A stretch of DNA of 64,000 nt from positions 152,051 to 216,050 of the forward strand of contig NW_015171584.1 in assembly GCF_001447785.1 (NCBI RefSeq), written 5' to 3'. A program made the translations under genes and the position numbers. The notes beneath the pieces are model-generated. The model searched no databases. It had not been told where the DNA came from and worked only from the letters and a program-made list of their open reading frames with translations. The stretch is from Gekko japonicus. Taxonomy: Eukaryota. Of this stretch, positions 1 through 64,000 are shown one piece after another. The first letter of the stretch is position 1; each line of letters opens with the position of its first letter.

Positions 1-202
1 GATTGGGGGGGCAAGGCGGGCGACGGAAGGCCGATGCCTCCGTTGCCCGGCCCTCTACAGAATCCACCCCCAAAACCTCCAGGTATTTCCCTCCTTAGAG
101 CTGGCAACCCTACATTCCCCTCAGTGCCTGTTGGTAGGCAACTAAGCTTGGTCCTGTCACCTACTTTGGCCTTTGGGAGAAAACACATTGGGGCCAATCC
201 TG

Positions 203-730
203 ATAGGGTTGCCAACTCCAGATGGGAAATTCCTGGAGACTTGAGGGATGGAGCCTGAAGAGGGTGAGGTTTGAGGAGGGGTGGGACCTCAGACAGGTAC
301 ACTGCCATAGACTCCACCCTCCAAACCAGTCAGTCCCACATAGGGAACCATTGTTGCCAATCTCCAGGTGAGGGCTGGAGAGCACTCAGTATTACAACTG
401 TTCTGCAGAAGGGAGGGCAGAAGTCAGCTGAAGTCAAAGGGGCAGATAATGGTAGGTTGATGGCTAGCTGGGAAGGAGATGGGGTTGCCAACTACATCCT
501 GACAAATTCCTGGGGATTTGAGGGGTGGAGCCTGGAGAGGGTGGGGTTTGCAGAGGGGTGGGACCTCAGACAGGTAGAATGCCATAGACTCCACCCTCCA
601 AACCAGCCATTTTGTCCTGGGTAACAATTGTTGCCAATCTCCAGGTGAGGGCTACAGATTACTCACAATTACAACTGCTCTTCAGGTAGCAGAGATCAGT
701 TCCTCTGGAGAAAACAGTGGACTCTGTCAT
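203..730 (+). mobile_element. Tandem pair of TAGGGTTGCCA-type (hAT-Blackjack-like) MITE copies, ~280-bp period
   Basis: 203-400 is repeated at 481-690. Related copies lie at ~5224-5560, 27125-27369, 53700-53970 and 58297-58510. Confidence 0.65.
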
Positions 731-2470
731 TATACCCTGCTAAGGTCACCACAGCAAATTGACACTGTTTGCCCAAAGCCAGAGCACTGCCCCAGAGCCT
801 CTTTCTAGATCCCGTTGTATTGCTTTCACAACGGGCTTTACTGCTAGTAAATAAATAAATAAATAGGATAGGTTTCAGAGTTTCTATGGATTTCATACTA
901 TAAAAACAGGCAACTAAATGAGAGAATAATACAAGCATTGCATTTTGATTTTACACAATGGCCTTAGACCCACCTGAATTTGAGGTGAAAGTGCTACACC
1001 TAGTCCTAGATACTTCTACAAGTAGTAATTAAAAATCTTGAGCCATTTTTTTCAGTGTATAAATTAGTTGACAGTATTTCCCCCCTGATTTATACTGTTT
1101 ACATACTCCAAAATGCATTTTCCACACTTTATATGTCCAACCGTTCTAGTTCAGTTTGCTTCCCTTCTGTCAATTCAACCTCCATATCTCAATGTGCTGC
1201 TTCTTACACATTAGCAGGATTCATTACTTAATTCTGAACTTCTAGCCTGATCCCTGTAGTTATATTAACTTGGCTCATTTAACATCTTTCTGTAGAGTCC
1301 TTTATCAGGGAAACTGAGCTTCCAGAATGCAAGTTCTGAGACTGTATAAAAACATTACCTCTCACTGGGTCACAGTCAGTGTATGGCATGAATGCATGTA
1401 GAATTACTGTAATCGGAGATATTTCACCAATAAATCATTGTATAATTCCTTAGAATGAGAAATGCTGCATTCTAGGATACATCTATGTATCCGGCATGAA
1501 GGAAGAATTCGCTGACAAGGTTCTCCAACTGTACACTGCTTTTGAGCGGAGTCCTTTGCACATTTCAAACACTAAGTGCAGTCTTTCCATCACCACCTTT
1601 TATTGGCAAAAGCATGATCACCTAGCTTGGTGGTAACACAGGAGGATGAAACTATCACAGATCAGTATGTGAAGCCCTACTAAAATCTATATTACCCCAC
1701 ATGAATCTCAGAAGATAAACAATCCCTTCCCACCAACACAGAGAATACTCAGACTTACTGATGCTGATGTAATATTGCATACGTAGATCCTCCCAAGAAT
1801 AAAAGCTAATATGTAATGTAATTAATTAATATGTAATGCAATTAATCACTTTTCTTCCTTCTTCTTTCATGTCTTTCTTCTCCACCCTTGCATTCTACCC
1901 CAACAAGAACTTCCTTACCTATCTCTGCTCCTTCCCAATAGTTCCAATTTCTTAATACTAAGGTTTACATGTTTGTCTCTGTAGAATTATTTGTATTCTA
2001 CATTGAGGCAGAAAATGTCCCTTGACATTTCTGATAAGTGGTGTTCTAATTTGTAGACAAAGATGAGTCATTTAAGAAATTAAGTTGTACATAAGGGAGT
2101 GAGGCATTAGATACACAACAAAAATAAGCTTTTCAATTCTCAGGAGTCCAGGAAATAACAAATAAACATTTGAAAATCTGTCTCCTTCTTGTTCCTTATC
2201 TGGTTTCTCTATTTCCCCCACTTCATTCTACCAACATTATTAACTACCATCATAATTTATCTCTTCCCTATGCATAACACTTATATGCACTGGGTACATT
2301 TTAGGATGCATGCTTGGTAATATTGAGAGTGAGAGCGAGATCTGAAGCTTGTGATCATTCCGTATTCTAGTTTAAATCAGTAATCATGTAGAGCAGAAGA
2401 GTTTCAGTAATTGCTCTGGAAATGTGGAATAGCCTTCACAAAAATCCAATTGATGACATTCCTCTAGGAG

Positions 2471-2629
2471 CAACGGTGTAGACTTTCCAATTTCCCGGGG
2501 GGGGCTGGGGCTGGGCCAGAGGCATTGCTTTGCTAGGAGCAAGGGTGGCTCCCGGGGGAGGCTGAACACTTTCCTGAAAATTTCGGCGGGGGCTGATGCC
2601 CCGCCGCCCCCACGAAGATTACGCCTATG
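2471..2629. mobile_element. Short hAT-type MITE, 159 bp
   Basis: 8-bp TSD TCTAGGAG (2463-2470, 2630-2637); imperfect TIR; absent from the paralogous duplicated segment (~9710). A partial second copy lies at ~62060-62130. Confidence 0.85.
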
Positions 2630-2835
2630 TCTAGGAGGGCAGTGAAAGTGCATTTCTGCTTATTTGGTACAGGTGCTTGATGCTGGTCACCATTTCTTTC
2701 CATTTCCTTTTGTATTATAATAACCTAGAGACTAATTATGTTGGGATTTTCTTTACACTATTAATCTTCACAAAATCTGGCTTGGTTTCTTGACACTGAT
2801 AGAAAACACAGAGTGAGCAATATTCTACTATCTAA

Positions 2836-2871
2836 TAAATAAATAAATAAATAAATATAAATAAATAAATA
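2836..2871. repeat. (TAAA)n microsatellite
   Basis: Read directly; absent in the paralogous copy at ~9905. Confidence 0.9.
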
Positions 2872-5800
2872 TGTCCAAAAGGCACACAGAGTTTTTCAGT
2901 GTTCCTCTGCATTGCTGTGAGTGCTTCCAATCTCTGACAAGAAAATTCCTGGGGTCACAAGCTCAGTGCAAGAATCAGCCATGAGATTTGGTGGGATAGA
3001 GTGAGGAGGGACAAAGGGAGGGAATTCCCCCTCCCCTAGCAGAAGAGGATGGAAATGTCAGCTACTTGCCTTTACTCACTTTGCTCCCCTTGACCTCCAA
3101 GGTTGTTCCTACATATGAGGCCAAGATCCTAGGAATGATAATTCTAGAAGTCATCAATGCAAAGAAATGTGGGGAAAGCAACACCTTCTGCCAACAGAGT
3201 AGTATGATACTGCCCAATATAGGAATCATTCATTGCTTTGAAACTAGATACACAAACATCTTTTACTGCAGAGGTTGAACGTCATTTTTTTCTTCAAATC
3301 CCAATGCTAATAAAGTTAGGAAATGAAACAAGACCACGGCATGGCTTAAACTAGTTTTCTTTGAATAGTTGATCTATGTCAGAATTATAATATATGCTAA
3401 CATATTTAAAGGGCAGGGTGAGCCAGGCAGCCCAACCATGGATTCCTTTGTTGGGCAGATCCACCCCATGTTTGAATGTGCCCGGCGGCTTTTGCCATTC
3501 TTGTTTATCCTTCCCTGCATATAAAATGGGCTGAGTGGTGCAAAACCTAATCCTGATTTACTGTAAGTCTGCTACCAGATTTGGGAAGATGTTGCTCCTT
3601 CTTAAACCCACCACACTATATGGCCTGTGATGGGTTATTCTAGACACATGCTACCTCAACATCTAGTGCTTCAAGGTGCTTGCCAATAATTTCTACCTAT
3701 CATGAGCAACTTACCCTATCCCTACCACACTAGTGATGACCTAAACAGTAGAACACTAGGCCTATTTAATATATCACCCTCCTCTAGTAATATAACAAAG
3801 CAGGTGAAAAAGGCTCCCACATAGCCAGTCAGGAAAACCCCCAAATTTAATGATTGGCCCCACAATTGGTGTCTGACTAATTCCACAATACCAGCAGGGA
3901 AAGTAGTTGGTTTAGCAGCACGTCAGACAAAAACGTTCCCAAAAAGAGCAAGGAATACTGATATATTCCCAAAATTGTACATTTCTACTGGCTGAATTTG
4001 TTTTAGCTCGTCAGTTTGGCCTTCACTGATAAAGAAGGGTCTGAGGCAAACAGATCCACAGCCATAATGCCATGACTGCCCCCTTCAATGAAAATATGGA
4101 ATTGTCATTGAATATGATATTCTTATTTGACTTTCCCTAATAACTCCTTCAGCCTTGTGAAATTTGGAATGCTGGATTCACAATATTCCTCAGCTCATTA
4201 ACATGGGCCAGCAGCTTCAATCAGGAATTAACTGCAGATGTTAGGGTATGAAGTGTGTTGCTATTTCCAAATGACTTCAGGATAGAAAAGGAGAACGTGT
4301 ATCAAAGATTGCAACCCATTTCTTTGAAGATTAAATAATTTTCTGATTTCAAACTAACTAGTTCACACAGTCCATTAAATATTTGCTTATGAAGTTGCAG
4401 TTATTACAGTCCTATTAGGACTGCTAAAGGAAATATCTCTGGTAAGTTACGAACATGTTTTGCACTTGAAATGTATTTGTTCATGAATGTTTCTCATCAC
4501 CCATGTTATATGTATTTTAAATCCTTTTTTTACATTCTAGCTCCTTTCCCTTTTCCCTTTGTGTTACCCCATTCTTTAAAAAGGGGAAATATATATATAT
4601 TTAAAGACTGCAGCCCATTTCTACAGGGAGTTGAATAGCCAATGGCCATTCTTTTAATATGCTGAGTATCGAGTGAACATTTAGCTAAATTCTAAAGAAA
4701 TTCATCTTGCAGAGCCTCCAAAAGACCAACAAAGTGGAGGATTTTCTGACAAGTTCAGGAAGATCATTTCACAAAGGAGGGGCTACTACAGTAAATAACC
4801 TGGAATAGCCTGTAGGGGTTGCCAGTCTGTCACTGGCAACCCCTGGAAATTACCATACCCAGATGCCAGGACTGGGAATTAGCATCAAAGGGATGAGATG
4901 TTTATGACTTTGACATAGATCTTGCAGGCAACAGTATGTGCTTGCATTGTTCTGGGACTCTGTGTCTAAAAATCTCTGTATTTTTACTATGTATTAGGGA
5001 TGGGCATAGACCGGAACCTGAGCCAACAACTGGGCCGGACTTTGCCCAGTTCTGATTCATGAACCTTGGTTTGCCAACAGAGCCTTCCCCTGAACAATCA
5101 CTGAGCTTCTGCTCAGTTCGGTTGTGGTATGGCTTCCCTTATGTGATGCATGCCACTTCCAAGTGACATTGGGCTGCAGCCCTGATGCACCCTCATCACC
5201 CCTAAGGGTGTGTGGGTGTATAATAGGGGTGCCAGGTCCCTCCTGGCAACCAGTTGGGGGTGTAGAGACTTACCAGGAGAAAGAGAAAGCCCCAGGCCAT
5301 GTCACCCACATCACACTGGAAGTGATATCATCACACCATCAACTCCTAGGTGATGCTCTGGTATTTGGGCAAAAACTCCATGGCAACACTGGTTTTTACC
5401 ATTGAGTTTTTGCCCAAATATCAGAGTGTCACCCAGAAGTCACGGACATTATGACATCACTTCCTGGGTGACATGGGCAATGTGGCCTGGGCTTTCCTCT
5501 TTCTACTGGTAAGTCCCCCACCATTACCAGCCTGCTGATCAGCATCTGACAACACAAGTACATAACTTGGCTAGCCTGCATTGTACTGCAAAGGTTTACT
5601 GCATGGGTTAGTTTCTAAAAAATGAGGATGGGGAGAAAGACAGGCAGTGTGGCTGCAGGGAGATATGAGGTTGGAGCCATGCTAAATTTTCCAGGAGCAG
5701 AATAGAACCTCCACGCCTCTTTCATCCCACTTCAGCCGGCTAATCTCCACAGGGGACCCTGAGGGATTACTTGATGGGAATCACATCATCTCCATTCTCA

Positions 5801-5924
5801 AAGAATTTCCCTTTATGTGCAGGGAGTGAAAGAACACAGAAACATAGACAGCAATAAGAACAAACTTATTGCATTTCCATTGATAGATATGTCATTTTCA
5901 TTCCAAAAAGGGTAGTGATATATA

Positions 5925-6881
5925 TCAAGTCATACAGTGTGTAAATCTCTTCAAGCAGTTTCTTCCAGCCTCCCTGACTTCCTTATTTCTTAGGCTGTAT
6001 ATCAGGGGATTGACCACTGGAGTCAAGATTGTGTAGAAGAGAGAGAAGACTTTCTTCATTTCTCTTAGGTTTCGGGATCTTGGTACCATGTAAACAAGCA
6101 TGATTGATCCATAATACAAGGCAACCACAGTGAGGTGAGAGGAACAGGTGGAGAAAGCCTTTCTCCTCCCAATGGTAGATGCGATTCTAAGGATAGACAC
6201 AATGATGAAAATGTAGGAGGAAAGGGTGAGGAGAAAGGGAGGCAGGGTGAACGCAATAGCACATATGAAAGATGAAAGTTCAAATAAATGGGTGTCACTA
6301 CAGGAGATGTATCTAATGTCAGAACTAATATCACAAAAATAATTGTCTATTTCATTAGGGCCACAGAAGGATAACCAGGATATTTTTAAAGTCAAGCTTG
6401 TACTGACTAAGACTCCGCTGACCCAAGACATGGCTACAAGCTGGAAACACAACCTGCCATTCATAAGAGTAGCATAATGGAGTGGTTTACATATTGCTAA
6501 ATACCTGTCATAAGACATCATGGAGAGGAGGTAGCATTCAGTACCTCCCAGGCATGTGACAATGAAAAATTGTATGAAACAGGCTTTGACAGATATGCTT
6601 CTTTCCCCCATCCAGAGGTTTAGCAACATTTTAGGCAGGATGGTGGAACTATAGAAAATTTCCAAGAAGGACAAGTTTCCCAAGAAGAAGTACATGGGGG
6701 TGTGAAGGTGCTGGACAGTCACAACCAGCACAAAAATGAGGAGGTTCCCAGCCATGGTGGCCAAATAGATCACGAAGAAGAGCAGGAAGAGAAGAATCTG
6801 CACTCTAGGGAGACCTCCAAATCCCAACAGGATAAATTCAGACACTGTTGTTTGATTTTTCTGTTCTCTATTTCCCATCAT
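5925..6881 (-). CDS. Olfactory receptor, class II (family 6/10/11-like), intact, ~318 aa (OR-A)
   Basis: OR motifs [52 protein letters not shown] and an N-terminal N-glycosylation site (NQT). Start placed at ATG 6881 because the upstream part of the ORF reads as a polypyrimidine/AG splice acceptor. Confidence 0.96.
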   Translation of the reverse strand: MMGNREQKNQTTVSEFILLGFGGLPRVQILLFLLFFVIYLATMAGNLLIFVLVVTVQHLHTPMYFFLGNLSFLEIFYSSTILPKMLLNLWMGERSISVKACFIQFFIVTCLGGTECYLLSMMSYDRYLAICKPLHYATLMNGRLCFQLVAMSWVSGVLVSTSLTLKISWLSFCGPNEIDNYFCDISSDIRYISCSDTHLFELSSFICAIAFTLPPFLLTLSSYIFIIVSILRIASTIGRRKAFSTCSSHLTVVALYYGSIMLVYMVPRSRNLREMKKVFSLFYTILTPVVNPLIYSLRNKEVREAGRNCLKRFTHCMT

Positions 6882-8281
6882 CTGCTCCTTGAGGAAACAA
6901 AGCACAACACTTAATACAGTGCAGAACGAAAAGGGTGACAAGTCATTTGACAGCATGTTGCAATCAAAAGAAACTCTCTACAAAGGCATGCCCATACAAC
7001 TTTGTTTAGGCTGTAACCCAACCATAATGTCACCAAGCAGTATATAGAAGGTGGCTATCATTCCTATAAACCAGAGACTACTTATCACTTAGTCACGATA
7101 TTGGAGCTAGGGTTGCTTTAGGTATTGAGGTATAGAGATGGATGAAGAATGACTCTGACCCTAGAAGCAGTGGGGAACTCATATACTTTACTGCAATTGT
7201 TGGGGCTTTAAGGACAAATCCCCTGAATTTTGTAAATTTTCCCACACATTTGATCAAATTTTACTGCAAGAGACTTGGGCTACAGATGAAATTTTTGTCC
7301 ATGTTTTCCCAGAATGTCTATCCCTGCTAGCAAAGATTCCTCTGTAGGTAGACCACAAGCTGCTATCTAATGTTTGATCTCCACTACCTTAGAGGCAAAA
7401 TAGTCTCAGAACCCCCATGGCCCTCATCTTGGCTGCTAAATTTTTGTTGCTTATTATTGTAATATATGTTCTATCATCTCCCAATGTGATGGTACTGGGT
7501 GTTAGCTGGAGTAAACTGGAAACCCTTTGGTTTAAAGAATTAAAACAGCCATGATATTCACTTTCTCTCTAATAAAATATTAACCATTTATCAGTTATAA
7601 TTTTATTTGAATGTCTTACATAGAGTTTAAAATATAAAATAATGCATTTTGATACTGAACCCAACATGTGTGATAGTTAAATAAGACTATTAGTGGAATC
7701 CTAGGTACAGTTTTGGGGGTGTCAGCCTCATGGAATAGACCTGAGTGGAATTCTTAGCAGGATAGGATGCATAGGATAGGTTTCTGAGCTTCTCTGGATT
7801 TCATATTATAAAAACAGGCAACTGAATTAGAGAAGAACACAAGCATTGGATTTTTATTTTACACAATGGCCTTAGACCCATCTGAACTTTAGGTGAAACA
7901 GTGCTACAACTTGTCCCAGATACTTCCAGAAGTAGTTTTTAAAAATCTTGCACCATTTTTTCTTGACAGTATTTTCCCCTTCATTTATACTGTACACATA
8001 CTCCAAAATGCATTTTTCATATTGGATGTGCCCAACCCTTCTAGTTCAGTTCATTTCCCTTCTGTAGATTCAACCTCCATGTCTCAATGTGCTGCTTCTT
8101 ACACGTTAATATCTACTACTGGAAATACTGAATTAATTCCCCAATTGTGAAATACTGGCCTGATACCTATAATTTTCTTACCTTGACCCATTTAGCATCT
8201 TTCTATAGAGTCCTTTATATCTTGGGGTAACTGAGCTTCCAGAATGGCAAGTTCTGAGACTCTGTTACAACACTACCTCTC

Positions 8282-8533
8282 TATAGCTTTAAATTAATTA
8301 TAAAATCAAATTGAAATAGTAAATGATAGAGTTAGAAAATAGATATCTGTTTTAAAAGTTAGATAAGATGGAATGCTGGAAAAGATAGAACAGATATCTT
8401 AACAGAAGTGAAATATTCTAAGTAAATATGAGTAAATTCCTTATAAATATATTAATGGAATATAAATGGTAATAGTTTATATGTTTGTGTGTTTTGTATG
8501 TTTGTAAATGGAAACAAAATTATAAATAAAAAA
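8282..8533 (+). mobile_element. AT-rich LINE (L1/Tx1-like) 3' fragment with AATAAA-polyA
   Basis: Present in only one copy of the duplication; flanked by an imperfect direct repeat ACTAC(C/T)TCTC. Confidence 0.6.
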
Positions 8534-9537
8534 ACTACTACTTCTCCTTGCAAATTGGTTGTCTAAGTATGCTTTATCTGGATCACAGTCAGTGTATGGT
8601 GCAAAATTACTATAATCAGAGATATTTAATCAGTCATTGTATAATAGTTCAATATCAAAATTGCACAAATTAATCATTGTATAATTCCTTAGAATGAGAA
8701 ACATTGAACTCTAGGATGCGTCTATGTATCTGGCATTGAGGAAGAATTCACAGACAAGGTTCTCCAACCAAACACTGGTTTTGAGCAGAGTTCTTTGCAC
8801 ATTTCAGACACTAAGTGCAATCTTTCCACCATCACCTTTTATCTGCAAAAGCACCTAGCTTGGTGGTAGCAAAGGAGGATAAAACCATCACACATCAGTG
8901 TGTGAAGCCCTACTGAAATCCATATCATCCCATATGAATCCTGGGAAATAAAACAATGTGGGTACTTCCCTTTCCCCCAACATACAGGATACTCAGAATT
9001 ATTGATGCAGATGTAATATTGTATGTAGGTCATCGCTGGAAGAAAAGCAAATATGTAACATAATTAATCACGCCTCTTTCTTCTTCTTTCATTTTTTCCT
9101 TCTCTACCCTTGGATTCTACCCTAACAAGTCCTTACCTTTCTTTGCTCCTTCCCAGCAGTTCTATTTCCTTAATACTAAGGTTTACAAGAATCCATGAAA
9201 CATGTCTGTCTCTGTAGAATTATTTGTATTCTATATTAAGGTAGAACATGTCCCTTGACATTTCTAGACAAAGATGAGGCACTGAAGAAATTAAGGTTTA
9301 CATAAGGGAGTGAGGCCTTAGTTACACAACAAAAATAAGCTTTTCAGTTCTCAGCAATCCAGGAAATCACAAGGAAATGTTTGAAAATCTGTCTCTTTCT
9401 TGTTCCTTATCTGGTTTCTCTATTTTCCCCCCTTCATTCGACCAACCTATTATTAACTACCATCATACTTTATCTCTTCCCTATGCATATCACTTATATG
9501 CACTGGGTACATTTTAGGATGTATGCTTGGTAATATT

Positions 9538-9592
<55 letters not shown>
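9538..9592. repeat. (GA)n microsatellite
   Basis: Expanded relative to the paralogous site at 2326-2340. Confidence 0.95.
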
Positions 9593-9597
<5 letters not shown>

Positions 9598-10302
9598 GAT
9601 CATTCCATATTCTAGTTTAAATCTGTAATCATATAGAGCAGAAGAGTTTCAGTAATTGCTCTGGAAATGTGGAATAGCCTTCCCAAAAATCCACTTGATG
9701 ACATCCCTCTAGGAGGAAAGGGCATTTCTGTTTATTTGATATAGGTGCTTGATACTAGTCACCATAGCTTTCCATTTGCTTTTGTAATCTAATAACCTGG
9801 AGGCTAATTATATTGGGGTTTTCTTTACACTACTAATTTTCACAAAATCTGGTATGGTTTCTTGAAGCTGATAGAAAGCAGGGAGTGAGCAATATCCTAC
9901 TATCTATGTCCAGAAGGCACACAGAGTTTTCCAGTGTTACTCTGCATTGCTGCGAGTGCTTCCAATCTCTGACAAGAAAATTCCTGGGGTCACAAGCTCA
10001 GTGCAAGAATCAGCCATGAGATTTGGTGGGATGGAGTGAAGAGGGACAAGGGGAGGGAATTCCCCCCTCCCTTAGCATAAGGGGATGGAAGAGTAATGTC
10101 AGCTTCTGGTCCATACTCACTTTGCTCCCCTCTACTGTCAAAGCTGTTTCTACATGTGGGGTCAAGATCCTAGGAATGATAATTTTAGAAGTTATCTATG
10201 CAAAGAAATGTGGGGAAAGCAACACCTTCTGCAAACAGAGTAGTAGGATACTCCCCGATATATGAAACATTCATTGCTTTGAAGCTAGATACACAAATAT
10301 AT

Positions 10303-10608
10303 TTTGTGTAGTTTGTGTAGTACAGTTTGGTTAAGTGCACAGACTCTAATCTGGGAGAGTCAGTTTTGATTCCCCACTCCTCCACTTGCACCTGCTGGAT
10401 GACCTTGGGCAAGCCATAGTTCTGTCAGAGCTGTCCTTGAAAGAGCAGTTCTTGGAAAAGCTCTCTCTGCCCCACCTACCTCACAGGGTGTCTGTTGAGG
10501 GGAGGGGAAGGGAAAGGAGTTTGTAAGTCACTCTGAGACTCCGAGTGAAAGACGTAGAATAAATCCAATCTCCTCCTCCTCCTTCTCTTCTTCTTCCTCT
10601 TCTTCTTC
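10303..10608 (+). mobile_element. tRNA-derived SINE (Squam3-like)
   Basis: GGTTAAGTG..GACTCTAATCTGGGAGA..TTTGATTCCCCACTCC head; CTT tail; absent in the paralogous duplicated segment. Confidence 0.85.
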
Positions 10609-13600
10609 CAGAGTTCGAACTTCATTTCTTCCCCCAAATCCCAATGCTAATAAAACTATGAAAGGAAGCGAGACCACAGCATGGCTCACATTAGTTTTAT
10701 TTGAATAATTGATCTATGTCAGAATTATTATATATGCTAACATATTTAAAGGGCAGGATGAGCCAGGCAGCCCAACCATGGATTCCTTTGTTGGGCAGAT
10801 CCACCCCAGCTTCAGATTTGCCCAGAAGCTTTCACCATCCTTGTTTATCCTTCCCTTCATATAAAATGTGCTGAGAGGCACAAACCCCAATCCTGATGTA
10901 TTGTAAGGCTGCTGCCAGATTTGGAAAGATACCACTCAGCACCAGGAAGCTCCTTCCTAAACCCAACACAGCCTAAGGCCTGTGATGGGTTGTTCTAGAC
11001 ACCTAATGCTTCAGGGTGCTTGCCATTAATCCCTATTTATCATGAGCAACTCACCTTATCCTCACCACCTTAGTTATGACCTCAACAGTAGAGCGCTAGT
11101 CCTATTTAATATATCACCCTCCTCTAGTGAAATTAACAAAGCAGAGGGAAAGGGCTCCCGCATAGCCAATCAGAAAAACCCTCAAATTTCCTGCTTGGCT
11201 CCACAATTGGTGACTGACTAATCCCACAATACCAGCAGGAAAGGTGGTTGAGTCAGCAGCAGGTGGAAGAAACTTGCCTGAAATGAGCAAGGGATACTGA
11301 TATATCCCCCAGATTGCACCTTCCTATTGGCTGTCTTTGTTTTAGCTCACCAATTTTGCCTTTTATCATTTGATAAAGAAGGGACTGAGGCAAACAGATC
11401 AAAAACCATAACTCCATGAGTGCCCCTTCAATGAAAACATGGAATTGCCCATTGGATATGATATTCTTAACTATTCGACTTTCCCCAATAATTCCTTCAG
11501 ATGAGTGAAATTTGGAGTGATGGATTCCCAATCCTCCTCAGCTCATTAACATGATCCTGCAGCTTCAATCAAGAATTAACTGCAGATTTAGGGTCTGAAG
11601 ATTTCCAAATGGTTTCAGGGTAGAAAATGAGAATGTGAATCAAAGACTGCAGCCTGTTTCTACATGGAGTTGAATGGTCAATGGCTATTCTTTTAATATG
11701 CTTAGTATCAAGGTGAGCAATTAATGCTCTCACTTGACCCCATGAAATGATTGCAAAGCACTTTACAGATAAAACAATTTCAACTGTTGCAACCTGAATT
11801 CTTGAGGAGAAGCAGGGTAATAAAGTCAAAATATTAGATGATTTGAATGATTGGCTGGATTTGTTACTGAGATAGTTGAATGTCAATAAACTGAAACTGA
11901 ATACAGATATGATGAAGGTACTCTCAATTAAAAGCTTTCTGGGTCATGGTCATGTTCATCCTATAGCCTCTCCCTTCCCCATGTCTTCTCTATCTCAAGG
12001 TTCTCCAGCATAGCAAACTATGTCAATCTATCTTTGGTATCTTAAGTCAGAGTCCCTCAGTTAAAGCACACATTACCCAGGAGCTGTCAAAAGGAAGTAG
12101 CTTAGCTGCCATGAGAGCTCATGGGCACATGAATCAAAGTTATTTTTATGTGGTCCTCCAAAAGCTCCTCACATCCTGGCAATGAAAAATGTCCCGTGTT
12201 ACCAGGACAATTATCTACCCTCTCTGAATCTCCCTTACAAAGTATGCTTCACTGGAAAATCTAATCAAGGGCTCAGGAAGGGCTATCTGCCCATCTAACC
12301 ATGATCAGCTAGGATATGGACTACTCTGATAAATCAATTGGTTGCAACTGGACCAATCTCCCCTTCTTGTTATACCATGCCTTACACCATCTAGATGCTA
12401 TCATTTATTCATTTATTTATTCAGTTTCTGAATGTGGGTTACAAGGTTGATTCAAGACAATAAAACTATGAGGGACTTAATATATACTAATAAAATATAT
12501 ACTAATATATACTAATAAAAAGCAATTTCTTCAACCCAACCCATAAACTGATTTAGTTATTTTCCCATTCATTCATAACAAAACCTGTGTAAAGAAATTC
12601 ATCTTGCAGAGCCTCCAAAAGACCAATGAAGCAGAGGATTTTCTGACAAGTTCAGGAAGATCATTTCACAAAGCAGGGGCTACTACAGTGAATGATCTGT
12701 AATTGCCTGTAGGGTTTTCCCAGCCTGTCACTTGCAGCCCCTGGGAATTACCATACCCAGATGTGAGGACTGGGAAATATCATCAAAGAGAAGAGATGGA
12801 TAGACATAGATGTAGCAGGCAACAGTATGCATTTTCATTGTTCTGGTACTCAGTGTCTAAAGATCTCTGTAGTTTTACTATGCATGCTTAGTCAATACTA
12901 CTTACTTGCCAGCTGCTCCACTACTGTACCTTAACACAGTAGTGAAAGGGGGTCCCAAAGTGAAAGGTGGAATGGGAGAATAGTGGGCTCTGTTCATCTC
13001 ATGCATGCACACCTGCTTGATCTATGTTCTAACAGGAAATGCTCTGGCTGACTGAAAGCAGCCTGTCTAGTACTGGGACTTGTCCAAAATTACTGTGGCA
13101 TATACATGAATTATCATAATTTACAGTCTCACAGTGGTGACAGCAAGGAGGCATGCAAAGTTTCCCTAAATCTAGAAATTGTAGGAATGTTTCCCTAACA
13201 TTAGTATGCAGTGCTGGAAAACCAGATAGGGGTTTTGTTAGGCACTCACCACAGTAGTATCCTATAATTTCTGCTGCAATCAGTTTGTACTCTTGGGAGT
13301 AAATAATGTAGAATAAACTCAGAAATCACATGAAAGCACTGAGATGCTGGTCGCCTTCTTGCCACACAAACGAAGCTCAGGGAAGCTCAGGATAGCGCAG
13401 AATCTCTGTCTTACGCAGCATTAGGAAGAAGAAGTTAAGGCTTGATTTCCCCCCATCTTCCCATCCCCCTAGCAATCCCTGTGGCCACACCCAAAAGTGG
13501 ATACTGTGGGAAGGGGAGCCATGTGAAGAAAATGCCATATATCATAGAAGGCTACAATAAGGAACCGGAACTTAATGAAATCACCATGAGTGGAAAGCTC

Positions 13601-14304
13601 ATACTGTAATTGCTGTTTATGAAAGAGTTGTTTTAAGTTATGCATTCTATCCAACCAGCTTGTCCCATGATGGAAAAAGGAGATCAACACACACACACAT
13701 GGCTATGTGTAGACTTGCATAGATATTTCTAGATTGACTGATTTATTCAGTTGATAGTCTCCATTTCCTGATGAAAGACTAGGCAGATTACAAAATTTAA
13801 CAATGCAAAAGAACCAGTATAAGACATGTAATAAACATGGGTATAAGGGTGGATTACAAAGTTAGAAAACAATGCCATTATTGACTTTGGATGCCCTGTG
13901 GATGGTGACATTGCCAGGGCACTCTTAATTAATTGCTTCCCAATGTAAGTATGCACTTCTGCCTAGCTGCATTGAGGCTGGCCCTGCATTCTATTCATAG
14001 ATGGGTACAGAAGAGAAAATTGGGCAAAAGGGCAGGTCCAATAGATATCTTAAAACATTGTCATTGATGTGGATTCACTTATATTACTACACTTCTATGT
14101 AACTGTGACAACCAAATGATATTGTGGTCAGTCTACTATTCTATCTCCATTTTCAAGCAATCACATTATGCACAGAGATATGCCTAAGCAGTCATTCATC
14201 ATCAGTGCCTCATTATACAGAGTTACTCTAGACTGAGTCCATTGAAGTCAAAGGTCTTGGACTAGCGTCTCTGCATAGAACTGCAGTGTTATACAATTTT
14301 CACT

Positions 14305-15282
14305 TTAAAATGGATGTGGGAAATGCCACGCTGTCAGATACCCTGAAAAAGTTCTCAACTTCCTTCTCAAGGCTTCTTTCACTTCCATGTTTCGTAGGCT
14401 GTATATGAGGGGATTGACCATGGGGGTCAACACTGTGTAGAAGAGAGAGAAGACCTTCTTTGCTTCCCTTAGGTTTTTGGATCTTGGTAGCAGATAGACA
14501 AGCATCAATGTTCCATAATATAAGGCAACCACTGTGAGGTGAGAGGAGCAGGTGGAGAAAGCCTTTTGCCTCCCAGTGGTGGATGGAATCCTGAGGATAG
14601 AAACTATGATGGAAATGTAAGATGACAGGGTGAGTAGAAAGGGAGGCAGAGTGAACACACAAGTAAATATGAATGCTGACAGTTCAAATGAAGTTGTGTC
14701 GCTACATGAGAGATACCTTATGTCAGGAATAACATCACAAAAATAGTGATCAATCACATTGGGGCCACAGAAGGATAGCCATGATATTTTCAAAGTCAAA
14801 CTTGTGCTAACCAAAAGTCCACTCACCCAAGACACAGCTGCTAGTTGGAAACTCAACCTACTATTCATTAGAACTGCATAATGAAGTGGTTTACAGATTG
14901 CTAAATACCTGTCATAAGACATCATGGAGAGAAGGTAGCATTCAGTCCCTCCCAGGCAAGCAAAGATGAAAAATTGTACGAAACAAGAGCTGAAAGATAT
15001 TTTTTTTTCCCCAGTCAAAAGGCTTGACAACATCGTAGGCAGGACTGTGGAGCTACATAAGGATTCCAAGAAGGACAGATTTCCCAAGAAGAAGTACATG
15101 GGGGTATGAAGGTGTCGATCAGCCGCAACTAACACAATAATGAGAATATTAGTCGCCATAGTTACCAAGTAGATCAGTAAGAATAGCAGGAAGAGAGGAA
15201 TCTGCAGCTTTGGAAGATCTCCAAATCCCAAGAGTATGAATTCGGAAACAGTTGTATGGTTTGGCTGTACATTCTTGGCCAT
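14305..15282 (-). CDS. Olfactory receptor, class II, intact, ~325 aa (OR-B; paralog of OR-A and OR-C)
   Basis: All canonical OR motifs present. ATG at 15282 (MAKNVQPNHT) follows the acceptor ttttttctAG. Confidence 0.96.
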   Translation of the reverse strand: MAKNVQPNHTTVSEFILLGFGDLPKLQIPLFLLFLLIYLVTMATNILIIVLVAADRHLHTPMYFFLGNLSFLESLCSSTVLPTMLSSLLTGEKKISFSSCFVQFFIFACLGGTECYLLSMMSYDRYLAICKPLHYAVLMNSRLSFQLAAVSWVSGLLVSTSLTLKISWLSFCGPNVIDHYFCDVIPDIRYLSCSDTTSFELSAFIFTCVFTLPPFLLTLSSYISIIVSILRIPSTTGRQKAFSTCSSHLTVVALYYGTLMLVYLLPRSKNLREAKKVFSLFYTVLTPMVNPLIYSLRNMEVKEALRRKLRTFSGYLTAWHFPHPF

Positions 15283-16119
15283 GTGTCCATCTAGAAAAAA
15301 GTCAAACTGAATTTGTAACAACTGGGGTAAGAATGGAGGTGCCTTACGTGCAGGAGTCTGAGACTGGTGTTGCCTAATGTTGTGAGAACGAAATTACTTC
15401 TTTGCCCAAAGTCCCTTTCCATCAGCAAAGAATGAAAAGGGGGGGGGAAGTACTTTGAATTTTGTTCAGTTGCAAAAAAAAAAAAAGCATGGAGGCGAGG
15501 AGGAAATGCTGACATGTTATTCTCCTGCTCAAACAAGCAGCAACAACCCTGAATCTGTTACTGGATCTATTGCACCGCTCATTTCCCAATCTCTGGGAGT
15601 TCCCAAAGATAACAAAGATACAGCCAGTGTTTTTTTTATTCCACTATTTTGCCCAAATTTCTTTATCACAATAGTCCCTATCTCATCCCTGATCCCAAGA
15701 TTGACCTCATAGCCTTTTTTGGTGATGCCTCTTTCCTTTTTCTGCAGTGGAACAGCTGGCCACACAACAGCTTGATCACTTCTTCCCTTTTTATTGCTGG
15801 ATGACTGAACAACAGATTATTTTCCCAAATATGACAAAGTCTGCCATTCAATAACACTTGGTTCTCTGTTGGATATTTGTTTATATTCTTCACAAAGCAA
15901 GAAGATCTCCCTTGATGTTTCTTATAATTAATGTTGTAATATGTGGAGAAGGGGGAATCACATAGCACAAATGTGTGTTTTTCCCCCAAAGGGAATTTAA
16001 GTCACCATCTACCCAGTTCCCTTGGGCTAGCTGTGTCCATTTATTGCAACAAAAATATTCAACAAAAGTCATGTCACACCTTAAAGACATAAACGTTTTT
16101 AATCTGATCTTTTGGGAAC

Positions 16120-16420
16120 TCGAGCCAGTTTGGTGTAGTGGTTAAGTGTGCAGACTTCTGGGAGAACCGGGTTTGATTCCTCCACTTGCACCTGCTGGAT
16201 GACCTTGGGCAAGCCATAGTTCTGGCACAGCTGTTCTTGAAAAAGAGCAGTTTCTGTCAGAGCTCTCTCAGCCCCATGTACCTCATAGGGTGTCTGTTGT
16301 GGGGAGGGGAAGAGGAAGGAGATTGTAAGCCGCTCTGAGACTCCTGTAGTAAAGGGCGCGGTATAAATCCAATCTCTTCTCTTCTCTTCTCTTCTCTTCT
16401 CTTCTCTTCTCTTCTCTTCT
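16120..16420 (+). mobile_element. tRNA-derived SINE (Squam3-like) with (CTTCT)n tail
   Basis: GAGCCAGTTTGGTGTAGTGGTTAAG head; GGGTTTGATTCC B-box; multi-copy in the window. Confidence 0.88.
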
Positions 16421-17190
16421 AGAGTCCACTTCTACAAAAGTTTACAGTAGAATAAAAATGTGTCATTCTTTAAGCTGTCATGAGACTATTTTAATGTGTC
16501 CAAACAAGGTACATATGCCAGGATAGGCTAATTCACTTCAGTGGAGCTATTCTGAACTGAATGGTAATGGCAACTGGAAAGTCTTAGAACTGTTGAACTG
16601 AAGCCCTTGAATATCATCATATTAGTTGTTGGGATTCATGATGCCTTGACACGGAAATAAGGAACCAGACACCGGAGTCAACGTAAGTTCGGAAACAAAC
16701 ACCTGTCGACCCTCTCTCTCTCCTCCTCGGTGTTTACTTGTTTCCTCTTTTTATTTCCTCACACGCATTTATCACAGTGATTTAAACACCCTGTGCTCAC
16801 ACGCAATTAGTTTCCTCGATACAGGTGGCCATTTTCCCCTTCTCCCAACCCCTTGTGGTCATTTGGCTAATTCGGTGCTGCGTAACTCAGTGAGGCTTGT
16901 GGTGCACTTCGGAAGAGTCTGCCTCGCCCGGCTCCTTGATATCGCCCCCGGTATCTTCGCAGCTCCATGGTAAAGCTTCCCGGTTCTTGCGCCTGGCATG
17001 CCCCCTCCTTTCTCCCGGCTCTGTAACAGGGATGTCTTCGTACCCCAGGAGGTGTCCCTTGTTCTGTCCCGTCTGGGATGTCCCAGGGATCAGCGCGGGA
17101 CGCGCCGGTCCCGCCGCAGCGGCCGATACGGCCGCGGAAGAACCGTAGGGATTGGGGAATGGAACAAGAGAATTCCCCCCATCTATGCCT

Positions 17191-17838
17191 TTATTCCATG
17201 TTAAGGTCTCGTGAGTGATATTTAATCTTTGGGGGTTCTACTCTATTGTATTTGCATGCATTAACTGCTTGCCAGCATGCTCTATTATTGTTGGATTTTA
17301 AGGCTAATAGTAGATTGGCCCACTTCCTCTGATAAAATAGTTGCTTTTTATTTTGTGTAAGCTCTTGATAGAGATTTCTTTGAGTATGAAAAGTGATAAA
17401 ATTCCCTAGGTCGTTAGAGGAACGGAATTCACTGTATGCTGCTCTTACTGCTCTTTTGGCCTGCAAACAATCTATGTCAAACCAGGACAAAAAATGATAC
17501 ATCTTCGGCAAGATGGGTTTGGCTAGAGAGCCTATTAAATCAATTATTTGATCAAAAAGGAGGATAGAGTCATTTGGGGATGTTGCGGATGCATTTGTTC
17601 TCCCTTTACCCTTCTCTTTGTTGACAATTTTGCAATTGGCTCTAGAATAGAAAGTGATCACTTACCCTTAGAACTCTCTTTAAGTGGTAACAAAGATCCA
17701 AGCCTGAACAACTTCATGGTCCCACAGCCTAACTCTCATTCTGTGTTGAGGAAAATAAGATGATCCCCTAATGTGGAGGAGAATCTAACCGCTCTACTTG
17801 CTTCTAATGCTGCAGTTAACTTGAAATTGTTATTAACA
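17191..17838. mobile_element. Two oppositely oriented fragments of an RTE-X-like LINE ORF2
   Basis: Plus strand: APE endonuclease end (IGSRIESDHLPL). Minus strand: linker (SWFDIDC...RACW). Confidence 0.7.
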
Positions 17839-18036
17839 TCCGCAAAGTCCCGCCCCTCAAAGTTCCTTCTCTCACACACACACCCCTCAGTGACCAAGTC
17901 TCAAGCCACCTTCTGGAATGGGGAGCTGGCAAAGTCCCCCAGGCATGAGCCGTGGGTCTTCTCCCTTTCTCCACCCTACCTCCCTGGGTTGGTGAAGTCC
18001 CTCACCTCAGAGGTCCTTCTCTCTCTCTTGCCCCTC

Positions 18037-18420
18037 GGTGAGCAGCCCTGGCGACCCAGTGAGCACAACATCGAGCGACGGAGTCCGGCAAAGGCAGAGT
18101 CGTGGCAGCGCGGCAGAGCCAGCAGGACGTGAGCCGGAGCTGCAGCTGGCGCGGAGCCGCGCACCAGGATGGGCCTGCCAGAAGAAGCTGCTGGACTGAA
18201 AAAGACCTGTTCCAAGGCGCCAGGAGGTGGAACGCCAACACCCAAAACCCGCTTGAAGGAGCCAGATAACAACAAGCCCTGCTGCCTGGGAGCCGGTAGG
18301 CAGTCACTTCCCTATATAATGTGGCCCTAGATAGGAAATTGAAATTGGATGTAAACCGTTCAGAGACCCTTCAGGGTTAGGGCGGTATATAAACTGAATG
18401 TTAAATAAATAAATAAATAA
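18037..18420 (+). mobile_element. Chimeric SINE-like element, 5'-truncated
   Basis: Shares GCGGCAGAGCCAG(C/A)AGGACGTG with ~56897 and TTCCCTATA..ATGTGGCCCTAGA with ~37462; L2-type tail and (TAAA)n. Confidence 0.65.
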
Positions 18421-20544
18421 ACCTTCTTCTGAGGCGGGGAGCTGGCAAAGTCTCCTGGGCATGGATTGTGGGCCTTCTGCCCTTTTGCACCCTGCCTCCC
18501 TGGGTTGGTGAAGTCTCTCCCCTCAGACTTCCTTCTCTCTCTCTCACCCCTCAGCAACCAAGTCTCAAACCACCTTCTGGTGTGGGGAACTGGCAGAGTC
18601 CCCTGGAGCGGCAGGTGCCGGGGGAGTGAATACACCACCACCCCGCATCCCCAGGCTCCGTCCTCCTCTCGGCCAGCTGCTCCTCTCCACCTACCTTTGC
18701 TTTCCATGTTCCTCTCTGGAGCTGCCTGAAGCCGAGGTTCCCGCTGGACTGCCAGAGCCTGAAGGGCAGCAAGGCTCCGAAGGGGGAAGCGGAGGGACGG
18801 GGTGAGACGGACGAGGCTTTCCCAGCAAGAAGTGTCCAGAGGTGGAGCTGCCCAAGTCCCGGCTGGGAGCGACCCTGCTCAGCTTCGGAAGAGGGCAGGG
18901 CAGGGCAGGGCAGGGCAGGGCTTGGCTGGCTTTGCTAAAAAGACTGGGGGAGCAAGACACCACTGCCCCCAAGAGAGGAAGCCTCTGGCCAGTCCCGCAG
19001 GGGGAGCCAGCCTCCCCTCCTCTGCCCCACCAGCTGGGGCACCTCAACTCCTCCCACTCACTCCAGCAAGTGCAGTCCTTGGTTCTCTGTCCCTTTCGAT
19101 GGCTGCTAGCTTGGAGAAATAAAGATCTGTGGGGAGGGGGGGGGGCGCCACAAGCTAGCCTCACCTAGTGCACAAAAAAACTTTGGGCCGGCCCTGCCTG
19201 CAGCAGCCATCTTCTCACATTTCTGTCACTTGTGGCAGCCATTTTGTACTTGTATCCAACACCCTTTATCAAAATTCCAAAGTTGCCCAGGTGCTCAAAA
19301 AGGCTGAGAACCCCTGAGATAGATGAACCATGGGTTGGATTCTGCCAGCATTTCTGCTTGTGAGAAAGGAAGGGAAGGTCCCCTTTTACCACTATAAAAA
19401 TTGTGCACGTGGAGGATTGGGCACGTGTGTACAAAAGTCATGTGAGATAGACATGAAAATAAGGAGGAGAACTGGGCAAAGTTGACTACAAAAACTGCCT
19501 TGATCCAACTGTGTGTAATTCCACTGTTCTGGCAGCTACTTATATTGTTGATTTGTTTCCATGAAAAATTTGAAACGGTCCTTTTAGGTCTAAAACAGGG
19601 GATCTGAGGGACCACCTCCCTTATGAGCCTAGCCCAAGTTGAAGTACTGGTCCCCTGCTATGCATGCAAATATTAACATGGGTGAGACTAGCAGGCAGTG
19701 GACTATGCAGCTGGTGGACTATGGAGTTCCTTGCCTCATGAGGCTGATCATTCAACCATTGCTCTGGCCTTCTGGAGACACATAGCAACTACTTTTTTTC
19801 TGGAGGTTGTCCGATGTTTATCCCTTCTGCTGTGATCCTTTTAAAACCAATGTACTGGGTTTTGTTGGACTACTTTTTTACAATGCCTAATTGCTGTTTT
19901 CACAAATGTTTCTGTGCTCGGCTTCCTTTATGCTAGTTTCATTTCATTTTGTTTGTTTCATTTTCATTTGTAGAAAATCTTGAATACTAGTTTACTGTGC
20001 AATCCTAAGTAGAGTTACACCATCTAAGTCAATTCAAGGCAATGGCCTAAGAAGGGATTAACTAGAATCGTACCATTAGTGACAGAAAGGTGCGGTTGAA
20101 TTTTTCTGAATAAATAAATGTTAGGACAAAATCTGAAAACTGGATATTCCCAGAACAGAACATGCTAAACCACACATAGACATTCCCAATGGCAGTTAGG
20201 AGTTTGAGTGTTGGCTTGTAAAATGCAAGGTGAAATTTACTAGCGGCTGTAAGTATACTGCTAGTGTTCTCTCTGAGTTGGATCCAATGTCTACCTTCCT
20301 TTCAGTTAAGAAGTTTCCAGCAGAAGCAGCATTTCTCTGAGAGAAGGAGACTCCCTCTTTTTGGAGAAGTTCCTTCACCTATGGGTTCCAACCCCCATAA
20401 GAAAGTTGATGTGAGAGAATCGAAGTAGAAAGATTATCTTAGGTAAAGGTGACTTTTGATTACACAACATTTTAATGTAAGTTTTTTATTTTTTAAATTC
20501 CCATTATATTTTTGCCTCAAGGGCTCAAAGTAGCATGTGAAAGG

Positions 20545-20853
20545 TAGAAGAAGAAGAGAAGAAAAAGATATTGAATTTATACCCACCCTTCAATACCCAG
20601 AGGAGTCTCAGAGCAGCTTACAAACTCCTTTCCCTTCCCCTCCCCACAACAGACACCCTGTGAGGTAGGTGGGGCTGAGAGAGTTTGGACAGAAACTGCT
20701 CTTTTTTCTAGAACAGCTGTGCCAGAACTATGGCTTGCCCAAGGTCATCCAGTAGGTACAAGTGGAGGAGTGGGGAATCAAACCTGGTTCTCCCAGATTA
20801 GAGTCCATGCACTTAACCACTACACCAAAACTGGCTCTCCTACACCAAACTGG
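20545..20853 (-). mobile_element. tRNA-derived SINE (Squam3-like)
   Basis: Reverse complement of the same family; short duplication of the head. Confidence 0.88.
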
Positions 20854-21887
20854 CATCACAAACCATCATTACGATAACAAACAGTTGAGGTGCTATGAAT
20901 TATTGTAAAAACGATGCAATCCCCCCCCCTAGAACCTAATCATAAAACTAGTAAAGACCAAGATACATAAAACATAAATCTGTCTCTAACAATGCCAACA
21001 GGAGAACTTTCTGCCATTGGAAGTAGTTTCCTTGTAAGAAGTCTTTGTGAGAAGTTCCATGTAAAAAGTTCCACTAGTGGAAATCTCACTTCACTGATGG
21101 AAAACTCCTTATGCTGACACTGACAAAAAGTTTATCCATCAGCTAAGCAGAGTCAATCAACAAAGTTCATGGGATGAGACTAAGATCTTTTCTAAACACT
21201 TTTACAGGTTTCAGAATTTAGAGGGCTTGTTCTCCCCAGTCTCAGAATTCAGTTTGGCAGAGAGTATTCCAAAGACCAATCTAAAATGTATTACTTAAAA
21301 AACATACCAAAATACCATCCCCAATCTAAAGAGATGAAAAATCAGTTTATACAATCAGTTTATACAATCATATAATGTGTATGGGGCTGCATCAATTCAG
21401 GATACAGATGAAGGACTGGTTCATCATTATTCTTGAATGTTCCACCCAGATATGTTTCTACCATGATTCTAGATCACAATGAATACTTCTATTTTGATGT
21501 GTTTACCTATGAAGAGGTTTGAAGGAAGACAGAGTGGGGTTGAAATGGAGAAGATGCCCCCAAATACAGTAAAGCTTATGGATTTTGCATATGTTCCTGT
21601 GAGGCCCAAATTCCCCCATTCACCACAACCAACAGTTACTAATGTGGAAGCCAAACATCAGAAAAACAAAACAGATAGAATCCTACCACTTTTTTTTTCT
21701 GCTTGATCTCACTTGACTCCCTTCCTCACTGCAGTTCCTGTCCTGCACAACTTTTGCACATGTAGGATCCACAGTTCCCATCATGTGACCTTGAAAATGG
21801 TCAAAAGGGGGCCGGTAATCACTCTTTCACAGATTAACAAACTAGCAGGATCCAACTAATGAGGTAGGCCATAACTAGTGCACTGAT

Positions 21888-23195
21888 TTAATGTGGATTG
21901 CCCTCTTTCAGTTTCAAAAAGCCAACTTTTTGAATGCTCATGAAGAACAGTAATTTCCTGAAAACTTTGTTAACAGCTATCTTCACTTCTTTGTTTCTCA
22001 GGCTGTATATGAGGGGGTTAAGCATTGGAGTCAGGATAGTATAGGAAATAGAAAAGGTTTTCTTGATATGTCTTAGGTTTCTGGACCTTGGTAGCAGATA
22101 GACAAGCATCAAGGTTCCATAATACAAGGCAACAACAGAAAGATGAGAAGAACAAGTGGAGAAGGCCTTTTGCCTCCCAGTGGTGGAGGGAATTCTGAGG
22201 ATAGCGAGTATAATGAAACCATAAGATGATATGGTGAGGACAAAGGGAGGGAGCGTGAAAATGCAAGCAAATACAAAGGACGAGAGTTCAACTAAATATG
22301 TGCTACTGCATGAGATATATCTTATGTCAGGAACAACGTCACAAAAAAAGTGATCAATTTCATTAGGGCCACAGAATGATAATTGTGATATATTCAAAGT
22401 CAAGCTTGTGCTGACCAAAATTCCACTGACCCAAGACACAACTGCTAGCTGGAAGCTCAACCTCGCATTCATGATAGTAGCATAATGGAGTGGTTTACAT
22501 ATTGCCAAATACCCAGGGGTCTTGTTGTAGAAAAAGAGCTGCCGGAGCTCATTAGCATAACTCATTAGCATAACTTATTTGCATATGCCACGCCCCCTGA
22601 CATCACCGGAAGTGACAGAAGGCCACACCCCCTGACATCACCGGAAGTGTGTCAGAAGGCCTGGCTACTTACCCTCCTGCTTCATCCTCATTCCCAAACG
22701 GAATGAGGATCAAAGCAGAGGGCGGGGTAAAGAAGGGGGCGGGGCTTCACCACGTGACAGCCCCGCCCCCTAGAGGTTCTCTTCCGGAGCTCCGTACCTG
22801 AGAGCTCCCCCCCGACTAGAGCCCTGCAAATACCTGTCACACAACATCATGGAGAGGAGGTAGCATTCAGTACCTCCAAGGCAAGCATAGATGAAAAATT
22901 GTATGAGGCAGGCTTTGACAGATATACTCCTTTCCCCTGTCAAGAGGCTTGACAAGATCTTAGGCACAATGGTAGAGCTGCAGCAGATTTCCAGGAAGGA
23001 GAGATTTCCCAGGAAGAAGTACATAGGGGTGTGGAGGTGTTTATCAGTCACAACTAGCACGACAATGAGGAGGTTTCCAGCCATGGTTATCAGGTAGATC
23101 ACAAAGAACAGCAGGAAGAGAAGAACTTGCAAATTTGGGAGATCTCCAAATCCAAGGAGTATGAATTCAGAAACAGCTGATTGATTCTGCCACAT
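21888..23195 (-). pseudogene. Olfactory receptor pseudogene (OR-C) interrupted just after the DRY motif by a hAT MITE
   Basis: ORFs 22770-23216 (N-half) and 21888-22571 (C-half) are in the same frame. Removing 22514-22826 plus one TSD copy (321 bp) restores a ~328-aa OR. The insert carries an in-frame TAG at 22770-22772. MSYDRY has become MLCDRY. Confidence 0.93.
22514..22826. mobile_element. Non-autonomous hAT element (MITE), 313 bp, inserted in OR-C
   Basis: CAGGG...CCCTG termini; perfect 8-bp TSD CAAATACC at 22506-22513 and 22827-22834. Confidence 0.92.
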
Positions 23196-26100
23196 TTTCT
23201 TTGCAATATACAGCACCTAAAAAAAGTTTAAAAAATAAACACACACACATACAATTCATGGTGTCAGATTTTGAAGCAAAGCATAAAGAGCCCCATGTGT
23301 AATGATTTATTCAAACTTTTCTCAGCCACATTGAGCCATTATGATAAATGGCATAAATCATGGCTCATAACAGTGGTTACAGCAAGTCCTGGTTACAGGT
23401 GACACCAAAAGGGAGGCAGTCCAATAAATCGGGGTTTCAATCTAGGACTTCTTACTTTAGCTTATTAATCACATTTTGTACTCATTTTGTTTTTCTCTGT
23501 TTTGATTATTGGATTTGTCCAGAATTTGGTGTTAATGGATATTGCTGGATTGCATTGACTATTGTGTCTACAAAGTTGGCTAGTGACAATAGATTAACAG
23601 TCAGAAAATCCTACATGGGGTGTAAAGATTTTCCCCCCTTTTGAATACAGGAGCACATAGGCTGAATCAGACCAGACTTGCTGTCTAAGACTGTCAGTGG
23701 TTCTCCGTGGTCTCAGGCAGAGGTCTTTCACACACTTGATAGATGGAGATACTGGCTATTGAACGTGGATCCTCTACATGCCAAACAGATGCTCTACCAC
23801 CCCTCTACAATTTTAATCCAAGCATTTTCAATATACTGAACCCCTGGTGCTCTTCTTATCAAATTTACAACTTGGCAATAAATATTGACCTGTCAACTGC
23901 ACAATGAAATAATCAGATCTCATTACGAAGAGCAAATCTACTTAATCCTCAAACTTTGAACAGTATACATAAGTATTGGTGCTTCTTTTCTTTGCTGAAG
24001 TCCATCTGTAAATTAAACATGTTCAGCAGCTGCAGTTCCATCCTTCAACTTCAAAGATCCTGAGAAATTCTATTTGTAGCATTGCAACTAAGACCCTGCT
24101 TTTTTATCACCTGTCTAGGAAGCCATAAAGCCAATATATTACTTTCAAGCTCAGCAAACTAAAACTACAATAGCAATTGCAAGGAAATGTGTGTGTAACA
24201 GCCTCTGAGCTATGTTAGCTTGCCAGCTTCTCTAATACCTGAGTTTAACCCTAAGACATGAGGATGGCAGACCTCATGCTCATTGTATTCCAGAAGGTAA
24301 TGGAGGGGAAAAGAAGATATTTCTGCTTTAAGGAGTGGTTGGAAGAAGAAACAAATAGTAAAATAACTGTGTCTTATTTTATTGTTGAATTTAAGTGCTG
24401 GATTTGTCATGAGATTCAGTCCATAAGTGAACCCCTGGTCCATGCAAGGTCAGGTTTCAGTACTCCATAAGATACCTGAATCTGCAATAAAAATAATTGA
24501 TCCTACCTTTGGTGGTTCTTTTTCAAACACCAGGACACAAATGCACACATTGGCAAATGGCTTCTGTTAGAGATTTTCCTCCTGATTTCTTCCAAAGAGT
24601 CCAAGGGGAATAGTGTGTCAGAACAAGACCTTCACACAACAGACTGAAGAATAATTCCCACATAGACTGCTTATTTGTGCTCTGTGAAGCAAGGAGAATT
24701 TCTCCCTTGATATTTCTGATAATGGACATGTTTAATTGCAGGGGGAAAACAAGAAAAGAACTCACAGTGAATAGTATTTTCAGAAGGGAATTAGACAACG
24801 ATGTGCAGTGTCCATGTTTAATGGGCCTACACTGCACTGAGTGGAAGCCACAGTATACAGACTTAGGGTTGGGTCCAACCTGATCTTCAGCTGCAGGAAG
24901 AAAAGAAAGAAATTGTTCCCTTTGACCACCCAAAAAAGCTCTGCTGCGGATCATGGAACCTACATGCTTGAGCAATTACTCGGTTCGGTTATGTCAAAGG
25001 TGGATGTTTTGTTCTTGTTAGATTTCATGCCTACAGGGCCTAAGTGTTGTCTCAACTGTATTATGGAGTACATATCTCGCTTCATGTATGTGATCCAAAC
25101 ACAGAGGGGGTAGAGGCTTGATTCCTCAGAGCTATTCTGTGGTGATGAGCCTCACAGTGGAATTATGTCTATTAACAGCTATTGTGAGGATTGCAGCCAT
25201 AATACTAACATCTATCTGACTATTTGCCACAGAGATCCATCCTCTAGTTTTGTCTTTTTAGTACTGAAAGATGCAGGCTTTATATCAAAAGATGGCAGTC
25301 ATCTGTGCTACTGACATCTGAAGGCCAGAAGGTCTTAGGGTGCAAAAAGACATGTGTTTCAATAAATAAATGCTATTAAAAAAAACCCTACCCTGTCCTT
25401 AATGAATGATTGCCAGTCTGTTTAGACTGGCAGCATTTTGTACAAGTGAAGTTTTGTGGGGGAATTTCAAGATGCCAGCCTTTTCAGATCCAAACCAAAC
25501 ATGCTGGGAGTCATTCAGTGCCAGCCAAACAGACTGAGTTATTAGCTCACATTTGATCATCATATTTGAACTCAGTGAGTTTACACAGGAGTCTGTTTAC
25601 CTGTAAGGGTCTGTTTACCTGTCCCCCCTTCCAGCATGGCAAGAGTGATTCACATGTGTTTTCAAATATATCAAGCAAATGGCCAGCAAGGGGGAGAGAA
25701 ATTCAGCCAAGTTTGTACACCACATTGACTACAAAACTAAACACAACTCACCTGCCAAGTTTGGTGGTCCATAAGCTACCTGTTCTGACTACCTATGCAG
25801 AGTACAAAACACAACCACAGGGAGATTGCCAAGCTACAGGACAAGGTGGGTGCACTTTGCTCACCTTGGTTGCTTACCAATTATGTGATTTGATACAACA
25901 GGGATTTGACCTCTTTCAGACAACCTCAGACAACAATAGACTGCAGTCAGTCTCAATGTACTTTGGGGCTATCTTTTTTGTTGGCCAATGATAGGCTGTT
26001 TATCTGCCCCTTGGCTTCCACATAATAGGTGGGATCTGGCCAGTTTTGGATCCAATCTTGCCTAATTTCTCTCCTTATTACAGATCCCATTCCAAATGGC

Positions 26101-27124
26101 TTTTGTTCATGCAGTCTTGTGATCCCCAGTACCCACCATTTGGGGTGATCCTGTTTTTCCCAGCAAAAAAGCTGATTAGATAAAGTCTATTACCTGTAAA
26201 AAATATGGGTTACATTGTTATCACGTCTGCACATGTTGCAATGTATATAATGTACAACAAAGCAAGAAGAAAATATATGTCACACACCCAATGGATATAC
26301 TTTGCCATATGGATGAAGAGTTTCTATCAAGTGGGTTAGACACAAGCTGTTGCAACATCCTGTGTGACACATCTGCAAAAAATTTGGGGGGGAGGAGCAT
26401 TAACAGTTTTGAAAAGCCATCATTATTAGCTTGCCTGGTAGTAACACCTCACATAAAATGCTTTTCCTGTTCTAGGCAATGCTTTGGCTGAATGGTAGAA
26501 CACCTGAGTTGCATACAGAAGGTCTCAGGTTCAATCACTGGCATCTCTAATTAAAGAATCTCAGGTAGTAGATCTTGGTGAAAAACCTAGAATGCCACTG
26601 ATATAATAAACACTTTGAGATTTAGAGACCAATGTGGTGATCATATGTTCAACTTCATCAGACTGACCATTAACTAGAGCTCAGTTCAGACAACTGTGTC
26701 CATAGCTGAGAGTCATAGTTAGTGAAGTGGCCTGCATTTAGACACTCACGCTAATCACAGTTAGTTTAATTAAAGAGTGTTTGTTTCAGAACCATCACGG
26801 CCTATATAGTATTAGTGCCCTGATGGTTCTGAATATGGTGCTCATCAGTGATGAGGACTGAATTGGGGGGGGGGGCATGAATCCTGCTTATGATCTTGCA
26901 GAGTTGAAGTGACCTGTGTGCAGGTGTAATGTCCCTGGTATTGATGGCAGTGACATTACATCACTGGCGACAACAGCAGTGAGCCAACAGACTATGTGGG
27001 TTGTATCGTGTACAGTAATCAAACAGTGAGCACGAGGTTGCATATTTTTATTGTTTGATGCATTACCATGGATAAAACAACAACGTGACCAGTTCTAATG
27101 TAACATTCATTTATCATTAGTAAC

Positions 27125-27369
27125 TAGGGTTGCCAGGTTCCTCCTGGCCACTGGCAGGAGATGTAGCATAGGGTTGCCAGATCCAGGTTGGTAACTCCTA
27201 CATCTCTGGGCATGGAGACTGGGGAGGACAAGGACCTCAGTGGGACACAATGCCATGGAATCCACCCTCCAGAACATCCATCTTCTCCAAGGGAACTGAC
27301 CTCTGTAGCCTGGAGATGAGCTGTGATTCCGGGGGATCCCCAGGTCCTACCTGGAGGCTGGCATTCCTA
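27125..27369. mobile_element. TAGGGTTGCCA-type hAT MITE
   Basis: TIR TAGGGTTGCCAG / CTGGCATTCCTA. Confidence 0.7.
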
Positions 27370-27815
27370 TTAATAATGCTACAAAGTTTTTGCCAATATT
27401 AAGTGCCTGTGTAATAGGTTTAATTTCACACACAAAAATACAAGCAGTGGAAGCATTCTAGAAGCCTTCTGGTGTCGTGATTCCTGAGTATAGTATGACT
27501 GGATCAGCTGGCCACATTTCCTGGGTGACCCACATTAGTAGGAAGTGCTTCCAGCCTATTGTTTTCTGTGGGCTGGATTCAATGTTGCACATATGCAGCA
27601 ATTAATGGATGAAAGGATTATGGCTGTCTCCGGTGCTCCCTCCTTGAAAGCAGGTAAGTAGGTAGATATAACACTTGAGGGGGAGGAGGATTGATATACA
27701 CAGCAGAGAGATCAGAAATTGTTCATTGATAGGTGAAATTGACAGTGACCCTCATTTCCTGCATCTGTAAGAATGCACCTGTTGTGTCCTGTTGGTTCTA
27801 GACAAGGTTTACTTT

Positions 27816-28257
27816 GGTCCCTGCCACACGGCAGGGAATTAGGTGCTAGTACCGCGGCTAAAGTGAGCCGCGGCAAAGTTGGGACGGCGCGGCGGGATCT
27901 CACAGATCCCCCGAGCCGCGTCGCAACGCTCCCCGGCACGATCAGATGCCGGGGAGAACGCAGCGGTGGGAAGGGGAGCCTGGCGAACTGCGCATGCTCA
28001 CACATGCGCAGTTCGGCCAGGAGCCGGGGATGCGCCGGCGCAAGGACGCGCCGGCGATCCCACGGCCAGCGTTGCTGCGGCCCTTCGGAAAGAACCACCT
28101 CGGGAGGTGGTTCTTTTTCGCCGCGGAGCAACGCTGGAAGGGACGGAACCGGGACGGATCCGGCACGCTCCCCAGATGTTGAGGTGGGATCGTGCCGGTT
28201 TGCTCCGCCCCTGTTCCGTCCCGCTTCCGGACCAAATGGGCTCGTATGAACAGGGCC
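27816..28257. mobile_element. Harbinger-like MITE, divergent relative of 35174/39428
   Basis: Imperfect TIRs GGTCCCTGCCACACG / CGTATGAACAGGGCC; shared internal motifs (TGCGCATGCTC, ACCT..AGGT hairpin, CCCAGATGT...GATCG). Confidence 0.62.
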
Positions 28258-28291
28258 ATGAAGTGTTAAACAGGAACAACAACTGCTGCAA

Positions 28292-28480
28292 TAGCCAGTG
28301 TAGGGATTAAGCATGTCAGATTAGTATCTGGAAGACCCAGGTTCAAATCCCCACTTGTGCCACGGAAGCTCGTTGGGTGATCTGGGGCCAGTCACACTAT
28401 CTCAGCCTAACCTATCTCACAAAGTTGTTGTGAGGATAAAATGGAGGAGAGAAGGATGTCAGCCATCTATTGGGGAGAAA
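28292..28480 (+). mobile_element. Older MIR/Squam3-related tRNA SINE
   Basis: CCAGGTTCAAATCCC B-box; TGGGTGATCTGGGGCCAGTCAC core. A related minus-strand copy lies at ~44780-45003. Confidence 0.7.
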
Positions 28481-29133
28481 GGCCAAAATTCTACCCTTCT
28501 ACTTCCTGTTCCCTCTCCTACAATACTAAATCTCCCAGCAGGCTGTTGTTTATGGACATTGCTGTATATAAGAACCACAGCACCTAGCCACACTCATTGT
28601 ATCTGTTACTAGAAATACAACAAAAAGGATTTCTCTGTAGTTTAGGCAGAATTTTAAAGCCCAATATGATGAATTCTATGACCGTTGTTTGATTCTCCTA
28701 CTGTCTTCTTGCCATGTTTCATATGATCCAGTGTTGTACCCCAGAGGAATCAACACCTAGTACAGTATACATTCATTATCCACATCTAGCATGAATTTAA
28801 CTGACCTGATGACAAGGAGTTAATGCAAGAAAACATTGGAAAGTGTAGTTGGGTCTGTTAATGGGATGTTGATGGGGTTATCTGTTCTAAGGATGTCATT
28901 GAGAGCCAAGGGTCTGCCTTGCCAGGGGTATGATCTCTTTTCTGTGGGTGGGCTACTGGCAGTTAAGGCTCCTTCCAGCATCTTCAATCATTGCTTTAAA
29001 TAGAAACACTTTATCATAAAACAAACAACAACACATTCACAGCTTTCACAGTGGAAATTACAAACCACAAATTGCTTCTTCCAAAATGCTTCTGTTAACT
29101 CAGTCACCCTTGTGGTTTGCAGCTTCTTATTCA

Positions 29134-30120
29134 CTAGTGAGTCATTGTGCACTGAAGATGGGTTCTATGGATTCTTCTGTAGGACGACAGTTTGCTCAAG
29201 GCCTTTCTAACAGCCTCTTTGAATTCTCTGTTTCTCAGGCTGTATATGAAGGGATTGATCATGGGAGTCAGGATAGTGTAGAAAACGGAGAAGACTTTGT
29301 TCAGATCCTTCATTGCCTTTGGCTTGGGCAATACGTACACAATGATGAGGCTTCCATAGAAAATAGAGACCACAATAAGATGAGAGGAACAAGTAGAAAA
29401 GGCTTTGCCCCTGCCACTGTTGGAAGGAATTCTCAAAATGGTGATGATGATGCACACATATGAGGCCAGTGTGAACAACAATGGTGGCACTGCGCATGCA
29501 GAGCCCAAGACAGTCATCAGCATTTCTGTCTGCCAAGTGTCACTGCATGAGAGCATTAACAATGGTGCATAGTCACAGAAGAAATGGTCAATTTCATTGG
29601 GGCCACAGTAGTTCAGCTGCGAAGGAAAGACTGTTGTAAACACACTAGCCACAATGCCGATCATCCATGAGGCAAGGCATAACTGAATACACTGTTTCTT
29701 GTTCATGAGGGTGACATAATGGAGTGGTCTGCATACAGCTACATATCGGTCATAAGACATTGCAGACAAAAGATAGCTCTCAGCTGCAGCCAAAAATGAA
29801 AAGCAATAGAACTGGAGGAAACATCCATTAAAAGAAACTCCATGGTAGTCACTTATAAAGCTGGCCAAAACCCTGGGAAGGATTGTTGAAGAGTAGCAGA
29901 TCTCTAAAAAAGATAAATTCCACAGAAAGAAGTACATTGGCTTGTGAAGGTGAGGATTAGCCAGAACTACTGAAGCTATAAGGATGTTTCCAGCCATTGT
30001 TACTATGTAGATCATGAAAAACACACCAAAGAGAAGATTCTGCTTTTCTGGGAAAGTCTTGAATCCTATGAGGACAAATTCTGTGACTCCTGTCCGGTTG
30101 TACCAGTCTGTTTTTGCCAT
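29134..30120 (-). CDS. Olfactory receptor, class II, intact, 328 aa (OR-D)
   Basis: LHKPMYFFLWNLS, MSYDRYVAVCRPLHY, KAFSTCSSHL, PMINPFIYSLRN and an NRT sequon. Confidence 0.97.
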   Translation of the reverse strand: MAKTDWYNRTGVTEFVLIGFKTFPEKQNLLFGVFFMIYIVTMAGNILIASVVLANPHLHKPMYFFLWNLSFLEICYSSTILPRVLASFISDYHGVSFNGCFLQFYCFSFLAAAESYLLSAMSYDRYVAVCRPLHYVTLMNKKQCIQLCLASWMIGIVASVFTTVFPSQLNYCGPNEIDHFFCDYAPLLMLSCSDTWQTEMLMTVLGSACAVPPLLFTLASYVCIIITILRIPSNSGRGKAFSTCSSHLIVVSIFYGSLIIVYVLPKPKAMKDLNKVFSVFYTILTPMINPFIYSLRNREFKEAVRKALSKLSSYRRIHRTHLQCTMTH

Positions 30121-31062
30121 GGGTTATTTGATCCAATGACTATACAGGTTCTGCAAAACCAAGTACACTGTTAGAATCCAGTGCATCATATTTGACCTAA
30201 GTCCAAAGATACTGAAATTTCATTAGCAGCCCAAGTAAATATCCAAACTGGCTGAATAAATTGTATAGGATATGCAATCTTTCTAGTATCTATGTGAAGG
30301 ACCAGATAAATTATGCATGCTCTCTCATTTCTGTATTCCCAAGTCATTAGCCATAACAGCAGTATGATAAAAATGATTTATATACAGTTTGTAAAGAACT
30401 GCCTGTTTTGTTGTACTCTATACCCAAAATAATGCAATTTTCTTGGCCAGTCAATGGGAGGTAGAATGGAAAAACATCAGTTAGCAACACGTTTCATATG
30501 CCCTTTTCTGTTGTTACAACTCAGTTTTCAAAATGTTATACTTCTGAAATATGATGTGAAGCCAGAAGGCCCAAGATAGCATGGAGTCCCATTAAGACTG
30601 GTAAAGAAGATAATTATGGCCTCTTGTCAGAAGGTTCAATCAAGATCTCACCAAAGTGAAGATAATGTTTCCAATATATATATATATAACAATTAATGTT
30701 TCAAGAATTTTGAGTCAAAGACATTCCAAGCCAAAAGGAACTGCACTGATAACACTAGCTTTCATCAGAGTGGCACTTCAGACGTTACCCAGAATCCACT
30801 GGAAACCACTGATTTATACAAATGTGTTTACCATGACCAAATTATGTTCAGCTATAGCAATGCCTTATGGATGCATTAGTCAAGTGATACAAAAGGGAAA
30901 TTTAAGAAACAACTTTGTATCAACATTTCTACTCTAATTTATAGTACCTGTATTTCACAGAATAAGATACCTTCCTTGTCTGGAGAGCAATACATACAGA
31001 TTTAGCGGCAGATATATAAGTTTGCCAGTCTTGGGAATCCACAGTAATATAAATGGTAACAG

Positions 31063-31615
31063 CCCAGGACAACTAGTAAACCGGAAAACAGTCTGACACT
31101 CAGCGCTTAGGATGAAATGAAATACAATTTCTCCACTGTATTTAACAATGTTATTTATAATAGCTAATAACACATCCACATTGCTACATATTCTGTCTTT
31201 CATATGCACACCCAAGGCAAATTGATCTGTTTGTATGCCCAGAATAAGATTATCCAGTAAAATGGATGAGGATACATTCTAGTATTTGAAATCATGGCAT
31301 GGAATATCATGTGAAGACACTATGAATAGTAGATTTTCAAGAGAGACTACCACGGTGCTTCAGTATGTTCGTATGAAGTTGTGAACGAAACGAAAATCAA
31401 CTCCGGGGAGTTTCATCAACCCACTTTTTTTCTGTACTTTTGAACCCACTTTTTTCTGTATTTTGGGTGTGCATATAAAAGACAGAATATGTAACAATGT
31501 GGATGTGTTATTAGCTATTATAAATAGCATTGTTAAATACAGTGGAGAAATTGTATTTCATTTCATCCTAAGCACTGTGTGTCAGCCTGTTTTCCGGGTT
31601 ACTAGTAGTCTTGGG
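31063..31615. repeat. Long inverted repeat: arms 31063-31215 and 31463-31615, ~247-bp spacer
   Basis: The arms are reverse complements with only scattered mismatches. Confidence 0.92.
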
Positions 31616-32227
31616 AATCCAGGCCAACTGGCTTGTTAAGTAGAATCAACTAAAATTAGTAGGAATTCAGCAAAGAAATAAAGCATGGACAAACATTAGC
31701 AAACAGCCACAAATGCCATGAGTTCATACAAGATTAGATCTAGAGAGCTAGGGAGAGAAGGATGGCCGATGGTATTTTAAAAATGTTTTTGCAATTCCTG
31801 GATGACTAATAAGAAATACGGTAGAGGAAGCTGTCTGTTACTGAGTCAAAGAGTTGCTTTGCATTATCTAAATAAGTCCTTAAAAGTTCTCCTCATCAAT
31901 GTTCTCATAATATCTCTACAGTCCTTTTACTGTCCTGTAAAGCCAACACAACATTAGTGATGATGGCGGTCAGACTTCATATTTCTAGATACCCATCTCT
32001 CTGTCATCCACATACAGTTTTATCTCAGATATTGCCCCCCCATCACTACTTCTCTTTCCTCAACATATCAGGAACCATGAATGTGGATCCTATTATAGTT
32101 CTCCCTCTATTACAGCAAATGTATCTGTTGATAAAAACGATATCCCAGCTTCTATTATGATATACCTGCCTGCATTCTACCACACCTGTTTAGAAGACCA
32201 TTACATTGCAAATGTGCTCTGGTGGTT

Positions 32228-32405
32228 ATTTATCTTTCCTCCACAAAGATGCAATGGCTCTGGTAAGGTTTATCACAGGGAATTATAGATTCACCTGAGA
32301 CTAGCATTCAGAACTCTTACAGAGACAATACAAAGATCTGGGGAAACACTTGTAGAAAAACAAATGCTACAGAAAATATTCCCCAGGACATTTATTTTCT
32401 AAAGG
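32228..32405 (-). promoter_or_regulatory. Putative 5' non-coding exon/promoter of OR-D (donor CAG|GTGAAT, intron 32294-30151)
   Basis: Conserved with 45458-45615 upstream of OR-E; O/E(EBF)-like sites; acceptor with TTCTAAC branch point at 30151-30176. Confidence 0.55.
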
Positions 32406-32559
32406 TATAGAAGAACTTGTGTGTATGTGTTATAAATTCACATAACATTCCTCAAGGATTTGTTTTGCCTTCTCTCATAACAATTAAAATACAGGGGGAC
32501 ACCGTAATACATCATCATCATCATCATCATTATTGACAAAACTTACAATGCATCTTCTG

Positions 32560-34150
32560 CCTATACCAGGGCCACCAAGGCTGCTAATAGATTAAGTACA
32601 TACATAATGAAAACTCGTCTTAAAAAATAACAACAAAAAAGACACATCCTTCAAACAATTAAAACCAAGCTAAAATACACATACAAAAAAAAAACAATAA
32701 TCAAAACATAGGGAAGGAGGGCAGTATCACTGAGAGAACACCAGATGAAACAAAAAGTCTTTACCAGCCAGTGGAACATGGTAACAGAAGTGGTTAGATG
32801 AGCTTCCAGGGCAGAAACTTCCAAGTTTTAGTGCCATGACTGAAAAGGCCATCTCCTGGGCTTTCACTCGCCTAATCTAGGAAGTCAGGGGCACCTAAAT
32901 CAGGGTCTCAGAAGATAACCATGGCAATTCTGTAGGGTTTTGGGGGGGATAGGTGGTCCTCCAGGTATGCTAGTCCCAAGCCATATAAGGGTTTAAAGGT
33001 CAACACATGGAGTTTTCCCCTCAGATGGCTGTGGCCCCGCCCCCAGCATGCCCAGCGTCATCACATCACATCCAGCTGACATGCATGCCGGGGTGGGGTT
33101 CCCCCCGGGGCCCAATTTCGTGGCGGCGGACATCGGGCCTCCAAAGTGGGGGATTAACCACCCCCCGAGGGGACTTTGCAGCCCTAATTTACAAACTCCT
33201 TTCCCTTCCCCTTCCCACAACAAGACACCCTGTGAGGTAGGCGGGGCCGAGAGAGCTCTTTCCAGAACTGTCCTTGAGACAACAGCTCTGACAGAACTAT
33301 GGCTTGCCCAAAGTCATTCAGCAGCTGCAAGTGGAGGAGTGGGGAATCAAGCCTGGTTCTCCCAGATTAAAATCCACGCACTTAACTGCTACACCAAACT
33401 GGCTCCTGCCTTTCCTACACACTGTGTTTGGAAGCCAAAGTGGCCCAGGGGGCTTGAGGAGTATTATTGAGCCCAACAAGAGGCTGCATGTGCACTGAAT
33501 GCTTGCACAAGCAGCCTTCTGATGGAGGAAATAACGCTTATCCTCATGGCTCCTGACAACAATGCCCAGGAGAAGGCAGGACCCCCCCTGTCTCATGACA
33601 GTCCTGGTCTGAATTCACCACCTGTTGCACTATGACATGGGAATTGACACAGTTGCAAATGCCTAACAGTCCCCATTGCCAACCAGGTCTGTAGTTACAG
33701 TAGGGCATTTTGGGGCCTGGCCCTCCAAACTTCTTGCCAAGGCCCCATGACTTCCATCCAGCCCCCAGGCTCCCCTGGTGCCCAGGTTGCCATGGCAGAC
33801 CACATGATGATGTCAATGAGCCATGGCATGAATGGGCTGCAGGACTACCAGATGTCCAGAACCAAGGGAGTTCCCTTCCCAACCCCCTCAACTGATCACC
33901 CATGATAGCCTGGTTAGGAAAACCTCCCCCAAACACCATTCTTCAGTGTTTCAGGTGGTTCGTCCTAGTCTTCATCTTAAGCAAATATCCCATTTGCACT
34001 CCCAGCTACAACCAAACAAAACTTTCAACCAGATATTGAAATAACCATGTCCCCAAGACCCAACAGTGTGAATCAGGCATTAAAAAGAAAAGGTCCCTAT
34101 CATGGCAAAGTTGAGAAGGGCACTAAAAGTTCCTGCTTGGCCTGAAAGTA
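32560..34150 (-). mobile_element. Decayed L2-type LINE fragments with nested SINE
   Basis: Reverse-complement similarity to the L2 3' part at 37900-38110; no open frame. Confidence 0.5.
33189..33404 (-). mobile_element. tRNA-derived SINE (Squam3-like), 3'-truncated
   Basis: Same family, reverse strand. Confidence 0.85.
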
Positions 34151-35173
34151 ACTGGCTGACTCCAGATTGGTCTATCCAGAGGTGGGTGAGAGGCAAGGGA
34201 TGAGAGGCAAAGCACTCTTAAACATGCACTCAGCTCACTCTCATGATAGAATAGGAAATAAAGATCCTAACCACACCTGCTCCTCAGCCTCAGCATCTTC
34301 TTTTTTCTTTTGGAAAAGGGAGGAGGGGAGAATTGTTTCCCACACAACTTCACAACAAGAACTGAAATACACCTTCTTTTATCTTGTAATTGTGTTGGAC
34401 ATTAAAAACACACACACACACACTTTGAACTTTCCCTGTGCCTTCCTTTTCAATGGCATTTAGTCCAACTTCCTGTTTCACACAGTGTCTCACCAATTAA
34501 CCAGGAAAGCCAACAAATAGGACAAGGAAGCCAAGGCCTTCTCTTGATGTTGCCTCTAAGCACTGGTAGCTGACTTCTTCTCCTCCTCCTCCTCTTCCTC
34601 CTTCTCCTCCTCCTCACAACAATGTTATTTCACTCAGTTATAACCTATCTCAGATCCACCAAGAAGAGACACATGTGCTTTCCTTGAACCACCCTAATCT
34701 TACCACCCTAATCTTATCATATCTGTACCTGGTATCATTTCCATTACCTTTGCTCAAGTACTTTACTTCACATCTGATTAAATTCTTTTGTATAGGTCCA
34801 TATGACAAAGTGACTTCTTTGTTTAGCACCAATTGATGGTAAGTAATCAGGACTTTACTAAGGTATTTGGACTGTGACACAGCAGAATATAGTGGGAATT
34901 CAACAGGCAGAAATCATAAAGGACTTCTATTAATCACAGTGCATCTACAACATAGATTACTATGCAGTTTAAAATAAAAAAAATAAATTTAGTTTAGAAA
35001 GTTGTCTGAATACTACACAAGTGCACTTCTCAAAATGCAGTTATCCAAGTACTTCTCAAAGTCACATGTTTGATGCTTCTTCTTGAGGAACTTCTTTGCC
35101 TGCATTTCAAATTAGCACCATGGTATAGCATGGTGCTTTGGAGGATGAAGTGAGAACTTAAATGCTAGAGTCA

Positions 35174-35700
35174 TGCCCCGGTCACATGGAGCATTAGCCA
35201 CGCTAGATCAACGAAAGATAGGCGGAGTTTCCGGGCGCGACCTCACCGGCACATCTGGGAAGCGTCGGGCTTCCGTGGCGCAACTGAGGCTTCCCGCCGA
35301 AGACGCGCAGTAAAAAAACTAGTACCTCGGAGGTACTAGTTTCCTGAAACCGCGGGGCAAGGGCGGGTGTCTGATCGCATTTCCGGAGGTAGTTCCGGCG
35401 CCCGCCCATGTCCCCTCAGAAAAAGGTTTTTTTTCAAAGTCTCCACGGATGCACACACGCACCCAAGGGAGCATGCGCACAATTGAGTTTAAAAATAAAA
35501 ACAACCAACCCGTTTGCCCTGTGCCCCGCTTCTTTGCTGCACCGCAGGACTGTGGAGTGATCGGCACCTCCCCCCTTCCATGGGACCCCCACAGGACCAC
35601 GATAGGTAGGTCTGCTCGAGCAACCGCACGGTTTTTAGCCCCGGGGCTAACAGCCACATTCCCCCCCCCCGCGCAGTTTCCTGCCCATGTGACCAGGACC
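35174..35700. mobile_element. PIF/Harbinger-like MITE, ~527 bp, CpG-rich
   Basis: TIR (T)GCCCCGGTCACATG / CATGTGACCAGGACC; TCA/TGA flanks; reverse-complement homolog of 39428-39959. Confidence 0.75.
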
Positions 35701-36048
35701 TGAGTTTGGCAATGGTCTCATTATGTAGCTACAAGAACAGTCTCTAGGACGTTTATGAGATTGTGTGATAAGGCGATGAAGACTGCTAAAGGGGAATTTA
35801 TACGGCCTCCATCATATCTGCTAGCTCTCCCCTGGTGCAATTATTTGGAATAATTAACTTGTTAACTTCTCTTTCAGAGAGAACTCAGAATGGTGGAATT
35901 TGGCAATTAGCTGTGAGGTCTTCGTGATCTTTTTTGCAGATAAAATCTTGTTGATCTGCCAGAACCTGCTTGCCAGCATTGATACACTATGTGAACTGGA
36001 GGCCCCTTGGCTGTCTCTGAGTCCAGTATTGGACACATTCAGCCAACA

Positions 36049-36121
36049 TGAGAGCCAGTTTGGTGTAGTGGTTAAGTGTGCAGACTCTAATCTGGGAGAA
36101 CCGGGTTTGATTCCCCACTCC
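36049..36121 (+). mobile_element. Squam3-like SINE head running into an assembly gap
   Basis: GAGAGCCAGTTTGGTGTAGTGGTTAAG...GATTCCCCACTCC, then Ns. Confidence 0.85.
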
Positions 36122-36413
36122 NNNNNNNNNNNNNNNNNNNNNNNNNNNNNNNNNNNNNNNNNNNNNNNNNNNNNNNNNNNNNNNNNNNNNNNNNNNNNNN
36201 NNNNNNNNNNNNNNNNNNNNNNNNNNNNNNNNNNNNNNNNNNNNNNNNNNNNNNNNNNNNNNNNNNNNNNNNNNNNNNNNNNNNNNNNNNNNNNNNNNNN
36301 NNNNNNNNNNNNNNNNNNNNNNNNNNNNNNNNNNNNNNNNNNNNNNNNNNNNNNNNNNNNNNNNNNNNNNNNNNNNNNNNNNNNNNNNNNNNNNNNNNNN
36401 NNNNNNNNNNNNN
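36122..36413. other. Assembly gap
   Basis: N run. Confidence 1.
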
Positions 36414-36964
36414 GGATTCTGGGTGCTGTGAAGCCCACCACTTGCCTCTTAGATCTGTGCCTATCATGGCTGGTGAAAGCCAGTGGTGATGGAATACGAA
36501 TCCCCTGGTGGACATTATAAACCTGTCCCTGAATTTGGGGGGATCTACCCCAGAGGATTAAAGTAGGCTGTGGTGAGGCTGCTCTTGAAGAAACCATCTC
36601 TGGATTCAACTGATCTGTCCAATTATTTTCCCGTATTGCATCGTTCATTTCTGGGTAAGGAAGTTGAGAGAGTGGCAGTGGAACAGCTCCAGACTTTCCT
36701 GGAGGACACATTGGCTCTGGACCCATTTCAGTCTGCCTTCCACCCCAGCCAGATGCTGCCCCAGATATTTTGGCTGAAGGTTGGAGACTGTGGTTGGATG
36801 GCTGAAAAGGAGCCAGCTGAAATTAAACCTATCTAAGATGGAGGTTCTGTGACTGGGCTGGGGAGATTCCACATTAGAGTGCCAACTCTCAGCTCTTGAT
36901 GGTGTGTGTTTAATGGCAGCACTGGCTGTCAAGAGCCTGGGTGTGATTCTGAATGCTTCCCTGA

Positions 36965-37561
36965 ATGCGGTGGCACAGGCGGTAAGTGAAGCCTGCATTA
37001 ACATCTGGCTGAACAGCTCCAGCTGTTCGAGCCCCACCGTGGCCGGGGTGAGCTCTTGGCCCTATGTCCCAGCTCCCGCCCACCCAGTGGCCCAAAAGCC
37101 TATTAAAGGGCGAATAGAGTGGGGGAGCATCCGTCCCTTGTGTAGCGGCGGCAGCGGTGAACGATGAGCGGTGGTGGTGAAATATGGCGGCAGCTGGCTA
37201 GGCAAAAATCGAGCGAAGGAGGCTGGACCAACAAACACGGAGGCAGAGCGTCACAGCAGGCCGAAGCCTAGTCTGGACAGAGGCCACAGCGAGCATGTGC
37301 GGAAGTGTGAGTGGCCCAGGCCCAGAAAATGAATCGCAACAGCCGGAAAGCGCAACTTCAAAGACCAGCACCAAAGAGGACGCCGCTGGACTATCTTCCA
37401 CAAAAGAAAGATACCAACGAAGATCCGCTACAAAAAAGGGGTGCCTGGTAGGCTTGTCACTTTCCCTATATGTATGTGGCCCTAGACTAGGATGTGTATT
37501 AATTGAAACATGTAAGCCGCTCAGAGCCCTAAGGGGTGAGCGGGATACAAATTGAAGGAAA

Positions 37562-37612
<51 letters not shown>

Positions 37613-37613
37613 A
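36965..37613 (+). mobile_element. Chimeric SINE-like element, near full length (tRNA/Sauria-like head, GC-rich body, L2-type tail, (TAAA)n)
   Basis: A-box-like TGGCACAGGCGG (~36971) and B-box GTTCGAGCC (~37025); GGGGTGAGCTC..GTCCCAGCTCC segment; TGTAAGCCGCTCAGAG tail. Confidence 0.65.
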
Positions 37614-38389
37614 TGTGTCTAGGCTGGCATTTTCCCATTTATGACAGATTAGACAACTGGCCTTCCTCCTGTCCCTTCCTGACTTAGCCACAGTGATCTA
37701 TTCAAAGGAACCTCCAGATTAGATTACTGTAACTCACTCTTCGCAGGGCTACCCTTGAGGCTGACCCAGAAACTTCAACTGGTCCAGAATGTGACAGCAT
37801 GTGTTCTCTCAGGAACCCCATTTAGAGCCCATATCCAACTGGTGCTCTGCCAACTGCACTGGCTCTATGTCAAATATCAGATCAGGTTCAAGGTTTTGGC
37901 ACTAATCTTTAAGACCCTAAACAGTCTGGGACCAGCATATCTGCAGGATTGCCTCTTCTGGTATGTTCCATAAAGAGCATTACACTCAATGAATGACAAC
38001 CTACTAGTGATCCCTGGCCTGAGAAGCATCCAGCTGTCCTCAACCAGAACCAGGGCTTTTTTGACCTTGGCCCCGACAAGGTGGAACTCTTTGCTGAGTG
38101 AGATCCAGGCCCTGCAAGACAGCTTATGGATGGACAATGACGGTTTCCATCAAGACTGACTTCCCTTTCCTCTCTCCCTTTCCTCTCCCTCTTTGTCCCC
38201 CTGTCCCTTCCCTCCCCTCTCCTACCCTTATTTGTTATTCCTTATTTAATTTCTACAATATTACTTCCCTCTGAATAAGGGGCACTAGGCTGTGCTTCCT
38301 TTTTATACATCATTGTATTCATTGTTAGTAGTGTTGTTAAGAACTTTTAATTCTAATTTGTTATTATTTTATTCTAATTGCTTGTTATC

Positions 38390-41062
38390 CAATCCAATCT
38401 AATTTATTACAGCAAGAGCCAGTAAAGCAGTAAAATTCTGATATAAGAAAAATTAAAACAATAATAACATGGGAATAGTATAAAAACATTAACAAGAGAA
38501 AATTAATAAAATTAGTAAAATAAAATAATATTAATAAGAAAATCATACAGTGTTTTCAGCTAAAATAAGTTTATGTTTCCTAATAGCTAAGCAACAAAAT
38601 TTTGCCACAGAATAAGTCACTGAGCTCTGAACGTCTTCTAAGAGGAATTTCTGAAGGACTTCTGGCCTAAAGTCAAGATAAGACTGCAGAGGGCTAAATC
38701 TAGACAGAAGGGGTTGTATAAGATGGTCTCGTTCCTTCTGATAGAATCTGCAGAACATGAGGACATGAGTAACTGATTCCACCATATTAGCCATGCATGG
38801 GCATATACGTTCATGCATTGGAATTTGAGTGAATTTACCTTGCTGTACAGTGGAGGGGAGTGCCTCAGAACGGGCTCTGGAAAAGGCCCATCTATAGGGC
38901 TCATAGTTAATATTAACTAAATAAGGAGCAGCAGTAAAATTAGGCAACGATTTTATATTTCTGAAGTTCTTGGACAGTGAAGCTTCTTCATTTTCTAAAT
39001 CAATATCATGTGGCAACTGTTTTTGCCTTGTATAGGCTTCCATAGAAGAGATCTTCTGGGAATAGGCCAATCTGAGTTAATTTATTAAGAATTTGTGTGA
39101 ACCAGGCAGGGTAAGGGTCTGAGGCTAAAAGGTAAGGTATTAAACCCTTTGGGTTGTAATGCATTTTTAGCCAGACTGTTATAGCCTACTCCCAGACCTT
39201 TGCTTCAACTCTGAATAGCCCAGCCTCTTACCTAAGTGTTACATTAGAAGTGCTTCTAGGAACATCAAATAGAGATCTAAGAAATTTAGATTGAACCCCT
39301 TCAAAGGTGTTTAGATTGGCAGAAAGTCCAATTTGTGAGCCATACAGGAGTTGAACCAATGATTCTGCCTGGAAGGTTTTTAAGGCCATGGGGAGAAAAC
39401 CTGCACCTTTCCTTCTAAATAATCGAAGGCCCCGGTCACACGGGCAGGAAACTGCAGAGGAGAAGCGTGGCTGTTTGCCCTGGGGCAAACTACTGCGCAG
39501 TTACGCGATCAGACCTCCTGTGGAGGTTCTGTGGAGGTACCGTGGAGGTTCCATGGCAAGGGAGAGGTGCCGATCACAGGACAAGCCAGCGCACAATGAA
39601 GAAGCGCGCGCCGCGGCAAACTGTTTTTTATTTTTGTGTACATGACAAATGCGCATGCTCCGTTGGGTGCGCGTGCGCATCCACAGAGACTTGGACAAAA
39701 AAAACACACCTTATTTGCAAGGGGACATGGGCGGGCGCCGGATGCCACCGGAAACGCGATCAGACGCCCGCCCTTGCCCCGCAGTTTCCGGAAACTAGTA
39801 CCTCCAAGGTACTAGTTTTTTGCCACGCAGTTTCGGCTGGAAGCCTCGGTTGAGCCACGGGAGTGCTACGCTTCCCAGATGTGCTGGTGAGATCGCGCCC
39901 GGAAACTCCGGCTGTTTTCCGTCTCACTTGTGTGGCTTCTGTTACGTGTGACCGCAGCCGAAGAATGGCATTTGCACTTCATTCTGCCAAGTTAGCTGAT
40001 GAGGACAGATGTGCTGAGAATTTGGAATTATAAGAAAAGGTAATGCCTAAGTATTGAAAGTTCTTAACTTGGTCTATGGCATTTCTTTTACTATTCCACT
40101 TGAACTTCCCGAATGAGTTACCGAAATGGACAATTTTAGTTTTAGCAAAATTAATAGTTAATAATTCAGTGTCACGTTGCTCTTTAAATTTTATCAGGAC
40201 TTGCTTCAGGCCAATCCTTGTCTGGGATAAAAGAAAAGCATCGTCAGCATACATTAAGATTGGAACCTTTCTGCTACCCGAGAATGAGGGAGCATGAGTA
40301 TCAATTGAATGAAGGCATGTGATTAAAGAGTTAACATAGATGTTAAACAAGAAGGGAGCCAAAAGGCAACCTTGTCTGACTCCTTTTTGCACTGGAATTC
40401 TTTTTGATAGTTTCCCATCTTGTGTGAGTCTTATTTGGATGTTAATTTTTTGTGCAGTTTAATTAATAGATGCAATAGCCTTCTATCAATACTCATGTCA
40501 GCCAATTGGCCCAAAGCCTTCTCCTAGGAACAGAATCAAAGGCCGCCTTGAGGTCCACAAAGGCCACATACAAAGTATTCTTCCGATGCTTCACATATTT
40601 TAAAATAAAATAATCTAGGACCAAGCAATGATCAATAGTAGCGCACCCAGGTGTGAAACCAGCTTGTTCAATTTCAAGTAAGTTGCTATGATCTAGTCAT
40701 TCACACAGCTTCTGATAGAGGTGTTTAGTATATAACTTACAAATCACATTCAGAAGACTAATTGGTCTGTAGTTCAATGGGTCATAGGGGCTACCCTTTT
40801 TAAATAAAGGGGCAATTATACCCAAGCTCCAGTATTTAGGAATCTGAGTTGAGGCATCTATATAGGAGAAAAGATTTGCTAAGACTGGAGCCCATCAATC
40901 TATGTGTGATTTTAAAAGTTCAGTAACTATAAAGTCACCTCCTGGGGCTTTTCCTGGTTTCAATTGTGATATTAACAAGGTAGTTTCAGATACAGAGACT
41001 GGAGGCCATTGTGTGGAGTGATCTAACAGAATATCAGGAGGAGCAAAATACTGCTGATCCCT
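38390..41062 (-). mobile_element. 5'-truncated non-LTR retrotransposon (RTE-X-like; clade uncertain), decayed ORF2 RT plus C-terminal Cys/His region
   Basis: RT motifs GVRQGCLLAPFLF, YADD and YLG (ORF 39979-40392); C-terminal CPC..VE..HVL..C (ORF 38543-39070); short (ATTGG)n tail; 15-bp TSD TAAT(T/G)GCTTGTTATC at 38375-38389 and 41063-41077. Confidence 0.88.
39428..39959. mobile_element. PIF/Harbinger-like MITE, 532 bp, nested in a LINE ORF2
   Basis: TIR GGCCCCGGTCACACG / CGTGTGACCGCAGCC; 3-bp TSD GAA; interrupts LINE coding sequence. Confidence 0.82.
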
Positions 41063-42253
41063 TAATGGCTTGTTATCATGTTACCATTGTTGTTATCTGC
41101 CCTGAGCCTTGTTGAACATGTGAGGGTGGATTATAAACACAACAAACAAACAAACATGCTTTGGGAGTGTCCAGTCATTCAGGGTTTTTTTTTTCTGGGA
41201 AAAAGTTATTATCCATATCAATTATGTGTTAGAATATTCATTGATTTTTGAGGATGCTTATGCACTTTTAAACTATCTGCCCACCTCAGTGAAAATGAAC
41301 CTTCCATACCCTCAGTAAAATACTCATATTACAACATTGGATAGATAAAAGTCCACCTCTAGTAAATCAATGGATTGAGGATTTTAGTAATATTTGAACA
41401 CATGGCATATAGATGACAATTGTGTATGGATTTATTTTTAGATATCTGGAAATATTTTATAGAATCTTAAGCTGATTGCTAGAATTACAGCAAAGAGTTT
41501 CTACCATTCAGGCAAGGACGTGAGTCTCGGGATGATGAATTCTGTTATTGTTTTTTGAATTCCATCTATGCATTATGAAGTTCTTATTTTTGTTAGGGAA
41601 CAATGTGAGGGCTTTGTATCACACATGCAATGGGAGTACTATGCCTCCCCAGTGCATACTGTCTCTTTTCTGCTTAAGACCATCATACATAGGGAGAAGC
41701 ACCTTTAGCCCCACACTGTATCAGCTTCTGCAAATGGCCCCATAGAACCACTACTGGTTCCATTGCAAAAATCACTTCACTTGCATGGCTACACATACAT
41801 TTCACAGCAGAGCCACTAGTGGCTCCAATGGGTGGCTTGCAGATGCAAAATCATAAGGGGTGGGTGGGTTAAAAGCTATTTATCCTTGTGTTGAGTTGTA
41901 ACAAATAGAAACGAACCACTGTGTATCTGGGAGGAACAAAACTCCCATCACACATTTGATACGTGTTATACAAAATCTTCATGTTGTTCCCCAACAAAAA
42001 TAAAGACTTTGTCTTTAGCTGGAGCCTGAGTATCTCTTGTTCCTTGCCTTGTTTCATCTGATGTTGTACAAGCAAAGGGACTAGCACCTAGTAGAGCATA
42101 CATGCATATCGTCATTATCCAAATGTATTTGGTGAACTTGTCTTCCCCAGTATCAAGTAGACAGTGAAAGGAAACATCCAACAGTATAGCTGGTTTTATT
42201 AATGGGATATGGGGTGGGCTTGTGTAAGTAATCTAAAAACAGAGCCATCTTTT

Positions 42254-43312
42254 CTAAGGATGCCAGGAGTCCCTATTTATTTCCTGTGGGTGGACTACTG
42301 GCATTCTAATTGATTTATTTATAAAGGTCCGCTTCTGTGTAAAAAAAATATTGGTTTCATGAATTCTATTAGAAGACAGAAGTTTAGCCATAGTCTTTCT
42401 AACAGCCTCTTTAAACTCCCTGTTTCTCAGTGTATATATAAAGGGATTGATCATGGGAGTCAGGATTGTGTAGAAAACAGAGAAGACTTTGTTCAAATCC
42501 CGCAGTTCCTTGGTCTTTGGTAATATGTACACAATGATGAGGGTTCCATAGAAAAGGGAGACCACAATAAGATGAGAGGAACAAGTAGAAAAGGCTTTGC
42601 CCCTGCCACTGTTGGAAGGAATTCTCAAAATGGTGATGATGATGCATACGTATGAGGCCAGTGTGAACAACAGTGGTGGCAGTGTGCATGCGGAGCCCAA
42701 GACAGTCATCACTGTTTCTGTCTGCTGAGTGTCACTGCAGGAGAGCATTAACAACGGTGTATAATCACAGAAGAAATGGTCGATTTCATTGGGGCCACAG
42801 TAGTTCAGCTGGGAAGCAAAGAATGTTGTGAACGCACTAGCTACAATGCCAATCATCCATGAAGCGATTAACAGTTGAACACACAGCTTGGTATTCATGA
42901 GGGTTACGTAATAGAGTGGTTTGCATATAGCCACGTATCGGTCATAAGACATCACAGAGAAGAGGTAGCTCTCAGCTGCAGCCAAAAAAGCAAAGAAATA
43001 AAACTGAATGAAACATCCATTAAAAGAAATCCCATGATAGTCATTTATAAAGCTGGCCAAAATCCTAGGAAGGACTGTTGAAGTGTAGCAAGTCTCTAAA
43101 AGGGATAAGTTGGCCAGAAAGAAGTACATTGGTTTGTGAAGGTGGGGTTTAGCCAGAACTACGGAAGCTATAAGGATGTTCCCAGCCATTGTTACCAGGT
43201 AAATTGTGGAAAACATGCCAAGGAGGAGATGCTGCTGTTCTGGAAGAGTCTTGAATCCTATGAGGACAAATTCTGTGACTCTTGTCTGATTGTACCAAGG
43301 TGTCTCTGCCAT
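42254..43312 (-). CDS. Olfactory receptor, class II, intact, ~352 aa with long C-tail (OR-E; paralog of OR-D)
   Basis: Canonical motifs. ATG at 43312 (MAETPWYNQT) aligns with the OR-D start, and an upstream acceptor AG lies at 43338-43339. Confidence 0.95.
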   Translation of the reverse strand: MAETPWYNQTRVTEFVLIGFKTLPEQQHLLLGMFSTIYLVTMAGNILIASVVLAKPHLHKPMYFFLANLSLLETCYTSTVLPRILASFINDYHGISFNGCFIQFYFFAFLAAAESYLFSVMSYDRYVAICKPLYYVTLMNTKLCVQLLIASWMIGIVASAFTTFFASQLNYCGPNEIDHFFCDYTPLLMLSCSDTQQTETVMTVLGSACTLPPLLFTLASYVCIIITILRIPSNSGRGKAFSTCSSHLIVVSLFYGTLIIVYILPKTKELRDLNKVFSVFYTILTPMINPFIYTLRNREFKEAVRKTMAKLLSSNRIHETNIFFTQKRTFINKSIRMPVVHPQEINRDSWHP

Positions 43313-44065
43313 GTTTAATCCAATGACTACGTAGATGCTGCCAAACAAATTAGATTGTGCGGAGCATGCACATTTCTAGTGAAAGAAGATTAGAGAAAGT
43401 ATTCATATTCTTTGATATCTGCATTCCCATGTCAACAGTAAAAACAACAGGATAGTAACATTGATCTGTAAAACTTAAATCACAGAATTACCAATTCTAT
43501 TGCATTGTATAACCAATAAGATGTGATTTTTTTTGAACACGTGATGAGGGTTGCCATGAACAATGGGTCGTGGCACATGTTATATTGTTACTTAACAAGG
43601 GCTCCAATTATTTCTACTCCTTTACAGTTAACTTCACTCTGCTACCTTTGTAGGATGGATGCTTTATGCTTAATTATACTGTGGTTACCTTATGTATAAT
43701 CAGGCAACAATTAAAAATCTACATCTGTTATCTATTGCTATCCACAGAAGAAACAAGACTTATTTTGTAGTGGATAAGTACCAGAACTCAGATTTTTGGT
43801 GGTTTCTTAAAACTCTTCAGAACGTTGCTTGAGTGATGAAATGCATACCCATTTTACTCCACAGGTTATTGTTCCAGTGTAGGAATTAGCTGAATCCAAA
43901 TTATAAGGCATATGTGTTCAATCAAGTAACATTATTATAGAAGGTTGATCATCATTTGGAGGTAAGAGTGTCATGTCAAGAACAAAATGCCCTCCTAGTG
44001 CACACTACTGTGCAAACACATCTCTGTGTGCCTTGGTGTGAAGCCATGTTAGTTTGTAGTAGCAA

Positions 44066-44263
44066 ACAGAACTTCAACTCCAGTAGCACCTTAAATACCA
44101 ACAATTTTTTCCCACAGTATAAGCTCTTGTGAATCCAAGCTCACTTTGTCAGATACAGTTCTTTATTCTTATTTGTATCTGACAAAGTGAACTTTGGCTC
44201 ATGAATTCTTATAACCTGGAAAATGTTGTTGATCTTTAAGGTTCTACTGAACTTGATTTCTGG
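44066..44263. mobile_element. Penelope-derived inverted repeat with two degenerate minimal hammerhead-like cores
   Basis: Arms 44066-44156 and 44175-44263 are imperfect reverse complements. Each reads GTAT-CTGACAA-stem II-(G/A)A..CTTA-TA. Confidence 0.65.
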
Positions 44264-44779
44264 TGCAGTTTTGAATACTATAGACCTATGGCACAATTTA
44301 TATAGTGCTGCTCTATTGACCAAGAATCACATCTGGAAGATTATCAAAATTTAAGTTTCTTGGCACGATCTCTGTCCATTAATGTATTTCATATATGCTT
44401 GGTGGTATCCAGCCAGGTTTTTCATTCAATATAACCCAATTCCCCTCCATACTATGTCTCCCATCCCACATAACTTTTGTCCATGCATGCCCCATGGGCC
44501 CCAGCGTACTCTTCTTGGGTGGTCAAAGGGGATCCTTTCTCAATTTCTCAACAATGAGATATGGACTGCAGCTTCTGACGAGATGCCTTTAATCTTTTTT
44601 TTCCCCAGGGGCTAATCACACTGCACATTGTTTGTGGAATTTGCTAACTGACAAGTTACAGAAGGGAGCTACAATGAGAATGCAATAAAGAATAAAACAC
44701 ACAGAGAACCTTTGTAAAGAAAGAAGGATGGGATACTTTAATATTTTTGGAAGACTAATAAGGAATACAATATTTACCT

Positions 44780-45003
44780 AGTTCATTCATACCCTGTCTT
44801 TCTCCTCAACAGGGACCTGATGTGTCTCAAATCATTCTGCTCTCCTCCATATTTATCCTCACAACAATCATGTGAGGTAGGTTAGGCTGAAAGAGAGTGA
44901 CTGGCCCAAGGTTACCCAGCAAGCTTCCATGGCAAAGTGGGGGTTTGAACCTGGGTATCCCAGATCCTAGCCTGACACTGTAACTACTACACCACACTGG
45001 CTG
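44780..45003 (-). mobile_element. Older MIR/Squam3-related tRNA SINE
   Basis: Reverse complement of the 28292 family. Confidence 0.72.
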
Positions 45004-45457
45004 GAACATCTTTATGAAATTGCCTGATCCTTAATCAAACCATTGGTCTACGTTTTCTAAATCATTCCTTAAAACGTCTCCTCATCAATACATTCACTAG
45101 CAATGGCTCAGCAACCTTCTACTGTATTGGAAAACTGTGTATTTGCAATTTGTTATGCTAGATGTACAAGACCCACCTGATGATTTTAATATAACTCTAG
45201 AAATCTCTCATGCATAAACACACACATACACCGAGAAAGGTTGACCTTCATATATGCTCCCCCATCACTACTAGGATCACTTCCTTAGCATGTCAGGAGT
45301 CTTCAGTATGGATTCGCTGGTAAATTTCCATCTCTCAGAAAATGTGTGTCTGTAGATAAAGACATGTTCCGGTTTGTATTAGAATATTCTAGCTTGTACT
45401 ATATCTGTACTATATATTGGAAGCCCCCTCTAAAAATGCACAGTTGTTTTCCTGTAG

Positions 45458-45665
45458 TTATCTTTCCTGCACAAAATGCAATCTCTCTGGACACTTTTTC
45501 CACAGGGAATTATATACTCACCTGAGATGAGCAATCTGAAACACAAGGGTGTATTTAAACACTATTAGATTGAAAATACTGTAGTAGAATTCCCCCAGGA
45601 AACTTGTTCTCTAAAGATGTGGAATCACAGTCTTGGTAAACTCACACACTGTTCCCCAAGGAATA
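45458..45665 (-). promoter_or_regulatory. Putative 5' non-coding exon/promoter of OR-E (donor CAG|GTGAGT, intron 45521-43338)
   Basis: Paralog-conserved block; O/E-consensus palindrome TTCCCCAAGGGAA at 45652-45664. Confidence 0.58.
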
Positions 45666-47121
45666 TGGGGAAAATATATATGGCAGTCAAAACATAACTT
45701 TGTTTTTGGCTCGTTATTATATTTCAAACATAGAGGTCACCCAGATGAAATGACAGAGGACAAAAGAAAGCAATGTTTTATGCAATGCATAATGCTGGAA
45801 TTTGCTGCTGTACCATTTCTCTTGCATGACTTTAAAGATGACTTTAAAAAGGGTTAGATATACATATATGGAGGCAAGGTCTACCAACAACTAGGAGCTA
45901 TGATAGTGGTTAACTGGAAACCCAGTGTACTCCGAAACCACTCTGGACACCATAGAACCCTATCTTCCACATTAGTAGACTCTGCTGTTAATTCATTGCA
46001 GGATATGCCCTATTTAATGATAAATTAATATATCAATGAAACATTTAGAGAAATGAGAGGCTTTTTCTCCACCTCATGGTTACTAGAAAATAGAATTGCT
46101 ATATAAGTGTTATAAATATGACCCTCGTCTGAGGTGATATGAAATGGCAGACTAGGGACCTCATGATGTCTTAATGATCATGCACATTTACATGTATGTG
46201 ACTGGTGCAGCCTCATCAACATCTCCCAAAGATTGCAACCTAGAGATCCTGGGAAAAGAGGCTGAATTCTTGAAGAATGACAATGATAGAAGCTCACATT
46301 ATGAAGATGAACCCCCAGATAGCATCTTTAAAAAATTATCTCATCTTTCTTCCTTCATGGAATTTAAGGAAGGATATGGAAGGATCCCAGGAAATTTTCT
46401 ATCCCGGCACAGCTCACAACCCAATATACATTGCTGTATTATGGACCTTCACAACATACCCTTGTGCAGTAATCCTCAACATGGTTTCCATGGGCACGAT
46501 AATACGTTCCAATGAGTTTCCTGGTGCTCAGTTCCTTCTTCATCAAAACATAGATTAAATTCCCACTTTCTTTCACCTCATTGGAGAAGTGCTTCGGAAG
46601 AGACCAGGAAGGCATAGTTATTATGGCTGCAGTGAACAGCTATTTAGAAACAGCTACCTTTATCAAGGGAGGATGCCTATCCCGGAACCTCCCCATATTT
46701 TGTGACTGTCCTCAGCCCACATGGCAGCCATTTGGTGGTGGTGCCTGCTCAATGTTCTCAAGATTCAGGAAGGATAATAAGGTTATTCTATGTCCCTGTG
46801 CTAGGGACATAGAAAATAGAGATGGTTCTGGGGTATTACATACTATCCCACCCATTCATCAAAGGAACTCATTTTATCCTCCCTACAAGTAAGCCTGTCA
46901 GAATGACTAGTCATTGCCAGGAAATTTTGTGGTTTTCCCAGTTCTTTCCACTCTAGTCTGTCACTACCCATTGGTAAAAAGAGACCATTAATAAGGCCTG
47001 TGTAGATGTAGCTTTGTGGAACCTACTGTTTATTTAAACCCTGATCTTCTCCTCAATGTGATCCCAAAACAACATACAATATCATTTACCCCTCATCCAT
47101 TTTACCCTTATAGCCCTGTGA

Positions 47122-47335
47122 NNNNNNNNNNNNNNNNNNNNNNNNNNNNNNNNNNNNNNNNNNNNNNNNNNNNNNNNNNNNNNNNNNNNNNNNNNNNNNN
47201 NNNNNNNNNNNNNNNNNNNNNNNNNNNNNNNNNNNNNNNNNNNNNNNNNNNNNNNNNNNNNNNNNNNNNNNNNNNNNNNNNNNNNNNNNNNNNNNNNNNN
47301 NNNNNNNNNNNNNNNNNNNNNNNNNNNNNNNNNNN
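47122..47335. other. Assembly gap (inside a SINE)
   Basis: N run. Confidence 1.
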
Positions 47336-49523
47336 ACAGCGAGCTTCAATGACACAGTGGGGATTTAAATCTGGTCCCCCTCAGTTCCCAATCTGACATG
47401 GGTGGGGATGGAGATGCATTTTGCCCTTTTGCCCCCTTGAGCAACTCAACCCCACTTTCTGGAAAGAAAAGGGGGGGGAATGGATATTTTAAAGAGGAAA
47501 AAATTGGCAAACCAATAACTGCCCATCTAATTATATGGCAACTGTGGAACTGGAAAAGAATTATATCAGAGTAATAAAATAAGACAAGCATTATTCTGCT
47601 TATGCTAGTGTAAAAGTAAATTTTATGTGATGCTCTGGATGAAAACCGTGCCTGGCAATCAGTGGGTACTTCCAGGGGTGGGGATATGGGGTGGGTGTGG
47701 CATCATGTATACCCCAATGTCACTTCAGGGGTGGATCCTGGAATGACATAGGGTAGCTCTAGAAATCACTGGGAAGTCTATGGTAAAAGCACAAAGATTC
47801 AAGCAATTATTAGATCTACCCAGCATCACTTCTGGGTTTTCCCAGGAAGTGACATAATGGGGAATATGATGCTGATTTTTTTTTAAAAAAAAAATTATCC
47901 TATCAGTGCTTGGAGTGGTGGCAGGCAAAAAGGACTGGCACACAGACTCCTCCAGCATAGCAGGAGGCCTGGCAGCCCTAACAAAAACTTATATTGGAAC
48001 TGTAGTGTCAGTGCTTCCTGATATAATATATAAACAATACATTTCTGGTGAGCTACTAATAAACACATACTTTTGAAAAATTATAGTAAAAAGACAGATA
48101 AAGGTACTAGAAAGTTTGCCTGTCACATTATCATATGATGAGAAAGGGCTGCTATTTGTTCTAGTTATAATGACCACCCACACTCACAGTTGGTAGAAAC
48201 CGGCTACTCAAAGAATGGATTGGAGTACATTGCATATTATGGCATACATAATAATGAACACAAAGGAAGAATCTAAGGTTCTGTTTTATAACAAGAATTG
48301 GTTTAATGCAAGGGATAAAAGCAAGGTTTTGTGTGATTGAACAGACAACCCCCAAATTCCATAATGAACATGCTCTACCATATGTACCATACAATACAGC
48401 CATAAAGCAACTAGTAGAGCTGAAAAACAGGGAATGATTTCCCTTGTGAAGTTCAGTGATTGTATTTCCAAGAGTGATGGAAATTTAGAATATGAGGAGA
48501 TGGTAAGATCACTATAAATCCCTGGTTGGAAGTTGAACAATATCTGGTTCCCAAACCACTGAATACATAGAAAGGACTATTCCAGTGTCAGACACTACCA
48601 TATGTGGCAAGTGCACTTGCTGTATTCTGAAAAAAAATAATAATTAGGGACTTCAGGTACCAAAGGGTTTTAATGTTGTAATGTGCTATTTAGATGACAA
48701 TTTGGAATTTGCAAGACATAAAAATAGCATTATTATTATTTTAGCTCAACTAGGTACAGCATCCATTAAAACAGAAATAAAGTATTTATAGAGTTAATTT
48801 CTTTAATGCTTTCCAATATTTCTCTTCCATTAAGATTCACACATTTTGCTCTCATTTTACAGCTTCTAAATTTGCTCTTGTTTTTACTCTGTAGTCCAGA
48901 GACTCTATCTTTTGATTAACTTCTTCATGGAACTCTTAATTTCTCCCTCTCCCTCTCTGTCTCCCCAAACGGGCTGAACTAGAGGACACCTAGTAATTCA
49001 TTAGCTATGTTCACTTCATTCCCTTGCTTTCTCTTAACTGAGGCAGTATATGTATTGCTTCAGTCTACCACTTCATATAATTTCATTTTACATATAATGA
49101 AGGTGGGGAAGTGAGGCTATTCCCTCCAGAGGAATTTGACTCGCAGTTGCATGATCACACAGTCCTTTGAAGTTGCAGGGGCAGCCTGCCACTGCATGAT
49201 CAGATGCAACTGCGGGTGAGTCCTTTTTGTTTTTGCCGTTTGTTTCCAGTTCGCTTAAACGGGGAATCGATGAATCGCATCTCTGCACTGAGGGCTCCCT
49301 ATGGAGTGTGTGATGATGTGTATACTGAGAAGGGGGGGGGACAATGGCATGGAGTTGGGATGACCTGATCAGATCATCCCGATGCCATGAGAGCGTGCTG
49401 GAGCGATCAGACAGGGGAAAGTCTGTCTGTGTCCCGTAGCAACCCATTTGCTACCGGACTTTCCCTGATGTCTTTTTACTCTGCTTCTGCAGCAGAACAA
49501 AATGGGTTGTTGATGGGTGCGGG

Positions 49524-50014
49524 TGTCCGATTCCCCCACAGCCAGAAATAGAATACACGTTTGTAGCAAAGTATTATTTTATTGAAGCCATGATGAAACT
49601 GGAACAAGTTCACTGTTTAGAATAAATGGGGAAGGTCAGAGCAGGGGATAGTAAATCAAATTCAAACCGACATTAACCAATGGACTTGGTTCCCGCTCAC
49701 GTGGGTTGATTCTCAGATTTGCGCCTCTAGTCTGAGAAGCAACGGTTTCCTAAAAGATAACAATTAATTCTTCTCACACTCTAGCTCATTATAGACTAAG
49801 TGAAGCTGACTCTTCTCCGCACCTGTGACCTTGCAGATAAGCACGTTTCAAAGCTATACTAGCGTTCATAGAAAGGAATGCATGAAACAAGCAGATGAGC
49901 AAATCATAATACCAAGAAGCATGCGCAGTTGGGTATCTACAGGAAACCATGGGGGGGGGAACGATCCATGCTAAGCTCTCATGTTACACAGAGTTCATTG
50001 GCAGCTCGCTGACA
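49524..50014 (-). mobile_element. Solo LTR (Gypsy/ERV-type), 491 bp
   Basis: TGTC...GACA termini; 5-bp TSD GCGGG (49519-49523, 50015-50019); AATAAA on the minus strand at ~49558-49563. Confidence 0.85.
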
Positions 50015-50415
50015 GCGGGGTGCTTCCCAGATGTTCATGTCTGATTGCGCCCTTTAAATCTGCCTGGCATTTGTGCCTATGGCACAGCTAATTGTGCATG
50101 TGATTGCAACTGAAGTTAGTAGACTGAGGCAGTAGAATTGTGGAATGTATCCCTGCAGAATGAGAAATTCATAGTTTGAATAAGTACATAAATTTGCTTG
50201 CAAGTTACTTCTAAACAAGCACATCAGCAAGATTTAGGATTGCCTTGTTGTTTTTATGTAGTGGAGAGGTTAACCAAATCTCCAAAACTGCTTGCAAGTG
50301 CAAAATTCTGTGGCCATTTCATTATGTTTACTTAACCGAGAACCAATAAATACATAAATTGTCATTTCTACAATCAGGAAGCCTTTTCGCCATTTGGAAA
50401 ATAATTCTAAGCAAC

Positions 50416-50753
50416 AAGAAGAAGAAGAAGAAGAAGAGGAGGAGGAGGAAGAGGAGGAGGAGGAGGAAGAGCAAGAGGAGGAGGAGGAGAAAGAGATTGG
50501 ATTTATACCCTGCCCTTCACGCGGAGCCTCAGAGCAGCTTACAAACTCCTTTCCCTTCCCCTCCTCACAACAGACACCCTGTGAGCTAGGTGGGGCTGAG
50601 AGAGCTCTGAGAGAACTGCTCTTTCAATGAAAGCTCTGACAGAACTCTGGCTTGCCCAAGGTCATCCAGCAGCTGCAAGTGGAGTAGTGGGGAAACAAAC
50701 CCGGTTCTCCCAGATTAGAGTCCGCACACTTAACCACCTCACCAAACTGGTTC
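50416..50753 (-). mobile_element. tRNA-derived SINE (Squam3-like) with (GAA/GAG)n tail
   Basis: Same family; the trinucleotide tail explains the poly-E and poly-K/R ORFs. Confidence 0.88.
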
Positions 50754-50924
50754 TCAGAAACCCACTCAGGTTTATTATTTGGAACTTAATCCCAGGAAAC
50801 TGTTCCTAGAATGGCACTGTAGAATCCTAAAAATAAAAGAGCACATTTGTTCTGTTGATTTGTATATAACATGTGAAAGGAAATGCAATCAGAAAAGCAA
50901 GGAGGAAAGGAGGCGGGGTGATGG

Positions 50925-52545
50925 GGTAGTGAGGTGGTTGAGTGCCCGAGTGCTCTGGGTCTCGCCAGCTTTTGGAGTCTTTTTAGGGGACCTTTTTGAC
51001 ATTTCTGGACTCCTCCAGATTTGACAAGGGTCCACCAGATCCTCGGGAGTAGGAACTGGAAGCAGAAGACTTAAACTNNNNNNNNNNNNNNNNNNNNNNN
51101 NNNNNNNNNNNNNNNNNNNNNNNNNNNNNNNNNNNNNNNNNNNNNNNNNNNNNNNNNNNNNNNNNNNNNNNNNNNNNNNNNNNNNNNNNNNNNNNNNNNN
51201 NNNNNNNNNNNNNNNNNNNNNNNNNNNNNNNNNNNNNNNNNNNNNNNNNNNNNNNNNNNNNNNNNNNNNNNNNNNNNNNNNNNNNNNNNNNNNNNNNNNN
51301 NNNNNNNNNNNNNNNNNNNNNNNNNNNNNNNNNNNNNNNNNNNNNNNNNNNNNNNNNNNNNNNNNNNNNNNNNNNNNNNNNNNNNNNNNNNNNNNNNNNN
51401 NNNNNNNNNNNNNNNNNNNNNNNNNNNNNNNNNNNNNNNNNNNNNNNNNNNNNNNNNNNNNNNNNNNNNNNNNNNNNNNNNNNNNNNNNNNNNNNNNNNN
51501 NNNNNNNNNNNNNNNNNNNNNNNNNNNNNNNNNNNNNNNNNNNNNNNNNNNNNNNNNNNNNNNNNNNNNNNNNNNNNNNNNNNNNNNNNNNNNNNNNNNN
51601 NNNNNNNNNNNNNNNNNNNNNNNNNNNNNNNNNNNNNNNNNNNNNNNNNNNNNNNNNNNNNNNNNNNNNNNNNNNNNNNNNNNNNNNNNNNNNNNNNNNN
51701 NNNNNNNNNNNNNNNNNNNNNNNNNNNNNNNNNNNNNNNNNNNNNNNNNNNNNNNNNNNNNNNNNNNNNNNNNNNNNNNNNNNNNNNNNNNNNNNNNNNN
51801 NNNNNNNNNNNNNNNNNNNNNNNNNNNNNNNNNNNNNNNTGGAACTTTTAAGCTGTTGAGAACTGTTTATCTACTGTGTGTTTCTACACCTGATTTAAAT
51901 TGTCATTTGACAAACAATTCATTTATGAATATAACCTGAAGCAAAGTACTACCAACTTTTGCATTGTCTTGACTGACTAATGAAAGCTATAAAACATGGA
52001 CTTTTAATTTGAAACAATTTACTCTCTGTACACGTAATGTCCTAATTGAAGGAGGATGAAAAGATATGAGCGGTCTGAATTTTTAGAGAGGAATTGCAGG
52101 GAAAATATAATTAATGGGTTACTTATTTAGAGAATGTGTATGGTGTTAACTATTTTGAGAGAGAAGACCAGATGTTACAGGATAAGGTGAAAGCTATATG
52201 GCCTTGTTAGGGTGAGAGCTGGATTGCAGGGAAAATATAACATTATGTTTAGGCCTGCTTGTTAACGAGATTTTGAAAACTAACAGTGTTAAAAATGTGA
52301 AAGAATATTTAAAGGGACTAGATTGTTAATTTAGAAGAAATATATGCCTTCTTTAGCATAGTTAAATTGCTAAATTATGCCTGTTTCTTTTCTGCTGTTT
52401 TTATATTGATATAAAATAGAATAATAATAGTATAGTATTGATAAAATGAAATATAGTAGATAGAATATTCATGAATTAGTTTTATAATGGGAATAGATAC
52501 TTGGTTTAATAGTGTATGTTATTGAAAACAAATTAAAACAAGGGG
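50925..52545 (+). mobile_element. Probable L1/Tx1-like element spanning the gap
   Basis: GC-richer 5' piece before the gap and AT-rich 3'-UTR-like piece after it; composition only. Confidence 0.35.
51078..51839. other. Assembly gap
   Basis: N run. Confidence 1.
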
Positions 52546-52625
52546 GGGAAATGGGAATCTGTATGCAAATATGATGATGTGAGAGAGATATTGGGCTAGT
52601 TATTTTAAAATGTATGGCTCTTTTC

Positions 52626-53039
52626 CAGGGGTCATTTCGTAGAAAAAGAAGTGCAGGAGCTCATTAGCATAACTCATTAGAATAACTTATTTGCATGTGC
52701 CACACCCCCTGACATCACCGGAAGTGTGTCAGAAGGCAACACCCACCGCTCAGGCTCCACTGGACTGTTTTGGATTGCCAGCTATTGGGGGGGGGAACGT
52801 GCAGATCTGTCCTTGCAGAGGAGGGAGAGCTTGTAACTGAATAAACCTTCGTCTTAAAGGTGCTACTGGACTGTTTTGGACCCAGGGGGCCGGGGGGGGG
52901 GCTCTGCAATTCTGGCTGCCTCTTGCTCTGACTGAGGGCTGCTGGGAGCAGGGGGTGGGGCTTGTTGCATGTGCCCGCCCCCTGGACTCTTTACTGTCAA
53001 AGCTCCACTCCTGTGCGCTCCTGCAGGAAATGACCCCTG
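52626..53039. mobile_element. Non-autonomous hAT element, 414 bp, same family as 22514-22826
   Basis: Perfect 13-bp TIR CAGGGGTCATTTC/GAAATGACCCCTG; 8-bp TSD CTCTTTTC (52618-52625, 53040-53047); shares its first ~110 bp with the OR-C insert. Confidence 0.93.
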
Positions 53040-53701
53040 CTCTTTTCTATGTAACTTGTTAAAAATAATAATTTTTGCCCAATTTGGGCAAGTAAAAAAA
53101 AAAAGCAAGGAGGAGGCTCTGCACACAACTCCCTCACATCCTTCCATGGCCTGCCTGCATCCACCCCAAATGTTTAAAAGAAAGTTCCTGAAACTGTTTC
53201 CTATAGAGCAATAGCTCCAGAGTTATTCACTGTGCACACAGAGATTGTATTTATATATACTATTTATAGTCCCCATTTCTCAAAGCAGACATATGACAAA
53301 GATATTTAAAGCCATTGAATAACAATGAAATGAAATAAAACCAGTAAATAACAATAATATTAAACTAATAAATCACAATAACAGATCATTAAAAGAGGAT
53401 TATGTTTTATTATTTATTTATTTATTTCAGTTTATATTCCACTCTTCCCTTGGATGGGTTCAGAGCAGACGACAACAAAAGTTGAAACATTTCACAATAA
53501 GAATTAAAACAATTCATACAATCATCCACAATAAATAATTAAAACAGATTTAAACTGAGCTATGAAAACACAAAACCTGTTTAGGAAACAATCCTCCAAA
53601 GATTTCTGTCATTCTGCAAAAAGACAGAAGTATGATTCCTAACTCCCTCTGGTAAATTCCTAATTCCCTCTTGCAAATTGTTCCACCTAGTTGGAGCTTG
53701 T

Positions 53702-53783
53702 AGCCAACTCTGGTTTGGGAAATTCCTGCAGTCAACTCTGGCTTGGGAAATTCCTGCAACCAACTCTGTCTTGGGATATTCCT
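53702..53783 (+). repeat. 28-bp tandem repeat x3 (CAACTCTGGYTTGGGAAATTCCTGCA..)
   Basis: Read directly; lies in the end of a TAGGGTTGCCA-type MITE. Confidence 0.8.
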
Positions 53784-54239
53784 AATTATTTGGGGGTGGT
53801 ACCTGGAGAGGATGAAGCTTGGGCAGGGGATGTATCTCTGCAGGGTTGTGATACCATAAAGTCTATCTTCCAAATACTCTATTTCCTTCAGGGAAAAATA
53901 TATCTGTAGTCTGCGGATCAGTTGAAATTGCTGGAGTCTTCAAGGCCCCACCTGGAAATTGGCAACCTTATGCTACAAGCAAGAAGACCTGTGCACAGGC
54001 TGTAACAGATTACAATTATCTGCAACAGGGGGACTTCAGGATATCCTCCTCAGATGAGCAGACCTGATGCTACTAATTATTGGTAAGCTAGCATTGCCCT
54101 TTAGGTGCAGCAGTAAATAATTGTGCTTGCATCCAATCTACTCCTACTTTAAAGTATTTAGAATATTTATTTTGCTTTACATCAAGTAGAAAGACAAGTA
54201 ATATTAGAGACGGTACAAAATGATGAAGTTACATGCAGT

Positions 54240-54415
54240 GGGTTGGATCCCATCACACTTTTTCACTCAATCTCATCCAATTCTTCTCTTTATTACAGTC
54301 CATGTCCCACATGGCTTTTGTCTACACAGGTCCCATAATCTCCGGCATAACTTTTTTGTGTGGTCAAAGAGGACCTCCCATTTTCACTAGCAGAAAATCT
54401 GATTGAATCCAACCC
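54240..54415. mobile_element. GGGTTGGATCC-terminated MITE-like repeat
   Basis: TIR GGGTTGGATCC / GAATCCAACCC. Similar ends at 19332-19510 and 56479-57286 (the latter split by the chimeric SINE). Confidence 0.55.
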
Positions 54416-54460
54416 AATATTTCAGGAGACATGCATCTTGGTAGTCTTACTAACCTTAGA

Positions 54461-55414
54461 CTAACCTAGCCAAGTCTTACGTTTGCACAGGATTCTCCTC
54501 CAGGCTTCCTTCACCTCTTTGTTCCTCAGGCTGTATATAAGGGGGTTAACGAGGGGTGTCAGGACTGTGTAGAAAACAGAGAATACTTTGTTTAGCTCTT
54601 TCAGCATTTCTGTTTTGGGTAGGACATAGACAATAATGATTGTCCCATAGAAAACTGAAATAACCAGAAGGTGAGAAGAGCAAGTAGAAAAGGCCTTTTT
54701 CCGTCCAGTCTTTGAGGGAATTCTCAGAATGGCCATAATGATGTTAACATACGATGCTATGGTGAACATGAATGATGGGAAAGTGCAGACAGATCCCAGA
54801 ACTGTTAATGCAAGCTGTGCCTTGTAGGTGTCAGTACAGGAAAGCTGTATGATTGGTGTATAATCACAAAAGAAATGCTCTATTTCATTGTGGCCACAGA
54901 ATGTTAACTGAAACACAAAGACTATCAGTACTGCATTTTCCACAAAGCCACAAAACCAAGAGGCAGCCACCAGGAATAGGCAAACCTGTTTATTCATAAT
55001 AGTTAGATAGTGCAGGGGTTTGCATATTGCAACATAGCGATCATAAGACATTGCTGAAAAGAGATAGCATTCTGTTGCTACCAAAGACCCAAAGACCCAA
55101 AATTGCATAATGCAGGTATAAACAGGAATGGCCCTGTTCCCAGTCATGAAACTAGCCAGCATTCTAGGCCAAATGGTTGAAGTGTAACAGACCTCCAAGA
55201 AAGAGAGATTCCCCAGAAAGAAGTACATGGAGGTGTGAAGGTGTGGATCAGTCACAACAAGGACAATTATGAGGATGTTCCCAGCCATGGTCATGACATA
55301 AATGATGAGGAGCAGGAAGAAGAGCAGAATCTGCAGGAATTCCTGAAGATCTCCAAATCCCAGAAGCACAAATTCTCTTATGATTGTTTGATTTTCCCAC
55401 TGTAGCTCCATCAT
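54461..55414 (-). CDS. Olfactory receptor, class II, intact, 317 aa (OR-F)
   Basis: [50 protein letters not shown] and an NQT sequon. Confidence 0.97.
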   Translation of the reverse strand: MMELQWENQTIIREFVLLGFGDLQEFLQILLFFLLLIIYVMTMAGNILIIVLVVTDPHLHTSMYFFLGNLSFLEVCYTSTIWPRMLASFMTGNRAIPVYTCIMQFWVFGSLVATECYLFSAMSYDRYVAICKPLHYLTIMNKQVCLFLVAASWFCGFVENAVLIVFVFQLTFCGHNEIEHFFCDYTPIIQLSCTDTYKAQLALTVLGSVCTFPSFMFTIASYVNIIMAILRIPSKTGRKKAFSTCSSHLLVISVFYGTIIIVYVLPKTEMLKELNKVFSVFYTVLTPLVNPLIYSLRNKEVKEAWRRILCKRKTWLG

Positions 55415-56589
55415 GTATTTTGCTTTCTAGAGTTAAAAACAATAAAAGTCAGCTTTTGTTTTAAGTTGATTGAAAACAAACAGCCTTGGAGAAAGACTTG
55501 ATGGCAGGGAGTCATAGGATCCAACACATACCACAAAGCCATACTTAACTGCACATCACTGACGTGTATATATAATGTGCCTTGAATCCTGGAATGAGGT
55601 CTTCATCATAAAACTCACCAAATGAACCTGTGGCACTTGCTTAGGGAAGGTCTGGGGAGGAGACCGTGGAAGTGAGGATGTATGTGTGAATGGAGGTGAG
55701 AGAAAGGTGAAACATGAAAAATTCAGGAGTTTTATGGTGGTGGGGTGGACTTCCCCATTCAAACCCGACCCTTGGAGCCCCATACTATTACCATAGCAAT
55801 TAGAATGTGATATCATTTTGGAATCTCCATGCCAACTTTAAGTAAATTTTAAACCTCTATGAAAAGTAAATAAGCAGATCAGGCAAACTGGCATTTTTGA
55901 TCCCATTCAGGAAAGGAGAATCTTCAATAACGAGAACTGCAAAGATGATAATGGTAGGGAAATTACGCTTACCTGAAATAAAAAAGCAGGGAAAGCCTGG
56001 AAGTTGTTTCTTTAATAAGAAGACATCTATTGAACACGTCAATTATCTTTTCCATATCATTTTGGATCTCAGTTGCTACTGCAAGACTTCATTGCCCCCC
56101 ATTATTTATTCTCTTCACTTCTAATATATGTGCCCCAACTGAATTGCTTAAAAAAAGAAATACAGTAATGTTCTAATGAACCTCATGAGACAGTGTTCAT
56201 ATTGCTGTTCCCAATCGATCTTTCTAACCCTTTGAGAAAAGTATCCCCCAATTTAACTGACTGCAAAAAAAGGATAGGCAAATTATTAATGGCAGCCAGG
56301 GATGTTGCGGGGGCTGGGGGGGGAAGAATACTAATCTGGAAAAATCCAAAATCACTCCCTTTGTCATCTAGTGAATATTTGGCTCTAAGTTTGCATGGTA
56401 TATTTCTACAGAACATATTTCCTCTGTTAATGTTGTTTTGGAAGACTGGAAGATGTCGTTTGGATGGAGCTAGATAATGGATTGGATCTAACCAGGTTTT
56501 CTGCTGGTAAAAAAAGGAAGGCCTGATTCCACAAAAACTATGCTGGGAACTTCACGGTTAAAAGTCATTTTGGACAGTGGGGCTGTACT

Positions 56590-57182
56590 GATAAGCCCAC
56601 CCAGCGGCTCGAAAGCTAAATGTAATCTTAATGCGAGTAGACAAATGGGTACCTACCCTTAGAAGGGTAGGGGGCACCCTCCTCCAGCGAGGTGTGTGGA
56701 AGGTGGCGGCAATGGCGGCGGCGGCGGACATCGGCTGCAGCAAAAGTGTTCTGGCGGTGAAGGCGGTGTGGCGCGATGTGGCAGCGGCGGCAGCAGCAGC
56801 GGGGCCGGAGGAGCGATCCCTGGTGGCCAGCGGTAACATCGGGCAGCTGTTGTCGGCGAGGCAGAGGCGGAGGCACGTGATGAGGTCATCAACAGGTGCG
56901 GCAGAGCCAGAAGGACGTGGCCGAGGCCAGAAGAGGCCACATCGTGCGCCGGCCCGCCTGAGCGCCAGAGGAGGAACAACTAGCCGAACGAACCACCGGG
57001 AAGAGAGCTGAGCCAGGACCGCCTCCACCAGGGTGCCGGTAGGCAGCCCCATCCCCACATACAATGTGCCCCAAGTTAGGGAACAATGTGCTTAGCACCC
57101 CACTCTGTAAAACCGCCCAGAGACCCCCTACCAAGGGGTTAGGGCAGTATAGGAAATCGAAAGTTAAATAAAATAAATAAAT

Positions 57183-57240
<58 letters not shown>
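56590..57240 (+). mobile_element. Chimeric SINE-like element, 5'-truncated
   Basis: Sauria-like CCCAGCGGCTCGAAAGC...ATGCGAGTAGACAAATGGGTACC; GC-rich body; GCCGGTAGGC motif; L2-type tail; (TAAA)/(GAAA)n. Confidence 0.65.
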
Positions 57241-57241
<1 letters not shown>

Positions 57242-57324
57242 GGGAATTAGGTGAGACTGAGTGAAAAAGCCGACTGGATCCAACTGGATAATTGTTCTTG
57301 TAGTTTAGACTTACTCAGGGCCTT

Positions 57325-57400
57325 GTGCAGGGGTTTGGACTAGATGATCCTGGCGGTCCCTTCCAACTCTATGATCCTATGATTGTATTCAATTATTCTA
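57325..57400 (+). mobile_element. CR1 LINE 3' end
   Basis: GGACTAGATGATC..GGTCCCTTCCAACTCTATGAT followed by degenerate (ATTCTATG)n. Confidence 0.8.
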
Positions 57401-57774
57401 GGGCCATTTTGTGGCAGCAGGGTGATGGGTGGGATCAGAAAGCATGCTGTTACACCCACACAACATAAATGACACATTAGGGGATGTTGGCGTTTGAACC
57501 TGGTCCAACCCCGAGCCTGATCCAAACCTGTCCAAATAGTCATTGTCATAAAATAATCTTTCTGGAAGCCAGCTTTAGTGAAAGCTATCTCCTTATGCAC
57601 ATACAGCTCCCCAAAAGTGTGCTGTAGGATCCCTTGAGTGATAACATGAGGATTCAACCGATATATAGGGAATATATTTACTGAAGATCAGACATGTGCC
57701 TCTATGGGTAATATGACCTCATAACAAGAGGATTTATATGCATTGGGAGAAGGTAGTATGTGACTTTTGACATT

Positions 57775-58005
57775 CCAGTTTGGTTGCAGTGGTTAAGAGT
57801 GGTGGAGAATCGGGTTTGATTCCCCACTTCTCCACATGCAGCTGCTGGGTGACCTTGGGTCAGTCCCAGTTCTCTCAGAGCTCTCTCAGTCCCACCTACT
57901 TCACAGGGTGTCTTTTGTGGGGAGAGGAAGGAAAGGATATTGTAAAGTGGTCTGAGACTCCAAGTGAAGGGCAGGGTATAAATCGCCTCCTCCTCCTCCT
58001 CCTCT
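57775..58005 (+). mobile_element. tRNA-derived SINE (Squam3-like)
   Basis: Same family; (CCT)n tail. Confidence 0.82.
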
Positions 58006-58717
58006 TGTGGGAAATTAAATTAATTCACACAGCCTGTAACAGCCTTATGGACTCATCTGGCTTTTTAAAACCCTGAGTGCAAAAACTCCTCAACAGTCTT
58101 CCCTTTATGTTTCTCAGTTCCCTAACTTGACTTGTCTTACTTTAATCATTAAACTCTCAGAAACAATATTAATGCAAGTGAGATTTTACCTTCAAAAGTA
58201 GAGGTGCTTCATTTTTTTCATACGAATCATAGCCCTAAAATATTTGATGTCTCATCCATGCATTTTCTGTCTTTCTACCAAACCTGCTGTTCTCAATAGG
58301 TTTGCAGCTCTGGGTCAGAAAATTCCTTGGGGTTTCGGGCTAGAACCTAGGGGAGAACAGGGTTGGGGGAGGGCATGTCAGCAGGGTACAATGCCACAGA
58401 GTTCACCCTCAAAAGTAACTGTTTTCTCCATGGAAACGGCTGTCTGTAGTCTGGAGATCAGTTGTAATTCTGGGAGGTCTCCAAGCCTCACCTGGAAGTT
58501 GGCAACCCTAGTTGTACATCAGTTGTTTGGCTGTTGTGTTGTTGTTGTTTTACTTCTTTCTGTTTCATACAGTATCAGGATTAAGGCGATATGGAATTAT
58601 GTATTTCTTAACAAGAGGCACTATTGTGTTTATAACTTTAATAGTTTGCATCTGTTGCTGAGCTGTATACCTCGATAACAGGGATGTGCTTTGGGCATCA
58701 GAATGCTGGTAAAGTCA

Positions 58718-58732
58718 GCTGCCCTCTGCTGG
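58718..58732 (-). promoter_or_regulatory. CTCF core motif match
   Basis: Minus strand CCAGCAGAGGGCAGC fits CCASYAGRKGGCRS. Confidence 0.5.
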
Positions 58733-59642
58733 ATATGAATTTGCAGTCATCCTTCCTGTCTTGACTTTTTAAGAACTCCAGGCCTCTGTCTGAAGACATG
58801 GCCACTGGAAGGCGGGGTGAGATCAACAGTACACAATTCCCAGGATGCTAGGTCCCTTGAGGGCCTGAGGTACTGGGCAGTCCACATTCCTCATTTTGCT
58901 CTTTTACAAGACCAGGGAAGGAACTAGTACAATGCCTGTTGGACTGGGTGAATAACTTACATCTCAGAGCGCATTCTTGGAATCCACAGTCAGTTTCCTA
59001 AACCCCTCCCTTGGTGCAAAATGACCAAAAAAATGGTCTTCTGCATCAAGAGAGCACTTGCTATCTTCCCAAGGTAAGCAAGGGGTTCAAATGAGAAAAG
59101 CCAGGTTTCTAGAGAGGTGCTTTCCTGTGCTCCTCCCTCAGCATTGGTGAGTATAGTGAAACCACTCTCTTCCCCCCCCCCCCATGCTGAAAGGACAAAA
59201 TAGAGAGGAAGTCAAGCCTACTGAGGTTTGGGATACACTGCACTAAGCTTTTTGTAGGAAAATAATATGAGGTAAAAATGTGAGAAATGGAATCGGACAA
59301 ATACATGGTCACATTGAGAGAACCAGTTATCGTCTTATTCATGCTGACAGCAAATCATGTGATTAGTTTCATATGATGTTTGTGTCATATCTGGGTTATA
59401 TGAGGAGTGTCTCTGAGGGAATCTTACGTCTATGGTGATTCTTAGCTGTTCTAGCTCTACAGGCCCTTTCAAGAGCCCCTGGTCCCGAGGATATTTTACA
59501 CATGTCCAGATGTTTAAAATGAAGTTCCTAAGACTGTGTGCTTCAGTTGTTACATGGTTCGAGGTTGTTAATAAAGAATCAGTTAGCTGGTTTTGCCATT
59601 TTGCAGAGGATATAACAAAATGTCTCTACTTTCTCCCATGTA

Positions 59643-59790
59643 AAAAGGTAAAGGTAAAGGTTCCCTTGCTCGAAAGCCAGTCGAATCCGACTCTAGGGTT
59701 GCGGTGCTCATCTCCGTTTCAAAGCCGAAGAGCCAGCACTGTCCGAAGACGTTTCCGTGGTCATGTGGCCGGCGTGAATAAATGCCAAGC
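59643..59790 (-). mobile_element. Sauria SINE (Squam1) 3' portion
   Basis: (ACCTTT)n tail and BovB-like 3' end (GTCATGTGGCCGGC, CTCATCTCCGTT, CGACTCTAGGG on the plus strand). Confidence 0.8.
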
Positions 59791-60569
59791 ATGAATACCT
59801 CTGTTTTATTGTACACAAGTGGTACTCTGCTTGGAATGTAGAATTACATCAGTTTTCTAGTGTTTGTTGTTGTTGCTGTTTTTAAAGTAGTACAGTTTTC
59901 AAAGATTCATTCCATATATGGGAACCAATCAACTCTTCTGCTGGTGAAACAAGGAGGAAGGGTCCATGACCCCCAACAATTACAGCTGATTTATGGTGAC
60001 TCCATTGTGTTTTCAAGGCAAGAAAGGAACAGAGGTTTTGACATTGCTTGCCTCTGTGAAGCAATCCTGGACTTCCTTGATGGTCTATTTAAGTGTTAAC
60101 CAAGGCCAGCCCACCTTAACATCTGAGATCTGATGAGATCAAGCAAGCCCGGGCCATCCAGGTCAGGCCCATGAACTATGAAAAATTGGCATATTTCCAA
60201 TTCCATCCACGTGATCCTTTTCCATTCAGTGTTATTGGAAGAAGTGTGAAAAGAATGTATGGTGTTTTGATTCCCGCAATCAAGCTAAAAACATCATTGT
60301 CAGGATTTATTTCCAGCTGCAAAAGTACCCTTAAATAGTGTACAGGTGTGAAATGACTGAGAACTTTTGGATTCTTGGTACTGAACCTGTGTTGAGAAAG
60401 AATGTAAGCTACAAATGTAATAAAATATGAAATAAAAAAAAACAAGACAGATTAAATACAAATATTTTAGCAATTTGCAAATATTTTTAATTCATATTAA
60501 GTGATATTTTTATTGGTTTTTAACTATTTGTATGCCTTATCTTCAACAATATGACTGTTACTTTAACCT

Positions 60570-61613
60570 TTAAGATTCAGTGTAACGATCTTTCTTAATC
60601 TTATGGTCAGATTCAAATTCAAATGTACTAGTACGGTCGAAGACCAGCATAAATAAATGAACTCTCAGTCTTATGTAATTTTTACATTTTCTTGTAGTTC
60701 TCTTCAAGGCCTTCTTTACTTCTTTGTTTCTCAGGCTATATATGAGGGGGTTGATCAGAGGTGTCTGGATAGTGTAAAAAAACAGAGAGGATTTTGTTCA
60801 GCTGTCTGAGTTCCTTGGTATCTGGCAACAAATACACAATGATGAGGGTACCATAGAAAATGGTCACCACAGTGAGGTGAGAAGAGCAAGTAGAGAATGC
60901 CTTTTGCCTGCCTGTGGTAGATGGGATTCCCAGAATGGCAGAAATGATATATACATATGATGTTATAGTTAAAACAAATGGGGGCAAGGTACAGAGGGCA
61001 GACAGGGTAGCTGATAAAAGTTCTACCTGATGTGAGTTATTGCAGGTTGGTTTCATCATGGGAGTGAAATCACAAAAGAAATGCTTAATCACATTGTCAC
61101 CACAGAAGGTTAACTGCAGTATGAACATCAACAGGATGGTATTCACCCCAAAACTGCTAATCCTAGACCCAGCCACAAGCTGCAGACAAATGTTGACGTT
61201 CATTAGAGCAGAATAATGCAGGGGTCTACAAATGGCTACATAGCGATCATAAGACATAGCAGCCAGGAGGTAGCATTCTGTTGCTGCCAAGAAACCAAAA
61301 GCCCCAAACTGCACCATGCAACCAACAACAGGAACACTTTGGTTCTCAGTTAAGAAACTGGCCAGCATTCTGGGGAGGATGGTTGAGGAGTAACAAGTTT
61401 CCAAACAGGACAGGTTGCTCAGGAAGAAGTACATGGGAGTGTGAAGGTTTTCATCAGCTACGACTAGGTCAAGAATGAGAAGATTCCCAGTCATAGTCAT
61501 TAGATCACTAAAAACATCACAAAGAGAAGGATATGCATCTCCTGACGTTCTCCAAATCCAAGAAGAATGAATTCTGTGAAGACCGTTTCATTTCTCAGCC
61601 CTAGTTTTTGCAT
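60570..61613 (-). pseudogene. Olfactory receptor pseudogene (OR-G), two frameshifts
   Basis: Starts MQKLGLRNET at 61613. There is a ~4-nt deletion at ~61500 (LVI*/MTMTGN) and a +1 in an A7 run at ~60776-60782 before YT..TP..NP. The conserved TM4 SW is SR. Confidence 0.9.
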
Positions 61614-62622
61614 GGTTAGACCTAGTGGAAAAATTAAAAATATGCAGTCAGTATTGATATTAACATCTAGCTCCATTGGTCCATATGTAGACATTTTCTA
61701 AACTTGCATTGCTTTCCCCCCATAATGTGCAGCACAGCCTTTTTTGGTAGTCAGACAGACTCCTCCTTCCAACAGAAAAGTTGGTTGACCCAAATCATTG
61801 CATTAAAGTGGTTTAATCAAGCTTCATTCTGTAGTGGATTATGCTCTTATCTACAACACATTCAAATTTTCACTGAATTCTGGTGAAAGTTATGTAAGAT
61901 TACCAAATGAGTATACATAGTCTTCTCACTAAAGATTCTGTTTATGTCTCTCTGTCACTAAACAGCTTAAATATTTTGATTTTTTTTCAAATGTTATGCT
62001 AAAGTGTAATCTATGCTTCCCCCCCACCCTCCCATTAAGTATTTACACAGATTGTGAATCAAGGGTGTAGACTTTCCAATTCCCCGGGGGGGGGGGTCTG
62101 GGGCTGGGCCAGAGGCATTGCTGTGCTAGGTCCTTAAAAGAACCAAGGCCCAGTGACATCATAGGGAGGAGCCAGTGACGCCACAGGCCATTGTCACTAT
62201 TTATGGAGGCAGAGCCATGTGGGATTTAGGAAGGGGTTCTCCAGATATTTAGGGGGACCTGGAAACCCTTGAGAACCCCCCTAGCCAGGCCAAAGGCTCA
62301 GAAACAAAGCATGGCATGGGCAAAATCCTCTACATAAAACCCTGGAGAACCACTGCCAGTCTGAGTAGACAATGATGACACTGATGTACTAATGGAAGAG
62401 AAATCATGCTTTGTGTGCTAAAGGATAAAGGTTTAAACCGAGAAGGTCTAAGAAAACAGTCATTGGAAAGGATCTGTCTCTGTCTGAATCTCTAGAGATC
62501 ACCTGCATCAGAGCAGACCATGCTGAAGTAGATGGACCAATGGCATGAAGACCAGTGTGGATTGAGGAGACCCATGTTCAGATCTACATTTTGCATGACA
62601 CTTACTTGGTGATACTGGGACA

Positions 62623-62706
62623 GTTAGATTTGAATCCAATAGCAGATTAGAGACCAATAAGAGTTTCAGGGAATACGTTTCCAAGAGTCAAAGCTCCCTT
62701 CATCAG
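62623..62706 (-). mobile_element. Penelope-like terminal repeat fragment with hammerhead-like core
   Basis: Minus strand CTGATGA-AGGGAGCTTTGACTCTT-GGAAA...; homologous to the 44066-44263 arms. Confidence 0.55.
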
Positions 62707-63464
62707 GCTGGGTGATATTGCCATTGTCGTGAGGTCAATATAAGGGAAGGGAGACTGGAGGAAGGGTGGGATAAAGAGGGGATTGACAGACAACATGTGA
62801 GCAGCAGAGTCCGTTGGGATGGAAGAGGAATTTACAGGGGGGAAATAGCACCAACTGATGTGACTAAGAAAACAGATCTTCCCAAACTAAAGCATCATAA
62901 ATTATAGCATGAACATGAACCTATATTGTGATGCATTAAGTGATGTAGCAGTGGAGACAAAACCTTTAGTGGTATTTAGTTGAACTTCCTGGACAGGCAA
63001 AGGGTTGCCACTGGCCAAACTGCTCTGACTTTAGAGAGTTGGGACAAGCAGCAAGGCTGGAGGAAGGGGATGTAGATCCATGGTTATAGAAAAGAAGGAG
63101 TCTAGGACCTGAGAAAGCAAAGCGGTCCAAATGAAGCACGACATAGAAAGCTGTACATAGTTGAGAGGAATTAGAAAGGAATGGAGATGCACAGTTGGTG
63201 TGAAGTACATTTTAGAAATTATAGAAACAGCATAGAAGTTTCTTAGGTGGGGTTAGCTACAATGCTATTGCAAGGTCTGTGTGATACAATAGGGGAGGCA
63301 GTCCACAGAAACCTGTATTACATTTTCAGACTCTCTCTCTCTCATATACTTTAATCTCATATACCCTTCCTATAACAATTCCTCATCAGAGGCATCCTAC
63401 TTAGATCTATCCAAGGGGGCCTACTCCCAGGGAAGTGTCCTCAGGATTGGACTATAAAGAGCTC

Positions 63465-63986
63465 NNNNNNNNNNNNNNNNNNNNNNNNNNNNNNNNNNNN
63501 NNNNNNNNNNNNNNNNNNNNNNNNNNNNNNNNNNNNNNNNNNNNNNNNNNNNNNNNNNNNNNNNNNNNNNNNNNNNNNNNNNNNNNNNNNNNNNNNNNNN
63601 NNNNNNNNNNNNNNNNNNNNNNNNNNNNNNNNNNNNNNNNNNNNNNNNNNNNNNNNNNNNNNNNNNNNNNNNNNNNNNNNNNNNNNNNNNNNNNNNNNNN
63701 NNNNNNNNNNNNNNNNNNNNNNNNNNNNNNNNNNNNNNNNNNNNNNNNNNNNNNNNNNNNNNNNNNNNNNNNNNNNNNNNNNNNNNNNNNNNNNNNNNNN
63801 NNNNNNNNNNNNNNNNNNNNNNNNNNNNNNNNNNNNNNNNNNNNNNNNNNNNNNNNNNNNNNNNNNNNNNNNNNNNNNNNNNNNNNNNNNNNNNNNNNNN
63901 NNNNNNNNNNNNNNNNNNNNNNNNNNNNNNNNNNNNNNNNNNNNNNNNNNNNNNNNNNNNNNNNNNNNNNNNNNNNNNNNNNNNNN
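63465..63986. other. Assembly gap
   Basis: N run. Confidence 1.
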
Positions 63987-64000
63987 TGCCAGTGGTTTGC

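What the first reader, a model, noticed from the sequence alone, without database searches (positions are those of the whole stretch)
36965..37613. Candidate undescribed chimeric SINE: Sauria-like tRNA head + CpG-rich body + L2-type tail (three divergent copies)
Seen: 18037-18420, 36965-37613 and 56590-57240 share a 3' module GCC(T)GGTAGGC...CCC.A.A..ATGTG.CCC.AG...TGTAA(A/G)CCG..CAGAG.CCC...GGG.....AAATAAA(TAAA)n. They also share body motifs (ATCG(A/G)GC in all three, GCGGCAGAGCCAG.AGGACGTG in two). The 36965 copy has Pol III A- and B-box-like motifs followed by GGGGTGAGCTC...GTCCCAGCTCC. The 56590 copy has TCGAAAGC...ATGCGAGTAGA.AAAT.GGTACC. From recall, both segments match the Sauria SINE head/middle region. 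Established: Sauria SINE normally ends in a BovB-type (ACCTTT)n tail, as at 59643. Here the tail is the L2 type also used by Squam3. The copies are CpG-rich (young-looking) yet very different from each other, implying several subfamilies. Inference: a SINE lineage that switched its partner LINE from BovB to L2.
Basis: partly seen in the sequence, partly recalled or inferred. Interest (0 to 1): 0.7.

Follow-up and report, generated by a model that had tools for sequence, protein, structure and literature searches.

The report
Long lizard SINE with hypervariable body
These three repeats belong to a real family of about 650-base jumping elements in a lizard genome that share their front end with the known Sauria SINE, end like L2 LINEs and are likely copied by L2 enzymes, while their GC-rich middle differs across dozens of lineages; whether they descend from Sauria or are its sister is not settled.

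Summary
Confirmed as a real family. Each window copy has hundreds of relatives in the genome, and each defines its own subfamily consensus (638, 648, 700 nt). All three begin with the same tRNA-like head with A and B boxes. A structured 85-nt domain follows, 74-85% like this genome's Sauria SINE. Then come a CpG-rich body and a 3' end whose last ~67 nt match an L2 LINE of the same genome. A head motif has 2,663 exact hits (reversed control 0). Of 90 such loci, 79 carry the L2-type end, and none has a Sauria/BovB end in its place. Whole units sit cleanly inside older LINEs and lack target-site duplications (3 of 45; Sauria 9 of 23). The odd trait is the body: about 50 lineages among 77 copies, barely alignable, CpG o/e 0.97, almost free of TTTT. 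A 'switch from BovB to L2' is not shown. No BovB remnant exists, and one paired position matches outgroup CORE SINEs rather than Sauria. Eight literature searches found no description; Repbase and Dfam could not be checked. Tail exchange in SINEs is known. This scan noted the family twice before.

The parts
36967..37614 (+). Near full-length copy, subfamily A
   Evidence: 89% to the 638-nt consensus from 30 loci, positions 5-638
36971..37033 (+). tRNA-like head: A box 36971-36982, B box 37025-37033
   Evidence: Motifs located; box consensus recalled; no ARAGORN tRNA and no Rfam hit on the element
37045..37118 (+). Structured domain shared with Sauria SINE, CORE-like; this copy lacks 22 nt at its 3' end
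   Evidence: 74-85% to the local Sauria consensus 91-174; covariation; motifs as in the SP6 CORE
37119..37438 (+). GC- and CpG-rich, T-poor hypervariable body
37439..37510 (+). Family-specific 3' module; starts with GGGTGCC, predicted to pair with GGCACCC at the end of the head
   Evidence: Conserved across subfamilies; pairing predicted, no compensatory change seen
37511..37614 (+). L2-type terminal stem-loop and (TAAA)n tail (37559-37614)
   Evidence: 77% over 71 columns to an L2 3' end of this genome, E 2e-10; fold z -4.3
18037..18418 (+). 5'-truncated copy, subfamily B (consensus 257-648)
   Evidence: 88.8% to the 648-nt consensus
56595..57240 (+). 5'-truncated copy, subfamily C (consensus 116-700), tail ending in (GAAA)n at 57185-57240
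   Evidence: 95% to the 700-nt consensus
36416..38120 (+). Older L2 ORF2 fragment interrupted by copy A (36416-36963 and 37618-38120)
   Evidence: tblastx to L2 loci on both sides, E 1e-30 to 1e-50
59644..59789 (-). 3' fragment of a true Sauria SINE (comparison, not part of the family)
   Evidence: 96.6% to the local Sauria consensus 208-353

Best explanation
This is a multi-copy SINE family of about 650 bases with a tRNA-like head, a domain shared with Sauria SINE, a hypervariable CpG-rich body and an L2-like 3' end, likely transcribed by RNA polymerase III and likely copied by L2 LINE enzymes from dozens of separate source copies. Shown: copy number, fixed 5' start, head-tail linkage, insertion as one unit, similarity to the L2 end, lack of target-site duplications, and covarying stems in head and tail. 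Inferred: Pol III transcription (boxes; avoidance of TTTT), use of L2 reverse transcriptase, and that the body drifts freely because it is looped out between two conserved structured ends by a predicted 7-bp helix. Sauria and this family share an ancestor of head plus domain and differ by a 3' exchange whose direction is open.
For: 554, 2,970 and 595 candidates for the three bodies, 40 scored each. One 5' start in 18, 11 and 22 of 30 loci for subfamilies A, B and C. 2,663 head-motif hits, control 0. 79 of 90 head loci carry the 3' module within 850 nt; 9 lack it and 2 run into gaps. 20 of 20 fetched tail hits are subfamily A with 5' ends from position 1 to 492. Units interrupt a BovB copy (1-nt overlap) and an L2 copy (5-nt overlap). 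L2 end match 77/72/71%, E 2e-10, 7e-4, 0.01. Terminal stem: 33 T-A and 17 C-G versus 4 other, among the 54 of 77 copies matched. TSD 3 of 45 (shuffled 1.9) versus Sauria 9 of 23 (shuffled 1.8), p 0.002; Squam3, an L2-tailed SINE, also rarely has TSDs (PMC7983390). TTTT runs 3 versus 24 in shuffles, AAAA runs 210, n 77. Head structure: 13 of 31 pairs change on both sides, score 0.208 versus 0.138.
Against: No Pol III transcript was shown. RNA reads lie on both strands and, per DNA depth, are no more frequent than on two unrelated flanking repeats (3.3e-4 versus 2.4e-4 and 4.7e-4, run X21 against X3). The L2 match is short and weak for subfamilies B and C, and only one L2 family was examined, whose copies looked old and broken. 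The closing helix has no compensatory change. The head structure was drawn by eye from these sequences, and part of it lies in the motif used to select them. The two TSD scripts used slightly different windows. Lineage counts depend on the threshold (20, 51, 63).
Confidence: 0.8

Rival explanations
1. One reading: a Sauria SINE lost its BovB-dependent 3' half and gained a new body and an L2 tail.
For: Head and domain are homologous to Sauria. Tail exchange is documented (PMC5786205 passages). Sauria occurs across squamates (PMC13295347), while this family has no description in my searches.
Against: No BovB or Sauria 3' remnant. The two groups are reciprocally separate, and the new family is the more diverse (0.19, n 56, versus 0.08, n 15). 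The C-G pair at columns 90/141 matches outgroup CORE SINEs, while Sauria has T-A; this is one character only.
Confidence: 0.45
2. Reverse or sister direction: an L2-driven tRNA-CORE SINE is the older state, Sauria took its head and joined it to a BovB end, and this family continues the L2 line.
For: The CORE SINEs in the supplement panel mostly carry L2-derived ends. The sea-urchin SP6 CORE shows the same two motifs, CCACCCAG and AAATGGGTACC, in the same order; TGGGTAC is in 79 of 90 loci. Head diversity is higher than in Sauria.
Against: No outgroup could be put on the tree. Higher diversity may reflect faster change of source copies. The tail looks like a current lizard L2 end and could be a recent capture. 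No other genome was searchable.
Confidence: 0.35
3. A non-autonomous deletion derivative of a LINE whose 5' UTR is the head plus CpG-island body, transcribed by Pol II.
For: The body resembles a CpG island (o/e 0.97). The subfamily A consensus has an open frame of about 100 codons. Many copies are 5'-truncated.
Against: None of 90 head loci shares a longer continuation. 12 long L2 loci and a consensus of 10 BovB copies show no such 5' end, though the L2 copies were themselves truncated. The frame is absent from B and C and is expected in T-poor DNA. A and B boxes are kept and TTTT is avoided.
Confidence: 0.08
4. Chance neighbours: separate Sauria, GC-rich and L2 insertions that co-occur only here.
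For: The three window copies differ greatly in the body.
Against: Each has many full-length relatives with unrelated flanks, and whole units interrupt older LINEs.
Confidence: 0.01

Closest known systems
Sauria SINE / Squam1 (PMC13295347: part 1 of 7 and passages; PMC10702118: parts 1-2 of 5 and passages; local copies)
   Same: tRNA-like head start and an 85-nt structured domain, 74-85% identical, with compensatory pairs.
   Different: Sauria is about 350 nt, ends in a BovB-like (ACCTTT)n tail and has TSDs. This family is 450-800 nt with another body, an L2 end and no TSDs.
Squam3 (PMC7983390: parts 1-2 of 4, supplement 2 whole, passages of other supplements)
   Same: tRNA head, L2-derived 3' end, (TAAA)n tail, rare TSDs.
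   Different: 218-271 nt, with a different head and a MIR-type CORE fragment; no long body.
CORE SINEs with L2 ends such as SP6, Una1, Ther1/MIR (alignment in PMC7983390 supplement 2)
   Same: Two motifs identical to the SP6 CORE in the same order; L2 end.
   Different: About 30-45 nt inserted between the motifs; the CCTTGGGCAAG part is not recognisable; compared by eye only.
Tail-exchanged SINEs such as ERE4B and WALLSI2 (PMC5786205, passages)
   Same: Shared 5' part with a different LINE-derived 3' end.
   Different: Those keep a remnant of the former LINE that shows the direction; none is found here.

Membership tests
SINE (SINEBase definition, PMC3531059 passages) | Under 1 kb, interspersed, at least 100 copies | tested here: met
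   Median 664 nt, range 453-803; 2,663 head hits
SINE | Head from a Pol III RNA with A and B boxes | tested here: inconclusive
   Box-like motifs and a predicted acceptor-like stem are present; no ARAGORN or Rfam tRNA match; identity to a given tRNA not measured
SINE | Transcribed by Pol III | not testable with these tools
   Only indirect: TTTT avoidance; the RNA reads do not resolve it
SINE | 3' end shared with a LINE of the same genome | tested here: met
   L2 end, 77%, E 2e-10 for subfamily A
Sauria SINE / Squam1 | Sauria head and central domain | tested here: met
Sauria SINE / Squam1 | BovB-like 3' end with (ACCTTT)n | tested here: not met
   None of 90 loci has it in place of the tail; no BovB match in the three consensuses
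Sauria SINE / Squam1 | Target-site duplications | tested here: not met
   3 of 45 versus 9 of 23
Squam3 | Ther1-derived head and CORE fragment, 218-271 nt | tested here: not met
   Published consensuses read differ, compared by eye; length differs
Squam3 | L2-derived end, (TAAA)n | tested here: met
Squam2 | Match to the Squam2 consensus | not testable with these tools
   Consensus not seen; the .rtf/.doc supplements are unreadable; the three squamate families are 190-350 nt long
CORE-SINE superfamily | CORE domain after the head | tested here: inconclusive
   Two exact motifs shared with SP6, seen by eye; no scored comparison run
MetaSINE | 66-bp Meta domain | tested here: inconclusive
   Bivalve Meta sequences in supplement part 1 of 4 share only a short AAATGGTAC-like word, by eye
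Any Repbase, Dfam or SINEBase entry | Full-length match | not testable with these tools
   Libraries not available; the SINEBase supplement is unreadable

The most novel reading that the evidence does not exclude
The family is the surviving L2-driven sister of the Sauria SINE, so it shows the state before BovB capture. It spreads from 50 or more source lineages at once, each with a different CpG-island-like body that is looped out between two conserved RNA structures and evolves almost freely while keeping its CpGs and avoiding Pol III stop signals.
Probability: 0.3. Interest if true: 0.65.

Novelty: new variant of a known kind. Interest (0 to 1): 0.45.

Why it matters
It would be a fourth squamate SINE family besides Squam1-3 in the papers I read, of the order of 4,000-56,000 copies. 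Its median length of 664 nt is at the upper limit of SINEBase's 175 families (75-662 nt). With Sauria it forms a natural pair in one genome: same head, different LINE partner, different insertion signature. That makes partner specificity and the role of the CORE-like structure testable by swapping modules. Dozens of parallel source lineages with a hypervariable CpG-rich body depart from the usual few-master picture (recalled), and may seed CpG islands. It would be missed by repeat libraries built on one consensus.

Tried and rejected
Rfam scan of 7 loci: no match on the element, so no known ribozyme family. An HDV-like ribozyme fit by eye failed. ARAGORN found no tRNA in 6 loci. BovB 5' UTR as the source of the shared domain: no match. 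MetaSINE: no convincing match. The PF00078 search returned L1-like elements in the 30 loci fetched, not L2. Twelve long L2 loci were truncated and gave no 5' UTR. One pattern was mistyped and gave 0 hits; corrected, it gave 80 and showed another young ~720-nt subfamily. The run search listed no holder on record as RNA; raw RNA runs were laid but gave no evidence of independent transcription. The stretch 37439-37510 alone does not fold better than shuffles (z +1.0). The ORF in subfamily A was rejected as likely chance; it was not searched against protein libraries. Literature searches listed no description of this family.

Full report
Setting. The window holds seven open frames of over 200 codons that look like olfactory receptors (family recalled from motifs, not scanned). 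The genome carries Sauria SINEs and BovB, so it is a squamate; earlier scan notes call it a gecko (not tested here).

Observation. The quoted motifs are present, and the three 3' modules match each other. Searches of the own genome with each body gave 554, 2,970 and 595 candidates, 40 scored each. Thirty loci per search gave consensuses of 638 (A), 648 (B) and 700 nt (C). All three start at the same GGGAGCGGTGG end. Their first ~245 nt are 74-82% alike, the bodies differ, and the 3' ends match again. Only the 36967 copy is near complete; the other two are 5'-truncated. The ATCG(A/G)GC motif is coincidental.

One mobile unit. A 28-nt head pattern has 2,663 exact hits and the reversed control has none. 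I fetched 90 of the first 91 hits listed, leaving out one at a contig end. Of these, 79 carry the 3' module within 850 nt, 9 lack it and 2 run into gaps. The 9 share no alternative tail. BovB 3' pieces follow two loci: one is an insertion into a BovB copy that continues on the other side, the other has BovB on one side only. Another copy splits an L2, and window copy A also interrupts an old L2 ORF2. All 20 tail hits fetched, of 40 listed, are subfamily A with varied 5' truncation. In 40 stretches of 10 kb (387,568 bases, fixed positions in large contigs, not strictly random) I found 3 family copies and 12 Sauria head matches, which gives roughly 19,000 copies, range 4,000-56,000.

Head. Positions ~81-170 match the local Sauria consensus 91-174 at 74-85%. 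A structure of six helices, drawn by eye, was counted on 29 family and 6 Sauria sequences. 90.6% of cells pair, 13 of 31 pairs change on both sides (8 of 500 shuffles reach this), and the score is 0.208 against 0.138 for shuffles and at most 0.085 for slid controls. It includes a pseudoknot pair that is C-G in the family and T-A in Sauria. The count is biased by relatedness and by motif selection. RNAalifold recovers two of the six helices and proposes an alternative pairing of the B box. The published sea-urchin SP6 CORE has the same two motifs in the same order and the C-G state (PMC7983390 supplement 2). This agrees with an earlier unreviewed note, but my comparison is by eye.

Tail. A consensus of 30 L2 loci ends in the same stem-loop and (TAAA)n. 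The last ~67 nt match at 77% (A, E 2e-10), 72% (B, 7e-4) and 71% (C, 0.01). The stem folds better than shuffles in the three window copies (z -4.3, -2.7, -2.0) and covaries (33 T-A, 17 C-G, 4 other). A consensus of 10 BovB copies matches none of the three consensuses. Target-site duplications of 6 nt or more occur in 3 of 45 full-length copies, as by chance, against 9 of 23 Sauria copies (p 0.002). This fits L2 mobilisation, as reported for Squam3.

Body. Among 77 complete copies the bodies form 51 clusters at 80% (20 at 75%, 63 at 85%). Random pairs match at 0.64 against 0.58 for shuffles. Yet the top-ranked copies lie only 3-4% from their own consensus outside CpG sites and 12-16% at CpG sites. 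So many source copies were active recently, and they differ widely. CpG o/e is 0.97 against 0.28 in the genome sample, T is 11%, and TTTT occurs 3 times against 24 expected. A 7-bp helix between the end of the head and the start of the 3' module is predicted to close the body, without compensatory change.

Expression. RNA reads from three raw-read runs cover head, body and tail, mostly from other subfamilies. They lie on both strands and are no more frequent per DNA depth than flanking repeats, so passive read-through explains them as well.

Direction. No BovB remnant exists. Family heads are more diverse than Sauria heads (0.19, n 56; 0.08, n 15; 0.34 between) and separate on an unrooted tree. 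One pair matches outgroup CORE SINEs rather than Sauria. I give 0.45 to Sauria first, 0.35 to L2 first or sister, and the rest to more complex exchange.

What is known. Squam1-3 are 190-350 nt (PMC10702118); Squam3 has another head. Tail exchange is established (PMC5786205). Eight searches listed no description. Repbase, Dfam, SINEBase files, several supplements and most subscription papers were not visible. Two earlier scan findings describe this same family and are not independent support.

Verdict. A real and apparently undescribed SINE family of a known modular kind. Its distinctive traits are its length, its many parallel lineages and its hypervariable CpG-rich body. Interest 0.45.

Noticed in passing
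window 5925-6956 (+), 14305-15282 (+), 21888-22571 (-), 29134-30120 (-), 42254-43312 (-), 54461-55414 (-), 60736-61500 (-): Cluster of olfactory-receptor-like open frames (family recalled from motifs).
   Followed up: no
window 17845-18036 and 18436-18603: Copy B sits inside a short tandem array of ~90-117-nt units.
   Followed up: no
window 863-6864 versus 7771-15268: Long duplicated blocks at about 80% identity, consistent with tandem gene duplication.
   Followed up: no
L268-L292 (for example L290:1375-2100): A further young ~720-nt subfamily, 80 motif hits, already split into variants; several copies have assembly gaps in the body.
   Followed up: partly
L258-L267: Very young full-length BovB family with intact 1,051-codon frames and (CAA)n ends; it shares only 17 nt with the local Sauria 3' end.
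   Followed up: partly
L173-L185: Near-identical L1-like copies with open frames up to 1,247 codons.
   Followed up: no
L278, L114: Tandem duplications of part or all of a family copy, as in SINE-derived satellites.
   Followed up: no
L216 downstream of the head: A head-only copy is followed by sequence that looks like an LTR-element integrase fragment (recalled).
   Followed up: no
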